Below are positions 1-64,000 of a stretch of DNA of 64,000 nt, piece by piece. Made by a program: the position numbers and the translations under genes. This DNA is from Clostridia bacterium (GTDB lineage: Bacteria; Bacillota; Clostridia; Christensenellales; Aristaeellaceae). The first letter of the stretch is position 1. The number at the start of each line of letters is the position of its first letter. The stretch spans positions 3,453-67,452 of the forward strand of contig JAFQKQ010000107.1 of NCBI GenBank assembly GCA_017396845.1. The letters are read 5' to 3'. Under the pieces are notes generated by a model. It saw nothing but the letters and a program-made list of their open reading frames with translations, had not been told where the DNA came from and ran no database searches.

Positions 1-2
1 AA

Positions 3-554
3 ACAGACGTGCTTCGCGCCCGGAAGTATGCAGAGGAAATCGCTTCTGCGTTTGAAAACCATTTTTTTCTGTCCCGCCCCCGCCGTTTTTTTCTCTCTGC
101 GCACACAGCCAAGGGGCTGATCGATTTTTCGGATCAGTTTTCAAACGTTACTGCGATCGAAATTGAAACGCCGTTCGGGGAAAGCGCGGATTTGCTTTTA
201 AGAATCGTGCTGGAAAAAGCCTGTATGAACGGCGTCGAATGCACAGTCTTTTTAGATCCCATCGACCCCGAAATTCTAAGCGCCTTATACATCCCCGAAG
301 CGAGCATGTTCTTAACGGGCAGTTCGCAATTACATGCAAAGCACAGAATCACAGGCATATTTGAAAACGGCAAAGATACGGCGGAGGATCGGGAATTGTT
401 CGATCTCCTCGTTCAAAAAACGCATGCATCGCTTGAAAAAGCCAAAAAGCTTCACGACGATCTGGAAAGGTACTACACCCCAAGAATGGATTTTTCACGC
501 CTTGTAGAAACGGAAGCGCGCGTTCTTAAGACGCTGGACCATATGAACGCGTGA
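3..554 (+). CDS. hypothetical protein, 3-prime portion (frame is open to the window edge, so the gene probably starts upstream)
   Basis: The ORF 9..554 frame has no stop back to position 3. The composition looks coding. I recognise no diagnostic motif. Confidence 0.5.
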   Translation, partial: TDVLRARKYAEEIASAFENHFFLSRPRRFFLSAHTAKGLIDFSDQFSNVTAIEIETPFGESADLLLRIVLEKACMNGVECTVFLDPIDPEILSALYIPEASMFLTGSSQLHAKHRITGIFENGKDTAEDRELFDLLVQKTHASLEKAKKLHDDLERYYTPRMDFSRLVETEARVLKTLDHMNA

Positions 555-584
555 AGGCTGTATGCCTGCCGCTTTCACGGCTTT

Positions 585-1355
585 TCAAAACCGCAGTTTT
601 TCTTTCCAACCTGGCAGCGCGGGCGTAATTGATGCAAAACGGCCCCTTTTATCTTTTACGGCGATCACAATAAAAACAAGCGTACCCAGCATGCAGGTGA
701 GCATATCGTTCATGGTGTCAATAAGCCCTATATCGATATATCCGTTATACGGCAGTGCGCGCCCGTTTACGGTGACGGATGTAATCTCCGAAATCTTGCC
801 GATTGCGCCCGTCTCCGCGCCCAAAAGGTAGGAGGATATGCCGTTTATCACGGTGTCGTTTTGCAGATCAAGCGCAAACAGCCGATCCCCAATGTATTCA
901 TAAAGCTCCCATACACCTGCGATCATCATGGAAAAACAGAAGGCAAACATTGCTTTCACCGTTTTCGAATGCGTACGCCCGCGTTCCATTAGATCGATCA
1001 GGCAATAACCAAGCGCGGCAAAAGCAAAGCCGCTCAGGCTGTGCAAAAATTTATCCCAGTAGGGAACGATGTGATAAAACTTATACACATTTCCAAGCAC
1101 AGGCCCCAACAAAGGGAAAAGCGAATACGTGATCTTTAAACCCAGCGAAATTCTGATTTTAAACACCCATTCCAGAAGATACGGTACAAACACGAGCAGA
1201 AGGCTCGCGATGCTTGAAAGCACATAAAGCACATTCCTGAGCTTTGCCGAATAGGCGATGGAGAAAAGATTAAACGCCGTCAAAACAAAAATCACGGCTC
1301 TTTCGCTTACCGATAGCGCTGCGCTTCTCCTCTGACATACATTCTGACCGAGCAT
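585..1355 (-). CDS. multi-pass integral membrane protein, function unknown
   Basis: The translation has several hydrophobic helices. I moved the start to the internal ATG at 1355 (MLGQNV...), which sits 5 nt after GGGAGGAGGA. The longer ORF start lacks an RBS. Confidence 0.7.
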   Translation of the reverse strand: MLGQNVCQRRSAALSVSERAVIFVLTAFNLFSIAYSAKLRNVLYVLSSIASLLLVFVPYLLEWVFKIRISLGLKITYSLFPLLGPVLGNVYKFYHIVPYWDKFLHSLSGFAFAALGYCLIDLMERGRTHSKTVKAMFAFCFSMMIAGVWELYEYIGDRLFALDLQNDTVINGISSYLLGAETGAIGKISEITSVTVNGRALPYNGYIDIGLIDTMNDMLTCMLGTLVFIVIAVKDKRGRFASITPALPGWKEKLRF

Positions 1356-1466
1356 AAAAATCCTCCTCCCGCTCATGGACATTGTTTTTCACCTTCGAAA
1401 TTCAGTATAGTTTTCGATGGTGAACCCAATATGAACAGGGAGGAGGCGTCGGTAAATACAATTTTT

Positions 1467-2603
1467 CTAATTGTTTCTGTACAGAATCACAGGCACCATC
1501 ATTTCATCATCGGTGAGACCCGCGTGCTGACCGATGAGATCGGGCTCTTTTCCCGCGGGCGTCATATAGCAGATAAAGCGGTCGCCCGTAGCGCAGGCGA
1601 GATAGTCGCCCACAAAATCATCCGCCTTTTTATGGGGCGTTCCAAAGCCGAGCAGATGATTTTCAAACACGTCCGCATGCGTAAAGAGCTTAAAATCCCT
1701 TCCGCAGACTTTTTCAAACGCCTTTTCGAAATCCGCTTTTCTGTGCGGCTTTACAAAAAAGCTTGCAGCGCGGCTTTCGATGGACGGCGGCATGATGAGG
1801 CATTCGTCAATTTCGGGATATTCGTTGATTTTAATGCATTCGTGCATGTCGACAAGTCCGTGATCCGCCGTAACGATAAGAAGCGTATCATCCTTCAGCT
1901 TATTTGCCAGCGCTTCCACCTGCTGATTGAGCGATTCAAACATACCCTGCGTCTTTTCACTGTCAACGCCGGTCATATGCATGCTGTGATCAGGCTCATT
2001 TATGTATACCGCGATCAGCTTATCGCCCTTTTCGCGGCAGATGCTCTCAATCAGGCGCATGCAGTCGCCCGTTCCGGAATAGGTGTGCGGAAAATCCGCA
2101 CCCGCAGACGCGCCGGTTTTGAACGGAAACAGCGTGTGCGTTTCGGTTTTTCCGCGAAGGCGCGCATATATGGGCGAAAGCGGCATATAGGCGTTCGCAG
2201 GCGAAATAAAGCCGTATCTCTCATGCGACAGCCCGTCGCGATCCAAAAACGCGTCGATCTGCCTTCCGCACTCCTTGAAATACAAGCTCCAGCCCAGCCA
2301 GCCGTGCTCCTGCGGGGAAACGCCCGTCCAAAGGCTGGTGGTGGCGGCAGTGGTGGTGGAAGGATAAACGGTTGATATCGCACATGAATCAAACCGATTC
2401 AAAAACGCATCCTTGGGAAGCTTGCGCTTTAATAGATATTCGCCCATTCCGTCCAAAAGCATCAATACGATGTTTTTGGTCTTTTTTTCCTTCAGCGCCT
2501 TTACCGCCTCGGCAAGCGGCGGGTAGCCCGTCTCCTCGCCGTAGTGGTTCATAATGGCGGAAGTAATGGACAGTATGCTTCTCTCGTAATCGGGATATCT
2601 CAT
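1467..2603 (-). CDS. alkaline-phosphatase superfamily protein (type I phosphodiesterase / nucleotide pyrophosphatase-like)
   Basis: Metal-site-like motifs are present: LLDGMG..., YPSTT (nucleophile Thr region), DHSMH and TADHGL. The ATG overlaps the gltX stop as ATGA. Confidence 0.75.
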   Translation of the reverse strand: MRYPDYERSILSITSAIMNHYGEETGYPPLAEAVKALKEKKTKNIVLMLLDGMGEYLLKRKLPKDAFLNRFDSCAISTVYPSTTTAATTSLWTGVSPQEHGWLGWSLYFKECGRQIDAFLDRDGLSHERYGFISPANAYMPLSPIYARLRGKTETHTLFPFKTGASAGADFPHTYSGTGDCMRLIESICREKGDKLIAVYINEPDHSMHMTGVDSEKTQGMFESLNQQVEALANKLKDDTLLIVTADHGLVDMHECIKINEYPEIDECLIMPPSIESRAASFFVKPHRKADFEKAFEKVCGRDFKLFTHADVFENHLLGFGTPHKKADDFVGDYLACATGDRFICYMTPAGKEPDLIGQHAGLTDDEMMVPVILYRNN

Positions 2604-4111
2604 GCCTTCAGCCTTTCAATGGAGGAATTCAGCCTTTTAAGCGTTTCGTCCTTGCCGAGCAGGTATGCGATTTCGAACGCGCCGCCGGGAGTATTGGCCT
2701 TTCCGGAAATGGCGATTCGAAGCGGCCAGAGCATCTGCCCGTTCTTCATGCCGAACTCGGCTACGGCGTTCATCACCGCATCGTGAAGCGCAGCTTCGCT
2801 CCAGTCCTCAATCGCCTCAAGCACGGGCTTGATCTTAACAAGCGCGTCGAGCGCGACCTCGGGATTGGTCTTCATCTTCTTATGGGTATAGAGATCGCTC
2901 TCAAATTCCGGCATCTCGGCCAGGAAATCCACCATTTCGGGAAGCTGAGAGAAAACCTCGGTACGCGGCTGGAGCAGCTCGCAGATGCGCTTTACATCAA
3001 ACTTCTCGGTGTCGATTGCCTTCCTGAGCCACTTCTCGGCGATGGGCATATACTCTTCCGGGGACAGCTTTTTCACATATTCGGCGTTGAACCACGCAAG
3101 CTTTTTCATATCGAAAAGGCTGGGCGCTTTGCTGATGCCCTCAAGATCGAATATCTCTTCCAGCTCTTTGAGCGAGAAGAACTCTCTTTCGCCGCGCGGG
3201 CTCCAGCCGAGCAGGGCGATGAAGTTGATAACAGCGTCCTTCAGATAACCGGCGTCCAGAAGATCCTCAAACGACGGATCGCCATAGCGCTTGGAAAGCT
3301 TTCTTACAATCAGCTCAGGGTTTCCGTTTTCATCCGGAATGATCTCCTTGGTCATCTTATCGCGGCGGTAATCCTCGCGCATAACGGGCGGCAGATGCAC
3401 ATACATCGGCGGCTGCCAACCGAACGCCTCATAGAGCAGGTTGTATTTGGGCGCGGAGGACAGATACTCGGTGCCGCGCATTACATGGGTAATGCCCATG
3501 GTGTGATCGTCGATAACATTTGCAAAGTTATACGTGGGAAGGCCGTCCGCCTTGATGAGCACGTTGTCGTCAAGCGTCGAGCAGTCTACCTCTACCCTTC
3601 CGTAGAGCACGTCGTCAAAGCCCGCTTTGCCCTCGGTCGGGATGTTCTGGCGGATGACATAGGGAATGCCGGCTGCAAGCTTCTCTTCAATCTCTTCCTT
3701 GGAAAGGTGCATGCAGTCTTTTTCATATTTGTAGGCTCTGCCTTCCTTTTCGGCCTTCTCGCGGTCCGCATCCAGCTTCTCTTTGGTGCAGAAGCAGTAA
3801 TACGCATGTCCCGTTTCTACCAGCTGCTTGGCGTAGGGCAGATACATGCTCTTTCTCTGGCTCTGAATATAGGGGCCGTAATCGCCGCCGACGTCCGGAC
3901 CTTCGTCGTAGGAAAGGCCGGCCTGCTTCATGGATTCGTATATCTTATCCACCGCACCGGGAATCTCGCGCTCCTGGTCGGTGTCTTCAATGCGCAGAAT
4001 AAAGTTTCCGCCGCTTTTGCGGGCATAGAGATAGGTATACAGCGCCGTGCGCAATCCGCCGAGATGCAGATATCCCGTGGGGCTGGGCGCAAATCGGGTA
4101 CGAACCGTCAT
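2600..4111 (-). CDS. gltX: glutamate--tRNA ligase
   Basis: The N-terminus MTVRTRFAPSPTGYLHLGGLRTALY carries the class I HIGH-type motif, and KLSKR is the KMSKS-type motif. The start is the ATG at 4111, preceded by AAGGAG. The first 71 codons of the longer ORF run through the promoter region. Confidence 0.95.
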   Translation of the reverse strand: MTVRTRFAPSPTGYLHLGGLRTALYTYLYARKSGGNFILRIEDTDQEREIPGAVDKIYESMKQAGLSYDEGPDVGGDYGPYIQSQRKSMYLPYAKQLVETGHAYYCFCTKEKLDADREKAEKEGRAYKYEKDCMHLSKEEIEEKLAAGIPYVIRQNIPTEGKAGFDDVLYGRVEVDCSTLDDNVLIKADGLPTYNFANVIDDHTMGITHVMRGTEYLSSAPKYNLLYEAFGWQPPMYVHLPPVMREDYRRDKMTKEIIPDENGNPELIVRKLSKRYGDPSFEDLLDAGYLKDAVINFIALLGWSPRGEREFFSLKELEEIFDLEGISKAPSLFDMKKLAWFNAEYVKKLSPEEYMPIAEKWLRKAIDTEKFDVKRICELLQPRTEVFSQLPEMVDFLAEMPEFESDLYTHKKMKTNPEVALDALVKIKPVLEAIEDWSEAALHDAVMNAVAEFGMKNGQMLWPLRIAISGKANTPGGAFEIAYLLGKDETLKRLNSSIERLKA

Positions 4112-4142
4112 AAAAAATCGCTCCTTACGCGTGTTTTTTTCG

Positions 4143-4151
4143 ATTATACCA
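4143..4151 (-). promoter_or_regulatory. candidate extended -10 element (TGGTATAAT) for gltX
   Basis: The minus strand reads TGGTATAAT about 32 nt upstream of the gltX ATG. The -35 region is poor (ATACGA). Confidence 0.4.
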
Positions 4152-4242
4152 CAGAATTGTGAATTTCGTATACAGGAAAAAGAGATTTGAAAGAAAAATG
4201 AAAAGTGCAGGCAGCAAAAGCAAGAATCCGTAAAAGCCAAAT

Positions 4243-4267
4243 AAAAAACCGGGCGCTCACGCGCCGG
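4243..4267 (-). terminator. rho-independent terminator-like hairpin between the TVP38 gene and gltX
   Basis: The minus strand reads CCGGCGCGTGAGCGCCCGG followed by TTTTTT. Confidence 0.55.
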
Positions 4268-4567
4268 CTCTCCTTCTGCGAAGCTGCGCCAAGGGGCTTG
4301 TAAACTTAGCAAAGCGCGCGCCATTCAGCTGTTTTTTGCTTTACGCTTTACGCCTTTTCATTGAAACGTCTGCCAAACCCAGCTCCGCTTCGCCTATTGC
4401 GTCCCTTCACTGAGTAAATTTGCCAAGCGCAGTCCCCGTCTCCTCCTTGCCGTCCCCGCTTGCGGGGACGGAGGATCGAGCACGGCGAGACGGAAGGGGC
4501 GATTCCTTTTTTGCAAATGATTCGTTTTTACAATCGATCCGAGGAGCACAAGCAGGCTCTTCAGCCC

Positions 4568-5389
4568 TCACGCACTGTTTTTTCGCTCTCGAATCTTTGC
4601 CGCCTTCCTTTTATAGCCGCCAATACGCTTTTTCAAGCTTTCTCTTTTGCGCCCGCGCCTATCTCTTTTAAGGCTTTTTCTGTTTTGTCTTCTTTCTTCC
4701 CTGAGCGCCTGCCTTTTGGCGCGGACGGCAACGGTTTTATTGTAAATCACATAACCCGAAAGGCTTATCAGGATCGTAAGTGCAAAGACGATAACGGCAA
4801 ACCAATGCTTGCCCACGCCGAGCGCGTCTCCGCCGACGGTGGACGTTACAACGGACGGAAATCGGGCGACAAGCGATATAAACACCCATTCGCTTAGCTT
4901 CATCCGCGTAAGCCCCACGCAGTAGCCCAGGATATCCTTCGGCGTTCCAGGCATCAGGAATACAAAAAACACAAAGGTTTTGAGTTTTTTTTCGTTTTGA
5001 AGGAATTTCAGCTGATCGATCTTTTCCCTCGGGTAGAACACCTCGACCATCCTGATTCCAAAGCGCCTCACAAACAGGAACACCATCACGCTTCCGACGG
5101 CTTCGCCCAGAATGCACAGCACCGTTCCCGAAAACGCGCCGAAGGCATAGCCCGCTACGATTTCCATCGGTTCCCCGGGAATAAACGCAACAACCGTCTG
5201 CAGAATCATCATGCCGAGGAACATCAGCTGTCCCCATGCCCCGTAGCCCTCTACCCAATCGCGGAATTTTTCCGGTTCCTTGGCAAAGGTAACAATCGGC
5301 CGTCCGACAAACCATGTAACCAGCGCCATAAACGCGATAAAAACGATAAAACCCGCAAGCGTAAGCGCTTTTTTCTGTTTATCCGTCAT
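4568..5389 (-). CDS. TVP38/TMEM64 (DedA-like, SNARE-associated) family membrane protein with a basic C-terminal tail
   Basis: The motif FIPGEPMEIVAGYAFG...LGEAVGSVMVFLFVRRFG is typical of TVP38. The start is the ATG at 5389 (MTDKQKK), downstream of a consensus promoter. Confidence 0.8.
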   Translation of the reverse strand: MTDKQKKALTLAGFIVFIAFMALVTWFVGRPIVTFAKEPEKFRDWVEGYGAWGQLMFLGMMILQTVVAFIPGEPMEIVAGYAFGAFSGTVLCILGEAVGSVMVFLFVRRFGIRMVEVFYPREKIDQLKFLQNEKKLKTFVFFVFLMPGTPKDILGYCVGLTRMKLSEWVFISLVARFPSVVTSTVGGDALGVGKHWFAVIVFALTILISLSGYVIYNKTVAVRAKRQALREERRQNRKSLKRDRRGRKRESLKKRIGGYKRKAAKIRERKNSA

Positions 5390-5422
5390 ATTTGCCCTTT
5401 CGGTTTCACAAAGTCTCCTTCC

Positions 5423-5451
5423 ATTATATGCCGCTATGCGCAGGGTGTCAA
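5423..5451 (-). promoter_or_regulatory. sigma-A type promoter for the TVP38-family gene
   Basis: The minus strand reads TTGACA, a 17-nt spacer, then TATAAT, which is a perfect consensus. Confidence 0.6.
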
Positions 5452-5478
5452 GCAATACCCGCCGGATACCGATCCGCA

Positions 5479-5507
5479 TTGACACAGCGTAAAAATCATA
5501 GTACAAT
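5479..5507 (+). promoter_or_regulatory. sigma-A type promoter for the URO-D family gene
   Basis: TTGACA, a 17-nt spacer, then TACAAT. The upstream in-frame ATG at 5506 lies inside the -10 box, which supports 5542 as the start. Confidence 0.6.
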
Positions 5508-5541
5508 GTTAAAAAACAGCAAAAGCAGAGGTTTATTCACC

Positions 5542-6552
5542 ATGAACAGAAGAGATCAATTTCTGGAGATCATAAACAGGCGCAGCGTAAAAAGCGGTTT
5601 CTGGCACGGCTGCCCCAATCCCGCCAGCCGGGAAAAGCTGTTCGGCGCGTTCGGCGTTAAGGATGATTTTGAATTCGGCTTAACGCTCGGCAGCAGCTGC
5701 CGCTGGATTCCGGCGGGCGATTACAAGCATCCCGAGGGCAAGCCGATGTTTGACGTGCTGGGCGGAAAAGAGCGGTATACATTGGGGCAGGACGGCGTAT
5801 TCGCCGAATGCGAGGATGTTTCCGAGGTTGAAGCATTTCCTTGGCCGGAGGAGAAATACATCGATTTCAGCGATACGCTCACGGAAATCGACCGCACTCT
5901 GAAAGCCGGTCAGTCGGTTCTTTCCGGTTCGTGGTCATGCTTCTTTCACAATGTCGCGGATTTTTTCGGCATGGAGAATTACTTTGTGAAAATGTACACC
6001 GACCCGGACGTGGTTCAGGCGGTAACGGAGCACGTGGTGGATTTCTATCTTCGCATAAACGAAAGGCTGTTTAAGCAGGCGGCCGACAAAATCGACATGT
6101 TCTTCTTCGGAAATGACTTCGGAAGCCAGCTGGACACGCTCATCTCGCCCGAGATGTTTGACAGATTCGTAATGCCGAGCTTCATAAAATTCACCGATAT
6201 GGCGCACAAATACGGCATGAAGGTGCTTCTGCACTCCTGCGGCTCGATTTACCGCGTGATTCCAAAGCTGATCGACGCAGGCGTGGACGCGCTGCATCCC
6301 ATTCAGGCGCAGGCCGCCAACATGGACGCAGTCACGCTCTCGCGCGAATTCGGCGGCAAAATTGTATTCGTCGGCGGCGTGGATACCCAGAAGCTTCTCC
6401 CCACCGCCTCGCCCCGGCAGATCAAAGACGAAGTGCACCGCCTCCGCGATCTGTTCGGCCCGAATTACGTGGTATCGCCGAGCCATGAATCCATCCTCCC
6501 GGACGTACCCGCAGAAAACGTAAAAGCCATGGCGGAAGCCGCCGCGGACTGA
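5542..6552 (+). CDS. uroporphyrinogen decarboxylase (URO-D) family protein, possibly a MtaA/CmuA-like methyltransferase type
   Basis: The C-terminal half (...LLHSCGSIYRVIPKLIDAGVDALHPIQ...) resembles a URO-D fold. AGAGG lies upstream of the ATG at 5542. Confidence 0.8.
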   Translation: MNRRDQFLEIINRRSVKSGFWHGCPNPASREKLFGAFGVKDDFEFGLTLGSSCRWIPAGDYKHPEGKPMFDVLGGKERYTLGQDGVFAECEDVSEVEAFPWPEEKYIDFSDTLTEIDRTLKAGQSVLSGSWSCFFHNVADFFGMENYFVKMYTDPDVVQAVTEHVVDFYLRINERLFKQAADKIDMFFFGNDFGSQLDTLISPEMFDRFVMPSFIKFTDMAHKYGMKVLLHSCGSIYRVIPKLIDAGVDALHPIQAQAANMDAVTLSREFGGKIVFVGGVDTQKLLPTASPRQIKDEVHRLRDLFGPNYVVSPSHESILPDVPAENVKAMAEAAAD

Positions 6553-6598
6553 AACAGCCATCGGCAAGCGCAAGCATATCATAAAAAGGAGAATAGCA

Positions 6599-6973
6599 AT
6601 GATTGATTTTCAGAATGCTTCCTTCATAAAGCTCCGTCCGACATCGCAGAGCGATTTCTCGGATCTCATTACGCCAATGTTCGTGCCCGGAGAAAAAATC
6701 ATTGAAACCTTCCGCAGCATCCGCGACGGAATCGTTTTTACCGATAAACGGATTTTCGCCATCAACATTCAGGGCATCACCGGAAAGAAAAAAGATTTCA
6801 CCTCCCTGCCCTACAGCAAAATACAGGCGTTTTCCGTAGAAACCGCCGGCGTTCTCGATCTGGACAGCGAGCTTGAATTGTGGTTCTCGGGTCTTGGCAA
6901 GGTAAAGTTCGAATTTGTCGCCAGGGCAAACGTATCCGGCATCTGCAGAATGATATCGGAAAAGGTGCTCTGA
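6599..6973 (+). CDS. bacterial PH-domain protein (YokE-like)
   Basis: A 124-aa protein containing ...IVFTDKRIF....FTSLPYSKIQAFSVETAG..., the bacterial PH pattern. Confidence 0.7.
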   Translation: MIDFQNASFIKLRPTSQSDFSDLITPMFVPGEKIIETFRSIRDGIVFTDKRIFAINIQGITGKKKDFTSLPYSKIQAFSVETAGVLDLDSELELWFSGLGKVKFEFVARANVSGICRMISEKVL

Positions 6974-6982
6974 AAAAGAAGC

Positions 6983-7026
6983 GGGGGATTACTGCGATAA
7001 CGAAAGTGCAGTAATCCCCGTTTTTA
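6983..7026. terminator. bidirectional rho-independent terminator
   Basis: The hairpin GGGGGATTACTGC...GCAGTAATCCCCG is followed by TTTTT on the plus strand and has a T-rich flank on the minus strand. It lies between convergent genes. Confidence 0.7.
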
Positions 7027-7075
7027 TGCGCAAGCAATCGCATCCCCGTTTTTTATGCGCGCAGGCAAAGCGCGC

Positions 7076-7606
7076 TCATTTTGTATGAAGCTCATTATGT
7101 TTCTTCACCCGCATAAAGTAATGCGTCTCGTCCTCCTGCGCGATATAGCCGCCGTTTTTGAGGATTGCCTTAAAGGACGGAACGTTGCTTTTCAGCACCC
7201 GAAGGTAGATTTCATCCTCCGGTACAATCCCGCCTGCCAAATTCAGCGTAAGCTTCAGTCCCTCCGCGCCGTAGCCTCTTCCTCTGAATTCCTTCTTGAC
7301 GCTGTATCCGATATGCCCGCCGCCGTTTTTGAGCGCCTCGGTTAAGAAATGCCGGATCCTGAATTCCCCGACAAGCACATCCCCGTCCCACAGATAATAA
7401 TACGTCTCCGGAACGAACCAATCCGGCATGCCGACGGGATTTTCATGCATCATGAGTGCAGGCAGCACCCTGTCCATGTATTCCTCATACGACACGCCCT
7501 CATACGGATTTGTAAGGCCGTTTTCATCCGTCGGAAGCTTCGTCACATACGCCCACTGCGCCCGTGCGTCCTCGTAATTCATCTTTTTCAGCGTAAGCAT
7601 GCCCAT
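7076..7606 (-). CDS. GNAT family N-acetyltransferase
   Basis: The acetyl-CoA motif is RGRGYGAEGLKL, and the protein has GNAT size and layout. Confidence 0.8.
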   Translation of the reverse strand: MGMLTLKKMNYEDARAQWAYVTKLPTDENGLTNPYEGVSYEEYMDRVLPALMMHENPVGMPDWFVPETYYYLWDGDVLVGEFRIRHFLTEALKNGGGHIGYSVKKEFRGRGYGAEGLKLTLNLAGGIVPEDEIYLRVLKSNVPSFKAILKNGGYIAQEDETHYFMRVKKHNELHTK

Positions 7607-7710
7607 AAACCGCCCCTTCCGGAATTCCCGTTTTCTTCCGCATCATTATAACACACCCGGAAGCATTTTTAAGTCCCGTCTTTGTACTTTTTTATTCAAA
7701 TAAAACAGGC

Positions 7711-7738
7711 TTGCTTTTTCCCCGCCAAAATGTATAAT
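7711..7738 (+). promoter_or_regulatory. candidate promoter for the small P-loop gene
   Basis: TTGCTT, a 16-nt spacer, then TATAAT. Confidence 0.45.
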
Positions 7739-7780
7739 ATACTTAGATACTTCCCAACTTTCAAACAGGAGTGATTTCAT

Positions 7781-8203
7781 ATGATTCAGGTAATTGCCGG
7801 CAACAAAGGCAGCGGAAAAACCAAGAGACTGATTGACATGGCGAACGAGGCCCTTAAAAGCGAGCATGGCGTGATCGCCTTTATCGACGACGACAAGCGC
7901 TATATCTACGACCTCCGTCACGAAATCCGATTTGTGGACGCCAGCGAATACACGGCTGTAAAGGGCTGTGAGGCGGACGTATTCTTCGGCTTTATCAGCG
8001 GCATGTTGGCGGTAAATTTTGACCTTACCCTCATCTGCGTAGACGCATTTTTGAAGCTGTGCAAAAAAACGCCTCTTGCCGAAATGGAAGGCTTCTTCAC
8101 CCGCTTGAGCGCGCTTTCCGAAAGCAGCAAGTGCTCTTTTATCATCAATATCAGCTGCGATACGGAAGAGCTTCCCGAATTCGTGAAGCCCTACGTAATC
8201 TGA
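7781..8203 (+). CDS. small (140 aa) P-loop NTPase-like protein, function unknown
   Basis: A canonical Walker A (GNKGSGKT) sits at residues 7-14. LICVDAF is a possible Walker B. AGGAG RBS. Confidence 0.6.
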   Translation: MIQVIAGNKGSGKTKRLIDMANEALKSEHGVIAFIDDDKRYIYDLRHEIRFVDASEYTAVKGCEADVFFGFISGMLAVNFDLTLICVDAFLKLCKKTPLAEMEGFFTRLSALSESSKCSFIINISCDTEELPEFVKPYVI

Positions 8204-8231
8204 TATCCCCTAAAGGCATAAAAACACTGTT

Positions 8232-8489
8232 ATGAATCCAACAGGCAAGATCTGGCTTGTCCGCCTGATCGCATTTGTTTTCGCGCTCATCATATGCCTT
8301 CTTTTCTTCCGCATATGGCTGACCGGCGTGCTCGGCTGCGCAAACGCCTTCCAATCCTCCACCTACACGGACGAGGACGAATCCCAGCGCACCCCGCAGT
8401 CCATCCCCTTTGAAACCATCCCGCCCATCGACGACTCCGCCTACGACCAATCATTTCCCGATTTGGTTGAGCCGGGGCTGGGCGAATAA
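8232..8489 (+). CDS. small membrane protein with one TM helix and an acidic C-terminal tail
   Basis: The hydrophobic segment is WLVRLIAFVFALIICLLFF. The gene begins 28 nt after the P-loop gene and is followed by a strong terminator. Confidence 0.5.
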   Translation: MNPTGKIWLVRLIAFVFALIICLLFFRIWLTGVLGCANAFQSSTYTDEDESQRTPQSIPFETIPPIDDSAYDQSFPDLVEPGLGE

Positions 8490-8536
8490 AAACCGGCCGA
8501 ATGAAGACATTCGCATCTTCATCCGGCCGGTTTTCT
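8487..8536. terminator. bidirectional rho-independent terminator (ends both the plus-strand pair and the his operon)
   Basis: The hairpin CCGGCCGAATGAAGA...TCTTCATCCGGCCGG is flanked by A-run and T-run tracts. Confidence 0.7.
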
Positions 8537-8739
8537 GTTTTCTATTTTTCCTGTGCAACCGGAGCCATAAGGGGTAAAACATGCGCAAGCGGATCAGGAG
8601 CAGGACGATACTGCTTATAAAAGCCGATGCGCCGATCGCCGTCCGCAACATATGCGCTTTCGCAAAGCAGATAATGATTCTTTTGAAAAAGCCTTAAGCG
8701 AAAATTGTATTTGACCGCGGCCCCAATAATCAAACCCGC

Positions 8740-9384
8740 TTATTTCATTTTTTCCTGCTTGACTTTTTTATCGATTACGTGTCTTCCCTTAAGCTCCCGG
8801 CGGATATCCTCTGTGGTGATGCCCATTTCGGTCATGAGCACCATTACGTGATAGGCGAGGTCTGCGATTTCGTAGACGGTTTCTTCTTTGCTGTTTTTAG
8901 CGCCTACGATGACCTCGGTGGTTTCTTCGCCGATCTTTTTGAGGATTTTGTCAAGGCCTTTTTGAAAAAGGTAGGTGGTGTAGCTGCCCTCGGGCATGGT
9001 TTCCTTTCGGGATTTCAGGAGTGCGTAGAGGGTATTCAAGGAAAATTCTTCGCCTTCCTCGGGCTCCGTGAATTCATTATGGAAGCAGGTGGTTTCTCCG
9101 GTATGGCAGGCGGGGCCGTCGGGATTTACCTTAACAAGCAGCGCGTCCTTATCGCAGTCGGCGGTGATGGAATCTACGTGAAGATAGTTTCCGCTGGTTT
9201 CGCCCTTCAGCCACAGGCACTGTCTCGAGCGGGAGTAGAAGCAGGCGAGCTTCTTTTCCAGGGTGATTTCAAGGCTCTCGCGGTTCATATAGGCGAGAGT
9301 GAGCACCTGACCGGTTTTTCTGTCCTGAATGATCGCTGGGATCAGGCCGTTTTTATCAAATTTGAGTTCGTCAATCGGAAACAT
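8740..9384 (-). CDS. hisI: bifunctional phosphoribosyl-AMP cyclohydrolase / phosphoribosyl-ATP diphosphatase
   Basis: The N-terminal HisI region reads GLIPAIIQD...MNRESL...CDxD...CH. The C-terminal HisE region is the EExxE helix domain. It is the last gene of the his operon. Confidence 0.93.
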
Positions 9385-10147
9385 GGTTCGTCCTCCTTAC
9401 CGGTATGCCGCTTTCGAAAAGAAGCTCTTTAAGATCATGTATGTCCACCTCGCGCGAATGGAAAATGCTGGCGGCAAGGCCTGCGTCCGCGCCGGGGGCG
9501 TTTTTGAAAAGGGTTACAAAGTCCTCCTTGCAGCCCGCGCCGCCGCTGGCTACGATGGGGATGGACACGGCGGACGATACGGCATTCAGCATTTCAATAT
9601 CAAATCCGCCGCGAACGCCGTCGGTATCAATGCTGTTTAAAACTATTTCGCCCGCGCCCAAATCCTGTCCGCGCTTTGCCCATTCGATCGCGTCGATATC
9701 CGTTTCATCGCGTCCGCCGCGCCCGAACACGCGGAAGCGCCCGTTCACGCGTTTAACATCCATCGACAAAACCACGCACTGATCGCCGAAATGCCGGGCG
9801 GCATCTTTAATCAGCATGGGATTTTTGATCGCGGCGCTGTTTACGCTCACCTTGTCCGCCCCATTTTTGAGCGCCATTTCAAAATCCTTCACTTCCCTGA
9901 TTCCGCCGCCGACGGTCAGAGGGATAAATACCTCGCGCGCAACGCGCCTTAAAACGTCCTGAAACAATCCGCGATCCTCGTACGAGGCGGTGATATCATA
10001 AAATACCAATTCGTCCGCGCCGGAGACGTTATAAAACGCCGCAAGCGTGACCGGATCGTCCACATCCCGAAGCCCTTCAAACTGAACGCCCTTCACCACA
10101 CGTCCGTTTCTAACGTCCAGGCACGGTATGATTCTTCTTGCCAGCAT
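9371..10147 (-). CDS. hisF: imidazole glycerol phosphate synthase, cyclase subunit
   Basis: The N-terminus [20 protein letters not shown] is canonical for HisF. Confidence 0.95.
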
Positions 10148-10149
10148 GT

Positions 10150-10872
10150 TCAGTTCTCCTTAAGCATAGAAAATACGTCCCGAAGCTTTATATCTCCCGT
10201 ATACAGCGCACGGCCGAGTATGGCTGCGCCGGTTCCGATTTTATCAAGCGTCAGAATCTCGTCAAGCGTGCATATGCCGCCCGAAGCCGTAATCGAGAGA
10301 TTTTCAATCTTCGATAGGCGGCGGTATGCCTCGATGTTCGTTCCCTGCATCGCACCGTCCCTGGAAATATCGGTAAACACGGCGCTTTTAACGCCCGCGT
10401 CGCGCATGATGGTTAAGAATTCGAAGGCGTCTACCGTTGACACATCAAGCCAGCCTCGGGTTGCCACCATGCCGTCCTTTGCGTCGACGCCGACTACGAT
10501 TCTTTCTCCGTATTTTTTCGCCATCTCGCGCACAAACCCGGGATCCTCAAGCGCCTTTGTTCCTAAAATTACGCGCATCGCACCCGCTTCGAGGTATTTG
10601 TTGATAGCCTCCTCCGTACGGATTCCGCCACCGATTTCCACCTGAAGCCGGGTTTGATCAATGATTTCCCTGATGTATTCAAAATTGTCCGTTTCGCCTG
10701 AGCGCGCGCCGTCAAGATCCACCGCGTGCAGATATTCCGCTCCCTCTTTTTCAAAGCGAATCGCCGCGTCGAGCGGACGGTTATCGTACACCGTTTCCTG
10801 ATTGTAATCTCCCTGATACAGCCGAACCGCATGCCCTGCGCGAACATCCACCGCCGGAAAAATGCGAATCAT
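10150..10872 (-). CDS. hisA: ProFAR isomerase
   Basis: The protein starts MIRIFPAVDV...VRLYQGDY and sits between hisH and hisF. Confidence 0.93.
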   Translation of the reverse strand: MIRIFPAVDVRAGHAVRLYQGDYNQETVYDNRPLDAAIRFEKEGAEYLHAVDLDGARSGETDNFEYIREIIDQTRLQVEIGGGIRTEEAINKYLEAGAMRVILGTKALEDPGFVREMAKKYGERIVVGVDAKDGMVATRGWLDVSTVDAFEFLTIMRDAGVKSAVFTDISRDGAMQGTNIEAYRRLSKIENLSITASGGICTLDEILTLDKIGTGAAILGRALYTGDIKLRDVFSMLKEN

Positions 10873-11489
10873 GCACCCTTCACCTCCGAAAACGCTTTGA
10901 GGATTTTAAGCCCCACTTCCCCGCTCTTCTCCGGATGAAACTGACAGCCGAATACGTTGGCCTTGGAAACGATGCCGGGAATGATGAGTCCCCCGTATTC
11001 GGAATATGCCGAAAGGCTGCTTCCTGCGTTCTTTGCGTAATACGAATGGACGTAATACACATAATCGCCCTCGGATATGTATTTCGTAAGGGGCGAAGGT
11101 TTTTCAAACACAAGGCTGTTCCAACCCATATGCGGAACCTTGACTTTCTCCGTAAGATCGTCCTTCATGGGGCAAATATCGCCCGCAAGAAGCCCAAGTC
11201 CCGCGTGCTTGCCGTACTCATAGCTTTTTTCAAAAAGCAGCTGCATGCCTAAGCATACGCCGAGCATCGGAACGCCTCTTTTCGCGCGGGAAATCACCGC
11301 GTCCATAAGGCCGGTTTCCTTAAGCTTATCCGCCGCATCTCCGAATGCGCCGACGCCCGGAAGCACGATTTTTTCAGCCGACAGTATATCGTTTATGTCT
11401 CCCGTCACCTTCACATCTTCCCCGATCGCGCTTAACGCGCCGACGATCGAATGAAGGTTTCCTACGCCGTAATCAATGACCGAAATCAT
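10869..11489 (-). CDS. hisH: imidazole glycerol phosphate synthase, glutaminase subunit
   Basis: The protein starts IDYGVGNLHS. GVCLGMQLL holds the catalytic Cys, and the HPE triad is present. Confidence 0.95.
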   Translation of the reverse strand: MISVIDYGVGNLHSIVGALSAIGEDVKVTGDINDILSAEKIVLPGVGAFGDAADKLKETGLMDAVISRAKRGVPMLGVCLGMQLLFEKSYEYGKHAGLGLLAGDICPMKDDLTEKVKVPHMGWNSLVFEKPSPLTKYISEGDYVYYVHSYYAKNAGSSLSAYSEYGGLIIPGIVSKANVFGCQFHPEKSGEVGLKILKAFSEVKGA

Positions 11490-12076
11490 GACAGCATCCC
11501 CTTTGTGCTGGCAATATCGTTTTCAAAAGCCTTGTCGATTGAAAGCGCCATTCTGAGCGCGCGCGCCGAGGCTTTGAACGCCGCCTCCAGTATGTGATGC
11601 GTATTGCGCCCGGAAAGCTTTTTAAGGTGCAGCGTCATATTTGCGTTCATGGCAAGGGCTCTGAAAAACTCCTCGCCAAGCTCCGTATCGAAATCGCCTA
11701 CCTTTTCCGCAAGACCGTCCACTTCATAGGAAAGATACGCTCTTGCGCCGAAGTCCACTGCCGCAAGCATAAGCGCTTCATCCATAGGAAGGATGATGTG
11801 GCCGTAGCGCACAATTCCGCGCCCGTCGCCGGCCGCTGTCCTCAGCGCCTTTCCAAGCGCAATTGCGATGTCCTCCGCCGTATGGTGCGCATCTACCTGA
11901 ATATCGCCCTTGCAGCGAACGGTGAGATCAAACCTGGCATGCGCCGCAAAGAGCGTAAGCATATGATCTAAAAAACCGACGCCCGTATCGATTTCGCTTT
12001 TGCCTTTTCCGTCGATCTCAATCGCTATACAGATATCCGTTTCCGTAGTCGTTCTTGAAATTTCCGCGCTTCTCAT
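11486..12076 (-). CDS. hisB: imidazoleglycerol-phosphate dehydratase
   Basis: The RTTTETDI and DxHH metal motifs are present, and the size of 196 aa fits. Confidence 0.95.
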   Translation of the reverse strand: MRSAEISRTTTETDICIAIEIDGKGKSEIDTGVGFLDHMLTLFAAHARFDLTVRCKGDIQVDAHHTAEDIAIALGKALRTAAGDGRGIVRYGHIILPMDEALMLAAVDFGARAYLSYEVDGLAEKVGDFDTELGEEFFRALAMNANMTLHLKKLSGRNTHHILEAAFKASARALRMALSIDKAFENDIASTKGMLS

Positions 12077-13137
12077 TTCTTTGCCTCCTTAAGGATGTCA
12101 GAAACCGCGTAAAGAAGCGCGTCCATCTGTTCGTCGCTTCCGATGGTAATCCTCAGATATTCCTTAACACGCGCTCCGGAAAAATAGCGGGTGATGATCC
12201 CGCGCGCGCGAAGAGAATCAAACAATTCCTTCGCGCTGATGATCGGCGGCTTTACGAATATGAAATTCGCTTTGGAATCCGTGGCGATAAAGCCCATGCC
12301 GACAAGCGTTTGTATCGTTCTAACGCGCGTATCGATGATCTTTTTCCGGCATTCTATGTAATATTCCTCTTCTTCGACCGCTTTGGTTCCTGCAATCAGA
12401 GAAAGCCTGTTGATATTATAGGGATGAAAGCTGAAGCGCAGGCGGTTCATATCCCTGATCAGCTCCGCATTGCCGACTGCGTAGCCGAGCCTTGCGCCCG
12501 CAAGGTTCCATGCCTTTGAAAACGTGCCGATTACCAGCAGCTGCTCATATTTTGAAATGAGCTTTGCGGCGCTTTCTCCGCCGAATTCCACATACGCCTC
12601 GTCCACAATCACCACATGATCGGGATTTTCCCGAAGAATTCTCTCAATCTCGGAAAGCGGAAGGCTGATTCCGGTGGGCGCGTTGGGGTTTGCAATCACA
12701 ACGGCGCCGGGCGCGCGGAAAAAATCCTCCGTGCAAATGGTAAAATCGCCTTTTAAGGGGCGCGTATGATAAGAGATACCGAAGAAGTTCGCGATCACCG
12801 GGTAAAAGCCGTAGGTGATATCGGGCGCGTAAAAGCCGTCCGCGCCGAAGGCATACATGGCGACGGCGAGCACCTCGTCGCTGCCGTTTCCTGCGTACAC
12901 CTGATCCTTGTTCACCTGAAACCTTTCGGAAAGCGCGTCCGTAAAGGAGGAAAGCGTAGGATCCGAATACAGGTTGAGGCGGCTGCTTTCGTTTTCGCTA
13001 AGCGCCTTTATCACGCCGGGAGACGGCGGAAAGGGCGATTCATTGGTGTTTAATTTGATCAAATTTCCGCCCTTGGGCTGCTCGCCGGGCGTATAGGGCG
13101 TAATCTTCTCAAGCGCGGGCGACAAAAAACGGCTCAT
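12073..13137 (-). CDS. hisC: histidinol-phosphate aminotransferase
   Basis: LNTNESPFPP is typical, and TFSKAWNLAGARLGY holds the PLP lysine. Confidence 0.93.
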   Translation of the reverse strand: MSRFLSPALEKITPYTPGEQPKGGNLIKLNTNESPFPPSPGVIKALSENESSRLNLYSDPTLSSFTDALSERFQVNKDQVYAGNGSDEVLAVAMYAFGADGFYAPDITYGFYPVIANFFGISYHTRPLKGDFTICTEDFFRAPGAVVIANPNAPTGISLPLSEIERILRENPDHVVIVDEAYVEFGGESAAKLISKYEQLLVIGTFSKAWNLAGARLGYAVGNAELIRDMNRLRFSFHPYNINRLSLIAGTKAVEEEEYYIECRKKIIDTRVRTIQTLVGMGFIATDSKANFIFVKPPIISAKELFDSLRARGIITRYFSGARVKEYLRITIGSDEQMDALLYAVSDILKEAKK

Positions 13138-14411
13138 GCTTTTTCGCCCTCCGCGCGCTTTAGGGCGCTCCTCGCATGCGCTTCAAGGCCTTCCCGGCGG
13201 GCAAAGTCCGCAACGCGGGAGGAGAGCTTGTCAAGCGCTTCCTTCGTATAATACAGATAGCTGGTCTTTTTCATAAAATCGTCCACGGACAGGGGCGAGA
13301 AAAAGCGGGCGCTGCCGCCGGTGGGCAGTATATGGTTGGGACCGGCCATATAGTCCGCCAGAGGTTCCGGCGTGAAGTGTCCAAGGAACACGCTTCCGGC
13401 TGCGCGGATTTTATTCAGATAATCAAACGGATTGTCAACCGCGATTTCCAGATGCTCCGGCGCATAGGCGTTCGCCGCCTCAACAGCCTCTTCCATGTCC
13501 TTTACGATGTAGATTTTGCCATTGTTATCGATGGACGCGCGTGCGATATCGCGCCTGGGAAGGCTTTCAAGCTGCTTTTCAACCTCCGCCTGCACGGCAA
13601 AGGCCAGCTTTTCGCTGTCGGTTACTAAAATCGCGCTTGCAAGCGCGTCGTGCTCCGCTTGAGAGAGAAGATCCGCCGCAACATATTCCGGTCTCGCCGT
13701 TTCATCCGCCAGAATCAGAATTTCGCTGGGTCCGGCGGTCATATCAACGCCGACAACGCCGTACAGCAGTTTTTTGGCCATCGTTACATAGATGTTTCCG
13801 GGGCCCGTAACCTTGTCCACCGCAGGCACGGATTCCGTTCCAAACGCCAGCGCAGCCACCGCCTGCGCGCCGCCGCACTTATAGATTTCGTTTACGCCGC
13901 ACATATTCGCCGCCGCCAAAAGCGCGGAAGGCACGCTTCCGTCTTTCCCCGCAGGCGTAACCAGCACAATCCGCTTGACCCCCGCAATCTTTGCGGGAAT
14001 CAGATTCATCAGAACCGACGACGGATACGCCGCCGTTCCGCCCGGGACATAGGTCCCCACACTTTCAAGCGGCAGAATCATCTGTCCTAAGGATACGCCG
14101 TTTCCGCCTTCCATCGAAAAACCGGCGCGGAGTTGATTTTTATGGTATCTTTCAATGTTTTCCTTTGCGATTTTGAGCGTATCCAGAAAGTCCGCATCCA
14201 TTTCGGAAACGGCCTTTTCAATCTCTTCATCCGTTACGCGAAGAGAGGAAAGCGTCGGACAGTCGAACCTTCTCCCGTATTTCAAAAGCGCTTCGTCGCC
14301 GTTTTTGCGAACATCCTCCACAATTTCGCGGACGACCTTATCAAATTTTTCGGTATCCGCCATATCGCGCCGGTTGGGCGCTTCCGGTTTTCCATAATAT
14401 AATCCGATCAT
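13134..14411 (-). CDS. hisD: histidinol dehydrogenase
   Basis: The motifs are GGAQAVAALAFGTES, LSQAEHD and APEHLE. Confidence 0.95.
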   Translation of the reverse strand: MIGLYYGKPEAPNRRDMADTEKFDKVVREIVEDVRKNGDEALLKYGRRFDCPTLSSLRVTDEEIEKAVSEMDADFLDTLKIAKENIERYHKNQLRAGFSMEGGNGVSLGQMILPLESVGTYVPGGTAAYPSSVLMNLIPAKIAGVKRIVLVTPAGKDGSVPSALLAAANMCGVNEIYKCGGAQAVAALAFGTESVPAVDKVTGPGNIYVTMAKKLLYGVVGVDMTAGPSEILILADETARPEYVAADLLSQAEHDALASAILVTDSEKLAFAVQAEVEKQLESLPRRDIARASIDNNGKIYIVKDMEEAVEAANAYAPEHLEIAVDNPFDYLNKIRAAGSVFLGHFTPEPLADYMAGPNHILPTGGSARFFSPLSVDDFMKKTSYLYYTKEALDKLSSRVADFARREGLEAHARSALKRAEGEKA

Positions 14412-15028
14412 TTTATTACCTCCCCCAGCGCCTTCACAAGCGCGCTCACTTCCGCCTGTTTGAATTTGCTGGCGGCTTTATTGGCAATCAGCCTTGCGCT
14501 GATATTCACTACGTCGTTTATCACGCTCAGTCCGTTTTCCTTAAGCGTTTTTCCCGTTTCCACAATATCCACAATAACATCCGTAAGCCCCAGGATCGGC
14601 GCAAGCTCGATGGAGCCGTTTAAGGTGACGATTTCAATGTCGCGGTTGAGGCCGGAAAAATAGGCCTTTGACACGTTGGGATATTTGGTCGCCACGCGCA
14701 GCAATCGATCCTGATCGTCCCGAAAATCGTTTTTCGCGGCGACGGCAAGACGGCACTTGCCAAGTCCCAGATCGATCAGTTCGTATACGTCCGCACCGCT
14801 TTCAATAAGCACGTCCTTGCCCGCTACGCCTACATCCGCAACGCCGTATTCCACATACACAGGAACATCCGTCGGCTTTACCAGAAAAAAGCTGGCGTTT
14901 CCGTTTTCGGAGGGAATAACAAGCCTTCTGTCGCCATCTTCCAGCTCCGGGAACACATATCCCGCCTCTTTAAAGCGCTTCAGCACGCTTTCACCCAATC
15001 TTCCCTTCGGAAGTGCGATATTCAGCAT
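14408..15028 (-). CDS. hisG: ATP phosphoribosyltransferase, short form
   Basis: The protein starts MLNIALPKGRL. The 206-aa short form pairs with HisZ. Confidence 0.93.
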   Translation of the reverse strand: MLNIALPKGRLGESVLKRFKEAGYVFPELEDGDRRLVIPSENGNASFFLVKPTDVPVYVEYGVADVGVAGKDVLIESGADVYELIDLGLGKCRLAVAAKNDFRDDQDRLLRVATKYPNVSKAYFSGLNRDIEIVTLNGSIELAPILGLTDVIVDIVETGKTLKENGLSVINDVVNISARLIANKAASKFKQAEVSALVKALGEVIK

Positions 15029-16092
15029 TCCTTGTTCACCTCCAAAATGCTTTCATATGCCCGTCCGCACGGCGCTTTCTTTTCCACGCGCACGCGCTTT
15101 CCGAGGCTTCTGTATTTTTCCGCCGCCAGAAATACGAGCGCGGGATCATCGTCCGGGGAATAGGTCAGAAGAATGTCGGCGTCTGCTTTCGCTTCTTTCT
15201 CATCGGGCTGAATGTCGTTTAAATAGATGGCAAAGCCCAAAGCGCCTACGCCGCGCTTGAATTTCTCCGTAAGGCCGTCATATCTTCCGCCGGAGAGCAC
15301 CGAGCGGTATGCATTGCGCACATAGCCCTGAAATACAATTCCGGTATAATAGTTTACATCATTTACAATGGAAAAATCAAGCCTGATATGGGATGCAAGC
15401 CCGATAGACGAAAGACCTTTCACAAGCGTTTTCAATTCCGACACCGCCTGCTTCTGTAAATCCGTCTTTGAAAGCGCTTCAAGCAGTTCAAGCGACACAT
15501 CCGCATCTCCGGGAAGCTCGATCAGCGCCTTGAGCGCGTCGGCGTTTTCCTTATCCATATTGATCCCGGAGCATATATCGGTAAGCGCCGCTGCGTTTTT
15601 TGCGCGGAGCGCCGAAAGAATGCGGCTCCGCTCCTCCATGGATACGCCTTCGATCAACGGCTTTACAATTCCCATATGGGAAATATCCATAAGCGCCCTG
15701 TCGTCGATTTTCACAAGGCTCCTGAGCGCAAGCGCTACTATCTCCAGCGTCTGAACATCGTCGATATCGCCCAGCGCTTCCAGACCCATCTGGCGAATTT
15801 CGCGGTATTCGTTCGTGCGGGAATCAAGGCGGTACACACTTTCCATGTAATACAGCTTTTCGCCCGCATCCTTCGTCGCGCGCGTACCCTTGACAATGGA
15901 AAGCGTAACATCCGGCTTCAGCGCAAGAAGCCTTCCCGACATATCCGAAAACGTAATAACATAGTCGTTCAAAAGGAAATCGCGGTTTTCAAGGTATAAG
16001 GAATATTCCTCGAACTTCCGCATCTTGTACGCGCGGAAACCCGCATTTTCATACAGCTTCCTGATATCGGAAAGCAGCGCCTCTTCATGCAT
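15022..16092 (-). CDS. hisZ: ATP phosphoribosyltransferase regulatory subunit (HisRS paralogue)
   Basis: A class II aaRS-like core without an anticodon domain. It is the first gene of the his operon. RBS GGGAGGG. Confidence 0.88.
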   Translation of the reverse strand: MHEEALLSDIRKLYENAGFRAYKMRKFEEYSLYLENRDFLLNDYVITFSDMSGRLLALKPDVTLSIVKGTRATKDAGEKLYYMESVYRLDSRTNEYREIRQMGLEALGDIDDVQTLEIVALALRSLVKIDDRALMDISHMGIVKPLIEGVSMEERSRILSALRAKNAAALTDICSGINMDKENADALKALIELPGDADVSLELLEALSKTDLQKQAVSELKTLVKGLSSIGLASHIRLDFSIVNDVNYYTGIVFQGYVRNAYRSVLSGGRYDGLTEKFKRGVGALGFAIYLNDIQPDEKEAKADADILLTYSPDDDPALVFLAAEKYRSLGKRVRVEKKAPCGRAYESILEVNKEC

Positions 16093-16139
16093 AATAAATC
16101 CCTCCCGGGCAAAATTGCTTTATCACTTTAGTGCGATGA

Positions 16140-16168
16140 ATTATACAAGGTATCCACCGCAATGTCAA
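16140..16168 (-). promoter_or_regulatory. consensus sigma-A promoter of the his operon
   Basis: The minus strand reads TTGACA, a 17-nt spacer, then TATAAT. This leaves only about 40-45 nt of leader before the hisZ ATG. Confidence 0.7.
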
Positions 16169-16183
16169 GAGCTTTTGTGTAAG

Positions 16184-16232
16184 AAAAAGAGCGGAATGGC
16201 AAGCTTCGGAAAACCGCCGCCGCCAACCGCTC
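16184..16232 (-). terminator. possible terminator insulating the upstream GH130 operon from the his promoter
   Basis: The minus strand reads GAGCGGTTGGC...GCCATTCCGCTC followed by TTTTTCTT. The stem is imperfect. Confidence 0.4.
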
Positions 16233-16491
16233 TCAGTATAAAATACGAAAGTAAATTCCGCCAGCATCTGTTATGTGACCGCGCAGTACTTGCAGTCTCC
16301 GCGCGTTAAAAGGGTGTGCCGCGATATCGAAAAATGCTTAAAAGAAGCATCCGCGGACTTTAAAGGCGCTCACCGCTTTTTAATTGAGAACTGTCTAAGC
16401 AAAATTCAACCGTCTCATTGCATCCTTATAAAAGGAGCCGTTCTTGTTTGATTTTTGCTTAATTACGCGTTTGATCCTTTATTTTTCAACT

Positions 16492-17517
16492 TCACCGCGC
16501 CTTCGCCGCATCCAGACAGCAGCGTATCAAATCCTCGGCTTTTGCCGTTACAAGGGCGATCACCGTATCGGATGCGCCGTAATAGATTTTCACCGTGCCG
16601 TCATCCTCCAGAATCGCGCCGGTCGGGAAGATCACGTTTGTTCTGAAGCCTTCTTCCGTTTCGTAAACCGCCTCGGGCGCGATGAGCGGCTCGCGGTACA
16701 CGCCGAGCACCTTGCCGGGATCATCAAGATCCAAAAGCAGCATGCCGGCCGAATAGCGCTTTTTCCATGCGTTTTCCCAGCCGTTTTTACCGCGCGACGA
16801 ATCGATATCCACGCCGTGCGTAAACACAAGCCAGCCCTGATCTGTTTTAATCGGCGGCGCACCGGGGCCTATTTTATTGTTTGCATACGGGAAATCCTCA
16901 ACGCCCGCGATCAGGCGCTCATTTCCCCAGTAAACCATGTCCGGCGAATCGCTCATCCACATATCAAACCGGTCGCCGTCACGGCTGTATACGGGCATCG
17001 GGCGTTCAAGGCGCACGTATTTTCCGCCGATTTTTTCCGGAAACAGCACCATATTGCGGTTATCCGGAACGGTAAGGCACAAAACCTCCCAATTTTTGAA
17101 ATCCGCCGTCTTTGCAATTCCGCCGCGAAGCCCGTGCCGGGTATCGACGGCAAAGGTCATATAGATTTCACCGTCGATTTCCGTAAGTCTTGGATCATAG
17201 CACCTTCCGAGCTCGCCGTCCGGAAGGTTGAAAAGTGCGCGGATTTTGGGATCGTTTCCGTCAAAGCAGGGTTCGGGATCCGCCGTCCAGCGAATTCCGT
17301 CCTTGCTTCTTGCAAGGCCAATGTTCGTGCCTTCGAAGCGGGAGCCTGCGATATGATTGAAGTCGTTTCTGAACACCATCAGATATTCGTCTTTTCTCTT
17401 GATTACGCCCGCATTGAACACGAGCGTGCTCGGGTAGGGAACCTGGCTGCTTATAAACACCGGATTGGCAGGATGTCTTTGTATGTACGGGCAGGATCTG
17501 AGAATCGGCGTAAGCAT
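16492..17517 (-). CDS. GH130 family glycoside phosphorylase/hydrolase (beta-mannoside-type)
   Basis: A five-bladed-propeller-type sequence with NAGVI..., DPRL..., GPGAPPI... and YYGASD. RBS AAGGGGG. Confidence 0.8.
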   Translation of the reverse strand: MLTPILRSCPYIQRHPANPVFISSQVPYPSTLVFNAGVIKRKDEYLMVFRNDFNHIAGSRFEGTNIGLARSKDGIRWTADPEPCFDGNDPKIRALFNLPDGELGRCYDPRLTEIDGEIYMTFAVDTRHGLRGGIAKTADFKNWEVLCLTVPDNRNMVLFPEKIGGKYVRLERPMPVYSRDGDRFDMWMSDSPDMVYWGNERLIAGVEDFPYANNKIGPGAPPIKTDQGWLVFTHGVDIDSSRGKNGWENAWKKRYSAGMLLLDLDDPGKVLGVYREPLIAPEAVYETEEGFRTNVIFPTGAILEDDGTVKIYYGASDTVIALVTAKAEDLIRCCLDAAKAR

Positions 17518-17573
17518 AAATGTACCCCCTTATGTAATATGCGCGCACTTCGTTCGTACGGCATTCTATTCCG

Positions 17574-18542
17574 CTATACCTTTATAACCTCTCCCCTGTC
17601 GGCGGATTCCCTCGCAAGGAGGCATATACGGCTGTCCTCATAGGCCTCTGAAAATTGTTTTTTTGCATCTTCGGTACCAATGGCATTGATAAACCGAATG
17701 AACGGATTGATTCCTTCGGGAAGCGGAAGTTCCCTTCTGCTCTCCTCGTTTTCAAGATATACCCGTCCGTCGATTGCCTCCAGCATGCCGCGCGTGCCGG
17801 TTACGCGCAGGCGGTCATCGTCATGCCTTGCGGAGCCCGTCGGACGGAGAAAATCCGTGTCTACCGTTCCGATTACGCCGTTTTCAAGCTGTAAAAGCAC
17901 TGCGGCCGACGTTTCCATTTCTCCGTTTCCGCGGTTGCACGCGGAAGTATGCGTGCCGCACACCCACTGACACTTTCCGCCCAGGCGAAGCACCCAGTCC
18001 ACCGCATGAATAGAAATCCACGGAATGGTTCCGCCGTACAGGCTGCGCTTCTGATAATGCGCGCCGCGAACGCCCATGCGGTAGCTCTTCTGCCCGTGAA
18101 TCATACGGACTTCACCGATATCGCCGTTTACAATCGAATTCTCAATCGCCCTGTACCAGGCGCAGCAATTGAGATTCAGCATGCAGCCAAGATCCGCATC
18201 ACTGTTTTCATATGCTTCCTTAAGCATATAAAGTTCTTCCGGCTCCGTCGCCAGCGGCTTTTCACTGTACACATGTATACCCCTTCTCAGGCATTCCATC
18301 GAAATCTTCGCATTGTCCGAATACCAGGGATTGACCACCGCCAATTCCGGCTTTTCCTTATCAAGCATTTCCGTCCACGAATCGTAGTATTCCGCTTCAA
18401 GCTTTACACTGAGCGCCTTTACGTCCTCGCCCGCGCTTCCGGGCGCAACAGCGGCCGGAGCATTGCATGCCCCGGCCTTAACAGCCTCTTCAACCTGATG
18501 ATGATGTCCGGATGAACCGATAATTACGTATTTCACGCGCAT
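17574..18542 (-). CDS. Gfo/Idh/MocA family oxidoreductase
   Basis: The N-terminal Rossmann region is KYVIIGSSGHH, and EKP is the typical motif (VYSEKPLA). The start is ambiguous. The track's longest-ORF start is TTG 18554, the ATG at 18542 is only 1 nt after AGGAGG, and a GTG two codons later (18536) has better spacing. Confidence 0.85.
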   Translation of the reverse strand: MRVKYVIIGSSGHHHQVEEAVKAGACNAPAAVAPGSAGEDVKALSVKLEAEYYDSWTEMLDKEKPELAVVNPWYSDNAKISMECLRRGIHVYSEKPLATEPEELYMLKEAYENSDADLGCMLNLNCCAWYRAIENSIVNGDIGEVRMIHGQKSYRMGVRGAHYQKRSLYGGTIPWISIHAVDWVLRLGGKCQWVCGTHTSACNRGNGEMETSAAVLLQLENGVIGTVDTDFLRPTGSARHDDDRLRVTGTRGMLEAIDGRVYLENEESRRELPLPEGINPFIRFINAIGTEDAKKQFSEAYEDSRICLLARESADRGEVIKV

Positions 18543-18559
18543 TCCTCCTGTCAAGCGGA

Positions 18560-19552
18560 TCAGAATGCTATATATTTTCGACTCATATAACCAATTTCCC
18601 TGCCTGTATCCACGCGGCAGAAATTTCCGTCCGTCGCAAGCAGCGTAACCTCGGTTCCGTTTGCAAGGACACGGATGCTGGAGTACGTTTTGTTGGGACC
18701 GGTTCTTAAATATACGTTTCCGGTCGTCCTCGCCGCATGCGCAAACCTTACAAGCGTTCTGTGAACATAGGCGCTTTGCCAGCCGCCGTTTCGATTCACC
18801 TCAAACCACTGACCGCTGGATCCGTATACGCCCGTTTTATCGCCCACATACAATTTATATAAAACCGAATGGTTCGTGCCCGCGCCCGTTCTCACATTTG
18901 CAAAGCCGTCGCTCGAGCGGATTTCGCCCGTCTTTCCGTAGGCCATTGAGGACGTAGACGACGATACCTTTACAAGGCTTTTGTGAATATATCCGATCTG
19001 TCCCGCACTTGTAACCGCCCGGTACCACTCGCCGTTTCTTTCGAGCACCCAAATCACGTTTCCGTTGTACACGCGGTTGATTACGCCGAAATTCGTACCC
19101 GCACCCCAGCGAAGATTGGCATAGCCGTCGGAGGAGGATATCGTTCCGCTTTGATTGAGCACGGAATCCTTGTCCGTAACGGACGCGTCCGGCACATACG
19201 AGGCGCTCCCGCTGCCCCAGGCGGGAACATTTGTATTTCCAACATCGTTCCAGCCGCTTGAAGAGCCGGAGGTATATCCCGATGAAAAGTCAATATATAC
19301 ACCGTACATATACCCTTCCACACCCGTACGCACTACGCGCACCTTGTGCCATGTATTGCCTCTTTTCAGAATTTCCAGCTTGTCTCCGTTTTTGGCATAG
19401 CCGACAATCGGCTGTCCCGCGCCCGCAACCCGGCGCACATATACCGACCCGTCGGAAGTAGGCGTTTTTACATACGCATACTCGGCAGCGTATGCCGAAA
19501 AAGACATCGCCATCAATACAACAACCAAAATAATCCCAAGCGTTCTTTTCAT
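18560..19552 (-). CDS. secreted protein with four bacterial SH3 (SH3b) repeats
   Basis: The signal peptide is MKRTLGIILVVVLMAMSFSAYA. There are four repeats of about 65 aa of the form ...G(Y/F)ANxRxGAGTN...W..V...G.(G)Y(I/V)H. The start is the ATG at 19552, 6 nt after GGAGGG. Confidence 0.8.
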   Translation of the reverse strand: MKRTLGIILVVVLMAMSFSAYAAEYAYVKTPTSDGSVYVRRVAGAGQPIVGYAKNGDKLEILKRGNTWHKVRVVRTGVEGYMYGVYIDFSSGYTSGSSSGWNDVGNTNVPAWGSGSASYVPDASVTDKDSVLNQSGTISSSDGYANLRWGAGTNFGVINRVYNGNVIWVLERNGEWYRAVTSAGQIGYIHKSLVKVSSSTSSMAYGKTGEIRSSDGFANVRTGAGTNHSVLYKLYVGDKTGVYGSSGQWFEVNRNGGWQSAYVHRTLVRFAHAARTTGNVYLRTGPNKTYSSIRVLANGTEVTLLATDGNFCRVDTGREIGYMSRKYIAF

Positions 19553-19661
19553 CAAAATCCCTCCTTTGCTGCCGCTTGTGTTATCTCTTTGACGAAAGAT
19601 GGGAGAAAATGGTTCAAAAAAAGCCGATTTTTCCGCACCGCTTCATTCTACAAATCGTAGG

Positions 19662-19690
19662 TTGATATTCTCCATAGCTTCATTTACAAT
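19662..19690 (+). promoter_or_regulatory. candidate promoter of the HTH-desulfoferrodoxin gene
   Basis: TTGATA, a 17-nt spacer, then TACAAT. Confidence 0.55.
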
Positions 19691-19720
19691 AGGATGCAGA
19701 GAAATGAGGGCGACGGGGAT

Positions 19721-20305
19721 ATGAATACTTATATTACGGGCGCGGTGATTAAGGAACTGCGGGAGAAGAAGGGGCTTACACAGGAGGAGTTGGCGAGGCG
19801 AATCGGCGTTACCGGGAAGGCGGTTTCCAAGTGGGAAACGGGGAAAGGGCTTCCGGACATATCTCTTTTGGAGCCGCTTTCGTCGGCGCTTGGAGCGTCG
19901 GTGATCGAGCTTATGAAGGGAGAAACGGTTGTGAACCGGAACCGCTCCTCAAACATGATGAAAACGCGTTTTTATGTATGTCCGGTATGCGGCAACATCG
20001 TTCATGCGGTGGGAAACGCGCTGATTTCCTGCTGCGGAATTACGCTCCCGGCGCTGGAGGCGGAAGCGTTTGACGACGCGCACGCGCCGACGATCGAAAT
20101 GATCGAGGACGAACGCTTTATATCCTTCCGGCACGATATGAGCAAAACCCATTTCATATCCTTTCTGGCGTTTGTTTCAAACGACCGGGTACAGATGATC
20201 AAATTCTATCCCGAAGGAAACGCCGAAACACGGATTCAGAAAAGGGGACACGGGGATCTGTACGCCTATTGCAACAAGCACGGGCTTATGAAGCAAAGGC
20301 TGTAG
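19721..20305 (+). CDS. XRE-type HTH domain fused to a complete desulfoferrodoxin (desulforedoxin-like domain plus superoxide reductase domain)
   Basis: The HTH reads LREKKGLTQEELARRIGVTGKAVSKWETG. The Dx motif is YVCPVCGNIVHAVGNALISCCG (CxxC...CC). SOR ligand-like positions are DAHAP, RHDMSKTH and YCNKHG. Confidence 0.8.
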   Translation: MNTYITGAVIKELREKKGLTQEELARRIGVTGKAVSKWETGKGLPDISLLEPLSSALGASVIELMKGETVVNRNRSSNMMKTRFYVCPVCGNIVHAVGNALISCCGITLPALEAEAFDDAHAPTIEMIEDERFISFRHDMSKTHFISFLAFVSNDRVQMIKFYPEGNAETRIQKRGHGDLYAYCNKHGLMKQRL

Positions 20306-20321
20306 AATTTGGAAACGGGCA

Positions 20322-20365
20322 GAAAAAAGCGGGCGGACGTCAGAAGATGACGATATCCGCCCGCT
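20322..20365 (-). terminator. rho-independent terminator after the ABC-F gene (hairpin shared with the convergent plus-strand gene)
   Basis: The 10-bp stem AGCGGGCGGA...TCCGCCCGCT has a T6 run on the minus strand. Confidence 0.65.
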
Positions 20366-20398
20366 GTTCATATTTCAAAATACGATATGCCTTTATTT

Positions 20399-22294
20399 CT
20401 ACTCGCACGCAAGCCATTTTTCAAACAGCTCGTCAATTTCCGCCTGAAGCGCGTTTTCCCTTTCCTGCATCTCCTGAAGCTTCACATAGTCCGAGGCAAA
20501 CGCCTTTTCTTCTTCCCGAAGAACCGCCATTTCCGCTTCCTTTTTCTCAATATCGCGCTCAAGCATCGCTTTTTTTCTTTCGGATTTACCGGGTCTGGGC
20601 GCGGGCTTCTGCGTTTTTTCTGCTTTGGGCGCAGGCGCGGAAGCGGATTTTCTTTGGATTTCCTCCTTTTGTTTGATGGACAGATATTTTTCGAAGCCGC
20701 AGTCATAATCGCGGATTTCGCCATTGTCAATTTCCCAAATGCGCGTGGCAAACCGGTTTATGAAATAACGGTCATGAGACACGAAAATCAGCGTTCCTTC
20801 AAAGGCGTTTACCGCGTCCTCGATCCATTCGCGGGAGGGAATATCCAGATGGTTGGTCGGTTCGTCAAGCACCAGCACATTTGCGCCCGAATGCATGGCA
20901 AGGCACATTGTAAGGCGCATCTTCTCGCCGCCGGAGAGCTGCGACACGGTTTTCAGCGCGTTTTCGCCGCCGAACATGAACACGCCCAGCCGATCCCGCG
21001 CGCCCTGCGCGTCCAGATTCAAATCGTAAATAAGCGTATCGACGAGCGTTCGCTCGGGATGCGGAAATACTATCTTCTGCGGTATGGACACAAGTTTCAC
21101 AGATGGCCCCAGACGGCACGATCCCGAAACGGGACTGCTTTCGCCCGTTAGAATGTTTAAAAGCGTAGTCTTTCCGCTCCCGTTGTCTCCGACAATTGCG
21201 ATTCTCTCCGAGCCTCTGACGAGCGCGGAAAAGTTAGAAAACAGCATGCGGCCGCCGTATCCGAATTGAATGTCCTTTATCACCGCCGCTTCCTGCGCGC
21301 GGAATTTTTCGCCGGAAAACGCAGCGGTCAGCTTTTCGTCGACCGGCGGCTTATCCGTTTGTCTAAGCCACTCGATCCTCTTTTCAATGGCGAATGCACG
21401 CTTATGAAGCGCAGGATTGTCGTACGCCTGCGCCCAGGTATGCATTCTCCTGGCCGTTTCTTCCAGCTGCTTGATCTTCGCCTGCTCAATTTCGTACTGC
21501 TTTTTCTGCCGCTCATACCGTTCGGCCTTTTCCTTCACATAATAGGAAAACGTGCCGGAATAAAACGAAGCCATGCCGAATCGGGTGATTTCGATGATGC
21601 GCGTAACCGCCTTTTCGAGGAAATACCTGTCGTGCGATACGGCGATCACCGCGCCGCGATAGGAGCGAAGGTAATCCTCCAGCCACAAAATACCCGAAAG
21701 ATCCAGATGGTTTGTCGGTTCGTCAAGCGCCAGTATATCCGCATCCTCAAGGATCAGCTTGGCAAGATTCACCCGCATCTGTTCGCCACCGGATAGGTTT
21801 TTATAGAGGTTTTTCCGCATTTCAGCTGTCACGCCGAGGCCGTTGGCCGCCTTATTGATTCTCGTTTCGTATTCGTAGCCGCCTTTTCTCTCAAAATCTT
21901 CCTGAAGCGCGGAAATGCGCCTGAGTGTTTTTTCGTCCGTATCCGAACCGGCCTCGGCCATCAGCGCGTTCATTCTTTCCTCGATCTCAAACGCTTCGCG
22001 GAAGGCGAGCTTCATTACGTCGTCTCCCGTCGCATCATCCGGGTACTCGGGATTCTGCGGAACATATCCCACCCGCTTTCCGCCGGGAAATATAACTTTT
22101 CCCGAGGACGGCGCAATCTCGCCCGTGATAATTTTAAGAAGCGTGGTCTTTCCGGCCCCGTTTATGCCCAAAAGACCCACGCGCTCCCGTTCGTTTACCT
22201 GAAACGACACCTCGTCCAGTATGATTCTGTCCTGATCGTAATAATGCGTAATTTTATCCGCAATCACTTCAGCCAATATTTTCGCCTCCGGCAT
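20399..22294 (-). CDS. ABC-F family ATPase with two ABC cassettes and a C-terminal coiled coil
   Basis: There are two Walker A motifs (GINGAGKTT, GDNGSGKTT), two LSGGE signatures and no TM domain. The start is uncertain: ATG 22294, or TTG 22276, which has a GGAGG 8 nt upstream. Confidence 0.9.
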   Translation of the reverse strand: MPEAKILAEVIADKITHYYDQDRIILDEVSFQVNERERVGLLGINGAGKTTLLKIITGEIAPSSGKVIFPGGKRVGYVPQNPEYPDDATGDDVMKLAFREAFEIEERMNALMAEAGSDTDEKTLRRISALQEDFERKGGYEYETRINKAANGLGVTAEMRKNLYKNLSGGEQMRVNLAKLILEDADILALDEPTNHLDLSGILWLEDYLRSYRGAVIAVSHDRYFLEKAVTRIIEITRFGMASFYSGTFSYYVKEKAERYERQKKQYEIEQAKIKQLEETARRMHTWAQAYDNPALHKRAFAIEKRIEWLRQTDKPPVDEKLTAAFSGEKFRAQEAAVIKDIQFGYGGRMLFSNFSALVRGSERIAIVGDNGSGKTTLLNILTGESSPVSGSCRLGPSVKLVSIPQKIVFPHPERTLVDTLIYDLNLDAQGARDRLGVFMFGGENALKTVSQLSGGEKMRLTMCLAMHSGANVLVLDEPTNHLDIPSREWIEDAVNAFEGTLIFVSHDRYFINRFATRIWEIDNGEIRDYDCGFEKYLSIKQKEEIQRKSASAPAPKAEKTQKPAPRPGKSERKKAMLERDIEKKEAEMAVLREEEKAFASDYVKLQEMQERENALQAEIDELFEKWLACE

Positions 22295-22511
22295 TTTTAC
22301 GCGCGGTCTCAATCATCACCATCCGCGCAAATTCCTCAAAGGAGTATCCGTGCTGTTCATCTCCGATATCGAGCATGTGAAAAAAGCAGCTCGGAATCTC
22401 CCTTTCCCGCATATTTTTAATGATGCATTTGGTGCAGCCGTCCTCGTGATTCACCGGATGATTGGGGCAGCCTGTATCCGTACAGGTGCAGATTTCTCTT
22501 GCGTTTTTCAT
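22269..22511 (-). CDS. small Cys-rich protein (DUF6485-like, identified from memory)
   Basis: An 80-aa protein with CTCTDTGCPNHPVNHEDGCTKC...SCFFH. It overlaps the start of the ABC-F gene. Confidence 0.6.
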   Translation of the reverse strand: MKNAREICTCTDTGCPNHPVNHEDGCTKCIIKNMREREIPSCFFHMLDIGDEQHGYSFEEFARMVMIETARKNAGGENIG

Positions 22512-22525
22512 AGAGAGGTTCTCCT

Positions 22526-23281
22526 TTATTCATAGAATGCGCGTTCCTTTTCGCCGTCTGAAAACAAACGCTTTTTCACGCCGAATTCCTCTTCAATCAG
22601 GTTTGTATTCATAAGCTCCTTTGCGGATATCAGGCGGGAAGCGCCCGACATATGCATCATCAGCACCTCGTCCGCCTCGTTTACCGCCCTTGAAAGATTG
22701 TGCGTAACCATGACAACCGTCTTTTGAAGCCTTTGCATGAGCTCTTTGATAAGCGCGAAAAATTCCGACTCGCCCGATGCATCCATATATGTGGTGCCCT
22801 CGTCCAGCACGATGACGCGCGTGTCCTGCGACAGCACCATCGCAAGATAGGCCCGCTGTCTTTCACCGCCGGAAAGCCGGTTGAGCTTGCGGTGCAAAAA
22901 GGGAGTCATGCCGGTAAAAACCGCCGCCTGCTCGATTTTCTGTTCGTCTTCCCCAGAAAGCCTGCCGGAAAGCGAAAGATAGGGGTTTCTTCCAAGCCTG
23001 ATGATTTCAAACACCGTGAGCGCGGAATCCGGAAGAATCTGCGGAAGCACCGCGATATTTTTCGCCCTTTCCCGCGCGGAAAGCATCTTTATATCCCTGT
23101 CTCCCAACAGGATCTTCCCGTCATAGCGCGTCTGTCCGTTCAGACATCCCACAACCGTCGATTTTCCGCAGCCGTTTTTTCCGATGATCGCAGTAAACGC
23201 GTTCGATCGGAATTCGCAGGAGAAATCGCTCACAATCGGCGTACCCGAGCGATACGCGGTCACATTTTGAAATTTCAGCAT
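22526..23281 (-). CDS. iron-chelate/cobalamin-type ABC transporter, ATP-binding protein
   Basis: Walker A is GKNGCGKST, the signature is LSGGERQR and Walker B is VIVLDEGT. Confidence 0.9.
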   Translation of the reverse strand: MLKFQNVTAYRSGTPIVSDFSCEFRSNAFTAIIGKNGCGKSTVVGCLNGQTRYDGKILLGDRDIKMLSARERAKNIAVLPQILPDSALTVFEIIRLGRNPYLSLSGRLSGEDEQKIEQAAVFTGMTPFLHRKLNRLSGGERQRAYLAMVLSQDTRVIVLDEGTTYMDASGESEFFALIKELMQRLQKTVVMVTHNLSRAVNEADEVLMMHMSGASRLISAKELMNTNLIEEEFGVKKRLFSDGEKERAFYE

Positions 23282-24273
23282 GCGCTTTCCCTCCTGAAAA
23301 GCAGATAGAAGAAAAACGGCACGCCGATAAACGCCATCACAAGCCCCGCCGGAATTTCGGAAGGCGCAAAGATCAGCCTTCCGGCAAGGTCCGCCAAAAG
23401 CACGATGGAAGAACCGACAAATACGGATGATATAAGCGCGCCCCTCGTTTCAGCGCCCGTCAAGCGCCTGGCAATATGCGGAACAATCAGCCCCACAAAA
23501 CCCATAAGCCCCGCAAAGCTGACCACCGCGCCCGCGCAGGCGCTGGAAACCGCAATCAGCAAAAAACGCACCCCGCGAACGTTCACACCGAGAGACTGCG
23601 CAACGCCGTCTCCCAGCGCCATGGCGTCGATCTGACGGGAAAAAACGAAGCTGATCACACATCCCGCCAATATCATGATCGCAGGAAAAAGCAGCGCCTC
23701 CGTCTTTATGCTTGAAAGTCCGCCGATGGAAAACGCATTGTATTGGGAGAGTACATCGGCGTCCAGCAGCGAAATCATCGATATGCCCGCATTTAAAAGC
23801 GCCGTCACTGCAACGCCTGCAAGCACGATCGAATTTTTCGCCGCGTTTACGCGCTTTGCAAGCAGCACAATGAAAAGCGTAGTGAGAAACGCGCCCAGAA
23901 ACGCGGCTGCCGGCGAATACATGTAATACGCTTCCAAAAAGTACAGGATCAGTATCGTAAAAAAGCCTGCGCCGGCGTTTACGCCGATCACATTCGGCCC
24001 CGCAAGCGCATTTCCCATGATATTCTGAAGCAAAAGCCCGGAAACCGACAACCCTGCGCCCGCCAGCATCGCGCCCAGCACCCTCGGAAGCCGAACGCCC
24101 CGTATGATCAGCGTCTCCGTTTCAAAGCCGGCCCGTCCGAAAAGCCCCGAGAAAAATGCGGACGAAGAAAGATTCGCGCTCCCCATTCGAAGGGACAAAA
24201 GCGCAAGAACCAGCGTAAAAGCAGCAAGCGCAAGCGCGCCCGCCGCACCTTTAAAAAACGGCTCCTTCTTCAT
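23275..24273 (-). CDS. FecCD-family ABC transporter permease
   Basis: A polytopic protein of about 330 aa with the typical ...RLPRVL.A.L.GA.L...G...Q pattern. Confidence 0.9.
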   Translation of the reverse strand: MKKEPFFKGAAGALALAAFTLVLALLSLRMGSANLSSSAFFSGLFGRAGFETETLIIRGVRLPRVLGAMLAGAGLSVSGLLLQNIMGNALAGPNVIGVNAGAGFFTILILYFLEAYYMYSPAAAFLGAFLTTLFIVLLAKRVNAAKNSIVLAGVAVTALLNAGISMISLLDADVLSQYNAFSIGGLSSIKTEALLFPAIMILAGCVISFVFSRQIDAMALGDGVAQSLGVNVRGVRFLLIAVSSACAGAVVSFAGLMGFVGLIVPHIARRLTGAETRGALISSVFVGSSIVLLADLAGRLIFAPSEIPAGLVMAFIGVPFFFYLLFRRESAC

Positions 24274-25199
24274 GCCTCATCATCCTCGAAATACAGCGCA
24301 TTATACATGATTTCATATGCCTCCGCCCATCTGTGATTGGGCTTGTACTGAAAAAGATCCTTGGGGAGATACATATAATCTCTGTTTTTTATGCACGAAA
24401 GCGCCTGCCACGTGCTTTCAGAGAGCACGCTTTCCATGTATTCAATCGCCTTTTCTTCATCGCCCATGGTGGATATAAATATGTAATCCGGATCCTCTAT
24501 CAGAATTTCTTCAAAGCTCAGTCCGTCCAAAAGTACCTTCGCATTATCCGCGATATTGTAGGCGCCCAATTCCTCGAGCATCTTCGCCGCAAAATGCTGC
24601 TTTGCATTTTTGGCCTTCGCGCTGGTGACGCTCGACCCCGAACGGATAAAGAGGATTTTAGGCGTCTCCCCTTTGTTTTCATTCGCCTTCAAGCGAATGT
24701 CCTCCGCTTTTTCATATACCTCTTCTCCGTACACTCTGTATGCTTCGGCGTTGCCTGTAATATCGGTAAACACCTTAAGCATATTCACATAATCCTCTAT
24801 CGACTCCACGCGCATCTCGGCTGTGGGGATTCCGGCGCTTTTCAGAAATTCGGCAGCCTTTCTCTGCGCAGGAATGTCGATCGACGTAATCACAAAATCG
24901 GGCCGCGCCTCAATAAGCATTTCCAAATCAATGCTCTTTCCCGCGCCCATATCGACAAGCACCGCATCCTCCCCGGCAAATCCGCGCTCAACAGCTTCGT
25001 ACACCGTAATCCTCGTTTCGCCCCCCGAGAGATTCCAAACCTCGGCAAAGGACGAAAACAATACCGCCGTATTCTCAGGCGCGCAAGAAAGCGCCACCGT
25101 ATCGCCGCTTGCGTCAACAAACGAAACCTCCGAAAGCACGGGAGCGGAAAGAAACGCCAAACCGCATAAAATAAACACGAAAATCAGAATTTTTTTCAT
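24270..25199 (-). CDS. ABC transporter substrate-binding protein (class III, iron-siderophore/B12 type)
   Basis: It has a signal peptide and the typical size, and it is the first gene of an operon with the FecCD permease and the ATPase. Confidence 0.85.
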   Translation of the reverse strand: MKKILIFVFILCGLAFLSAPVLSEVSFVDASGDTVALSCAPENTAVLFSSFAEVWNLSGGETRITVYEAVERGFAGEDAVLVDMGAGKSIDLEMLIEARPDFVITSIDIPAQRKAAEFLKSAGIPTAEMRVESIEDYVNMLKVFTDITGNAEAYRVYGEEVYEKAEDIRLKANENKGETPKILFIRSGSSVTSAKAKNAKQHFAAKMLEELGAYNIADNAKVLLDGLSFEEILIEDPDYIFISTMGDEEKAIEYMESVLSESTWQALSCIKNRDYMYLPKDLFQYKPNHRWAEAYEIMYNALYFEDDEA

Positions 25200-25232
25200 A
25201 ATATACCGCCTGTAAGCAATATTACCCGATCA

Positions 25233-25262
25233 AGTATAGCATCTGAAAAACCAAACTGTCAA
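25233..25262 (-). promoter_or_regulatory. candidate promoter of the iron-type ABC operon
   Basis: The minus strand reads TTGACA, an 18-nt spacer, then TGcTATACT (extended -10). The leader is only about 25 nt. Confidence 0.55.
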
Positions 25263-25284
25263 TGATGAAGAATATCAGGCTTCC

Positions 25285-25509
25285 GTGGGTATTGACGGAA
25301 AATTCCCGGCTTTTCGGCCGTTAAAGGATGAATCGGTATTCAAAAATGCAAGGGCAGAATACGGCGCCGCGGCATGGGCTGACGGAAAAATCGACGCCGC
25401 ACCCGAAACCATGCATGAAACAAGCTTAGAATATCGCGAAATGCACTTTATGCAAACAATAACGGGACATATGCGCAAAATCCGGATTTTCCGCATATGT
25501 CCCGTTTGA
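25285..25509 (+). pseudogene. possible remnant of a DUF2442-family gene (C-terminal half only)
   Basis: The translation ...GKFPAFRPLKDESVFKNARAEYGAAAWADGKIDAAPETMHETS resembles the DUF2442 C-terminal consensus (G.F..L.D...F..V.V....G...W..G.D.aP..L). The N-terminal strands are absent, and the tail reads through a long palindrome. Confidence 0.3.
25462..25505. repeat. 44-bp near-perfect palindrome, possibly a bidirectional terminator or a protein-binding site
   Basis: The sequence is ACGGGACATATGCG-C-AAAATCC|GGATTTT-C-CGCATATGTCCCGT. Only the C/C pair is mismatched. Confidence 0.6.
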
Positions 25510-25598
25510 TTCACCATTGATACTTCATGACGTGAAATCCGTAAACGATTTTCCCATTTCACCCGCCCTGCGAATTTCTCATTTTCTCTCGTTTCCCG

Positions 25599-25627
25599 TA
25601 GACAAAAACTGAGAAAGACGATATAAT
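25599..25627 (+). promoter_or_regulatory. candidate promoter of argS
   Basis: TAGACA, a 17-nt spacer, then TATAAT, about 40 nt upstream of the argS ATG. Confidence 0.6.
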
Positions 25628-25666
25628 GATCATCAAATGAGTATTGGTTAGGAGTGGAGTATTTTT

Positions 25667-27376
25667 ATGGATTTTCGGATGATGATCGCAAAATGCGCTT
25701 GCGAAGCGATGGAAAAGGCGTTCCCGGGCGCGGCGATTCAGGCGGAGGATGCAGCCGGTATGCTGGAAACGCCGCCGGATCCCGCGATGGGCGATTATGC
25801 GCTTCCGTGCTTTAAGCTTTCCAAGGCATTAAGAAAAGCGCCGCCTATGATTTCCGACGCGCTCAAAGCAAATATCGAAGCGCCGTTTTTAGAGCGCGTT
25901 GAGAGCGTAAAGGGCTATCTGAATTTCTTTGTCGACCGCGCAATGTATGCAAAGGAAGTATTGCTGGCGGCGGAACAGGCGGGCGAAAAATACGGAAGCG
26001 GAGACGAAGGCAGCGGCAAAACCGTCGTAATCGACTATTCGTCTATCAACATCGCAAAGCGCTTCCACATCGGACATCTTTCCACCACCATGATCGGAAA
26101 CGCGCTTTATAAGATTTATAAATTTCTGGGCTACGAGTGCGTGGGCGTAAACCATCTGGGCGACTGGGGCACGCAGTTCGGAAAGATGATCTCCGCCTAC
26201 AAGCGCTGGGGCGACAGGGAGACCGTCATGAAGGGCGGCGTGGACGAGATGGTAAAGCTGTATGTGCGCTTTACTGCCGAAGCCAAGGAAAATCCCGCGC
26301 TGGACGACGAGGGACGCGCATGGTTTAAAGCCATTGAAGACGGAAATCCCGAAGCGCTTGAAATTTTCAACTGGTTTAAAGAGGTAACGCTGGCAGACGC
26401 GAACCGCGTATACGATATGCTGGGCGTAAAGTTCGACTCCTATGCGGGCGAAAGCTTCTATCACGACAAGACGGCGGGCGTTGTAGAGGATCTGAAAAAC
26501 GCCGGACTTCTTAAGGAAGATCAGGGCGCGCAGATTGTGGATCTGGAAGAATACGGCATGCCGCCGATGATCTTCGTTCGCTCGGACGGCGCTACGCTCT
26601 ACGCCACTCGCGATCTTGCGGCGATTAAGTACCGCCATGAAACGTATAATTTCGATAAGTGCCTCTACGTTGTCGCCTATCAGCAGGACCTGCACTTCAA
26701 GCAGCTGTTCAAGACGACCGAGCTGCTCGGATGGGACTGGGCGAAGGGCTGCGAGCATGTCAATTTCGGCATGGTGTCCTACGAAGGTCAGGCGCTTTCC
26801 ACCCGCGAGGGCAGAATCGTATACCTTGAAGACCTTTTGAGCCAGTCCGTTGAAAAGGCGGAGGCCATCATTGAAGAAAAGAGCCCCGGGCTTGAAAACA
26901 AGCGCGAAGTAGCAAAGCAGATCGGCATCGGCGCCGTGGTATTCTTTGCGCTGTTTAACGGCAGAATCAAGGATATCGACTTCACCTGGGACCGCGCCCT
27001 GAATTTCGAAGGCGAAACCGGCCCCTACGTCATGTATACCCATGCCCGTGCGGGAAGCGTATTGCGAAAAGCAGGCGAGTGCGATTGCGCGCCCGATTTC
27101 AGCGCCCTTTCCGATCCCGAGGCGCAGGCGGTTATCAAGCTGATCGACGCCTTCCCGGATACCATCCGTCTGGCAGTATCCAGAAGCGAGCCTTCCCTGA
27201 TCACCCGCTTCTCGGTAGAGCTGGCCAAGGCCTTTAACAAGTTCTATTACGAATGCAGAATTCTGGACGACGACATGGGCGCGCGCGCCGCACGCCTTTG
27301 CCTTACGAAGATCGCTAAGCAGACCATTTATAAAGCGCTTGATCTTATCGGCATCAAAGCGCCGGAGAGAATGTAA
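25667..27376 (+). CDS. argS: arginine--tRNA ligase
   Basis: IAKRFHIGHL is the class I HIGH-type motif. The 569-aa length and the C-terminal DALR anticodon-binding region (ending in M) are typical of ArgRS. Confidence 0.95.
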   Translation: MDFRMMIAKCACEAMEKAFPGAAIQAEDAAGMLETPPDPAMGDYALPCFKLSKALRKAPPMISDALKANIEAPFLERVESVKGYLNFFVDRAMYAKEVLLAAEQAGEKYGSGDEGSGKTVVIDYSSINIAKRFHIGHLSTTMIGNALYKIYKFLGYECVGVNHLGDWGTQFGKMISAYKRWGDRETVMKGGVDEMVKLYVRFTAEAKENPALDDEGRAWFKAIEDGNPEALEIFNWFKEVTLADANRVYDMLGVKFDSYAGESFYHDKTAGVVEDLKNAGLLKEDQGAQIVDLEEYGMPPMIFVRSDGATLYATRDLAAIKYRHETYNFDKCLYVVAYQQDLHFKQLFKTTELLGWDWAKGCEHVNFGMVSYEGQALSTREGRIVYLEDLLSQSVEKAEAIIEEKSPGLENKREVAKQIGIGAVVFFALFNGRIKDIDFTWDRALNFEGETGPYVMYTHARAGSVLRKAGECDCAPDFSALSDPEAQAVIKLIDAFPDTIRLAVSRSEPSLITRFSVELAKAFNKFYYECRILDDDMGARAARLCLTKIAKQTIYKALDLIGIKAPERM

Positions 27377-27411
27377 GAAACCAAAGCAATCATTATAAGG
27401 AGGATGCGCCT

Positions 27412-28413
27412 ATGGACGTCATGCGGATGAAGCCCTATTTCCGCCACGGAGAAGCGACCCCGTGGGGCGGAAGCATGCTGAAGAACGTATTTATGAAGGA
27501 CGCGCCCGAAGACAGATGCGGCGAAAGCCTGGAGGTCAGCGCATTAAACGGCATGGAAAGCGTAATTCTAAACGGCGAATTCGAAGGAATGACGCTGAAG
27601 GACGCGCTGGATGCGCATTACGAGGAAATCGTAGGCGATAAAAACGCGCCGTTCCCGCTGCTTTTGAAGATTCTGGACGCGCGGGACACGCTTTCCGTTC
27701 AGGTGCATCCCGGCGACGAATATGCGCTCAAAAACGACGGAAAGCTCGGAAAGACCGAGGCATGGATGATTCTGAACGCCGAGATCGGCGCAAAGATCGC
27801 ATACGGACTGAAAAAGACGGATGAACCGCTTGAGGATATCGTAGCGCGCGGCGCGCTGGAAGAGGTTCTCAACTGGGAAATCGCGCGTCCGGGCGACGTG
27901 TACTACATCCCGCACGGCATGGTGCACGCGCTGGGCGGCGGTGTTCAGGTATACGAAATCCAGCAGTCCTCCGACGCCACCTACCGCTTCTGGGACTGGG
28001 GCCGCGTGGGCAAGGACGGAAAACCGAGAGAGCTTCACACGAAAAAGGCGCTGGATGTAACGCGCCCCTCTCTCGCCTCCGGAAAGACCCCCGGCGCAAC
28101 GATTCTTTGCGAGGGCGGCAGCCGCACGCATTTCGTATGCGATGAGAATTTTGAGCTTACGCGCTTAAACGTAGCCGGCAGAATGCCGATTCCGACCGGA
28201 CGCATGGCGTTCATTACGCCGATGGGCGAGTGCGAAGTAGAATGGGACGCTGGAAAGATGACGCTTGCGCCCTTTGAAAGCGCGCTCATCCCGGCTTGCG
28301 CCAAGGATGTATATGTATCCGGCCGTCTTCCCGTAATGCTGTCCGGGCTTCCCGATCAGGAAACGCTCAGAAATGAACTTGGTTACCGCGCAGAGAATGT
28401 AGCGGGACTTTAA
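27412..28413 (+). CDS. manA: class I mannose-6-phosphate isomerase
   Basis: LSVQVHPGDEYA, KTEAWMIL and IPHGMVHALG are the zinc-ligand motifs of type I PMI. Confidence 0.85.
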   Translation: MDVMRMKPYFRHGEATPWGGSMLKNVFMKDAPEDRCGESLEVSALNGMESVILNGEFEGMTLKDALDAHYEEIVGDKNAPFPLLLKILDARDTLSVQVHPGDEYALKNDGKLGKTEAWMILNAEIGAKIAYGLKKTDEPLEDIVARGALEEVLNWEIARPGDVYYIPHGMVHALGGGVQVYEIQQSSDATYRFWDWGRVGKDGKPRELHTKKALDVTRPSLASGKTPGATILCEGGSRTHFVCDENFELTRLNVAGRMPIPTGRMAFITPMGECEVEWDAGKMTLAPFESALIPACAKDVYVSGRLPVMLSGLPDQETLRNELGYRAENVAGL

Positions 28414-28437
28414 TAAAGAAATAAGGAGCGAACGAGT

Positions 28438-29748
28438 ATGCCGAAAATTACCTTTATGGGCGCAGGTTCCACCGTATTTGCCAAGAACGTGCTGGGTGAC
28501 AGCATGGTAACGCCTTCCCTCGCAGAGAGTGTTATCGCTCTTTACGACATCGACGCCGAGCGCCTTCGCGAGAGCGAATTAATGCTCAGCGCCATCAACA
28601 ACAACCTCGGCAACAAAGCGAAAATCGAAACCTATCTGGGCGTAGAAAACCGCAAGGCCGCGCTTCAGAGCGCGAACTATGTTGTAAACGCCATTCAGGT
28701 CGGCGGTTACGATCCCTGCACGATCATCGACTTTGAAATCCCGAAAAAATTCGGCCTTCGCCAGACCATCGCCGACACCCTCGGCATCGGCGGTATTTTC
28801 AGAGCCCTGCGCACCATCCCCGTAATGCTGGATTTTGCCAAGGACATGGAAGAAGTATGCCCGAATGCGTGGCTGCTTAACTACACCAACCCCATGGCCA
28901 TGCTGACGGGCGCCATGCTTCGCATGACGAACGTTAAGACCGTCGGTCTTTGCCACAGCGTACAGGCCTGCGCGCCGGGACTTCTGCGCGAGCTCGGCAT
29001 GGAATACGACGACTCCGTGCAGTGGAAAATCGCCGGCATCAACCATATGGCATGGCTGCTCGAGATCACGAAGGACGGCGTAGATCTGTATCCCGAGATC
29101 AAGAAGCGCGCCATCGAAAAGAACAAGGAAAAGCACGGCGATATGGTGCGCCTGGAAATGATGCGCCGCTTCGGCTACTACATCACCGAATCCAGCGAGC
29201 ACAACAGCGAATACACCCCGTGGTTCATTAAGACGAAATATCCGGAGCTGATCGATCAGTTCAATATCCCGCTGGATGAATATCCCCGCCGCTGCATCCG
29301 CCAGATTGAAGACTGGAAGAAGCGCCGCGACACGCTGATCAACGATCCGCACCTGACCCATACGCGCACCCACGAGTACGCCTCCTACATCATGGAAGCT
29401 ATGGAGACCAATAAGCCCTACAAGATCGGCGGAAACGTACTCAATAACGGCATCATTTCGAACCTCCCCAGAAACGCCTGCGTCGAGGTTCCCTGCCTCG
29501 TAGATAAAAGCGGCGTAACGCCGTGCTTCATCGGCGATCTTCCCGAGCAGTGCGCGGCGCTCAACCGCACCAACATCAACGTTCAGCTCCTCACCATCGA
29601 AGCCGCGCGCACCCTTAAGAAGGATTACATCTATCAGGCCGCGCTGCTTGATCCGCACACCGCCAGCGAGCTTTCCATCGACGACATCATCAAAATGTGC
29701 GACGCTTTGATCGAGGCGCACGAAGGCTGGATTCCGAAGTTCAACTAA
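28438..29748 (+). CDS. GH4 family NAD/Mn-dependent glycosidase (alpha-galactosidase/alpha-glucosidase type)
   Basis: The N-terminal NAD motif is KITFMGAGSTVFAKNV, and the central region ...NYTNPMAM..GLCHS... is typical of GH4. Confidence 0.85.
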   Translation: MPKITFMGAGSTVFAKNVLGDSMVTPSLAESVIALYDIDAERLRESELMLSAINNNLGNKAKIETYLGVENRKAALQSANYVVNAIQVGGYDPCTIIDFEIPKKFGLRQTIADTLGIGGIFRALRTIPVMLDFAKDMEEVCPNAWLLNYTNPMAMLTGAMLRMTNVKTVGLCHSVQACAPGLLRELGMEYDDSVQWKIAGINHMAWLLEITKDGVDLYPEIKKRAIEKNKEKHGDMVRLEMMRRFGYYITESSEHNSEYTPWFIKTKYPELIDQFNIPLDEYPRRCIRQIEDWKKRRDTLINDPHLTHTRTHEYASYIMEAMETNKPYKIGGNVLNNGIISNLPRNACVEVPCLVDKSGVTPCFIGDLPEQCAALNRTNINVQLLTIEAARTLKKDYIYQAALLDPHTASELSIDDIIKMCDALIEAHEGWIPKFN

Positions 29749-29786
29749 CGCGCAAATCCGGCAATAAAACCGATATGTAAAAACAA

Positions 29787-29822
29787 ACGCGGGCAGACGG
29801 AGCAAAAAGCCGTCTCCCGCGT
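29787..29822. terminator. bidirectional terminator hairpin between convergent genes
   Basis: The hairpin is ACGCGGGCAGACGG...CCGTCTCCCGCGT with one bulge. Confidence 0.6.
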
Positions 29823-29827
29823 TGGCT

Positions 29828-30049
29828 TTATTCCCGAGAAGAGCGTGCGCCGGACGAAGGAACCTTGTCCTTGAAAAGCAAAGAAATGCACCAAAGTCCC
29901 GCAATGCCTACCACGGTGTAGATGATTCTTGAAATTGTGCTCGCCTGTCCGCCAAAGATAAAGGCGACAAGATCAAACTGAAAAAGACCCACCAGCAGCC
30001 AGTTGATCGCGCCGATAATCGTAACGACCAGCGAAGTGTTATCAAGCAT
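29828..30049 (-). CDS. DUF378-family small membrane protein
   Basis: IIGAINWLLVGLFQFDLVAFIFGG is the DUF378 signature. The start is the ATG at 30049, after AGGAGGG. Confidence 0.75.
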   Translation of the reverse strand: MLDNTSLVVTIIGAINWLLVGLFQFDLVAFIFGGQASTISRIIYTVVGIAGLWCISLLFKDKVPSSGARSSRE

Positions 30050-30249
30050 TTGATTTCCCTCCTTTTTTCCGCCTTTCGGCGTATGAGAGTATTGTTGACA
30101 AAAGGAAGAAAAAACATACCCCGAATACAAACATTTTTTTGCATTCTCCGCTGATCAGGGATACCAATTTCCGATAAGATATGGTATACTTATGCTATTG
30201 TACTATGCATGTGACAATTCGCTTGCATTTGAGGGAGGATTTGATTTTT

Positions 30250-33081
30250 ATGAAAAAGGCGCTCACGGTTGTGCTGTCAATTCTGCTCGCTCTCTCCATT
30301 GCCGGAAATGCATTTTTGTTTGTAAGATACTCAAATGAAAACAAAAACGCGGTGAAACTTTCGGAGGAGCTTCGCGCAGCGGAGGCAGAATTTTCCGATT
30401 CACACGTTGAGATCGAATCTTTGAATCAAACAATTCAGGAAAAGGATGAGCAGTACCAGCAGGCTCTGACTCAGCTTGCTCTTCTGGATGAACAGAACAT
30501 CGGTCTGAACGCCGATATTCAGAGTATCAGCCAGGAGCTTGACAGCGCGAAAAACGAGCTCAGTCAGTATACCGAAGAGAAAACGGACTTCGAAGCGGCC
30601 ATTCAGGCGCTCGAATCCTCCAATCAGGAAAATCTGACCGAAATCGGTCGTCTGAGCAGCGTGATCCAGGAATTGGAAGACAGCGCGGTTCAGACCGCCG
30701 AAGCGTTCGAGGCGCTTGCAAAGGAAAACGAAGAATCCGCAAGCAAAAACTCTCTTCTTGCAGATGAAAACGCCAAGCTTGCAAGCGAAAACGAAGCGCT
30801 CAAAAAGGACGCCGAAGCGCGCGACGAGCAGATTTCCCTCCTGACAAGCGAAATTGCGCAGCTTGAAGATGAGCGCGACGCCCTTGGTGTTTCCCTTTCC
30901 GCTTTGACGGGCGAAAACGAAGCATACGCCGAAAAGGCGACGCAGGATCAGTTGAATTATGCAAATCTTCAGAAAAAATACGACGAGCTCACGCTGAGCG
31001 CCTCCGAAATCAAAACCTCCCTTGACGCGCAGAAGAAAGCCTATGAGCAGCTCAAGATCAGCTACGATGAAAGCGTACAGCTGCTGAGCGAATCCAACGA
31101 AAAAGTACATACCCTTCAGGCGGACGTAGAAGCAGCCAGATCGACCTCGGAACAGCTGAAAGCCGACATCGCAGGTCTTCAGGCGGCGCTTCAGACGGAA
31201 ACGCAGAATTCCGAGCAGCTGCTCAGCGATGTAAACGAAATTCTCGCAGGGGCGTCCAATGTATCCGACTTCCTCAGCTCCATCTCCGGAAACGTAACGG
31301 AAGCTACCGACTCCCTCGCGATGACCGTAGAGGGTATCTCCAGCGTTACCAAGGAAATCACCGATGAAAACAGCAAAAATGCAAATGCAACCGTTCAGGA
31401 AGTGCAGCTGGATCTTGCAAAGACCTGTGCGCTGATTGAAGAACTCAAAGAAAGCGGCGCTATCGCCGCAGAGACGGCTGCAGATCTCAGCGTGCAGCTG
31501 AAGGCCGTTTCCGACCGTCTGAGCGCTTCTGAAGGCGGCGAAGGCAGCGAAGACCTCGCATCCGCCATCGACGGCATGGGCGGCGCGCTGGGCTCCTCCA
31601 AGGAAACCATCGATCAGCTTATCGCGCTCACCAAGTCCCTCTCCGAAAACAGCGGCGCGCTTTCCGATCAGCTGGAAAGCGAAGGCGGCAACGCAGATTC
31701 CCTCAAAGCACAGTTAGACCAGATTATCGCCTCTCTTTCCGAGACTGAAAAGGCGCTTGAAAGCGCTCTGAGCGCACAGGAAGCCACCAATCAGGAATTT
31801 GACCAGCTGAAGGCCGAGTTGAATGCGCGCACGGGCGAGCTGGACACCGCAAAGCAGGAAATCTACAGCCTGCAGGCAACGCTGACCGCCAAGAACGTAG
31901 AGCTTGAAAACGTAAATCAGGCGCTCGAAAGCGCACAGAACTCCTACAGCGAAGCCGATCAGGCGCTTACCGAAAGCAAGAATCTGGTTAGCGAAATGGA
32001 GGCAAAGCTTGCCAAGAGCCAGGAAGCGCTCGACAGCACTTCAGAAAAGCTCGCCGCTTCCGAAGACGCGCTTTTGAGAGCCGAAACCGCGCTGAAGGCG
32101 GCTGAAGCTCTGAACGCAGAGAAGGACGAAAAGATTCTTGCCCTCACCGAGGAAAACGAAAGCGAAAAGGCGAAGAACGCCGAAACCGAGAAGAAGCTTT
32201 TCGATACCGAAAACGCGCTGAGCGAAACCGAAGGCAAGCTCGCTTCCGCCGAGAACGCACTGAGCGAAACCAAAGACAAGCTCGCTTCTACTGAGAACAC
32301 GCTCAGCGTTACCGAAGACAAGCTCGCTTCTACTGAGAACACGCTCAGCGTTACCGAAGACAAGCTCGCTTCTACTGAGAACACGCTCAGCGTTACCGAA
32401 GACAAGCTCGCTTCTACCGAAGATGCGCTCAAGGCTGCCGAAGGCAAGCTGGCGGAAACCGAGGATACGCTTGCAAAGACCCAGACCGCTCTGGCCGGTA
32501 CGCAGGACGAGCTCAGTTCAGCGAAGACCACCCTTGAAAACACCGAAAACGAGCTCAGCGACACCGTAAGCGCACTGAATGCAACGGAGCAGGCGCTTAG
32601 CGAAAGCGAACAGGCGCTGAAGGAAACGCGCGAGACGCTCGCAGATACGGAGAATCTGCTCAAGGATACCCAGGACAGGCTTTCCGAAACGGAAGCGAAG
32701 CTTGCCTCCACCTCCGACGCGCTTTCCAAGTCCGAACGCGAATTGAGCGCGCTTCTCAACAAGAGACCGAGCGCCGCAGAAGAAAGCGCCATCATTTCCA
32801 CGCCCGTACAGGCGATTGCGTTTGACGAAACCGGCCTCACCGGCGCTTTCGAAATCGTAAACAAGGGCCCGGATGCCAGAACCTTCCTTCTGGAGCTGGT
32901 AGATGAAGACGGAAACGTTCTCTATTCCAAAAAGATCTACCGCAACAACACGCTTTCCGAAATCGTACTTACGGAAGCGCCCGACGCAGATGCAGATTAC
33001 TTCATCCGCTATACCTACTACGACAACCGCGGAAAGCTTGAAAGCAGCATCACCACGCCGGTTACGATTATCTTCTCCTGA
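30250..33081 (+). CDS. large membrane-anchored coiled-coil protein with a repetitive 14-aa module region and a C-terminal beta-rich domain
   Basis: The start is the ATG at 30250, after GGGAGGA. The N-terminal TM helix is ALTVVLSILLALSIAGNAFLFV. About 800 aa of E/K/L/A/S-rich heptad-like sequence follows, then about 120 aa that are not coiled coil. Confidence 0.8.
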   Translation: MKKALTVVLSILLALSIAGNAFLFVRYSNENKNAVKLSEELRAAEAEFSDSHVEIESLNQTIQEKDEQYQQALTQLALLDEQNIGLNADIQSISQELDSAKNELSQYTEEKTDFEAAIQALESSNQENLTEIGRLSSVIQELEDSAVQTAEAFEALAKENEESASKNSLLADENAKLASENEALKKDAEARDEQISLLTSEIAQLEDERDALGVSLSALTGENEAYAEKATQDQLNYANLQKKYDELTLSASEIKTSLDAQKKAYEQLKISYDESVQLLSESNEKVHTLQADVEAARSTSEQLKADIAGLQAALQTETQNSEQLLSDVNEILAGASNVSDFLSSISGNVTEATDSLAMTVEGISSVTKEITDENSKNANATVQEVQLDLAKTCALIEELKESGAIAAETAADLSVQLKAVSDRLSASEGGEGSEDLASAIDGMGGALGSSKETIDQLIALTKSLSENSGALSDQLESEGGNADSLKAQLDQIIASLSETEKALESALSAQEATNQEFDQLKAELNARTGELDTAKQEIYSLQATLTAKNVELENVNQALESAQNSYSEADQALTESKNLVSEMEAKLAKSQEALDSTSEKLAASEDALLRAETALKAAEALNAEKDEKILALTEENESEKAKNAETEKKLFDTENALSETEGKLASAENALSETKDKLASTENTLSVTEDKLASTENTLSVTEDKLASTENTLSVTEDKLASTEDALKAAEGKLAETEDTLAKTQTALAGTQDELSSAKTTLENTENELSDTVSALNATEQALSESEQALKETRETLADTENLLKDTQDRLSETEAKLASTSDALSKSERELSALLNKRPSAAEESAIISTPVQAIAFDETGLTGAFEIVNKGPDARTFLLELVDEDGNVLYSKKIYRNNTLSEIVLTEAPDADADYFIRYTYYDNRGKLESSITTPVTIIFS
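32275..32418 (+). repeat. perfect 42-bp tandem repeat (3 full copies plus a partial fourth) inside the coiled-coil gene
   Basis: The unit GACAAGCTCGCTTCTACTGAGAACACGCTCAGCGTTACCGAA occurs at 32275, 32317 and 32359. It encodes DKLASTENTLSVTE three times. Degenerate copies flank it. Confidence 0.95.
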
Positions 33082-33097
33082 TCCCCATTTGATCAAT

Positions 33098-33132
33098 ACT
33101 GCCGCGGCAAGCAAGCTGCGGCAGTTGTATTT
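33098..33132 (+). terminator. rho-independent terminator after the coiled-coil gene
   Basis: The hairpin ACTGCCGC...GCGGCAGT is followed by TGTATTTT. Confidence 0.6.
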
Positions 33133-33152
33133 TAAGCTAAAGGAGTTTTCCC

Positions 33153-33914
33153 ATGAAGACGCTTTTGAATCAGCCCTATGACAGCCGCGAAAACGCACTT
33201 TTTGATTTATATCTGCCGGACGATCCCGCTTCCTGCCGTTTTGCCGTTATCTGGTTTTACGGCGGCGGCCTTGTAAACGGGCGAAAGGAGGATTATGCAT
33301 TCCTTGCCCCGTCTCTCACCTCCAGAGGAATCACGCTGGCGCTTCCCAATTACCGGCTGATGCCCGAATTTTCCTACCCCGCCTTTATACAGGACGCAGC
33401 CAAATCCGTTTTCGCCGTCCGCAGCGCGCTTTCGTCCCTTTCCGTTGACGCATCTCTCATCGCAGGCGGTTCTTCGGCCGGCGCATATCTTTCCATGATG
33501 CTCTGCTTTGATTCCTCCTATCTCGCGGCGGAAAATCTTACCCCGTCGGATATTCAGGGCTACTTATTTAATTCCGGTCAGCCCACGGCGCATTTCGGCA
33601 TATTGAAATCTAAAGGAATCGATGAAAGACGCATCATTATTGACGACACAAGCGCCCTCTATCATGTAGACGAATCCATCCCCCGGCGGCCAATGCTCCT
33701 TTTGCTCGCCGAAAACGATATGCCTTCCCGCGTCACGCAAAACCGCCTGCTTCATGAAACGCTTCTCCGCTTCGGCGCGGATGAAAAGAAAACCGAAATC
33801 GAAATTCTGCCCGGCTTCGGTCACTGCGGATACGACAAAATGAAGGAGGACGACGGCGAATACATACTCGCAAAGCGAATCCTTCACCTGATCGATTTAA
33901 TTGTAAGCGCCTGA
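33153..33914 (+). CDS. alpha/beta hydrolase (esterase/lipase, HSL-like)
   Basis: The oxyanion-type motif is FYGGG, the nucleophile elbow is GGSSAGA (GxSxG) and the C-terminal GHCG holds a His. Confidence 0.8.
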   Translation: MKTLLNQPYDSRENALFDLYLPDDPASCRFAVIWFYGGGLVNGRKEDYAFLAPSLTSRGITLALPNYRLMPEFSYPAFIQDAAKSVFAVRSALSSLSVDASLIAGGSSAGAYLSMMLCFDSSYLAAENLTPSDIQGYLFNSGQPTAHFGILKSKGIDERRIIIDDTSALYHVDESIPRRPMLLLLAENDMPSRVTQNRLLHETLLRFGADEKKTEIEILPGFGHCGYDKMKEDDGEYILAKRILHLIDLIVSA

Positions 33915-33997
33915 CATACGCCCTTTTTATTTTTTCGGCAGGAATTTTTCATCCGTCAGTCGAATTGATATACGATTATCGAAAAGAGGTACTTATC

Positions 33998-34543
33998 ATG
34001 ACAGACGATAAACTGACCGAAGTGATCGGCGCCAAAAAACCGATTTATAAAGGAAAAATACTGAATGTACAGGAGTGGACGGTCACTCTTCCAAACGGCG
34101 CAGAGGCCATGCGCGAGGTGGCGCTGCATATCGGCGCAAGCGCGGTGATCCCGGTGGATAAAGAGGGCTATACGTACTTTGTAAAGCAGTTCCGAACGCC
34201 CTTTGAACGGGTATTTCTGGAGGTTCCCGCCGGAAAACTGGATTATGCAGGCGAGAACAGGCTGGAAGCCGCCAAGCGCGAGCTTCGCGAGGAAACCGGC
34301 TTTACCGCCGAAAAATGGACGCATCTCATCGATCTTTCCACAACGCCCGGCTTCAGCAATGAGGTAATCTCTTTGTATCTTGCCGAAGAGCTTACGCTCG
34401 GCGAAACCGATCCGGATGAAGATGAGTTTATCGACCTTGTAAAGCTGAAATTCGAAGACGCCGTAAAGCTGGTGACGGAAGGCAAAATCACCGACGCCAA
34501 AACCGCTGTCTGCGTACTCCTTGCAGATCAGCACATGCACTAA
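33998..34543 (+). CDS. NUDIX hydrolase (ADP-ribose pyrophosphatase-like)
   Basis: The Nudix box is GKLDYAGENRLEAAKRELREETGF. The start is the ATG at 33998, after AAGAGG. Confidence 0.85.
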   Translation: MTDDKLTEVIGAKKPIYKGKILNVQEWTVTLPNGAEAMREVALHIGASAVIPVDKEGYTYFVKQFRTPFERVFLEVPAGKLDYAGENRLEAAKRELREETGFTAEKWTHLIDLSTTPGFSNEVISLYLAEELTLGETDPDEDEFIDLVKLKFEDAVKLVTEGKITDAKTAVCVLLADQHMH

Positions 34544-34562
34544 AGGAAAGAGGAAAACGATC

Positions 34563-36296
34563 ATGCTGATGAAGCTCGCGTGCGACTGGTTTCTCACGGA
34601 CGGAATCCTTACAGACGTGCGTCTGGGCGCGCCGATGCGCGTCATGGACGCGCTCAAGAGAACCGGCGTGATTTCCGATGACGATACCATTCCCGCACGC
34701 ATGAAAAACGAATGGGCGTTTCGTCGCACATGGCGCTATTATACAAGGTTTACCGCGCCGGAAAGCGCGCTCTCGCGCCGCTTTTTCATCGCCGAAGGGC
34801 TGTCCGGAACATGGAAGGTATCGGTAAACGGTCAGGAGCTTATAAAGGGCAGCGGCCAGCGGCTGGAAGAAGAAGTAACGCTCATGCTGGCCGCCGGCGA
34901 AAACCTCGCAGAAATTGAGTTTATGCCCGCAGAAAATGAAGACGCGGTATATGAATCCGGCTTTTTCGGGCAGGTGTTCATGCGCATCACAGGCGACAGC
35001 GAAATAGAAGAAATGCATGCCGAAGTTATCCCGGGCGAAGGCATATCTCCGAAGCTCAGGATCAACGCGCTCCGCTCCGAGAACGCGCTTCTAAACTGTC
35101 TTCTTTGCATCGCGGGAAAATCGTATGAAAAGTCAACGGACGTATCCTTGCTCCCCGGAAACAACGAGTTCGCCTTTGATACCATTCCCTGCGAAACGAA
35201 GGGCCAAAAGTACTCTCTCACCGTCCGCATAAAAAACAAGGACGGCGTTTCCTTGGATGAACAAACGACCTCGGGATATATATCCCACCAATCGTTCCCC
35301 ATGCGCGGTTTTCAGACATTCGACGCATTCGATATGTCCTTGTCCCAGCGCACCGGCGCAAACTGCGCGTATTTCAAGCCCTCCCCCCGCCTTATGTCGC
35401 TTGCGGCAGATCGCATGCTGACCGCAAAAGAGGACGCCTCCGCATTATATGAAGCGCGTCCGGCTTCGCAGCGCACGGATACGCTTTCCGCGCTTACCGG
35501 AGACGATCCTTCCCTGTTTGAAGAAGGAAAGCTTTTCCGTGTAAGCGGCGTTAAGGAAACCGCGTTTCACGATCTTTACGCCCTTGCGGGCGACAAAAAA
35601 ACCGACGCGGAATTCATACTCGGCCTTTCCCGCTACATTCAGGCGGTATCCCTTCGAAAAGATGCGGAGAACGCGCGCAGAAAAGGCGCGGACTTTATCG
35701 TAACCGGCGTTCGCCATCATACGCCCCGCGCAGTATCAAGCGCTTTGTTCGATTCGGACGACCGCCCGCGCCCGGCATATTTCGCTCTGGCAAACGCATG
35801 GAAAAGCGTTCACGCCTTTGTTTCCGAAGGCGATTTGAGCGCGGAAGACGGAATACTGGCGCTTCCCGTGTATTTCGTTTCCGATCATCCGCAGGACGAG
35901 GTATATACGGTAAACGCGAAGGCCTATGCCATCGACGGACGCGAATTATTAAGCGCCAATTTCCCAGCCCTTGGAAACAGCGCGGACGCCATTGGCCGCC
36001 TGTGTACAGAGCTTCCCGAAGACGGTCTGCTTGCCGTCAGAGTGCGCGTGCTTCTTTCAGAAAGCGTAATCTCTTCATCCGATTACCTTTTCTCATACAA
36101 GGACGGCGCAATCGGGGATATCAGGAGCACGCAGCTGCTCCTTCGCGGAAACACGCTTGAAAACGCCGGAAGCACCTGCGCCGTCGGCGTCAGCATTCCC
36201 GGCGCGGATTATTTCGGCATCCTGCTTCCCGGAGAAAAAATCACGATTCCTGACGGAAAACCTAATCGGGCCGAAGGCCTGAATGTGATATATTAG
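34563..36296 (+). CDS. GH2 (beta-mannosidase)-like protein, apparently without a recognisable catalytic barrel; function uncertain
   Basis: The N-terminus W.L.....V..PM.V.D.L...G.I.D......NEWA..R.W.Y...F resembles the GH2 sugar-binding domain. At 577 aa it is much shorter than GH2 beta-mannosidases. The start is the ATG at 34563, after AAGAGGAAAA. Confidence 0.6.
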   Translation: MLMKLACDWFLTDGILTDVRLGAPMRVMDALKRTGVISDDDTIPARMKNEWAFRRTWRYYTRFTAPESALSRRFFIAEGLSGTWKVSVNGQELIKGSGQRLEEEVTLMLAAGENLAEIEFMPAENEDAVYESGFFGQVFMRITGDSEIEEMHAEVIPGEGISPKLRINALRSENALLNCLLCIAGKSYEKSTDVSLLPGNNEFAFDTIPCETKGQKYSLTVRIKNKDGVSLDEQTTSGYISHQSFPMRGFQTFDAFDMSLSQRTGANCAYFKPSPRLMSLAADRMLTAKEDASALYEARPASQRTDTLSALTGDDPSLFEEGKLFRVSGVKETAFHDLYALAGDKKTDAEFILGLSRYIQAVSLRKDAENARRKGADFIVTGVRHHTPRAVSSALFDSDDRPRPAYFALANAWKSVHAFVSEGDLSAEDGILALPVYFVSDHPQDEVYTVNAKAYAIDGRELLSANFPALGNSADAIGRLCTELPEDGLLAVRVRVLLSESVISSSDYLFSYKDGAIGDIRSTQLLLRGNTLENAGSTCAVGVSIPGADYFGILLPGEKITIPDGKPNRAEGLNVIY

Positions 36297-36309
36297 GAGG
36301 CTTGCATTT

Positions 36310-37347
36310 ATGGAAAAAATCAAAGTGGCCATTGTCGGCGCAGGCAACATCGCCCAGAGCGCGCATCTTCCCGCCTATCAGAAGCGCACAGACGTAGAAA
36401 TCACCGGCATTGCCGATCTGAATCTGGAGCGCGCACAGCAGGCGGCAAAAGCTTTCGGCATTCCCAAGGCGTTTTCTTCCATTGAAGAAATGCTCGAAAA
36501 TGTAGAATGCGATTACGTGGATATCTGCGTATGGAACCGTTCGCATTCCTCCTGCGCCATCGCGGCGGCGCGCGCGGGAAAGCATATCCTGTGCGAAAAA
36601 CCCATGGCTCTCAATCTTGAGCATGCGCTTCAGATGAAGGAAGAAATCGAAAAAGCGGGCGTAACCTTTATGCTCGCCGTTCCCACCCGCTATTCCGGCG
36701 AAGCGCAGCTTTTGCGCGAAATGGTAGACGCGGGCAAGCTGGGCGATATTTACTACGCCAAAACCGCCTATACGCGCCGCCGCGGAACTCCGATCGGCTG
36801 GTTCACCGACACCTCCAAATCCGGCGGCGGCCCGGTCATCGATATCGGCGTTCACTGCATCGACCGCACCTGGTTCCTGATGGGCAATCCCAAGCCCGTC
36901 CGCGTAAGCGCCTCCACCTCCTATGCCATCGGCGACTTCAAAACCCGCGGCGTAAAGCGCTGGGCGGCTCTCGACAGCGACGTAACCGCCTTTGACACCG
37001 AAGACAGCGCATGCGGCGTTGTACACTTTGAAAACGGCGCGGCAATGACCTTTGAAGTCAGCTGGGCGCTGAATGCTCCGGGCGAAACCTATACCCAGAT
37101 CTGCGGCTCCAAGGCCGGTGCAAGACTGGATCCTCTGACCATTTACGGCGAGGAAATGGGCTTCTTAACCGACAATCAGCCCAAAGCCGCCGAGGAAAAT
37201 ATCTTCTCCGCCGAAATCGAGCACTTCATCGACTGCCTGCGCACCGGCAAAAAGCCGATCAGCGACCTCGATCAGGCCGTCACCATGCAGCGCATACTTC
37301 AGGGCATTTATGATTCCGCCCGCCTTGGCAAGGAAGTCGAAATTTAA
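36310..37347 (+). CDS. Gfo/Idh/MocA family oxidoreductase
   Basis: The Rossmann motif is KVAIVGAGNIAQ, and EKP is present (LCEKPMA). Confidence 0.85.
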   Translation: MEKIKVAIVGAGNIAQSAHLPAYQKRTDVEITGIADLNLERAQQAAKAFGIPKAFSSIEEMLENVECDYVDICVWNRSHSSCAIAAARAGKHILCEKPMALNLEHALQMKEEIEKAGVTFMLAVPTRYSGEAQLLREMVDAGKLGDIYYAKTAYTRRRGTPIGWFTDTSKSGGGPVIDIGVHCIDRTWFLMGNPKPVRVSASTSYAIGDFKTRGVKRWAALDSDVTAFDTEDSACGVVHFENGAAMTFEVSWALNAPGETYTQICGSKAGARLDPLTIYGEEMGFLTDNQPKAAEENIFSAEIEHFIDCLRTGKKPISDLDQAVTMQRILQGIYDSARLGKEVEI

Positions 37348-37910
37348 TGTTTGAGGATTCTCTGTTTGATCAAATGCCGCGCATCGAAACGGACAGGCTG
37401 GTTTTACGCAAGCTTGAGATGCGCGACGCGCCGGATATGTTCGAATACAGCCGCGATCCGCTTGTGGCCAAGCACGTCCTTTGGGATGCGCAGACCTCGG
37501 TGAGCGAATCGCGGGGCTATATTCGCTATATGCTCCGCAAATACCGTTCAGGCGAGCCGTCCAGCTGGGGCATTGAAGAAAAAGCCTCCGGCAAAATCAT
37601 CGGCACCATCGGCTACATGTGGTATCAACGAGAAAACAATTCGTGTGAGGTGGGCTATTCGCTCGCCCGCGCTCATTGGGGCAGAGGCTACATGACCGAA
37701 GCGCTGAAAGCCGTTATCGCTTACAGCTTTAAAACGCTCCGCATTCACAGAGTCGAAGCGCAGCATGAAACCGATAACCTGGCCTCCGGGCGGGTAATGG
37801 AAAAATGCGGCATGACCAAAGAAGGCACACTGAGGGGACGGCTGTACAACAAAGGCAAATATGTAGATGTCCACGTGTATTCCATACTGAGAGAGGAATA
37901 CAAGAAGTAG
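37347..37910 (+). CDS. GNAT family N-acetyltransferase (RimJ/RimL-like)
   Basis: ETDRLVLRKLEMRDA... and WGRGYMTEALKAVIAY are present. The start overlaps the upstream stop as TAATG. Confidence 0.85.
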   Translation: MFEDSLFDQMPRIETDRLVLRKLEMRDAPDMFEYSRDPLVAKHVLWDAQTSVSESRGYIRYMLRKYRSGEPSSWGIEEKASGKIIGTIGYMWYQRENNSCEVGYSLARAHWGRGYMTEALKAVIAYSFKTLRIHRVEAQHETDNLASGRVMEKCGMTKEGTLRGRLYNKGKYVDVHVYSILREEYKK

Positions 37911-38030
37911 TTTGAACGGCCGGAACCTGCAGCGCAATAAAAAACCCGCAGGTATCCCGCCCCGCGTTTCCTGACAATTCATTTTTTCCTTTACGCAATC
38001 AGTAAACACATTGCGCGGCATCCAATTCAA

Positions 38031-38068
38031 AACGGCGCACAGGCTCATTCAAGCCCATGCGCCGTTTT
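38031..38068. terminator. bidirectional terminator between the GNAT gene and potD
   Basis: The hairpin AACGGCGCA...TGCGCCGTT has A-run and T-run flanks. Confidence 0.6.
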
Positions 38069-38093
38069 ATTATGCTGTAATGCTTTTATCGCT

Positions 38094-39137
38094 TTACGCG
38101 CGGATATCCATCCAGATCTTATCGTAAATGCTCATGTACTCGGAGATATCATTGAAGAACTCGCATCTGGCTACGGCTTCATCGGAGGGATTCAGCGCTT
38201 CATAGGCCAGCTCTTCTTCGCTCATCATGTCGACAACGGCAGAAATGGGCGTGGAGTAGTAGATATACTGCATGTTCTTATAGGCGATATCGGGGCGGCA
38301 CATAAAGTCGATGAACTTATGCGCGGCTTCTACGTTTTTGCAGCTCTTCGGGATGCACATGGCGTCGACCCATACGTTCGAACCCTCTTCGGGAACAACG
38401 TACTCCAGAGAATCGTTCTCCATGATCGCGTACATCGCGTCGCCCGACCACATAACCGCCATCGCAGCTTCGCCGCCGATCATCTTATCCTTTACTTCAT
38501 CGACCAGATATCCCTGTACGATGCCGTCCTTTTTCTGCTGGATGAGCGCCTGCTTGGCCTCCTCCAGTGCTTCCGGCTCGCGGGTATTCAGGGAGTAGCC
38601 CAACATTTTCAGCGTTACGCCAATGGAGTCGCGGATGGAATCAAGCATGAATACGTCGCTGGAGTAGGACGGATCGAAAATGCTCTTCCAGCTGGTGATT
38701 TCCTCATCAACATAATCGGTATTATAGAGAATGCCCACCGTTCCCCACATGTAAGGTACGGAATGCACGCCGTTGGGATCGTAGGCAGGGGTCTTCATCC
38801 AGTCGATCACGCCCGCGGCATTGGGAAGAAGGGAGTAATCCAGTTCTACAAGCATGTCTTCCTTGATAAGGCGCTCAATCATATAATCCGACGGCATGAT
38901 CACGTCGTACTGTCCGCCACCTGCGGTCATTTTGACGTACATCTCCTCGTTGGTGGTGAAGTTGACGTAACGAACCTTAATGCCGGTTTCCTTTTCAAAC
39001 TCCTCAATTACGCTGTCGTCGATATAATCGTACCAGTTGTACACTGTCAGCGTTTCCTCGGCGCGCGCCTCAGGCGCGAAGCCCGAAAACAGAGTGACTA
39101 CAAGTGCCAGGGCGACAAGCAGGGAAAGCTTTTTCAT
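38094..39137 (-). CDS. potD: spermidine/putrescine ABC transporter substrate-binding protein
   Basis: A signal peptide is present. LTVYNWYDYIDDSVIEEFEKETGIKV is typical of PotD/PotF. It is the last gene of the pot operon. Confidence 0.9.
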   Translation of the reverse strand: MKKLSLLVALALVVTLFSGFAPEARAEETLTVYNWYDYIDDSVIEEFEKETGIKVRYVNFTTNEEMYVKMTAGGGQYDVIMPSDYMIERLIKEDMLVELDYSLLPNAAGVIDWMKTPAYDPNGVHSVPYMWGTVGILYNTDYVDEEITSWKSIFDPSYSSDVFMLDSIRDSIGVTLKMLGYSLNTREPEALEEAKQALIQQKKDGIVQGYLVDEVKDKMIGGEAAMAVMWSGDAMYAIMENDSLEYVVPEEGSNVWVDAMCIPKSCKNVEAAHKFIDFMCRPDIAYKNMQYIYYSTPISAVVDMMSEEELAYEALNPSDEAVARCEFFNDISEYMSIYDKIWMDIRA

Positions 39138-39156
39138 AGTTGGGTGTCCTCCTTTG

Positions 39157-39951
39157 TTATGATATGTTTTCCAGGTCGCTTCGTTTATTGATAATGATCA
39201 GAAGGATCAGAATCACGATAAACATGATGGTCGAAAGCGCGTAGATATTCGGCTTTACGCCGCGCTTTGCCGCCGCATACACGAGCATGGACAGGTTGTT
39301 CTGCTCGGAGGTAAAAAACGAAATGACGAAGTCGTCCAGAGACATTGTAAATGCGAGAAGGCCGCCGGTAACGATGCCGGGCCGGATTTCGGGAATGATG
39401 ACCTTCGTAAGCGCGCGAAGCGGCTTGCAGCCCAGATCCAGCGCCGCCTCGTATGTGTTCGGATTCATCTGTTTTAATTTCGGCATTACCGAAAACAAAA
39501 CGTAGGGTGTGTCAAATGTGATATGCGCAATCAGCATCGTCCAAAACCCGCGCGGCAGCGATATGAAGCCGTTTACAAACACGAACATCAGCATAAGGCT
39601 TACGCCGGTTACAATATCGGGCATGGTCATGGGAAGATATGAAAGATTGATCAGCGCCGCCGCATATCCCTTTTTTGCGGCGTGGATGCCGATCGCGCCA
39701 AGCGTTCCCAGGATTACGGAGATCACGGTCGCCAATATGGCAACGGCAAGGGTAAGCTTTAACGCTTCAATGATATCCGGGCTTTCAAAGATCAGCTCCT
39801 TATACCATTTAAACGAAAAGCCGCCCCACTTCGAACGGGTCTTCGACTCGTTGAACGATAATACGATCATGACCGCGATGGGCGAATAGAGGAGCACGAG
39901 GAGAAAGCCGAGATATGTGCCGCGAAGATATTTGTAAAGCCGCTTCACCAC
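39157..39951 (-). CDS. potC: spermidine/putrescine ABC transporter permease
   Basis: A six-TM permease with an EAA-type loop (YEAALDLGCKPLRAL). Confidence 0.9.
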   Translation of the reverse strand: MVKRLYKYLRGTYLGFLLVLLYSPIAVMIVLSFNESKTRSKWGGFSFKWYKELIFESPDIIEALKLTLAVAILATVISVILGTLGAIGIHAAKKGYAAALINLSYLPMTMPDIVTGVSLMLMFVFVNGFISLPRGFWTMLIAHITFDTPYVLFSVMPKLKQMNPNTYEAALDLGCKPLRALTKVIIPEIRPGIVTGGLLAFTMSLDDFVISFFTSEQNNLSMLVYAAAKRGVKPNIYALSTIMFIVILILLIIINKRSDLENIS

Positions 39952-40763
39952 TTTCCGCCTCCTTCTCCTTTATTGGGTTCGATCCGGTTCAAAAGGCCGA
40001 TCGAGAGCATGATGAGTATCATCATGAAAAGCGACAGCGCCGAGCCGAACGACCAGTCGTGCGATTCCATGAACTGCTTTTCGATCATATCGCCCAGCAG
40101 CATGAAATTTCCGTTTCCGAGCAGCCTTGATATGGCGAAAGTCGTAACCGCCGGCATGAACACCATCGTAATTCCGCTGATAACGCCGGGAACAGACAGG
40201 GGCAGCGTGACCCTTGCAAATACCCGGAAGGGATTTGCGCCCAGATCCTGCGCGGCTTCAATCACGCGCGTGTCCATCTTCTTAAGCGAGGTATGAATCG
40301 GAAGGATCATAAACGGCAGGAAGTTGTATACCATGCCGAAAAGCACAGCGCCCTCCGTTCCGATCATGTTGACGCGCTCAAAGCCCAGCTTTTCAAGAAC
40401 CGTATTGATGATGCCTCTGTTTTCAAGAAGCGACATCGTAGCATAGGTTCTCAGAAGGAAGTTCATCCACATGGGCAGTATGAAAAGCACAAACAGCATT
40501 TTGTATTTGGAAAAATCCTTGCTGGCAAGTATATACGCCGCCGGATATCCCAGCAAAAGACACAGCATCGTGCACATCAGCGCCAGCTTCACGCTTCTGA
40601 GAAACACCTTCATCGTGGTTGCGTCAAAGCAGCGGATAATGTTATCAAACGTAATTCCGCCGTCCGTCGTATGAAATGCGTAGAACACCACGAATATCAT
40701 CGGCGCGATGGTAAACAGTATCATCCACACGGCGTAGGGACCCGCAAAATAGCTACGCTTCAA
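39945..40763 (-). CDS. potB: spermidine/putrescine ABC transporter permease
   Basis: A permease with the EAA loop [15 protein letters not shown]. Confidence 0.9.
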
Positions 40764-41862
40764 TTTTCCCTTCCGCCTCCATCCTGCGCATGATGTGAAT
40801 ATTGGACGGAACGATTGAAAGGCCCACGCGGCTGCCCGCCGGGTACATGGTGGTGGAATGCACCTTCCACACGAAATCGCCCGTGTCCACCTTCATTTCG
40901 TAATGAACGCCCTTGAACAGCACGCTCTTTACCTCGCCCACCAGCATGCCTACGTCGCTGCCGATGAGCATAATGTCCTCGGGGCGGACCAGCACGTCGA
41001 CGGGCTCGTTCTCTTTGAAGCCCTCGTCCACGCATTCGAACACATGTCCCGCAAATTCCGCCTCGAAATCCTTATGCATTACGCCGGGGAGGATGTTGCT
41101 GTCGCCGATAAAATTGGCAACGAACGCATTTTTCGGCTCGTCATATATGCTCTTTCCGTCGCCGATCTGCTGAATACGCCCGCCGTTCATGATGACGATG
41201 GTATCCGACATCGTGAGCGCCTCTTCCTGATCGTGGGTAACATAGATAAATGTGATGCCGAGCTGCTGCTGCATGCTCTTAAGCTCCAGCTGCATTTCCT
41301 TGCGAAGCTTTAAATCCAAAGCGCCCAGCGGTTCATCCAGAAGCAGCACTTCCGGCTCGTTAACCAGCGCTCTGGCAATGGCGATTCTCTGCTGCTGACC
41401 GCCGGAGAGCGCGTCGACGCTGCGCTTTTCGTAGCCTTCCATTTTGACCAGCTTCAGCATTCTCCTGATTCTGCGGTCGATTTCTTCCTTTACCTGCTTG
41501 CGGGAAGGCTTTTTTACGTTCGGAAGCAGCTCCTCGGGCGTTTTGAGCTTGAGCCCGAAGGCGATATTGTCATAAACATTCAGATGGGTAAACAGCGCGT
41601 ATTTCTGGAAAACGGTGTTGACCCTTCTTCTGTACGGCGGCACCTTCTGAATATCCTTGCCGTCGAAAATCACCTGACCTGCGTCCGGCGTTTCAAATCC
41701 GCCGATGATTCTCAGCATCGTAGTCTTTCCGCAGCCGGAGGGACCCAGAAGCGTCACAAATTCGCGCCGTCTGATATACACGTTGATATTCTTAAGCACC
41801 TCGGTATCGCCGAAGGACTTGCTGATTGACTTAAGCTCTATGAGCTTCGTATCCTCGTACAT
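40753..41862 (-). CDS. potA: spermidine/putrescine ABC transporter ATP-binding protein
   Basis: The motifs are [17 protein letters not shown] and LLLDEP, followed by a C-terminal TOBE-like regulatory domain. Confidence 0.95.
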
Positions 41863-41880
41863 AATACCTGTCTCCCGTCG

Positions 41881-42432
41881 TTAAAAACTCGGCGGCGTTG
41901 CCACCCAAATCATCCGGCACGGCGTTTTGCCCGCGTTTACAATGCGGTGTGGCTCCGTGGGCGTAAAATAAAAGCTTTCGTCCTTGCGCGCGCGGATGCG
42001 CCTCTCGCCCAGCTCTATTACGATGCTTCCGGCGAGCACATATCCGAATTCCTCGCCCTCGTGCGGATCCTGTAGCGCGCTTTCGCCGCCCGCGGCCATT
42101 TCAATCAGTATCGGCTCCATACTGTTTCTCTGCGCCGTGGGCACCAGCCAGCGAATATGGCCCTTCAGGCCTTCTTCGTCCTCCTTGACGCAGATATCAT
42201 TGTCGCCGAAGACGATTTTCTCATCGCCCGAACGCGCAAAAAACTGCGAAAGATCGCTTCCGAGGGAGGAAAGTATATCCTGAAGCGTCGCAATGGAGGG
42301 GGAAGTAAGATCCCTCTCGACAAGCGATATAAACCCCTTCGACAGCTCGCATCTGTCCGCCAGCTCCTCCTGCGTAAGCCCGCGCTGAAGCCTGAGCCTC
42401 CGGATTTTTTCGCCGATCTGCATTCGTTCCAC
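41881..42432 (-). CDS. XRE-family HTH plus cupin-domain transcriptional regulator (PuuR-like)
   Basis: The N-terminal HTH is IRRLRLQRGLTQEELADRCELSKGFISLVERD. The C-terminal cupin contains HEGEEFGYVLAG...H. Confidence 0.85.
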   Translation of the reverse strand: MERMQIGEKIRRLRLQRGLTQEELADRCELSKGFISLVERDLTSPSIATLQDILSSLGSDLSQFFARSGDEKIVFGDNDICVKEDEEGLKGHIRWLVPTAQRNSMEPILIEMAAGGESALQDPHEGEEFGYVLAGSIVIELGERRIRARKDESFYFTPTEPHRIVNAGKTPCRMIWVATPPSF

Positions 42433-42452
42433 CCCGCTTCATTCACTGTCTG

Positions 42453-42471
42453 AGTTTAGAGAAACTAAACT
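42453..42471. promoter_or_regulatory. inverted repeat AGTTTAG-N5-CTAAACT, a candidate operator just downstream of the pot-regulator promoter
   Basis: The 7-bp arms are at 42453-42459 and 42465-42471. Related TTTAGTAT half-sites occur at 42543 and 42565. Confidence 0.4.
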
Positions 42472-42485
42472 TCCATGCGGATAAT

Positions 42486-42514
42486 ATTAAACCACCAACT
42501 CATGAATTTGTCAA
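42486..42514 (-). promoter_or_regulatory. candidate promoter of the regulator-potABCD operon
   Basis: The minus strand reads TTGACA, a 17-nt spacer, then TTTAAT. Confidence 0.55.
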
Positions 42515-42714
42515 TGCATCATCTCTTCCAATGCGCGTTAAATTTAGTATAACTGAACCAAAAGTTTAGTATTATATCGCCCGCCTCCGCTCCCGAAATC
42601 CGCATCCAACCCCTCTGTCACAAAAAGCATATCCGAACATTTTTCAATAATCCAACAATTCATACGCCCCAAAATAAATTTCCCGTTAATCATAGCGTAC
42701 ACATCATTTCATCA

Positions 42715-42743
42715 TTGAGAAAGTAAATAAAACGTGATATAAT
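42715..42743 (+). promoter_or_regulatory. candidate promoter of the LRR surface-protein gene
   Basis: TTGAGA, a 17-nt spacer, then TATAAT. This leaves a leader of about 135 nt. Confidence 0.55.
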
Positions 42744-42886
42744 GGAAGCAACAACAACGATACGGCAAAAATGCGCCGAAACGGACAAATGACAGGCTTT
42801 GATTCATAATATGCATACGCGCATTTTCATACGGACTCCGCACGCACCCGTTCACCGGCATTCTTGAACAAATGGAGGAATTCACG

Positions 42887-45730
42887 ATGAAAAAACTCTG
42901 CACGGCCTCGCTTCTCCTTCTAAGTCTTCTTTTCATCCTCTTTTCGGCGTCCGCGCTGAAATCCGGCACCTTCGAATACACAGTAAACAGCGACGGCACC
43001 GCAACCATCACCGACTTCATTTCCAATACCAACCACGTCTCCATACCCTCTTCGATTCAGGGGTACACGGTTACCGTAATCGGCAGCAAGGCTTTCTCCA
43101 GCCACTCCAAGCTGGAATCCATAGAGATTCCGAACACCGTTACCGAGATCGGCGAACACGCCTTTACCTACTGCTCGAGCCTTAAAAGCATCACCATTCC
43201 CGGCTCCGTAAAAACCATACAGGCCTTTGCCTTCAACGACTGCGACAGGCTGATCGACGTTACCATCGAAGAAGGCGTTGAGAGCATTCAGAACCGAGCT
43301 TTTGCAAGCTGTAAGAATCTCGTCGAAGTTTCTCTCCCCGGAAGCGTTACATACATCGATGCGTACGCGTTTCATTCTCACAATGCAAAGCTTTCCTTCG
43401 CAGTGCCGGATAATTCCTACGCTCTCAGATACTGCAAGGATCAGTCTTTAACCTATAAAATCGAAGAGCGGGAACCCGTCGCCGTCAGCGATCCCTCCGT
43501 CAAGAAAACGGATAGCGGCATTATTTATGAAGTAACCGAAAACGATACGGTTACCATCCTCGGATACACCGGCAGCGAATCTACGCTATTAATCCCCGAT
43601 AAAATCGACGGCTATAAAGTTACCGCCATCGGCGATTATGCATTCAGAAAGAATTCCACACTCTCAAGCGTTAATTTCCCGAATACCCTGACCTCCATCG
43701 GCGACGGCGCGTTTCTTCTGTGCAAAAAGCTCAATTGGATTACCCTTCCCAGCAGCTTAACCCATATCGGTATTTCCGCATTTTCCGACTGCGAAGCGCT
43801 TTCCTGGATCGAAATTCCCAGCGGTGTAACCGTCATCAGCAACTATGCGTTTCAGAATTGCAAATCTCTTATGATGGTCACGCTTCCCGATACCCTCAAG
43901 GTCATTAAAAAGTACGCATTCAGTATGTGCGATAACCTCTACACGATCGAAATCCCCGATCAGGTAACCACCATCGGTGAAGCCGCCTTCTGGCACTGCG
44001 ACGCTCTTTATAAAGCCACCGTCCCGGAAAGCGTAACCTTCATCGGCAGCAATGCTTTTACCGGCTGCGCTTCTTTCCTCCAAATTCTCGTTCATCCCGA
44101 TTCCAAGGCCGAGCAGTATTGCCGGGAAAACCGGATCAGCAGCTCCCATATCGGCCCTCCCATTCCGGAAGGACTCGAATATTTCTACAACGATAACGGC
44201 ACTATTACCATTACGGGTTACACCGGTTCCGCATCAGAGATTGCTATTCCCGACATAATCGACGGCTTAACCGTTGCAACCATACGCGACAGAGCCTTCT
44301 TCGGCTGTACATCCCTTACGCAGATTTCGATCCCGGACAGCATTACCTATATCGGCGGCTCTGCATTCCGCGAGTGCACCTCTCTTGAAAGCATCGTCCT
44401 TCCCGACAGCGTGATATATATGGGCTCATCTGTGTTCTCAAAATGTACCTCCCTCAAAAGCATCACCCTTCCCAAAGGTCTTTCCTCCATCAGCAGCAAT
44501 TTGTTTGTCAATTGCCGTTCGCTTACGGAGATCGTTATTCCCGGCGCCGTTACCTCCATCGGCGAAATGGCATTCTCCGGCTGCACTGCTCTGACCTCCG
44601 TTCTCATTCCGGACAGCGTCACTGCCATCGAGAAGCACGGCTTCTATTCCTGCTCCTCTCTTTCAGAGATTGCCATTCCGGACAGCGTCGCTTCCATCGG
44701 CGACTGCGCATTTGAAGGCTGCGCCTCACTTACGCAGCTCACCCTTCCCAAAGCATTATCATCCATCGGCAATAACGCGTTCTCAGGCTGTCACGCTGAC
44801 CTTTCCGTGTTTGTATACCACGGCTCCTATGCCGCCGATTACTGCCAAAATAGCGGCGTTTCCTATGTATATCTGGATGCGCCGGCTGTAACGCCTACGC
44901 CCGAGCCTACCTTTACGCCCACGCCCGAGCCTACCTTTACGCCCACGCCCGAGCCCACCTTTACGCCTACCCCCGAACCCACCTTTACGCCTACCCCCGA
45001 GCCCACTTTCACGCCTACGCCCGAGCCCACTTTCACGCCTACGCCCGAGCCCACTTTCACGCCTACGCCCGAGCCGACAGAGACTCCGGCTCCCGCCCCC
45101 GCGTACGCATATACCTCCGGCGACTGGACCTACTATCTCTCCGGCGACGGCACCGCGTCCATTGAAAGATATATCGGAAGCGACAGCGAAGTATATATTC
45201 CGGAATCCATCGACGGCTATACCGTCGCGAAGCTGAATCCGGATTCGTTCAAATTCTGCAAATCCGTATCCGAAATATATATCCCGAACACTCTGGTTTC
45301 GATTCCCTCGAATCCTTTCACGGGATGCTGGCTGCTTTCCGCCTTCCATGTATCGGGCGACCACCCGGTATTTGAAGTAGCAAACGACGCGCTGATCGAT
45401 AAAACCGAACGCCGCCTTGTATGCTATCCGTCGATTTTCTCCGCATCCTCCTATGTCATTCCGGAGGGCATAGAGATCATCGGCTCTTACGCATTTGAAT
45501 ACTGCACGGAGCTTAGTGAAATTGTTCTTCCCACATCCCTCAGGGAAATCCACGATTATGCATTCTCCTGCTGCAGCTTCAGAATCATGAATCTCCCCGA
45601 AAACATCACTTTCATTTCAGATACGGCTTTCGATGACTGCTATCCCACCCCTGCCTTCATGGTATACGGTGATTCATATGCGGATGAATACTGCCGTAAA
45701 AACCGCCTGACCCACGGCTACCTGCCGTAA
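42887..45730 (+). CDS. secreted BspA-type leucine-rich-repeat protein: two LRR blocks joined by a (TPTPEPTF)n linker
   Basis: The signal peptide is [23 protein letters not shown]. There are many repeats of about 23 aa of the form I.IP.SVT.IG..AF..C..L. The start is the ATG at 42887, after GGAGGA. Confidence 0.85.
44891..45076 (+). repeat. 24-bp tandem repeat, about 7.7 copies, encoding TPTPEPTF
   Basis: Units start at 44891 and recur every 24 bp up to 45059. Three synonymous sub-variants occur (..CCTACCTTT, ..CCCACCTTT, ..CCCACTTTC). Confidence 0.95.
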
Positions 45731-45745
45731 GGCATAAGTAAACCT

Positions 45746-45785
45746 ACCCAAAGCCGGCCGATCACCAAATCGGCCGGCTTTGGGT
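45746..45785 (+). terminator. rho-independent terminator after the LRR gene
   Basis: The hairpin ACCCAAAGCCGGCCGA...TCGGCCGGCTTTGGGT is followed by ATTTAT. Confidence 0.7.
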
Positions 45786-45853
45786 ATTTATAAATGCGTT
45801 TTCTTCTGATATAATGGGAAAAGCAAAGACTCAATCGCGGGAGGCGAAGCGCC

Positions 45854-47107
45854 TTGCAGCTTTTATATGGAGCAATCGAAGATATAGACAGATGGATGGA
45901 CTTGGTAAAACAAGTCAGATGGAATTTTCCGGGACTGGAAACGGAGACGGCGTTTAAGGAACACCGCGAAACCGTACTTAAATTTATGGGAAAGCGGCAA
46001 GCCATCTGCGTAAAGGACGGAAGCAGGATCGCGGGCGTGATGCTGTTTTCAAGGGGAAAGAACATGATATGCTGCCTGGCCGTACTCCCTACTTACCGCA
46101 GACGCGGCGTCGCTTCGATGCTCATGGATGAAGCGCTGAAAAATCTTGACAGATCAAAGGAGATATCCGTATCCACTTTCAGAGCCGACGATGAAAAGGG
46201 CGCCGCTCCGAGGGCACTGTATGAGAAATACGGGTTTATCGAAGATCGGCTGATTGCGGAAATGAATTACCCGAATCAGAAATACATTCTCCATCCGGAG
46301 GGTTCTTTACGAAAAGACAGGCAGCTTGCGATAAACAGCATGGTTCAAAGAATCGTAAATAAACTCTCAGGCCTGCGCCCGTCTGTTTATCTGTACGGTT
46401 CAAGCGTTCTTGACGATTTCAGGCTCGGATGGAGCGATATCGACATACTGGTTCTTACAGATGGGCATATTTCAGAGGAACAGGCGGAAGCGCTGGTCCG
46501 CCTTCGCCAGGAAATGCTTATAGAGGAACCCGGAAATCCCTATTACCGCTTATTTGAGGGCGGCATTCTCCCGCTGGACAATTTTCTGACAAAAACACCC
46601 GGGCGCACGGTGTATTGGGGCACAAGCGGTGAACGGATCACCAATACATATGTATTTGACAGCTTTTCTGCGGCGCAGCTGATCGATCAGGGCGCGCTTT
46701 TATACGGAAAGGATATTCGGGATAAACTCTCCCGTCCCGATTTTCACGAGCTGTATGCCGCTGCTTTGCGCCATTATGAAACCATTCGAAAGTACGCCCG
46801 AGGCGCCGAGATCAGCCTATACTCCTTCGGCTGGCTGATGGACACGGCCCGGTGCATTTACACGCTTCGAACCGGCGGCATTATTTCTAAAACCGACGCC
46901 GCCGAATGGGCGCTTAAAAACAATCTCTGCCCCGACGCGGACATAATGAAAACCGCCCTCGCGGTTCGAAAAAATCCGCTAAAATATAAGTCCAGCCTGC
47001 AGGCCCTCATAAATGCCGATATGCTCTTTAAAGCGGTACAGCGCTTTGCGGATATTCTTGAAAGGGAATTAAAAACAAATCTGAAACAGAACCTGTCATA
47101 TCCCTGA
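45854..47107 (+). CDS. fusion protein: N-terminal GNAT acetyltransferase plus C-terminal aminoglycoside (AadA/ANT-like) nucleotidyltransferase module
   Basis: The GNAT motif A is LAVLPTYRRRGVASMLM, followed by YEKYGF. The NTase motif is LYGSSVLDDFRLGWSDIDILVL (GS...DxD), followed by a helical C-terminal domain. The TTG start lies 9 nt after GGGAGG. Confidence 0.75.
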   Translation: MQLLYGAIEDIDRWMDLVKQVRWNFPGLETETAFKEHRETVLKFMGKRQAICVKDGSRIAGVMLFSRGKNMICCLAVLPTYRRRGVASMLMDEALKNLDRSKEISVSTFRADDEKGAAPRALYEKYGFIEDRLIAEMNYPNQKYILHPEGSLRKDRQLAINSMVQRIVNKLSGLRPSVYLYGSSVLDDFRLGWSDIDILVLTDGHISEEQAEALVRLRQEMLIEEPGNPYYRLFEGGILPLDNFLTKTPGRTVYWGTSGERITNTYVFDSFSAAQLIDQGALLYGKDIRDKLSRPDFHELYAAALRHYETIRKYARGAEISLYSFGWLMDTARCIYTLRTGGIISKTDAAEWALKNNLCPDADIMKTALAVRKNPLKYKSSLQALINADMLFKAVQRFADILERELKTNLKQNLSYP

Positions 47108-47125
47108 ACTGGAAAGGAGCAACTT

Positions 47126-47695
47126 ATGTCTAAAACGCTGGTCATCATATTGGGCCCTCACGCCGTAGGGAAAATGACGGTAGGACAGGCGCTTTCAAAG
47201 ATTACCTCCCTTCGTCTGTTCCATAATCACATGTCGATTGAGCTTTCCAGAAAACTCTTCTCGCATTCGGAAAAAGAATGGGGAATTCTAAACGATACCA
47301 TTCGGCAAACCGTATTCGAGCTTTTTGCCAAAGGCGAGTTTCCGGGGCTGATATTTACATATATGTGCGCGTTCGATATGGAAAGCGAATTTGAATACCT
47401 GAAAAACCTGACAGAGCTTTTCAAGGCAAACGGCGCTAAATGCTGCGTAGTCGAACTGTGCGCCGATTTTGACGAAAGACTCATACGGAACAGAAGCGAA
47501 AACCGCCTGCTTCACAAAGAATCCAAGCGCGACCTTGAATGGAGCGAAAAGGAAATGATTCGAACGAGCAGCAAATACCGCTTGAATTCCTATGACGGTG
47601 AAAAGCTGCCGTTTGAAAATTACATCAAAATCGACAACACTCATCTGCCGCCGGAAGAAACCGCGATCATGATTAAAAATTACTTCGGCATTTAA
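47126..47695 (+). CDS. P-loop kinase-like protein (shikimate/chloramphenicol-phosphotransferase-like fold inferred)
   Basis: The N-terminus is LVIILGPHAVGKMTVG, a Walker A-like motif with Met after the Lys. The size of 189 aa fits. Confidence 0.65.
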   Translation: MSKTLVIILGPHAVGKMTVGQALSKITSLRLFHNHMSIELSRKLFSHSEKEWGILNDTIRQTVFELFAKGEFPGLIFTYMCAFDMESEFEYLKNLTELFKANGAKCCVVELCADFDERLIRNRSENRLLHKESKRDLEWSEKEMIRTSSKYRLNSYDGEKLPFENYIKIDNTHLPPEETAIMIKNYFGI

Positions 47696-47741
47696 AAGCT
47701 GTCTGCAAGGAAATTACGAGCATACAAGGTATATTTAGAAG

Positions 47742-47770
47742 AAATTCCACTTGTCAAACCGATTTTCCGG
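47742..47770 (+). promoter_or_regulatory. candidate promoter of the SGNH hydrolase gene
   Basis: TTGTCA, a 17-nt spacer, then TATGAT. Confidence 0.5.
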
Positions 47771-47854
47771 TTGTATGATAAAAGCGTTCTACGGAAGAAA
47801 AGTTCACAGCATAGGAAGTATTCTGAATCTGCTTAACGACAGGAGCGATTGATT

Positions 47855-48430
47855 GTGAAGAAAGTATTTTTAGTTGGCGATTCCATACGGCTGGGCTACG
47901 ATTCCTGCGTGCGCGATCTTTTGGAAAACGAAGCGCAGGTGTATTGGTCGAATGAAAATGCGCGCTTTGTCATGCATACGCTCAGGTATCTGCACGAATG
48001 GGCGCAGGTGGATTGCGATCCCGAAAAGATCGACGTCGTTCACTGGAACAACGGCCTTTGGGATGCGCTCCTCTTAACGGGCGACGGCACGTTTACCCCC
48101 ATAGAGCATTACGAACATGCGCTTCACAGAATCGCAAAGCGCATGAAGACGGTGTTCCCCAACGCAAAGATCATCTTCGGCCTCACAACAAGCGTCGTAA
48201 CCACCCGCGTAGAAAACTATGCGCTCGTTCGCAGGAATGAAGATATCGAGGCCTTTAACGAGGCCGCCCGCAGAGTTATGAAGGAGGAAGGCGTCTTCGT
48301 AAACGATCTGTATGCCGTTTCCTCTGCAATGCCCGACGATATGCATACCCCGGAAGGCGTGCATTTTACCCCGGAAGGCTATAAACTGCTTGCAGAGCAT
48401 GTGGTAAAGGCCGTAAGGGAAGTCATGTAA
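47855..48430 (+). CDS. SGNH/GDSL family hydrolase
   Basis: Block I is FLVGDSIRLGY (GDS), with a later WNNGLWD and a C-terminal D..H-type region. The GTG at 47855 is 9 nt after AGGAG, whereas the TTG at 47849 is too close to it. Confidence 0.8.
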   Translation: MKKVFLVGDSIRLGYDSCVRDLLENEAQVYWSNENARFVMHTLRYLHEWAQVDCDPEKIDVVHWNNGLWDALLLTGDGTFTPIEHYEHALHRIAKRMKTVFPNAKIIFGLTTSVVTTRVENYALVRRNEDIEAFNEAARRVMKEEGVFVNDLYAVSSAMPDDMHTPEGVHFTPEGYKLLAEHVVKAVREVM

Positions 48431-48456
48431 ATCGCAGACCGCTTCGAATATCAAGC

Positions 48457-48495
48457 AAACCCCTGCTTTCGATTTTGCACCGAAAGCAGGGGTTT
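48457..48495. terminator. bidirectional terminator between the SGNH and AraC-type genes
   Basis: A perfect 15-bp stem, AAACCCCTGCTTTCG...CGAAAGCAGGGGTTT. Confidence 0.75.
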
Positions 48496-48535
48496 GTAGG
48501 TTATATCGCTTCGAGCGCCGCATTCCTGATAAATA

Positions 48536-50740
48536 TCATCCGCCCGCGTCTATTTCCCGGTGCGTGGTCGGCGAAACGCCCCACTTTCGGCGGAAAGCCT
48601 TGTAGAACGTGGTGGTGTTGGCATATCCCACCATTTCGGCTACATCCTTTACCGGAAGCGTAGAGGAAGACAACAGCGTTTCCGCTTCCGTAAGGCGGAT
48701 ATTTTCAAGATACGCGGAATAAGTAACGCCCATGTGCGCCTTGAAAAAGCGCGACATCATACTTTCCGACATATCAAACAGATCTGCTAGCGCGGTAAGC
48801 GACAGCGCGGGGTTGGCGTAATTCTCCTGCAGATAAATCTTAATCGACTGCGCCAGATCGTTTTCCGAATCCTCTTTCCTTCCGCCAATGGAGGAAACCG
48901 CGTAATGAACGGCGTTTCTCAATAGCGAAAGCACATGGGTAAAGGGCAGTGCATCGGGGTACTCGGAGAGGGTCGCGCGGATGGCGGAAAGATCGTATTG
49001 ACCGCTCAGCCGCATCAGTATTCCGCGGATATCATAGAAGAATTGACGGCATACCTCTCTTTCCCGGTACAGGGTAAGTTCCTCTCCGAACTCCTTTTTT
49101 GCAATCGCATCATAATAGGCGCACGCATCCTCCTCGGATCCTGCCATTATGAGCCGGTTCAGATGGTCGATATCCTCCATTGAAATGCCGTACACTTCAT
49201 AACCGTTTCTCTTTTCCGTGAACCGAACGCCGCTCAAATTCCATGCGCGGAGTTCCCGAAGCTCGTTATATGCGTCATTAAACGCAGTGTGGATATAATC
49301 AAGACCCTTCGCAGATTCGGAAACGCCCACTGCAAATTTACGATCCTTTATACACTCTTCAAGCGCCGTAAGCACCTGCTCAAGCTCCTCCGAAAGCGCC
49401 TGCATACTTTCTTCGCTGTCTTCGCATATATGAAGCACTGCAAATACGCCCGGATCCACCGAATATACCATTGCGTCGCCGAAATACTGCTTTAACAGTG
49501 TTTCGCATTTGGAAATATGTCCTTCGTCCATCGCCTCCGGCCCGGTGTCCGATACGACCGCCACGCGAATTCTGCTTTCCGCATGAAACTGAGAAACGGA
49601 TTTCAGCGCTGTGCGTTCAGCGGGCGTTAAGTACTCGCTTCTCAAAAGCTTATCCATTAAAGCCGTCCGAAGCGCGGGCTTAAGCATAACAAGATTTTCG
49701 GATATGCGTTGGTATTCGTTTTCAAACTGATAAAAGGACGTATGTCCGTAATACTGGAGGCGGCGGGTGAGCTTCTGCATCGGGAAGGCCAGATACACGG
49801 AGAAGAGAGCCACAAGCACAAGCAGCATAATTAAAATCACGTACAATAAGAGCTTCAAAAACTTTGTAAAGCCTGAAATCTGCGAAACAATACTGTCATC
49901 GCTTACGGAAAGATAGATCGTCGTTCCGAGAAAGTCTATTCTTTTAGAGATAAATGTGGTTTTCAGTTCGTCATTGTAAAACAGATTCTCTTCGCCTTCC
50001 GGGAGAGGGAGGTATTCATACAGCACACGGTTTCGCGATACAAGCCCCGCAGGCTCGCCTACCTGGTTCCCGTTGATCGCCATTTCAAACATCTTTTCAA
50101 CATTCAGCTGAAGTACAACATAAACATCGTCGGGAACATTGCTGAGCGGCTGGATATAAAAGCAGGATAAATATACCTCTCCGTCGTTATATGCGTAAAA
50201 GGCGTGCGTTAACCGCCTTACGTATTGCGTGGAAACATTCCCGCGAAGAATGGCAAGGAATTCCTCCGCCGATTCTCCCTGGGCGCCGATAGAAAGTGAT
50301 TGAACCGCTCGCGGCAGATTATGGTAGATCCCGCCGTCTGCTGCGCAGATAAAGGGACTTTCTCCGTCAAACAGCAGAAACATGCGCGAGATTACGCCAT
50401 TTAGCATTTCTCTATCCGGTTTGACGCTTTGAAGCAGTTTCTTTAGATCTATAAGCTTTGCAAAATCCGCATTGCCCAGCGTTTCTACTTCCTTTAACGC
50501 AACCAATGTCTCATTGTATTTCAGATTTGTCGTCTGGTTTATCAGATTTGAAACCGCGTCGTTTACTTCCCGCGCGCCCTGTTCCAGAAGCGAGGATACA
50601 TGGCTGATGGCGTTATCCTTCATTGTTCTCTGCGCGCCGTTGTACACAAATACATAAATCAAAAGAAAGATTACCAGCACAAAAAAAGCAGTGGCCGTTA
50701 CATGCGTTATGGGGCGCAGACGCGATGATCTGTTCGTCAT
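48536..50740 (-). CDS. membrane-embedded AraC-family one-component regulator: two TM helices flank an extracytoplasmic domain of about 260 aa, with a C-terminal AraC HTH
   Basis: The TM helices are ATAFFVLVIFLLIYVFVY and LLLYVILIMLLVLVALFSVYLAF. The C-terminus ...VKDVAEMVGYANTTTFYKAFRRKWGVSP is an AraC HTH. Confidence 0.85.
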   Translation of the reverse strand: MTNRSSRLRPITHVTATAFFVLVIFLLIYVFVYNGAQRTMKDNAISHVSSLLEQGAREVNDAVSNLINQTTNLKYNETLVALKEVETLGNADFAKLIDLKKLLQSVKPDREMLNGVISRMFLLFDGESPFICAADGGIYHNLPRAVQSLSIGAQGESAEEFLAILRGNVSTQYVRRLTHAFYAYNDGEVYLSCFYIQPLSNVPDDVYVVLQLNVEKMFEMAINGNQVGEPAGLVSRNRVLYEYLPLPEGEENLFYNDELKTTFISKRIDFLGTTIYLSVSDDSIVSQISGFTKFLKLLLYVILIMLLVLVALFSVYLAFPMQKLTRRLQYYGHTSFYQFENEYQRISENLVMLKPALRTALMDKLLRSEYLTPAERTALKSVSQFHAESRIRVAVVSDTGPEAMDEGHISKCETLLKQYFGDAMVYSVDPGVFAVLHICEDSEESMQALSEELEQVLTALEECIKDRKFAVGVSESAKGLDYIHTAFNDAYNELRELRAWNLSGVRFTEKRNGYEVYGISMEDIDHLNRLIMAGSEEDACAYYDAIAKKEFGEELTLYREREVCRQFFYDIRGILMRLSGQYDLSAIRATLSEYPDALPFTHVLSLLRNAVHYAVSSIGGRKEDSENDLAQSIKIYLQENYANPALSLTALADLFDMSESMMSRFFKAHMGVTYSAYLENIRLTEAETLLSSSTLPVKDVAEMVGYANTTTFYKAFRRKWGVSPTTHREIDAGG

Positions 50741-51016
50741 GTAATAACCGCCTTTCCTGTACTGATTTCATCATAACGTTAAATATATATCTTAAATAGC
50801 ATCTTATTATATAAATTTTCACGAGTTCAGTCAATAGAATGAAAAAATTTACCGATCTGCAAGAAAGTTACGGTCGTTATCTGCATCATATGCATGCATT
50901 TTACGCACATGCAACAATTGGCACTTGTGATTAAACCATCGAGATGATATTGTGAACATACGCATAAACGGTATAGATCAAGGTGTAATTCGTCTCAAGA
51001 TTAGGAGGAATGCCCA

Positions 51017-51964
51017 GTGACCACCCCATCCTCCCGCAAGATAGTTCCCAAGCACAGCAGTCTCCTTACGCGTATCCGGCGCACCCGTGCGCTGTATATG
51101 CTCCTTATCCCCGCTATCGTGTTTTTAATTGTTTTCCATTACTACCCCATGTACGGCGCGATTATCGCTTTTAAAAACTATACCATTTCCGGCGGCATAC
51201 TGGGCAGCGAATGGGTGGGCTTAAAAAACTTTCAGAAGTTCATCAATTATTATGAATTCCCGCTGATCCTGAAAAATACGCTCCGAATTTCCATATACAC
51301 AATCACCGCTTCCTTCTTTATAAAGCTCATCCTTTCGCTTTCGCTCAACTGCATGCGCTTAGAGGGCTATAAGAAAATAGTGCAGACCGTTACCTACATG
51401 CCGCACTTTATATCCACCGTTGTTATCGTAGGTATTCTCATTCGCTTTTTCAATCCCTCTATCGGTCCGATTTCAAAGCTTATTCAATCCCTGGGCGGCA
51501 CAAACCGCGATTTGATGGGCGTATCGGAAGCGGTTCCTCACATATATGTATGGTCAGGCATATGGCAGAATGCCGGCTGGTCAACCATACTGTATCTTGC
51601 AACGCTTTCCAGTGTCGACCCAACGCTTCATGAAGCCGCGATTGTCGACGGCGCAACGCGCATGCACCGCGTATGGCATATCGATCTTCCCACCCTCATT
51701 CCTACTATTGTAATTACCCTTATTATGGATATGGGCAGAGTAATGAGCGTGGGCGCCGATAAAATGCTGCTTATGCAGAACAGCCTGAATCTCTCCACTA
51801 CCCAGATCATTTCCACCTATGTATACGGCGTTGGCATCGCTTCCGCATCTCCGCAGTATTCCTACGGCGCGGCAATCAGCCTTTTCAACACCGTAATCAA
51901 CTTCTCGCTTCTTATGATTGTGAACACCATCAGCAAGAAGCTCAATCAGGCCGCATTGTGGTGA
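51017..51964 (+). CDS. carbohydrate ABC transporter permease (LplB-like)
   Basis: A polytopic protein with the EAA loop HEAAIVDGATRMHRVWHIDLP. The GTG start lies 8 nt after AGGAGG. Confidence 0.9.
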   Translation: MTTPSSRKIVPKHSSLLTRIRRTRALYMLLIPAIVFLIVFHYYPMYGAIIAFKNYTISGGILGSEWVGLKNFQKFINYYEFPLILKNTLRISIYTITASFFIKLILSLSLNCMRLEGYKKIVQTVTYMPHFISTVVIVGILIRFFNPSIGPISKLIQSLGGTNRDLMGVSEAVPHIYVWSGIWQNAGWSTILYLATLSSVDPTLHEAAIVDGATRMHRVWHIDLPTLIPTIVITLIMDMGRVMSVGADKMLLMQNSLNLSTTQIISTYVYGVGIASASPQYSYGAAISLFNTVINFSLLMIVNTISKKLNQAALW

Positions 51965-51981
51965 GAAGGGAGAAAAACGAA

Positions 51982-52872
51982 ATGCGCAGCAAAAGCCACA
52001 TCAAAGATACAAAAGGCGAACGGATTTTCTACCTTCTGAACGGTTTATTCCTTACAATCTTTCTGATCTTCACGCTTTATCCGCTTATGTGCGTAATCAG
52101 CGGAGCGATTTCCGATCCCATTCCCGTCGCAAGGGGCGAAGTAACGTTTTATCCGAAGGGCTTCAGCCTTCGCGGCTTTGAAATCAACCTTCAAAACCCG
52201 AAGGTGTTAAGGGGCTTTGGAAACTCTCTTTTCTACACAGTGGTCGGAACGGTATTAAACCTCTTTATCACAGTCATCACCGGCTATGTCATGTCCCGAA
52301 AAGAGCTTCCCGGCCGAACCGCCATTTCCTTTTTCATGGCGTTCACCATGTGGTTTTCGGGCGGTTTGATTCCTACATTCCTGCTCGTTCGCGATCTGGG
52401 TCTTTTTAATACCCGATGGGCGCTGCTTATCCCGGGCATGCTGAACGTATGGAACATGATCGTGTGCCGAACGTTTATCAACTCCACAATTCCCGAAGAA
52501 ATGTTTGAGGCGGCGTCGATCGACGGCTGCGGCTACATGCGTTTCCTGTTTTCCATGGTTCTTCCGCTTTCCAGCGCCATCATCGCCGTGCTCACGCTGT
52601 GGTACGCCATCGGCCATTGGAATTCGTATTTCAACGCGCTCATCTATGTATATGAGCCTGAGCTTCAGCCGCTTCAGCTGTATCTTCGAGCAACTTTGAT
52701 TGAAAATATAGGCGACTTGTCCGATGTAGAGGCTTCTACGGAGTCTTTGGGCATTCAGGAGCTGATCAAGAATTCCCTGATTCTGATAGCATGTCTCCCC
52801 CTTTGGATTCTCTACCCGTTTGTCCAGAAATTCTTTGTAAAGGGCGTAATGATCGGCTCGGTCAAAGGATAA
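51982..52872 (+). CDS. carbohydrate ABC transporter permease (LplC-like)
   Basis: The EAA loop is FEAASIDGCGYMRFLFSMVLP. The ATG at 51982 follows AAGGGAG. Confidence 0.9.
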   Translation: MRSKSHIKDTKGERIFYLLNGLFLTIFLIFTLYPLMCVISGAISDPIPVARGEVTFYPKGFSLRGFEINLQNPKVLRGFGNSLFYTVVGTVLNLFITVITGYVMSRKELPGRTAISFFMAFTMWFSGGLIPTFLLVRDLGLFNTRWALLIPGMLNVWNMIVCRTFINSTIPEEMFEAASIDGCGYMRFLFSMVLPLSSAIIAVLTLWYAIGHWNSYFNALIYVYEPELQPLQLYLRATLIENIGDLSDVEASTESLGIQELIKNSLILIACLPLWILYPFVQKFFVKGVMIGSVKG

Positions 52873-52917
52873 TCGGCGAATGGAATTCGCTGAATATAAA
52901 ACTAAGGAGGTTCTACC

Positions 52918-54507
52918 ATGTTCAAGAAGCTCGTATCTCTGCTGCTCGCTATTTCGATGATGGTAATAGCGTTCGGCGCGTTCGCAGAAGTGACCCCAAA
53001 GGGCACGCTCCCGATCGTAAATGAACCCATCACCCTCACCGTTGCAATCCCGGTAGCCGCCAAGTGCGAAGACATTCACACCAATGCGTTCACCCTCTGG
53101 ATTGAAGAAAAAACCGGCATCGATCTTGAAATTATTGAGCTCGCTCCCACCGATACCGCAACGCAGGTAAACACCATCATGCTTTCGGGCAATCTTCCCG
53201 ACATGTTTATGTGCTACTACTTCGGCTATGATGAGCTGGCTTCCTACGTAGACGCAGGCTACATTACCGATCTTACGGAATATGTTGAGGAATACGGCGA
53301 CGAGTATTATAAATTCCTCGAAGAGACTTCCATCTATGGAAACGGCGAAGCACACGTAACGATTAACGGAAGAATTTACGGCGTTCCCACCATGGCTGAC
53401 ATCGTTACATCGATCTACGCCACGAACCACCTGATGATGAACGGCCTGTTCCTTGATGCGCTTGACGCGGAAATGCCGACTACGCTTGACGAGCTGTACG
53501 ATCTGCTTGTTCGAATCCGCGATGAGGATGTCAACGGCAACGGCGATCCCGACGACGAAATTCCGCTGAGCGGTTCCACCAACCGCGATTTCCTGATTGA
53601 GCAGATCGGCGGCGCATTCCAGTACACCGACAAAGAAACCTACCTTAAGGTAAACGACGGCGAAGTTGAATTCATCGGCGCAAACGACGAATTCCATCAG
53701 ACGGTTGAGTTCCTTAAGCAGCTTCTCGATGAAGGCCTCCTCGATCCCGCTTTCTTTACGCAGGACGACGCGGCGCTCCTCACTCTGAACACACAGGAAT
53801 ATCCGCTGATCGGCGTAAACGGAAGCTACATTTCCAATCAGTACGATGCATCTACCGACCTTATGGCCAGCCTGAACATCGCTCCGAACCTTGAGGGCCC
53901 CGACGGATACGTATCCTCCAACGTAATCACTCCTACCTTTGATCGCTCCATCGTCATTACCACTGCCTGCGAAAATGTAGACGCAGCTTTCCGCCTTGCA
54001 GATTTCTTGCTTTCCGAAGAAGCCGCCATGTACGGCCGTGTTGGCAGAGAAGGCATTGAGTGGGCATACGCCGATCCCGCGAAGGGACTCAACGGCAGAA
54101 ACGGCCAGCCCGCGAAGTACGAGCTTCTTAAGCCCCAGGAGTGGATCCTTCCCTCCACCAACGTTATCTGGCGCTGCAACGGCTTCAGCCATGTAGACGT
54201 ATTCAACTACATCGGCGAGGATCCCAACGGCATGACCGGAAGACTGGCAAAGGCTGTTTCCGATTATGACCTCGTAGCGCAGACCAGCAACGAAGCGCTC
54301 CCGCAGCTTCTGATGGATCCCGAGACCAGCGCTGAATACAAAGAGCTTCAGAAGCTCATTTGCAACTATGTAAATGAGAACTATGCCAAGTTCGTACTCG
54401 GCGACCGCTCCATGGACGAGTGGGACGCCTACGTTCAGACGCTTGAAGAGATCGGCATTGAAAGATACGTGCAGATCGCTCAGGAAGCCTACGACGCAAT
54501 GAACTAA
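52918..54507 (+). CDS. large (529 aa) extracellular solute-binding protein (LplA-like, family 1)
   Basis: It has a signal sequence, the size and composition typical of oligosaccharide-binding SBPs, and an AAGGAGG RBS. Confidence 0.85.
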   Translation: MFKKLVSLLLAISMMVIAFGAFAEVTPKGTLPIVNEPITLTVAIPVAAKCEDIHTNAFTLWIEEKTGIDLEIIELAPTDTATQVNTIMLSGNLPDMFMCYYFGYDELASYVDAGYITDLTEYVEEYGDEYYKFLEETSIYGNGEAHVTINGRIYGVPTMADIVTSIYATNHLMMNGLFLDALDAEMPTTLDELYDLLVRIRDEDVNGNGDPDDEIPLSGSTNRDFLIEQIGGAFQYTDKETYLKVNDGEVEFIGANDEFHQTVEFLKQLLDEGLLDPAFFTQDDAALLTLNTQEYPLIGVNGSYISNQYDASTDLMASLNIAPNLEGPDGYVSSNVITPTFDRSIVITTACENVDAAFRLADFLLSEEAAMYGRVGREGIEWAYADPAKGLNGRNGQPAKYELLKPQEWILPSTNVIWRCNGFSHVDVFNYIGEDPNGMTGRLAKAVSDYDLVAQTSNEALPQLLMDPETSAEYKELQKLICNYVNENYAKFVLGDRSMDEWDAYVQTLEEIGIERYVQIAQEAYDAMN

Positions 54508-54611
54508 AAATGCATCCGCCCGTTCCCGATTGTATACCCTGCATGAAGTGAACGGCAAAAACAAGCGAAGCTTCGTTTTTCAACTTCCCGCTCCGCCTTA
54601 GGATGGGATCG

Positions 54612-54631
54612 TCAAACGAAGCTTCGTTTGA
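54612..54631. repeat. perfect 20-bp palindrome TCAAACGAAG|CTTCGTTTGA
   Basis: Read directly from the sequence. A related copy (AAGCGAAGCTTCGTTTTT) lies at about 54563-54580. Confidence 0.9.
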
Positions 54632-54813
54632 AGCCTATGTATGGATGATTTTCCCGGGAGCGACCACCGGGGGCGGTTGATCTGACATGGCGCGTCCCCT
54701 CGCGGGGGCGCGAACCTGACGTTTGCGCCGTCATGCGGTTGCCGGCAATAAATAACAGAATCCAATGAAACCGTTATCACATACCGGCCGCTCATGCTTA
54801 AGCTCCATTCCAT

Positions 54814-55058
54814 AGGTCGGCTGAAGGCCGAATAGCGACAGCGATTTGTAAAATCGCCGAGCGTACCCGGCGGCGCTTGCGCTGACGGGCGGTGTAGAGG
54901 TCGGCTGAAGGCCGACTGGCGACAGCGATTTAAAAAATCGCCGAGCGTACCCGGCGGCGCTTGCGCTGACGGGCGGTGTAGAGGTCGGCTGAAGGCCGAC
55001 TGGCGACAGCGATTAAAAAATCGCCGAGCGTACCCGGCGGCGCTTGCGCTGACGGGCG
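54814..55058. repeat. 84-bp tandem repeat, about 2.9 nearly identical copies, each with two hairpins
   Basis: Units start at 54814, 54898 and 54982. Each contains GTCGGC-TGAAG-GCCGAC and GCGATT(T)-loop-(A)AATCGC. It is non-coding and lies between the SBP gene and the glycyl-radical enzyme gene. Confidence 0.95.
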
Positions 55059-55211
55059 AAATAAAAAATGGGCGCCAGGAGGCTTGTAAATCAACAATTT
55101 CTTATTTTATGCAACTTTTCGTTTTTACAACAGCCTCCGGCGGCAAAGCCGCCCGAAAGGGCCGTCCCCTTCGCTTTCACCAAAATAATCTGAATTAAAG
55201 GAGCTTCACAC

Positions 55212-57407
55212 ATGCTTTGGAATCGTTTTCATAAAGACAGAGAATTTTTGGATCTATACGAAAATCCGAATTTCCCGCCGGAGACAGGCGTAATAGATAA
55301 GGATGAGGCATCCAAAGCCGTCGCAAAAATTCAGGGAAGATCACCCGATATTATCAAGGCGAAGGCATGTGCGTTTGTTCTCGAACACTGCGCCATAGAC
55401 GTTAACCCCAAATGCTGGTTCGGCGTAAACGTTGCAGGGCGTGTACCCAGCCTTAAATACGGAGCCAATAATACCATTAATCAGCTGATTGGTAAATTTT
55501 TTAGCGATCAGACAAAGGGAAATCCCATTGAAAAGACGCTTACCGCCATGAGCGAAAGCTACGCAGGCGCAGGCGCGCACTTTCCCGACCACGTGCACTA
55601 TGTGCCCGACTGGGACGCCGTATTGCATCTGGGCTATCCGGGGCTTCTTAAGCGCGCACGCGATTACCGAAATAAACACGATACGCTCACAAATGAGCAG
55701 ATTGATTTCTATGATTCCGTAGAAATCATGCTTACCGCCTGTATACGCTTTATATCCCGCCTTGCCGATCTTGCAGAGGAGAGAATTCAGGAGGATCCGC
55801 GCATGCCGCTTCGCGTAAAATGCCTTCGCTCTCTCGAAAGCGGCGCGCCCAAAGATATTTATGAAGCGATGCAGCTTATGCACATTCATCAGTTTCTCGG
55901 CCAGTTCGTAGAGTGCGCGCAGGTACGCTCGCTCGGCGACATCGACAGGCTCCTGTATCCCTATTTCTTAAAAGACCTCTATCGCGGCGCATACACCCGC
56001 GAACAGGTGAAGGAGCTTTTCCAGTATTTCTTTATTATCTATGATTTCCAGAAGCACTCATATAACCAGCCGGTATCCATCGGCGGTACTGACATATTCG
56101 GAAAAACCGCATTCAACGAGCTTACAGATGTAATTCTGGACGCATATGACGACGCAATGCTCTGTAATCTCAAAATTCATGTATTTGTCGGCGAAAACAC
56201 GCCCGACGCAGTTCTCCGCAAAATGATGGCGATGATACGCAGGGGATACGGCTCATTCGTATTCATGAATACGGATATCGGCATAAAAGCTATGGAAAAA
56301 GCATATGGCATACCCGTTCAGCCGCATATGCTCGGCTCTCAGGGCTGCTATAACTTTAATATCAAGGCATATCCCCAGCACTCGAATCAAACTCGCATCA
56401 ACCTTGTAAAAGCGATTGAGCTTGCATTCTTTGAGGGCGTTGACCCGCTTTCCGGTCATGAAATCGGCGCAAAGACGATGCCGGTTGAAAACATGAAGAG
56501 CTTTGCCGATTTCAAAGAGGCGTTTGAAGCGCAGATAGATTCTCTTACCAATCAGCATATAGAAATCTGTGATTTCTACGACGGCATCATGGGCAAGGTC
56601 AATCCCACGCCGCTTATGTCCTCGACTTTCGATTTCAGCATGGAAGCGGGCAAAAGCTGCTTTGAATTCGGTTCCACATCCGTACTCATGATGGGAATCG
56701 GCACCACGGCGGACTGCCTGATGATGGTGAAAAAGCATGTGTTTGACCAAAAGGACGTATCCATTACAACGCTGCGCGACGCGCTCAAGGCCGACTGGCA
56801 GGGCTATGAAGAGCTTCAAAGGATGCTGTACAGCGATCCTGAAAAGTACGGAAACAATCTGGACGAGCCCGACAGATTTGCCGTAGAACTTTCCGAAAAC
56901 ATGATCCGGCGCGTGACCGGCAGAAAGAATAAAAGAGGCGGCCAGTTCATCTGCCACTTTGAAACCATCGACCGCTGCTTCCGTTCCGGAAGAGTGACAG
57001 GCGCAACCCCCGACGGAAAATTTGCCAGAAAGCCTTTTTCCAAGAACTTGAACGCCGCTTTCGGGCAGGACAGAAACGGCTTGACCGCAATGATTCTGTC
57101 CGCCTCCAAGTTCGATACGACCCTCATGCCCATCGGTGCGCCCGTCGACTTTATGCTGCACCCCTCCGCAACCAAGGGCGAAGAAGGACTTGACGCGATG
57201 ATTCAGATTCTGAGAACGTTTAATTCGCTCGGCGGCTACGCGCTTCAGGGCAACGTGCTCGACGCGAACGTACTGCGCGAAGCACAGAAGCATCCGGAGT
57301 TGTATAAAAATCTGCAGGTGCGCGTCAGCGGATGGAACTGGAACTTTGTGGACATGACCAAGGAATATCAGGATACATTCATCATGCAGGCGGAAGCATG
57401 CGTATGA
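55212..57407 (+). CDS. glycyl radical enzyme (PFL2/glycerol-dehydratase-like superfamily), substrate unknown
   Basis: The C-terminal fingerprint is LQVRVSGWNWNF (RVxG[FWY]). The candidate thiyl Cys is C379 in GSQGCYNF. RBS AAAGGAG. Confidence 0.9.
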   Translation: MLWNRFHKDREFLDLYENPNFPPETGVIDKDEASKAVAKIQGRSPDIIKAKACAFVLEHCAIDVNPKCWFGVNVAGRVPSLKYGANNTINQLIGKFFSDQTKGNPIEKTLTAMSESYAGAGAHFPDHVHYVPDWDAVLHLGYPGLLKRARDYRNKHDTLTNEQIDFYDSVEIMLTACIRFISRLADLAEERIQEDPRMPLRVKCLRSLESGAPKDIYEAMQLMHIHQFLGQFVECAQVRSLGDIDRLLYPYFLKDLYRGAYTREQVKELFQYFFIIYDFQKHSYNQPVSIGGTDIFGKTAFNELTDVILDAYDDAMLCNLKIHVFVGENTPDAVLRKMMAMIRRGYGSFVFMNTDIGIKAMEKAYGIPVQPHMLGSQGCYNFNIKAYPQHSNQTRINLVKAIELAFFEGVDPLSGHEIGAKTMPVENMKSFADFKEAFEAQIDSLTNQHIEICDFYDGIMGKVNPTPLMSSTFDFSMEAGKSCFEFGSTSVLMMGIGTTADCLMMVKKHVFDQKDVSITTLRDALKADWQGYEELQRMLYSDPEKYGNNLDEPDRFAVELSENMIRRVTGRKNKRGGQFICHFETIDRCFRSGRVTGATPDGKFARKPFSKNLNAAFGQDRNGLTAMILSASKFDTTLMPIGAPVDFMLHPSATKGEEGLDAMIQILRTFNSLGGYALQGNVLDANVLREAQKHPELYKNLQVRVSGWNWNFVDMTKEYQDTFIMQAEACV

Positions 57408-58279
57408 ACGGCATATTGATGGACATCAAGCGCATGGCCGTTCACGATGGACCGGGATTGCGCACGACGCTCTTTTTAAAGGGCTGTCCGCTCAGCTGTA
57501 TCTGGTGCCATAACCCCGAAGGTCAAGACATGAAGCCTCAAATCGCGTGGTTTTCTCATAAATGCGTATCCTGCGATCTGTGCACACGCGCGTGCCCCTT
57601 TCAAGGCGCGCGCGATATGAAAGACCGCGATAAGTGCATCGTCTGCGGCAAGTGCGTATCCGCCTGTCCAACGGGCGCACGTAAGCTCTATGGGCGTGAA
57701 ATCACGCCGGAAGAAGCGCTTGCCATCGCGCTTGAAGACCGCGTCTTCTATGGAACCGTCGGCGGCATAACGCTGTCCGGAGGCGAACCGCTCATGCAGC
57801 CGGATTTTGCACTCAAAGTACTTGAGGACGCAAAAAAAGCAGGAATAACCACGTGTCTTGACACCTGCGGTTACGCCCCCTGGGGCGTATTTGAAAAAAC
57901 TCTTGACATATGCGATACATATCTTTACGACATTAAGCACATGGACGACGCTATGCACACGGCGCTCACCGGAAAAGGAAACGCGTTCATCTTGAGTAAT
58001 CTTAAAAAGCTTTCCGAACGCGGCGCAAGAATCCAGATTCGAATACCGCTCATTCCGAACATAAACGATTCGCCTGAGCACATCGCTCATGTTGCCAAAT
58101 TTCTGAAATCCGTGCATCCCGAATGCGTAAAGGTTCTTCCCTATCACCAGATGGCGCGCATGAAATATTTGGCGCTGGGTCTTGCCGATCCCCTCCCCGA
58201 GAGTGCGGATGATCTTACCAAACGCGCAGAACGCGCTAAAGATCAGCTGATCACGGCCGGGCTTAAGGCGTATATCTGA
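57404..58279 (+). CDS. glycyl-radical enzyme activating enzyme (radical SAM, with two auxiliary 4Fe-4S motifs)
   Basis: The radical SAM motif is CPLSCIWCHNPE (CxxxCxxC). The ferredoxin-like motifs are CVSCDLCTRACP and CIVCGKCVSACP. The ATG overlaps the upstream stop as ATGA. Confidence 0.9.
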   Translation: MNGILMDIKRMAVHDGPGLRTTLFLKGCPLSCIWCHNPEGQDMKPQIAWFSHKCVSCDLCTRACPFQGARDMKDRDKCIVCGKCVSACPTGARKLYGREITPEEALAIALEDRVFYGTVGGITLSGGEPLMQPDFALKVLEDAKKAGITTCLDTCGYAPWGVFEKTLDICDTYLYDIKHMDDAMHTALTGKGNAFILSNLKKLSERGARIQIRIPLIPNINDSPEHIAHVAKFLKSVHPECVKVLPYHQMARMKYLALGLADPLPESADDLTKRAERAKDQLITAGLKAYI

Positions 58280-58342
58280 ACGGTTTCATAACCGCAAATA
58301 AAGCAATATCCCTTAAGCAGGCATTACCATCGCCTCAATCCC

Positions 58343-58399
58343 AAAAGCGCAGCGCCTCCCCGCTTTCTTTGGATTCCAGCGGGGAGGCGCTGCGCTTTT
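58343..58399. terminator. strong bidirectional terminator
   Basis: A perfect 22-bp stem, AAAAGCGCAGCGCCTCCCCGCT...AGCGGGGAGGCGCTGCGCTTTT. Confidence 0.8.
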
Positions 58400-58407
58400 A
58401 TGTTCCC

Positions 58408-58833
58408 TTAAGCGGGAAACTCGATATCATACCGCGTTCCGTTTGAAAAAAGCACGCCGTCTGTCAGGCGAATTTTGAGCAAGCAGGTGTTTGCGTCTTC
58501 TTCGTTGGTATGGCCGTTATCATACCATGCGGCGAAAGCAGCGCGGAGGATTTTCATGGTTTCTTCGTTTTCCGGAAGCAGAACATGGCCTAAATTTTCT
58601 CCAACGCCGTGGGCGGTGAACCAGTCACCGCTGATTGCCGTCTTCGGATTTTTTTCGATTTGCTTCATCTTTCCGGACAGCGCATAGGTTATCATATAAA
58701 AAGCGCCGTCTATATATACCGCGTCCACCGTGCGCACATGCGGCATGCCGTTTTCTACAGTGGCAAGGGCGATCAGCGAATCTTTGCCGAAGCGTTCGGT
58801 GAGGATTTTTTCCGTGATTTCATTATGCTTCAT
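58408..58833 (-). CDS. pyridoxamine 5-prime-phosphate oxidase-like (FMN-binding split-barrel) family protein
   Basis: A 141-aa protein with the general-stress-protein-26-like pattern ...LATV..G.PH.R.V......F....... AGGAGG RBS. Confidence 0.75.
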   Translation of the reverse strand: MKHNEITEKILTERFGKDSLIALATVENGMPHVRTVDAVYIDGAFYMITYALSGKMKQIEKNPKTAISGDWFTAHGVGENLGHVLLPENEETMKILRAAFAAWYDNGHTNEEDANTCLLKIRLTDGVLFSNGTRYDIEFPA

Positions 58834-58937
58834 AAAGACGCCTCCTAACCGCGTTTCTGATGCTTTTAAATGCTTTAGCTTCCCTTTAAGGAAAGGGAAG
58901 CTTGAAAGCTGTTATGTTTTGCACTTGTTTTTATCTA

Positions 58938-59342
58938 TCAGGCGCCCAGGTTCATGTCGGTCTGCCAGATCACTACGTTCAGGTCCGCATCAACCCTTAC
59001 GTGGAATACGATGGTGTACATTGCCTGCTCGCTGCCGGTGCGGGCGTAGCTGAGGGTGATCTCGCTGAAGCCTTCCTGAATGCCGTCAAAGCGGAACCAG
59101 TACGTGCCGCCTGCGCCGAGGAGATCGCTTTCGGCGTGGTAGTCCATGAGAACGGATACGGTGTCTTCATCTTCCACGGAAGCAGTCCAGGTGTAACCGG
59201 TCGTGGGATTGCCATTCAGGTAGAATTCCGGCGAGAGCGCGAGCGCAGCGTCTCCTTCATACTCTGCAAAAGCGGCGGTAAAGGTGAGAACCAGGATCAT
59301 CATCACTGCAAACAGGGCCTTCATGGTAAAATTTCTCTTCAT
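58938..59342 (-). CDS. secreted chagasin-type (I42 family) cysteine-protease inhibitor
   Basis: NPTTGYTW is the I42 signature. The signal peptide is MKALFAVMMILVLTFTAAFA. The start is uncertain: 59342 is preferred on RBS spacing, but the ORF extends to 59363. Confidence 0.8.
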   Translation of the reverse strand: MKRNFTMKALFAVMMILVLTFTAAFAEYEGDAALALSPEFYLNGNPTTGYTWTASVEDEDTVSVLMDYHAESDLLGAGGTYWFRFDGIQEGFSEITLSYARTGSEQAMYTIVFHVRVDADLNVVIWQTDMNLGA

Positions 59343-59670
59343 TTTATTCATTCTCCTTTTCATTTTGAATTCTCTTATTCTTGTATGTGTGATTGGATTT
59401 CTTAAACAGGAAACTGCCGATCAAACCCATTTGTGATTGCTTCTTGCCTTGAACGTTTGTTTTCCATTCCCTTTACATAATAACCGCTCCCTTCTTTTTG
59501 ACGGTATCTTGTTTTCGAATTCTGTGTGCTGAATGGTTTTCAGCAGCCGGTGCGTTGTTCCTGTTTGTCTTTCGTCTATTTATACGATCAAGTTCGCGTT
59601 GTGGCCGCAAATAAAAAAGATTTTTGATAATTATCTGATCTTTTTTTTGCTGCCGGAGCGCCGCGTTATT

Positions 59671-60369
59671 TCAGGGCTCGGCCTTGGGAAGCGGCCTGTG
59701 CGCAATACGGTCAAAACGCCTGTTTTCGCACCAGTACACGATGTTTTCCGTCACGTCAAATACCATGGAAACAACGGTCGGGCATACTTCCTGTGAAACC
59801 GCCCTGAGTACCGAAAAGCAGTCCGGTACGTCAAAATCGTCTCCGGCTTCCCGAAGCATTTTTTCGGCGGTTTTATACCTGTCCCAGCCCATCCACGGAT
59901 GCGTTTCGCGGTCCATCTTAAAGGGCGAGAAATTGGTCAATACGGCGTATTCCGGCTTTTCAAGGTACTTTACGCCCTGTCCCGGAACAATCCAAAGCAT
60001 ATTTCCGTTTTTGTCGGAAAGCGCGCCCATGAACGTAACGCCCGGCACGCTGCATACGGGCATATTTTCGGCAATCGCCCGCGTTTCCGAAAATGTATGC
60101 TTCTTAAGCAAAAGATCGATATCGATCATAATGATATTCCGCTCATCGGAAACGGGATTGCTTCTTTCGTCAAACGGGTGGCAGGTGGGCATGCCGACAA
60201 AATCCCCTCTGTCGTTCGCGCCGAAGAGGGGAAGCCAGCCTTCCTTTGCATCGTTGATTTCGATAAATACGCCTGCGTCCGAAGGAGTGACGCGGTATTC
60301 AAGATCCAAAATATCCAGATTCCAGCCGACGATCGTTTTACCGCGGTTCGACACAATGCTCGTACACAT
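59671..60369 (-). CDS. Ntn hydrolase of the choloylglycine hydrolase / linear amide C-N hydrolase type, short form (232 aa)
   Basis: With the start at ATG 60369 (after AGGGAGA) the protein begins MCTSIV, placing the nucleophile Cys at position 2 as in BSH/PVA enzymes. Confidence 0.7.
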   Translation of the reverse strand: MCTSIVSNRGKTIVGWNLDILDLEYRVTPSDAGVFIEINDAKEGWLPLFGANDRGDFVGMPTCHPFDERSNPVSDERNIIMIDIDLLLKKHTFSETRAIAENMPVCSVPGVTFMGALSDKNGNMLWIVPGQGVKYLEKPEYAVLTNFSPFKMDRETHPWMGWDRYKTAEKMLREAGDDFDVPDCFSVLRAVSQEVCPTVVSMVFDVTENIVYWCENRRFDRIAHRPLPKAEP

Positions 60370-60391
60370 GACATTCTCCCTGCACAAATTC

Positions 60392-61300
60392 CTACTTTCG
60401 GTTGGGTCTTCTCTTGATTTTCAGCATCCTGATGATATCGTCTATATCCGTATTTTCATCAAGCGCTATCCAGAGCCATTTTCCGTCGTGCAGCGATTTC
60501 GTCTGGTCATAGATATTCAGTATCGGCTGCGAAATGCTCCCGCGGATTTTTTCAAACTTTTCTCTCTCGGCTTTTCCGTAAGTAATCAGTATAACGGCGC
60601 GATTCTCCTTTGCATAAAAGGTGCAAAGCGTTTTCCCGCCGCGCCTGTACTTGTATTCGATTTTCCAATCGCCGAAGCCCTTATCCCACAGCCTGTCCGT
60701 ATCGTACAGCGCTTCTACGGCGCTCGTCCATTCGTTCCATATGCAAAGGACTTTGGGCGGCAAAAGCTCATTCAGACGGTTTTTCATATTCTCCCATTCC
60801 CTGCGCGTAATGGCATATACAAACAGTATTCGATCCGCTTCATCCTCATATTCCTTGATTTTCCGCATGCCGATGGAAGAGGCGGCGCCATACGAGCCGG
60901 CATTGGTATATTTCATATAGGAATACAGGCAGGGGTAATCGGTATTTTCAAACGCCCAGTCGCGAACGGCTTTGGCTGCTTCCTTGGCATAACCCTTCCG
61001 CCAGTGATTTTTGTGAATATGGTAGCCGATTTCGGGAAGCGTGCAGCCATCGATATTCTGAAGGGTAATTCCGCAGTCTCCGATGAATTCACCGGTTTCC
61101 TTTAAAACAATCGCCCACAGGCCGAAGCCATACTTTTCGTAATTGTCAAGGCTCCACTGAATCCAGCGTCTGACCCCGTTTTCGTCGTAGGGCTTGGGAT
61201 AATGCGCCATGGTTACGGGGTCGGAGAGGATTTCATAAAGCGCAGGGAAATCATCCCATGTGTACGTACGAAGTATAAGTCTGTCCGTTTCAATGATCAT
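60392..61300 (-). CDS. GNAT N-acetyltransferase fused to a C-terminal DUF3788-like domain
   Basis: The N-terminus has ETDRLILRTYTWDDF... and WRKGYAKEAAKAV. The C-terminal 130 aa (...KIEYKYRRGGKTLCTFYAKEN...WLWI...) resemble DUF3788, identified from memory. Confidence 0.8.
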   Translation of the reverse strand: MIIETDRLILRTYTWDDFPALYEILSDPVTMAHYPKPYDENGVRRWIQWSLDNYEKYGFGLWAIVLKETGEFIGDCGITLQNIDGCTLPEIGYHIHKNHWRKGYAKEAAKAVRDWAFENTDYPCLYSYMKYTNAGSYGAASSIGMRKIKEYEDEADRILFVYAITRREWENMKNRLNELLPPKVLCIWNEWTSAVEALYDTDRLWDKGFGDWKIEYKYRRGGKTLCTFYAKENRAVILITYGKAEREKFEKIRGSISQPILNIYDQTKSLHDGKWLWIALDENTDIDDIIRMLKIKRRPNRK

Positions 61301-61327
61301 AGCATTCTCCCGCCCATTGCGTTTGCT

Positions 61328-62209
61328 TTACAGATCCACGCCAAGAAACTTCTTTGCCAATATGCCTACGATAAACGACAGCACCGCCACAGAAACGCTG
61401 ATTCCCGCCATTTCCAGAAAACGGGATTTAAAGCGCTTGCCCTGCGCAACGGAGGTATAGTAGGTAAATCCCGCGATAATCAGAATCACAGCCGCCAGCA
61501 TGCATATGAGGGCCGGTATAAACTGCCCTGCGGGCATCAAAAGATAGGGCGCAATCAGAATGATCACCGTGAGCAGATACGCAATTCCCGTGTAGCTGCA
61601 GGATTTCAGCGCATCGCTTCGGCCTTCGCTCCGGGCGGCCAGAAATTCGCTGGAGGCCATGGAGAATGTTGCGGATATGCCGACAATCAAACCGGACAAG
61701 GCGATGAGCTTGTTGTTCTGAAGCGCAAATACAAACCCGGCCAAAGAGCCCGTGAGCTCCACCAGCGCGTCGTTAAGTCCCAGCACCATGCTGCCCACAT
61801 ATTGAAGCCGCTCTTCATCCAGCATTTCAAGAAGCGCTTTTTCGTGCTCCTCCTCCTCCCGGCGGATCATCGCGCTCTCCGGAACCTCCTTTGACAGAAG
61901 GGTATATTCATCCTGCGCATGCTCTTCGCCCTTTTCCATCAGCTTTACGGCAAATGTGAATCCCAGCGTACGAGCGAGAAAGGCATATTTGAAAATCTTG
62001 CCCTTTTCCGGCTTCATCTTAACGCCGGAATATTTTTCCCAGATCCGGTAATGCGCCCGTTCCTCGGAAGCCAGGCGCATGAGCGTCGCCTTATTTTCCT
62101 CTCCTTTAGCAAAAGAAGCGATCTTTTCGTATATGCAGCTCTCCGTAAGCTCATTCTGCTGCATCTTTTTAATGATTTTCAGTACCTCAGGGGATATTCT
62201 CTTCTCCAC
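61328..62209 (-). CDS. VIT1/CCC1-family iron/manganese transporter with an N-terminal ferritin-like domain
   Basis: The N-terminal ExxH-type ferritin-like helices are E..ERAHY and EEEHEKAL. Five TM helices at the C-terminus are typical of VIT1. The GTG start lies 8 nt after AGGAGG. Confidence 0.8.
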   Translation of the reverse strand: MEKRISPEVLKIIKKMQQNELTESCIYEKIASFAKGEENKATLMRLASEERAHYRIWEKYSGVKMKPEKGKIFKYAFLARTLGFTFAVKLMEKGEEHAQDEYTLLSKEVPESAMIRREEEEHEKALLEMLDEERLQYVGSMVLGLNDALVELTGSLAGFVFALQNNKLIALSGLIVGISATFSMASSEFLAARSEGRSDALKSCSYTGIAYLLTVIILIAPYLLMPAGQFIPALICMLAAVILIIAGFTYYTSVAQGKRFKSRFLEMAGISVSVAVLSFIVGILAKKFLGVDL

Positions 62210-62238
62210 GCATCATTCCTCCTAAAGCGGTTTTCTTT

Positions 62239-62267
62239 ATTATATAGGAACAAAGCAATAGTTACAA
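62239..62267 (-). promoter_or_regulatory. candidate promoter of the VIT1-family gene
   Basis: The minus strand reads TTGTAA, a 17-nt spacer, then TATAAT. Confidence 0.5.
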
Positions 62268-62320
62268 TATATAAGGCTTTGAAATTTTAATGGGATTCCA
62301 GACATGCGCGAAAAACTGCA

Positions 62321-62349
62321 TTGACAATAATGATAAGAGCTGATACTAT
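62321..62349 (+). promoter_or_regulatory. candidate promoter of the GNAT gene at 62460
   Basis: TTGACA, a 17-nt spacer, then TACTAT. Confidence 0.55.
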
Positions 62350-62459
62350 TATGCTGCACCTGCTTATGCGATATTTCAGGAAATAGAACAAGCGGCAGAG
62401 CATATCAATCGGCTGCCTGTACATTCAAGAAAATAATTCATGGAAAACGAGGGATTCCT

Positions 62460-63116
62460 ATGAATCAGGACATCATCATCCGTCTTGAAACGGAAAAAGA
62501 TTTTCGGGAAGTAGAAGCGCTCACCCGCGAGGCGTTCTGGAACGTATATAAACCGGGCGCAGACGAGCACTATTTCGTTCATACCATGCGTTCGCATCCG
62601 GATTTTATCCCGGCGCTTGCGTTCGTCGCCGAAAAGGGCGGAAAAATTATCGGCAATATTATGTATACAAAAGCATGGCTTGAGGATGAAAACGGCGAAA
62701 GAAAAGAAATTCTCTCCTTTGGTCCGATCTCCGTTGCGCCCGAATTTCAGAGGCAGAAGGTAGGAAAAAAACTGATTCAGTATTCCTTTGAAAAAGCGCG
62801 CTTGATGGGCTACGATGTAAACATCAACTTCGGAAATCCCGGAAATTACGTAAGCTGCGGCTTTGTAAGCTGCAAAAAGAAGAACGTAAGCTTTGTCGTA
62901 AAAGACAATTTCCCCACGGCACTCCTCGTATGCGAGCTCGTTCCCGGCGTGCTTGACGGTAAAAAGTGGATGTATATCCCCTCCTCCGCCGCCGACTGCT
63001 GCGATGATACGGAAGCAGTAGAGGCCTTCGACGCAGGTTTCCCGCCAAAGGAAAAAGCCTGGGCGCCGAGCCAGGAAGAGTTTTACATCTACAGTCATTC
63101 TTCGGTAGTAAGATAA
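62460..63116 (+). CDS. GNAT family N-acetyltransferase (YhbS-like)
   Basis: FGPISVAPEFQRQKVGKKLI is motif A, and the size and layout fit. Confidence 0.8.
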   Translation: MNQDIIIRLETEKDFREVEALTREAFWNVYKPGADEHYFVHTMRSHPDFIPALAFVAEKGGKIIGNIMYTKAWLEDENGERKEILSFGPISVAPEFQRQKVGKKLIQYSFEKARLMGYDVNINFGNPGNYVSCGFVSCKKKNVSFVVKDNFPTALLVCELVPGVLDGKKWMYIPSSAADCCDDTEAVEAFDAGFPPKEKAWAPSQEEFYIYSHSSVVR

Positions 63117-63197
63117 ACAGGAAAGCACCGCTTGCGTTTCAAACGCTGTTAAGCGGCGCTGCTTTTCGCAAATAAACGCGGAATTACGGGGGATTAT

Positions 63198-63743
63198 ATG
63201 AAAAAATTGTCCGAAATGACCTTAGAGGAATTATGGGCGCTGTTTCCGATTATCCTTACCGAGCATGATGAACGCTGGAGCGATTGGTATAACGATGAGG
63301 AAGCCTGTCTAAAACCGCTGCTTCCCGGAAGCGCAAAAATCCATCATATCGGCAGCACCGCCGTATCCGGCATTTGGGCAAAACCGATTATCGATATTCT
63401 GATTGAAACTGCCGATGAAAACGAATTGGCGTCCGCCGTTGCCGTTCTTAAGAAAAACGGCTATCTCCTTATGAACCAAACCTCCGCGCGCGCTTCTCTC
63501 AATAAAGGGTATACGCAGCAGGGATTTGCGGAAAAAGTGTTTCACATCCATATTCGCTTATGCGGAGATAACGACGAAATATATTTCCGAAACTATCTGA
63601 ACGAAAACCGGGATGCGGCAAAGGAATATGAGGCGCTCAAGTTACAGCTTTGGAAGAGATTTGAACACGACAGGGACGGGTATACAGCCGCCAAAGCGGA
63701 GATGGTAAAAAAATACACGGAAATTGCAAAAAAGAAGTATTGA
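63198..63743 (+). CDS. GrpB (UPF0157) family protein
   Basis: HHIGSTAVSGIWAKPIIDILI and FHIHI are typical GrpB motifs. Confidence 0.85.
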   Translation: MKKLSEMTLEELWALFPIILTEHDERWSDWYNDEEACLKPLLPGSAKIHHIGSTAVSGIWAKPIIDILIETADENELASAVAVLKKNGYLLMNQTSARASLNKGYTQQGFAEKVFHIHIRLCGDNDEIYFRNYLNENRDAAKEYEALKLQLWKRFEHDRDGYTAAKAEMVKKYTEIAKKKY

Positions 63744-63802
63744 AAGCGGGCTTTATGAAAGAGGCGGCGCGAAATCAAGAGAAGGGGTTCTGAATCTTAC
63801 AA

Positions 63803-63835
63803 AAAGGATACCGCCGTTTGACAGCGGTATCCTTT
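63803..63835 (+). terminator. rho-independent terminator-like hairpin after the GrpB gene
   Basis: AAAGGATACCGC...GCGGTATCCTTT is a 12-bp stem. The T-tract lies largely within the stem. Confidence 0.6.
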
Positions 63836-64000
63836 AACTTTCAATTTCTTTTGCATTTATCAAATTCCCGCAAAACGCGGCATAAGCGTTCCTGCTCCGC
63901 ATTTGTCTTTAAAAGAGCAATTCTTAGCGCTTAAGGGGGCTGCCCCTGCTCCGTCCTCTTGCCCTCCCGGCTTCTCAAAGAGTTTCAGCCGTTTATTTCA

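Follow-up and report, generated by a model that had tools for sequence, protein, structure and literature searches.

Which reaction might an oxygen-sensitive glycyl-radical enzyme (GRE) catalyse if its gene stands, together with that of its activase (AE), behind an ABC importer and a membrane-bound AraC-type regulator? The question is raised by one locus in a 64,000-nucleotide stretch of DNA from an uncultured Clostridia bacterium of the gut, here called the window. GREs carry out much of the difficult anaerobic chemistry of the gut, such as the formation of TMA, H2S, p-cresol and skatole and the use of hydroxyproline and anhydro-sugars, and according to a superfamily review of June 2026 whole GRE clades are still without an assigned function. 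No published match was found for the organisation AraC-importer-GRE-AE, and the same review describes none such, in line with the first-pass annotation of this DNA, which had matched it to no described pathway. The locus is probably a self-contained, substrate-inducible catabolic module. It would import a carbohydrate-like compound that is unphosphorylated and possibly O-acylated, and a C-O bond of this compound would then undergo radical cleavage.

Layout of the locus

ORF calls, Pfam and hydropathy found all six genes, the structured gap of about 700 bp and the terminator where they had first been placed, with one correction. The activase ORF had been listed as 57332-58279 (plus strand), but its start is most likely the ATG at 57404, because it overlaps the GRE stop there as ATGA and is called at this site in same-species contigs and homologues. 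The features are as follows.

47849..48430, plus strand: cytoplasmic SGNH/GDSL esterase, 193 aa (Pfam Lipase_GDSL_2)
48536..50740, minus strand: AraC-family regulator, 734 aa (HTH_18/HTH_AraC, hydropathy)
50741..51016, no strand: putative divergent intergenic control region between regulator gene and importer operon (consensus match)
51017..51964, plus strand: ABC importer permease 1, 315 aa (BPD_transp_1)
51958..52872, plus strand: ABC importer permease 2, 304 aa from GTG 51958 (BPD_transp_1)
52918..54507, plus strand: family-1 extracellular binding protein (SBP), 529 aa (Pfam SBP_bac_1 and SBP_bac_8)
54508..55211, no strand: structured non-coding gap, 704 bp (repeats, palindrome, folding)
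55212..57407, plus strand: GRE, 731 aa (PFL-like and Gly_radical)
57404..58279, plus strand: radical-SAM GRE activase, 291 aa from ATG 57404 (TIGR02494)
58343..58399, no strand: bidirectional intrinsic terminator (hairpin and A/U runs)
58408-58833, minus strand: PNPOx-like gene, convergent with the activase gene and sharing its terminator

Permease 2 may start at 51982 instead, giving 296 aa, as called in the same-species contig L095. The strong terminator annotated after the activase gene has a perfectly paired stem of 22 bp, preceded by an A run and followed by a U run (z = -7.5); an Rfam search returned spurious hairpin matches at this site.

By Pfam, the two BPD_transp_1 permeases and the family-1 SBP form a CUT1/LplABC-type carbohydrate ABC importer, and NCBIfam gave weak UgpA/UgpE and GlcT/GlcU matches only. 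The SBP has an N-terminal hydrophobic signal or anchor without a lipobox Cys. Its relatives in the PDB, FusA, Smon0123 and AlgQ1/2, show weak similarity (95-50 bits) and have FOS, GAG disaccharides and alginate oligosaccharides as ligands; as oligosaccharide binders, they are consistent with the earlier description of the importer as oligosaccharide-type.

The regulator ends in an HTH_18/HTH_AraC double helix-turn-helix (PF12833, 73.5 bits, residues 651-729), and hydropathy places TM1 at about residues 15-38 and TM2 at about 295-320 around an extracytoplasmic domain of about 255 aa, which agrees with the membrane AraC regulator that had been annotated. No Pfam family matched this sensor domain, and a weak Pfam match points to a GGDEF_2-like linker domain between TM2 and HTH_18. 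A putative promoter of the regulator gene (TTGACT-17-TATAAT, 50834-50806, minus strand) was recognised by its match to the consensus.

In the gap, an 84-bp unit is repeated in tandem 2.9 times (three repeats at 54814-55064), and a long palindrome forms a hairpin at 54562-54631. The gap folds more stably than shuffled sequence (z = -4.4), it had no match in Rfam, and a search for terminator-like sites found none on its plus strand. The spacer between the SBP and GRE genes of homologous loci is only 60-110 bp long, the last 45 nt or so of the gap resemble the short GRE leader of these homologues, and the number of repeats varies between same-species samples (3 in L095, 2 in L096). Judged by these comparisons, the gap is a lineage-specific repeat insertion and not intrinsic to the system, so that the 700 bp of structured non-coding DNA described before are indeed present and structured but belong to this lineage. 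High structure in the gap counts against co-transcription of the importer and GRE-AE genes.

Between 47.1 and 63.7 kb no gene for a glycoside hydrolase, kinase, BMC shell protein or dehydrogenase was found. The reported absence of partner enzymes thus holds for the core of the window, but a conserved SGNH esterase gene adjoins the regulator gene, convergent with it and outside the operon. The esterase has a GDS motif and neither a TM nor a signal segment, which predicts a cytoplasmic location, and is a candidate accessory enzyme. It is 36-47% identical to the products of SGNH genes beside GRE/EamA/AE in L014, L016, L018-L021, L023 and L074; orthologues occur in nine loci and SASA esterases in five. 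The absence does not extend to sister loci either, as genes for Gfo/Idh/MocA proteins, IolE-like TIM barrels, NagA/NagB-like proteins, a NAGPA phosphodiester glycosidase, PHP, PGM and YghZ-like aldo-keto reductases (AKR) are found in the loci of close GRE homologues. Distant GRE paralogues have peptidase and PTE genes as neighbours.

The radical enzyme and its CXN motif

The C-terminus of the GRE, QVRVSG707W, carries the RVxG glycyl radical motif (PF01228, 70.5 bits against a cut-off of 22.2). Its Cys loop reads GSQGC379-Y-N381-F, in which C379 aligns with C434 of the trans-4-hydroxy-L-proline dehydratase HypD and C433 of the B12-independent glycerol dehydratase (GD) and is invariant in an alignment of 22 family members. 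GD His164 is aligned to His129, which belongs to an invariant H-x-V-P-D-W motif and is the equivalent of the general acid His160 of HypD. The adjacent gene encodes a cognate activase with a CPLSCIWC cluster motif and a ferredoxin-like insert (TIGR02494, 315.9 bits against a cut-off of 174.35). An AlphaFold (AF2) model of the GRE reached a pLDDT of 89 and a pTM of 0.90, and its top Foldseek matches were GD, propanediol dehydratase (PD) and HypD (TM 0.85-0.88, probability 1.00). On the basis of these motifs and this model, the protein can confidently be regarded as a GRE with a dehydratase-like ten-stranded alpha/beta barrel fold.

The enzyme lies below all curated family cut-offs (TIGR01774, 308.8 versus 678.2; HypD, 270 versus 1100; CutC, 211 versus 1050; HpfG, 257 versus 1000), and the HpsG model was likewise not reached. 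A pyruvate/ketoacid formate-lyase was rejected on account of the QGCYN loop with its single Cys and a TIGR01255 score of 78 versus 994. A GRE-associated microcompartment (GRM) locus was rejected as well, since neither a BMC shell nor an aldehyde dehydrogenase gene was present among the Pfam-scanned ORFs from 30 to 64 kb or in the homologous loci.

In place of the CXE motif of GRE eliminases and isomerases, the enzyme has C379-Y-N381, a replacement of Glu that the first-pass annotation overlooked. According to the June 2026 review, CXE is kept in all characterised eliminases and isomerases (GD, PD, HypD, CutC, IslA, HpsG, HplG, YbiW and PflD), and its Glu, which follows the catalytic Cys at a distance of two residues, acts as base and substrate ligand. 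As mutation of the equivalent Glu abolished activity in CutC and IslA, the exchange might have inactivated the GRE and left the locus as a relic, and one homologous locus (L100) does carry a fragmented GRE. Such decay is highly improbable, however, for an intact ORF of 731 aa in which both the Gly and the Cys loop are complete and to which an activase is coupled, the more so as the gene is identical across three metagenome samples and CXN is kept in sequences from many MAGs over an identity range of 39-100%, which indicates purifying selection. All 26 family sequences that share at least 39% identity have Asn, one further sequence has CXS, and sister clades keep CXE; the CXN clade itself is rare and was seen only in Clostridia MAGs. 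Judged from this distribution, CXN is a conserved motif and not a one-off mutation.

Recurrence of the module

Conservation of the AraC-ABC-GRE-AE adjacency in related genomes had been named beforehand as a check, and the adjacency held across divergent lineages and reciprocally from the SBP side. The order AraC (2 TM)-permease-permease-SBP-GRE-AE is shared by no fewer than five further metagenomic lineages, whose GREs are 73-47% identical to the one here. It comprises the same six genes in L090 (GRE 73%, SBP 58%), L002/L003 (GRE 71%, SBP 58%, AraC 43%) and L091/L098 (GRE 64%, SBP 56%, AraC 36%), and in L008 (GRE 47%, SBP 44%, AraC 26%) the AE-GRE order is swapped. Permease 1 is 58-76% identical to its counterparts in GRE-linked loci, and regulator orthologues (43-25% identity) occupy the same divergent position in L002, L091/L098, L008, L100 and L101. 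The flanking genes are different at every conserved locus. Reciprocally, all four close SBP homologues with context checked (58-46% identity) adjoin GRE and AE genes, which follow, for example, in L098 (56%), L100 (51%) and L101 (46%). About 20 of the 26 CXN loci have a dedicated transporter (ABC or EamA) and an AraC regulator beside GRE-AE.

A mobile GRE-AE cassette with its own leader could also have come to lie beside an unrelated oligosaccharide importer, the two being regulated separately and acting on different compounds. At other loci, GRE-AE cassettes from this clade lack a transporter altogether (L001, L089) or are accompanied by one of the EamA type instead, and therefore the importer is not obligatory. 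Moreover, a terminator-like hairpin is conserved just upstream of the GRE gene in homologues, behind an amidohydrolase gene (L001) or an SBP gene (L002, L090), so that the GRE-AE pair might be under control of its own. Integrase, relaxase and resolvase genes near L001 and L002 and the 704-bp structured gap in the window would fit such an origin. Independent neighbours are nevertheless distinctly unlikely, as the same importer family adjoins in at least seven independent contexts with different flanks, the reciprocal SBP result points the same way, and homologues have short gaps, with no plus-strand terminator found in the long one. GRE genes are rare, which makes repeated chance adjacency very unlikely. 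On this comparative evidence, the importer-GRE adjacency exceeds chance, because it recurs in independent genomic contexts. The SBP and GRE trees are incongruent, with SBPs at 51% and 46% identity pairing with CXE-type GREs that are only about 33% identical to the GRE here, and this suggests module shuffling.

Proposed reaction

If the locus works as a catabolic module, the regulator, a membrane-anchored one-component protein, would detect an extracellular ligand by its outside domain and activate the divergent importer operon. The importer, judging from its family, would take up an unphosphorylated carbohydrate-like compound by means of two permeases and a large oligosaccharide-class SBP, with the ATPase supplied in trans. 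The compound is possibly O-acylated, and the neighbouring cytoplasmic esterase might trim it, as co-occurrence of the genes suggests. The activase, a clear member of its family and translationally coupled to the GRE, would install the radical on Gly707. A thiyl radical at Cys379 would then take a hydrogen atom from the substrate, and the C-O bond beta to the substrate radical would break, either in a dehydration or in an ether or glycosidic cleavage as in GRE dehydratases and anhydro-sugar isomerases. His129 would serve as acid to the leaving group, and Asn381, in place of the Glu base, would only hydrogen-bond the substrate. The carbonyl product might pass to housekeeping enzymes or, in extended loci, to co-encoded oxidoreductases. 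The repeat-filled gap would be a recent insertion into an otherwise short spacer.

A more specific proposal, which can be put forward only tentatively, is that the CXN clade forms a new functional class of GREs that act on an unphosphorylated carbohydrate derivative imported by an ABC system and, without the canonical Glu base, cleave or open one of its C-O bonds, be it ether or glycosidic; anhydro-sugars, glycosyl-polyols and de-O-acetylated sugars may serve as examples of the substrate. As the missing Glu is needed by every characterised GRE eliminase or isomerase, the chemistry may also be something else entirely, that is, a new reaction class or a reaction on a substrate other than a carbohydrate, for example the C-N lysis of an amino sugar, an epimerisation or a decarboxylation. 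Strict conservation of CXN beside CXE-type sister clades would fit this, as would the NagA-/NagB-like genes beside some homologues, the peptidase and PTE genes beside distant paralogues, and two invariant residues, Arg239 and Gln237, in an active-site strand aligned to HypD Asp278 and GD His281. Such a departure appears rather unlikely, since fold and size are nearest to eliminases and not to decarboxylases or X-succinate synthases, no small subunits are encoded, and the pairing of SBPs at 46-51% identity with CXE-type GREs suggests a similar substrate class on either side of the E/N divide.

The CXN clade is set apart by having lost a residue considered essential, and the locus offers a concrete target in the search for new anaerobic carbohydrate chemistry. 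The minimal make-up of the module implies that a single radical step renders the compound metabolisable, and the SBP and the extracellular sensor could each be used alone as bait for the ligand. Once the substrate is identified, the GRE superfamily would gain a reaction and possibly a mechanism. A nutrient niche of uncultured Clostridia from ruminant and human guts would also come to light, as would the way in which GRE eliminase-type chemistry can do without a Glu base.

Comparison with known systems

GD (1R8W/1R9D), PD (5I2G) and HypD (6VXC) are the best matches of the GRE by profile (428-390 bits) as well as by fold. They share with it the single catalytic Cys, the RVxG loop, the GD His164 equivalent and a neighbouring dedicated activase with a ferredoxin-like insert. 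From this likeness, the enzyme might be a glycerol/1,2-propanediol dehydratase-type GRE acting on a small diol that enzymes encoded elsewhere free from an imported glycoside (for example propanediol from fucose or rhamnose), and genes for aldehyde or ketone reductases (AKR, ADH, SDR) near some homologues would be in keeping with it. However, the GRE is some 50-60 residues shorter, only 21-24% identical and far below the TIGR01774 cut-off; the CXE Glu is replaced by Asn, GD Asp447 has no equivalent, and GD Tyr339 corresponds to Ser289. In GD, PD and HypD systems the partners are microcompartment, aldehyde dehydrogenase or proline-pathway genes, whereas the GRE here is accompanied by an ABC importer and an AraC regulator in the membrane, and a dedicated large SBP and sensor argue for a larger, specific ligand. 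A small-diol dehydratase is therefore improbable.

YbiW and PflD of 'anhydroglycolysis' (8ID7, 8ID0) act on 1,5-anhydroglucitol-6-P and 1,5-anhydromannitol-6-P. They are the only characterised GREs on sugars, use radical beta-scission to cleave an ether C-O bond of the ring and, in common with the locus described here, need no microcompartment. Unlike the GRE here, they keep CXE and use phosphorylated substrates, whereas ABC import delivers an unphosphorylated solute; this locus has no aldolase gene, and they are not the closest relatives (316-357 bits versus 428 for HypD). Gfo/Idh/MocA enzymes are typical anhydro-sugar enzymes, and the frequent occurrence of their genes near this GRE family is a further likeness.

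Membrane one-component and hybrid sugar sensors with AraC output likewise have an extracytoplasmic sensor fused across the membrane to a DNA-binding domain. Bacteroides hybrid two-component systems and ToxR-type regulators are such fusions that control an adjacent uptake and catabolic locus; in contrast to them, the regulator here has no kinase or receiver domains.

LplABC/CUT1 importers (FusA, 5G5Y; Smon0123, 5GUB; AlgQ1/2) also consist of two BPD_transp_1 permeases and an SBP of about 530 aa, to whose structures the SBP here aligns weakly, encoded in an operon without an ATPase gene and with a divergent AraC-type regulator. They pair with a glycoside hydrolase or lyase, whereas this importer is paired with a GRE. 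If the GRE stood in for a glycoside hydrolase by radical means, it would be understandable that the module needs nothing beyond importer, sensor, GRE and activase to be complete.

Gene map of the locus and the gap before the radical enzyme

The gene map of the first-pass annotation, in which a regulator gene lies beside an importer operon followed by a glycyl-radical enzyme (GRE) and its activase (AE), was reproduced exactly by the list of open reading frames (ORFs) of the window. The features are as follows.

47849-48430: cytoplasmic SGNH/GDSL esterase, 193 aa, directly beside the regulator gene
48536-50740, minus strand: AraC-type regulator, 734 aa (C-terminal HTH PF12833, 73.5 bits; weak GGDEF_2-like central domain)
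51017-51964, divergent from the regulator: BPD_transp_1 permease 1 (domain match)
51958/51982-52872, divergent from the regulator: BPD_transp_1 permease 2 (two alternative starts)
52918-54507, divergent from the regulator: family-1 solute-binding protein (SBP), 529 aa (domain match)
54562-54631: long palindrome in the gap between the SBP and GRE genes
54814-55064: 84-bp tandem repeat in the same gap, 2.9 copies
55212-57407: GRE, 731 aa (PFL-like domain, 309 bits; Gly_radical, 70.5 bits)
From 57404, plus strand: AE (TIGR02494, 315.9 bits against a cut-off of 174; CPLSCIWC cluster motif)
58343-58399: terminator, a 22-bp perfect hairpin between A and U runs (z = -7.5), ending the unit and common to a convergent PNPOx-like gene

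A Kyte-Doolittle scan of the regulator found exactly two hydrophobic segments (~15-38 and ~295-320). As they flank about 255 residues, which match no Pfam family, the protein is classed from its sequence as a membrane-anchored one-component regulator with a predicted outside sensor domain. No ATPase gene for the importer was found in the locus. Structural relatives of the SBP are FusA (fructo-oligosaccharide), Smon0123 (GAG-disaccharide) and AlgQ1/2 (alginate). The protein collection contains a 100% identical copy of the SBP (P0121, NCBI 'MAG: Clostridia bacterium'). The GRE protein search returned nothing above 74% identity, although the contigs with this SBP encode an identical GRE, and the window's own GRE sequence seems to be absent from the searchable protein set.

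The AE had been given a start at 57332. This was moved to 57404, because the ATG there overlaps the GRE stop as ATGA and lies upstream of the CPLSCIWC motif, and because the AE is about 291 aa long as called in contigs of the same species and in all homologues. The strong terminator proposed after the AE was borne out by the hairpin with its A and U runs, and the genes past it lie on the opposite strand and are unrelated to the locus.

About 700 bp of structured non-coding DNA had been described between the SBP and GRE genes, and the gap indeed measures 704 bp, contains only short ORFs and none that is supported, and folds more stably than its shuffles (z = -4.4). A small gene or a missing GRE N-terminus hidden there was rejected, since the GRE has the length of its closest homologues. 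A riboswitch or other known RNA was also ruled out, as an Rfam scan of 47-60 kb gave no match in the gap at E <= 1 and only spurious miRNA-like matches on the terminator hairpin. No plus-strand terminator-like site was detected in the gap. The spacer in homologous loci is only 60-110 bp, and resemblance to their short leaders is limited to the last ~45 nt of the window gap. Two contigs of the window's species, whose proteins are 100% identical, have gaps of 704 and 620 bp, exactly one 84-bp copy apart; three copies are present in the window (54814-55064) and in L095 (11897-12147), and two in the same region of L096, both loci of this species. The species is present in the metagenome samples ERZ28018789, ERZ28019288 and ERZ28654001. 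For these reasons, the gap is a recent repeat insertion of polymorphic length that does not define the system. Neither the 84-bp unit nor the palindrome recurs elsewhere in the window, which thus gives no sign that they belong to a dispersed REP or MITE family.

Directly upstream of the GRE start, three homologous loci (L001, ~9925-9965; L002, ~9935-9975; L090, ~1115-1155) share a conserved GC-rich hairpin with a T run behind it (GCCCGGG..CCCGGGCTGTTTTC), whether the preceding gene encodes an amidohydrolase or an SBP. This element could act in attenuation or termination, or be a leader that moves with the GRE-AE cassette.

A clade of radical enzymes with an altered catalytic motif

The closest relatives of the GRE with solved structures are trans-4-hydroxy-L-proline dehydratase (HypD), glycerol dehydratase (GD), propanediol dehydratase (PD), A. 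fulgidus PFL2 and HpzG, with 428-369 bits for the family profile and 21-24% identity. A confident AlphaFold model built from 22 family sequences (pLDDT 89, pTM 0.90) superposes on GD, PD and HypD at TM 0.85-0.88. The protein scores under every curated family cut-off (TIGR01774, 308.8 against 678) and far under the thresholds of the HypD, CutC, HpfG, HpsG and PFL equivalog models. No curated model names it, and source annotations read at most "pyruvate formate lyase family protein". Identity as a PFL, a decarboxylase or an X-succinate synthase was rejected on the missing Cys-Cys pair, size, low scores and the lack of small subunits.

Both C379, the catalytic Cys, and G707, the radical Gly in RVSGW, are present. 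In the sequence alignment from which active-site equivalences were drawn, His129, invariant in the family, aligns with the general acid His164 of GD, Tyr339 of GD corresponds to Ser289, and Asp447 of GD is without a counterpart. The Cys loop reads GSQGC-Y-N-F, with Asn two positions past the catalytic Cys (CXN). At this position characterised enzymes have a Glu (CXE): it is kept in each of the six C-O eliminases, in CutC, in the C-S lyases and in the three isomerases, forms a hydrogen bond to the substrate or deprotonates it, and proved essential in the enzymes in which this was tested (June 2026 review, PMC13450708).

A scan of GTDB species representatives gave 193 relatives, of which 80 loci were kept, and the alignment of all GRE copies in these loci splits cleanly by the Cys-loop motif. 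All sequences of at least 39% identity to the window GRE carry GC[YFN]N[FL], save one with CXS; their sources are gut MAGs of uncultured Clostridia, Christensenellales or Eubacteriales, sampled in goat, buffalo, roe deer and human (Hadza and other) hosts. Relatives at 31-38% identity are nearly all GCYE and belong to Victivallales, Lentisphaeria, Phycisphaerae and other Clostridia. Oligosphaera ethanolica DSM 24202 (L053) was the one cultured organism in which a family member turned up, and its GRE is of the CXE type. Given this clean split, the loss of the Glu is a conserved character of the clade, and not an artefact of sequencing or a sign of decay. The motifs D-x-x-H-x-V-P-D-W, Q-V-R-S-L-G and R-V-x-G-W-N run through the whole family. 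The close clade is rare, with only ~42 clusters at >=40% identity among 5.8 billion protein clusters searched, none with an informative name.

In L006 (1-22235), L031, L069, L068 and L071, three or four paralogous family GREs form an array within 20 kb, and every one of them has a small AraC regulator to itself; L006 also encodes phosphotriesterase-family, M20 peptidase and beta-lactamase-fold genes. These arrays look like a diversified enzyme family for a set of related substrates.

Recurrence of the importer-GRE arrangement and its accessory enzymes

All genomic contexts come from metagenome assemblies. The arrangement of a two-TM AraC regulator, importer, GRE and AE recurs in related genomes, with identities to the window proteins as listed.

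L002/L003: AraC(2 TM)-permease-permease-SBP-GRE-AE; GRE/SBP/AraC 71/58/43%
L091/L098: AraC(2 TM)-permease-permease-SBP-GRE-AE; GRE/SBP/AraC 64/56/36%
L090: SBP-GRE-AE; GRE/SBP 73/58%
L008: same genes as L002/L003, with AE ahead of GRE; GRE/SBP/AraC 47/44/26%

Looser linkage to ABC genes was found in seven loci (L009, L012, L015, L016, L068, L074 and L093). SBP relatives were taken from a protein-database search, as back-translated patterns in metagenome contigs gave only three remote loci. An AE and a GRE lie downstream of each homologue looked up (58% in L090, 56% in L098, 51% in L100 and 46% in L101). Since the flanking genes differ at every such locus, and include a relaxase, ribosomal protein S16, Spo0A and EamA, these are independent contexts, and with GRE genes being rare, repeated chance adjacency was dismissed. 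In L100 and L101, the GRE that accompanies the SBP is of the CXE type and only ~33% identical to that of the window, which argues that importer and GRE modules have been recombined. The window's clade also occurs without any transporter (L001, L089), and a subclade at 39-44% identity is found with an EamA transporter in the order small AraC - [SGNH] - EamA - GRE - AE. Across 84 non-redundant loci, with genes called by a home-made codon-usage-scored caller plus clustering and counts varying with contig extent, the commonest neighbours are the activase (64/84) and a small AraC regulator (51/84), and the typical family unit comprises a regulator, an optional transporter, GRE and AE.

Two side observations concern these loci. 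The GRE beside the orthologous AraC-ABC unit of L100 (12149-13745) is split into ORFs of 252 and 275 aa, followed by a second PFL-like gene of 837 aa without the Gly loop in the alignment, and could reflect a pseudogene or a fault in assembly. Two of the closest GRE homologues are flanked by integrase, resolvase, ArdC-like and relaxase genes (L001, 146-1294 and 15922-17487; L002, 1-751), and the cassette may at times ride integrative or conjugative elements.

The first-pass annotation had stated that no glycoside hydrolase, kinase, microcompartment shell gene or dehydrogenase accompanies the GRE. Read as a lack of partner enzymes, this holds within 48.5-58.3 kb, but just outside lies the SGNH esterase, which is 36-47% identical to SGNH genes that adjoin EamA-GRE-AE or ABC-GRE at eight further loci. 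Five CXE loci encode carbohydrate esterases of the SASA type. Gfo/Idh/MocA oxidoreductase genes occur in the loci of both close homologues, three in L001 and two in L002. L001 further encodes a NagA-like amidohydrolase, a NagB-like protein and one IolE-like TIM barrel, whereas L002 has two such barrels together with a PHP hydrolase, a phosphohexomutase and a NAGPA phosphodiester glycosidase of 806 aa. A YghZ-type aldo-keto reductase (461 bits, over its cut-off) is found in L009, and Zn-ADH, SDR, Gfo/Idh/MocA and GH42 genes in L015. Together with the structural relatives of the SBP, these enzymes point to a carbohydrate-derived substrate. From this context, the substrate may be O-acylated or may be an amino sugar, with a carbonyl compound as the likely product.

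A GH2-like and Gfo/Idh/MocA pair at 34.5-37.3 kb was rejected as a downstream partner, as an unrelated ABC system and an LRR protein gene lie between and the linkage does not recur. The wider region (34521-37910, plus strand) encodes a 591-aa GH2-N-domain-like protein, a Gfo/Idh/MocA oxidoreductase and a 187-aa ORF; it could be a separate glycoside oxidation unit, and no link to the GRE locus was found. Further plus-strand genes encode a BspA-type surface protein of 952 aa with leucine-rich repeats and a proline-rich stretch resembling cornifin (42872-45730; LRR_5, 569 bits) and a 417-aa fusion of an N-terminal GNAT acetyltransferase domain, a nucleotidyltransferase and AadA_C, the aminoglycoside adenylyltransferase C-terminal domain (45854-47107), which by its domains resembles a bifunctional aminoglycoside-modifying enzyme.

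Proposed function and relation to known systems

Importer and GRE probably form one functional module. In the proposed scheme, the outside domain of the AraC protein would sense a ligand and activate the divergent importer operon, and an ABC system with a shared ATPase would import the compound unphosphorylated; the SGNH esterase may then de-acylate it. In the activated GRE, Cys379 would abstract a hydrogen atom, the beta C-O bond would break, His129 would protonate the leaving group, and Asn381 would hydrogen-bond the substrate instead of deprotonating it. A carbohydrate-like substrate is moderately favoured by the genomic context, and C-O elimination or cleavage as the reaction is a tentative assignment with chances somewhat short of even. 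A minimal sensor-importer-GRE-AE module would make sense if one radical step led to ordinary metabolites.

Enzyme superfamily, activase, importer and regulator each belong to a known kind. What is new is a clade whose catalytic motif is altered and which is repeatedly paired with genes for transport and sensing. The earlier statement that the organisation matches no described pathway stands: none of the GREs listed in the June 2026 review has CXN or is paired with an ABC importer of the oligosaccharide type, and the review emphasises that entire clades lack an assignment (PMC13450708); targeted literature searches on GREs with ABC transporters or sugars, anhydroglucitol or the host phyla gave no description of this family. 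YbiW/PflD provide the precedent for a GRE that cleaves a C-O (ether) bond in a sugar. They retain CXE, their substrates are phosphorylated sugars, and other enzymes are closer relatives of the GRE described here.

Follow-up and report, generated by a model that had tools for sequence, protein, structure and literature searches.

The window, the 64,000-nucleotide stretch analyzed here from a gut/rumen Clostridia metagenome-assembled genome, carries on its forward strand a gene (positions 55212–57407) for a 731-residue protein, which is deposited at NCBI as MBQ3080501.1 and annotated as 'hypothetical protein'. The sequence AGGAG lies 9 nt 5′ of its ATG. The HMM search proposed in an earlier, sequence-only reading of this DNA returned both expected Pfam domains, PFL-like (PF02901, E = 7.6e-92) and Gly_radical (PF01228, E = 2.1e-19). 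The gene is predicted to encode an intact glycyl radical enzyme (GRE) of the PFL-like division. Its stop codon overlaps (ATGA) the start codon of a second forward-strand gene (57404–58279), whose start a mechanical ORF list places at 57332. This gene encodes a 291-residue GRE activating enzyme of the radical SAM type, with a CPLSCIWC cluster motif (CX3CX2C) and two ferredoxin-like domains. It scores 316 bits against TIGR02494, above the curated cut-off of 174, and 311 bits against the HypD-activase model, under the cut-off of 425. As far as the sequence indicates, the activase is cognate and its translation is coupled to that of the GRE.

Upstream on the same strand lie the genes for two ABC permeases (BPD_transp_1; 51017–51964 and 51958–52872) and for the large family-1 solute-binding lipoprotein of a CUT1-type importer (52918–54507), which stands next to the GRE in orthologous loci too and whose solved relatives (FusA, Smon0123 and AlgQ1/2) bind oligosaccharides. 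Divergent from the ABC-GRE genes, a reverse-strand gene (48536–50740) encodes a 734-residue AraC-family regulator, composed of an N-terminal hydrophobic segment that is probably membrane-spanning, a GGDEF_2-like middle and a C-terminal HTH_18 domain. The GRE is separated from the binding-protein gene by an unusually long gap (704 nt), which contains 2.9 copies of a hairpin-rich 84-nt tandem unit (54814–55058); the orthologous loci lack this repeat. A scan of the whole window against Rfam at gathering thresholds gave no match, and thus no riboswitch explains the gap. A forward-strand gene for a cytoplasmic SGNH/GDSL hydrolase of 193 residues (47849–48430) lies on the far side of the regulator. 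The hydrolase is 38% identical (E = 5e-44) to the product of an SGNH gene inside the GRE operons of sister loci (GCNN/GCNE), but the gene is not conserved beside the closest orthologues of the window GRE, and we regard its product as a possible accessory esterase only. The cassette in the window contains no kinase gene, and the window holds no pathway-related genes downstream of the activase, nor any microcompartment or known GRE pathway genes nearby.

The C-terminal sequence of the GRE, LQVRVSGWNWNFVDM, contains the Gly loop R704-V-S-G707-W708, in which the codon GGA at 57330–57332 specifies the predicted radical site G707. The sequence-only reading had recognized the 731-residue ORF by its RVxG[FWY] fingerprint and had placed the radical Gly at about residue 707, and the Pfam match, the RVSGW motif and the structure model all bear this out. 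G707 is invariant across the family, and the Ala, Ser or Thr that replaces the radical Gly in AAREs is not found here. The Cys loop G378-C379-Y380-N381 lies in HMLGSQGCYNFNI, and the codons TGC-TAT-AAC of C379, Y380 and N381 occupy 56346–56354 (TGC at 56346–56348, AAC at 56352–56354). In phmmer alignments, GSQGC379-Y-N381 falls on the Cys loops of HypD (GC-V-E), GD, PD, HpzG and A. fulgidus PFL2, and the loop is free of gaps. In an AlphaFold2 model (pLDDT 91, pTM 0.91), C379 stands between strands 374–376 and 382–384 and G707 between strands 702–705 and 709–711, which places both at hairpin tips. Foldseek matched the model to more than 50 GRE chains at TM 0.82–0.87. The alignments and the secondary structure of the model thus identify C379 as the putative thiyl Cys, as the sequence-only reading had proposed. 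Its spacing to G707 is 328 residues; in GD, where we take the radical glycine to be residue 763, the spacing from Cys433 is presumably about 330. That the loop has been mis-assigned, and that the real thiyl site is another Cys before a Glu or after a Cys, we reject as having next to no probability, since C379 is the sole invariant Cys of the 43-sequence family alignment, coincides with the catalytic Cys in five GREs of solved structure, is placed by the model at the tip of a hairpin and keeps a spacing close to that of GD, and no evidence for another thiyl Cys was found in the protein.

The Asn codon AAC therefore stands where the CXE glutamate would stand after the thiyl Cys, and it is two substitutions away from every Glu codon. 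A 2026 review from the Drennan laboratory, which gives the catalytic Cys of GD as Cys433, bears out the sequence-only reading: it states that all characterized eliminases and isomerases keep CXE, and confines the Cys-Cys pair to PFL and TdcE. Since CutC, IslA and HypD each lose activity when this Glu is changed to Gln, simple eliminase chemistry is not trivially expected of a protein that lacks this Glu. The protein was also correctly described as shorter than the eliminases: about 20 residues are missing after residue 80 and 13 after residue 281, and it is 55–110 residues shorter than GD and PD. However, shortness and Glu loss are separate features, because the former is common to a larger family that mostly retains the CXE motif (as GCYE).

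The known GRE classes were compared with the protein one by one. It has a lone Cys after Gly, instead of the Cys pair of the formate-lyases PFL and TdcE, and scores 78 bits against TIGR01255 (cut-off 994). The decarboxylase equivalogs were likewise missed (IAD, 167 versus 1100 bits; HPAD, 164 versus 1150), and no ORF for an HPAD-type small Fe-S subunit was found between or after the GRE and activase genes. The match to the BSS alpha subunit is weak (E = 1e-32), and genes for the beta and gamma subunits of an X-succinate synthase are not present; the context is one of a sugar ABC importer and not of hydrocarbon degradation. The scores also fell below the NCBIfam cut-offs for HypD (270 versus 1100 bits), CutC (211 versus 1050), PFL2-3 (309 versus 678), HpfG (257 versus 1000) and HpsG (223 versus 1000).

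HypD (PDB 6VXC/6VXE) is the best sequence match (E = 1e-68) and shares with the window GRE the ten-stranded barrel, the register of the Gly and Cys loops, and a TM score of 0.87. B12-independent GD and PD (PDB 1R8W and 5I2G) are the top structural matches, with TM 0.86. These likenesses would suit a canonical 1,2-eliminase or dehydratase of known specificity, such as a HypD-, GD-, PD-, CutC-, IslA- or YbiW/PflD-like enzyme. Nevertheless, the best solved relative is only 24% identical, the equivalog cut-offs are missed two- to five-fold, and the Glu itself is replaced (HypD Glu436 by Asn381). As compared to HypD, moreover, Asp278 is replaced by Gln237, Tyr450 by Arg395 and Thr645 by Ile586, while the β2–β3 segment bearing Ser334, Asp339 and Phe340 is deleted. 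The genomic setting differs as well: the window GRE accompanies a sugar importer, while HypD serves proline metabolism, and the microcompartment genes that go with GD and PD are missing. A canonical eliminase of known specificity is thus very improbable and effectively refuted, and the protein does not cluster with any GRE of known function, in keeping with the sequence-only reading.

The protein belongs instead to a family that we define as 'short GREs': proteins of about 680–760 residues, with a G-C-[YFNW]-x Cys loop, an R-[VIL]-x-G-W Gly loop, invariant H129, R239, N397 and H650, and deletions after residues 80 and 281. The window protein shows every one of these features. The usual family signature is GCYE with RVCGW, mostly paired with an AraC regulator, and GCYE is present in 119 of the best 150 representatives at 50% identity. 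The family comprises about 120 clusters at 50% identity among these 150 nearest representatives, and it occurs in Clostridia of gut and rumen as well as in Lentisphaerae, Planctomycetota and Armatimonadota. The GCYE…RVCGW proteins, for example 744-residue proteins abundant in human-gut Clostridia and others in Lentisphaerae/Victivallales, Planctomycetota and Armatimonadota, are 33–38% identical to the window GRE and form its true parent family. They share its length, N-terminus, invariant D126, H129, Q237, R239, N397 and H650, pairing with an AraC regulator and activase, and esterase or carbohydrate neighbors. On the other hand, they keep the CXE Glu and carry His where the window GRE has E584, and Tyr or His where it has R395.

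In an outgroup-rooted neighbor-joining tree, the short GREs are monophyletic with respect to canonical-length GREs (100 of 100 bootstraps). Every Glu-less member falls into one clade (bootstrap 86), with the Cys-loop variants GCYN, GCF[N/S/A], GCNN and GCFQ. This clade groups (bootstrap 93) with a sister lineage that carries both CXE and a new Glu at 584. The tree suggests that the Cys-loop Glu was lost once within the family, after the gain of E584, with bootstrap 86 for the resulting clade, and that this Glu-less clade is old and diversified. The window protein belongs to its GCYN subclade; GCYN is kept in all 20 close homologues, at 57–74% identity. In a full-text literature search, neither the Glu-less clade nor a naturally occurring CXN Cys loop was found to have been reported.

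This conservation bears on the question whether the protein might be a pseudo-enzyme, a degenerate or catalytically inert paralogue left without its Glu. A residue essential in the relatives is indeed gone, the gene is annotated as hypothetical, and K603 of the window protein stands in the conserved TGATPDGR motif where nearly all relatives have Arg. However, the ORF is full-length, C379, G707 and the radical domain are intact, and translational coupling ties it to an activase of its own. Homologues as distant as 57% identity all keep GCYN and about 60 further positions, several genomes retain the cassette, and the Glu-less clade is old and diversified. We therefore reject the pseudo-enzyme reading as highly unlikely.

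Candidate active-site positions were mapped by gap-free alignment anchored on the conserved N397, G593 and G242. R395, I586 and Q237 correspond to HypD Tyr450, Thr645 and Asp278. The region of H129 is not covered in the alignment to HypD, and its counterpart was therefore taken from GD, as His164; the His equivalent of H129 is conserved in HypD. In the solved enzymes, according to the literature, these HypD and GD residues serve as substrate contacts or as acid/base. The closeness of E584, R395 and H129 to C379 is suggested by the same alignments to HypD and GD. Asn392 of the window GRE aligns with GD Asp447, to which we attribute an active-site role.

E584 (codon GAA, 56961–56963) would lie in the active-site barrel, on the strand called β8 in HypD and two residues before the Thr645 equivalent, and is our candidate for a relocated carboxylate. 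It is conserved in 20/20 members of the GCYN subclade and 17/17 of the GCNN subclade, while 92 of 102 GCYE relatives have His. Counted by representative clusters, an acidic residue occupies position 584 in 6 of 7 Glu-less clusters versus 14 of 123 CX[E/D] clusters (Fisher p = 4e-5 for the coupling of positions 381 and 584, with the clusters taken as independent of phylogeny). A relocated base would not be universal in the clade, because neither the Cys-loop Glu nor E584 is found in the sister GCF[N/S/A] subclade, which has D390 instead. In IslA, an Arg on the equivalent strand sits "higher" in the pocket and, by this likeness, E584 may bind the substrate instead of serving as a base. R395 (codon CGC, 56394–56396) occupies the position of HypD Tyr450, a ligand of the substrate carboxylate, and Arg at this position is found only in the GCYN and GCF[N/S/A] subclades. 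GCYN, E584 and R395 are each present in 20 of 20 homologues at 57–74% identity, which argues for selection. H129 is invariant family-wide, the Glu-less clade included. The GD mapping rests on His164 and Glu435 as given in the Drennan-laboratory review.

The gene contexts of related loci, in which 146 neighbor ORFs were scanned with Pfam, point to carbohydrates. A cassette made up of the AraC regulator, both permeases, the binding protein, the GRE and the activase is found again at 71%, 64% and 47% identity, and the regulator gene precedes it in loci L081, L085, L086 and L090. The orthologous loci also hold two or three Gfo/Idh/MocA genes, an AP_endonuc_2 (xylose-isomerase-like) gene, NagA-like and NagB-like genes, NAGPA, PGM and an aldo-keto reductase. 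Loci of the sister clades carry, in addition, genes for EamA transporters, for esterases of the SGNH or SASA type, for ADH and SDR, and for glycoside hydrolases, and the deacetylase-type neighbors are NagA-like and PIG-L. Genes of the Gfo/Idh/MocA, xylose-isomerase-like, deacetylase and esterase types are frequent companions of the orthologues. Beyond the core cassette the contexts differ between loci, and several ORFs called without a Pfam match in one of them (L002) may be spurious. Paralogues with GCNE (Glu-containing) and GCNN (Glu-less) loops often stand in tandem around one activase; in six matched loci, the matched gene is GCNN and the upstream paralogue GCNE.

For a GRE linked to carbohydrates, the closest functional parallel is offered by YbiW and PflD (PDB 8ID7 and 8ID0), which open the ring of 1,5-anhydrohexitol-6-phosphate. 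They are the only characterized GREs acting on sugars, and in both the thiyl radical abstracts hydrogen at a sugar carbon before C–O cleavage. However, they are 22–23% identical to the window GRE, keep CXE with the Glu as base (Glu443 and Glu433), and act on sugar phosphates, while the window GRE is served by an ABC importer.

We favor, with a confidence that falls somewhat short of even, the reading that the window protein is an active GRE whose substrate is a carbohydrate derivative brought in by the importer, with base catalysis relocated or dispensable. With Asn in place of Glu, the imported sugar derivative would probably be processed with rearranged catalytic residues. The membrane AraC sensor would turn on the importer together with the GRE and its activase, and the imported derivative might first be de-esterified by the neighboring SGNH hydrolase. 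The substrate would sit in a polar, cationic pocket formed by R395, the family-invariant R239 and Q237, and several Asn and His residues, and shaped also by the shortened β2–β3 connector. The G707 radical would generate the C379 thiyl radical, which would take a hydrogen atom off the substrate. A β C–O (or C–N) bond would then be cleaved heterolytically with H129 as the acid, as GD His164 is for the leaving hydroxyl. The proton would be taken by E584, unless the substrate makes proton abstraction unnecessary, and N381 would merely hydrogen bond with the substrate and the loop backbone. The carbonyl product could be taken over by an enzyme of the Gfo/Idh/MocA, aldo-keto reductase, alcohol dehydrogenase or xylose-isomerase-like type; carbonyl-handling reductases near the orthologues recall the GD and PD systems. 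For the type of reaction we extrapolate from relatives that are at most 24% identical.

A different reaction class, which needs no base at the second position after the Cys and uses N381 as a hydrogen-bond partner only, is possible but on balance doubtful. In this case the thiyl radical would act on a carbon that carries an acylamino, amino or carboxylate group, or would oxidize a carboxylate. A decarboxylation like that of PAD or HPAD could result, or an epimerization or isomerization by a radical route, or the cleavage of an ether or glycoside beside an acetamido carbon. The retention of CXE in all characterized eliminases and isomerases, with dead E-to-Q variants, speaks for it. So does the drift of the second position after the Cys to Ser or Ala in a sister subclade, as expected of a non-catalytic residue, while the gain of R395 with the loss of an anionic residue would fit a carboxylate-bearing substrate, and the NagA-like, PIG-L and NagB-like neighbors hint at amino sugars. 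A non-Glu residue here is also not without precedent, since the decarboxylase PAD (PhdB) has Gln484 at this position, which the 2026 review describes as essential. PAD is the only characterized PFL-like GRE found to share a neutral amide there with the window GRE. As compared by description only, however, PAD is about 800 residues long, comes from another branch and decarboxylates aromatic acids, with Gln and not Asn following its catalytic Cys, which we take to be Cys482. Against a different class, the family-wide invariance of H129 favors retained elimination chemistry, the gain of E584 before the loss of Glu looks like a replacement, and the decarboxylase HMM scores are poor. The proposal of the sequence-only reading that the chemistry lies outside the assigned types is accordingly plausible, in that no characterized GRE matches, but E584 could preserve chemistry of the eliminase type.

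It is conceivable, though rather unlikely in our judgment, that the Glu-less clade constitutes a new functional class of GREs that performs radical carbohydrate chemistry without the Cys-loop glutamate. Such enzymes would, for example, remove hydrogen from the carbon that bears the acetamido or amino group in an imported amino sugar or glycoside; β-scission of an ether, glycosidic or C–N bond would follow without the help of a base, and anaerobes would thus have a radical "etherase" or lyase where hydrolases fail. If so, the GCNE/GCNN tandem would represent two radical steps that differ in their chemistry and follow one another within a single sugar pathway. The contexts point to anaerobic carbohydrate and amino-sugar processing, where just the two GRE reactions of YbiW and PflD are known, and the compact cassette of sensor, importer, enzyme and activase makes substrate discovery directly testable. 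GRE eliminases and isomerases have been explained by one rule, in which the CXE Glu hydrogen bonds with the substrate or deprotonates it. A conserved and diversified Glu-less clade would be a natural experiment on the reach of this rule, and a way into the very large short-GRE family.

The glycyl radical enzyme (GRE) of the window is a 731-aa protein encoded at 55212-57407 on the forward strand, with AGGAG preceding the ORF. In Pfam searches it matched the PFL-like barrel (E 7.6e-92) and the glycine-radical domain (E 2.1e-19), and its C-terminus carries R704-V-S-G707-W, the RVxG[FWY] fingerprint that the sequence-only reading had located at about residue 707. That reading had also proposed C379, about 328 residues upstream, as the thiyl Cys. 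C379 lies in G-C-Y-N, exactly 328 residues from G707, and the GSQGC379-Y-N381 stretch was aligned gap-free by phmmer to the Cys loops of hydroxyproline dehydratase (HypD, GCVE), glycerol dehydratase (GD), propanediol dehydratase (PD), HpzG and the A. fulgidus GRE. C379 is the sole invariant Cys across the 43 sequences of a family alignment, so a wrong Cys assignment is excluded or very unlikely. An AlphaFold2 model built from this alignment (pLDDT 91, pTM 0.91) resembles GD, PD and HypD (TM about 0.86, identity 24%) and puts C379 and G707 each at the tip of a β-hairpin. The AAC codon of N381 would need two substitutions to become a Glu codon, indicating that the Asn at the expected Glu position is not a sequencing slip. 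Within the otherwise kept T-G-A-T-P-D-G-R motif, residue 603 is Lys (window 57018-57020), where 19 of 20 close homologues and all of the more distant tiers tabulated have Arg.

The next gene (57404-58279) encodes a 291-aa GRE activating enzyme (MBQ3080502.1), which bears the CPLSCIWC cluster motif and scores 316 bits against TIGR02494 (cut-off 174). A mechanical ORF list starts it at 57332 (315 aa, a 76-nt overlap with the GRE gene), but the orthologues and the deposited protein agree on 57404, which we take as the true start and which overlaps the GRE stop as ATGA. The window GRE is complete and paired with its own activase; a pseudo-enzyme is thus excluded or very unlikely.

None of the curated NCBIfam equivalog or subfamily cut-offs was reached by the window GRE (bits versus cut-off: PFL2-3, 309/678; HypD, 270/1100; choline TMA-lyase CutC, 211/1050; HPAD, 164/1150; PFL, 78/994), so that orthology to a known GRE is excluded or very unlikely. 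For this reason the NCBI record (MBQ3080501.1, from a 71.5-kb MAG contig) reads "hypothetical protein [Clostridia bacterium]", though the activase is named. The rule that characterised 1,2-eliminases keep a Glu two residues after the thiyl Cys (CXE) agrees with a June 2026 review, in which this Glu is bonded to the substrate in all six C-O eliminases, CutC, three C-S lyases and three isomerases, and Cys-Cys occurs only in PFL and TdcE. The Glu also hydrogen bonds with the loop backbone in solved GREs, and the E-to-Q variants of CutC, isethionate sulfite-lyase (IslA) and HypD are inactive. Full-text literature searches found no report of a natural CXN loop or of the clade of the window GRE.

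In a word-indexed search, all 16 homologues at 57-74% identity were GCYN, those at 40-48% were GCF[N/S/A] or GCNN, and the very many at 34-37% were GCYE. When 1.84 billion 50%-identity representatives were searched exhaustively with HMMER, 4833 matched. Among the best 150 of these, 119 are GCYE, nearly all are 680-760 aa long with an RxCGW Gly loop, and only seven short representatives have a non-acidic Cys+2 residue. Some family members (representatives P0191, P0210, P0223, P0224, P0227, P0234 and P0238) carry long N-terminal extensions fused to a C-terminal GRE module, with total lengths of 941-1563 aa. At least 598 relatives turned up when GTDB species genomes were scanned; they are spread over gut and rumen Clostridia, Lentisphaerae and Victivallales, Planctomycetota and Armatimonadota. 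In a neighbor-joining tree rooted on canonical-length GCVE GREs (100 bootstraps), support was 100/100 for the short-GRE family, 86/100 for a single clade of every Glu-less member, 93/100 for this clade with its sister lineage, and 100/100 for GCYN with GCF[N/S/A]. The sister lineage (relative L024, representatives P0043 and P0126) retains CXE, but its position 584 is already Glu; read most simply, E584 would have been gained first and the Cys-loop Glu lost once afterwards. The window GRE is indeed short: about 20 residues are absent beyond residue 80, and another 13 beyond residue 281, where HypD has a connector with Ser334, Asp339 and Phe340. However, this shortness, first read as part of the same peculiarity, is a family trait unrelated to Glu loss.

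Active-site positions were mapped through gap-free stretches anchored on conserved G242, N397 and G593, with roles taken from published work on HypD and IslA and from the June 2026 review. H129, invariant across the whole family, corresponds to His164 of GD, the acid for the leaving hydroxyl. Nearly invariant Q237 corresponds to Asp278 of HypD, a catalytic acid/base, while invariant R239 aligns with Phe280 of HypD and Ile283 of GD, without an established role. R395 and I586 correspond to Tyr450 and Thr645, which bind the substrate carboxylate in HypD; Arg at position 395 is confined to the GCYN and GCF[N/S/A] subclades, with Tyr or His elsewhere. E584 lies two residues ahead of the Thr645 position on the same strand, and is Glu in 20/20 GCYN and 17/17 GCNN members and His in 92/102 GCYE members; the GCF[N/S/A] subclade has Ser, Ala or Asn there and D390 instead. 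Among the 50%-identity representatives, residue 584 is acidic in 6/7 clusters with a non-acidic Cys+2 residue versus 14/123 others (Fisher p = 4e-5, uncorrected for phylogeny). Given this mapping and conservation, the window subclade appears to have lost one anionic loop residue and gained a cationic residue at a substrate-contact position, while keeping the conserved His. Asn, Gln, His and Arg abound in the predicted pocket.

The AraC regulator of the window cassette (734 aa; 48536-50740, reverse strand) carries an N-terminal hydrophobic segment and is encoded divergently from two ABC permeases, a 529-aa binding lipoprotein, the GRE and the activase. This cassette was found again at 71%, 64% and 47% GRE identity, and solved relatives of the binding protein bind fructo-oligosaccharides, unsaturated glycosaminoglycan disaccharides and alginate oligomers. 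Orthologous loci add two or three Gfo/Idh/MocA oxidoreductases, IolE-like TIM barrels, a NagA-like deacetylase (203 bits versus 226), a NagB-like protein, a NAGPA-domain protein, a PHP hydrolase, a phosphomutase and an aldo-keto reductase; the window genes 3' of the activase are unrelated. A small cytoplasmic SGNH/GDSL hydrolase (47849-48430) adjoins the cassette and is 38% identical (E 5e-44) to the SGNH gene between the two GRE genes of sister-clade operons. The 54508-55211 gap between the binding-protein and GRE genes, only about 80-110 nt in orthologous loci, holds a tandem repeat (54814-55058; 84-nt unit x 2.9, 96% identity) with several GC-rich hairpins per unit, no Rfam match and no second copy within the window; it could influence how GRE expression is coupled to that of the transporter genes. 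Coding repeats also occur in a 952-aa BspA-type leucine-rich-repeat surface protein (42872-45730; 24-nt TPTPEPTF repeat at 44891-45075) and a 966-aa coiled-coil-like protein (30181-33081; 42/84-nt repeats at 32205-32450).

The typical sister-subclade operon encodes AraC, a GCNE-GRE, an SGNH hydrolase, an EamA transporter, a GCNN-GRE and one activase. Such GCNE/GCNN pairs sharing one activase (loci L007, L009, L011, L015, L017 at 6116-13135, and L019) suggest a single pathway with two distinct radical steps. Up to three or four GRE paralogues occur at some sister loci, together with SASA esterases, ADH, SDR, lactonase-family proteins and glycoside hydrolases. On two gut-metagenome contigs (L087, 1-18235; L090, 5786-15391), three or four short-GRE paralogues of 681-746 aa, most accompanied by an AraC regulator of their own, share 10-18 kb with phosphotriesterase-family, M20 peptidase, beta-lactamase-family and SDR genes, an expansion reminiscent, by analogy, of polysaccharide-utilisation loci. 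At around 50 GCYE loci the recurrent neighbours are AraC (34) and activase (33), then the carbohydrate esterases SASA (4), GDSL (3) and AXE1 (2); regulators aside, the most frequent neighbours in the short-GRE family as a whole are esterases (SGNH, SASA, AXE1).

The window GRE is therefore an intact, activase-coupled member of a new, conserved Glu-less subfamily within a huge family found in carbohydrate-type contexts. The observation and interpretation of the sequence-only reading are thereby supported, and its proposal of a chemistry outside the assigned types is plausible. Phenylacetate decarboxylase offers one precedent for a neutral Cys+2 residue (CXQ, with Gln484 essential), and a relocated carboxylate may rescue eliminase-type chemistry. 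Our leading, though tentative, reading is that the thiyl radical would still abstract hydrogen from an imported sugar derivative, followed by heterolytic β C-O or C-N cleavage. H129 would serve as the acid, proton abstraction would pass to E584 or to the substrate itself, and N381 would retain only the hydrogen-bonding role. The main rival, which we regard as rather unlikely, is a reaction type needing no base at Cys+2, such as attack beside an acylamino or amino group, decarboxylation or isomerisation. Annotation-based GRE surveys likely miss members of this clade. The Glu-less window GRE challenges the CXE rule, and its cassette provides a compact, testable system.
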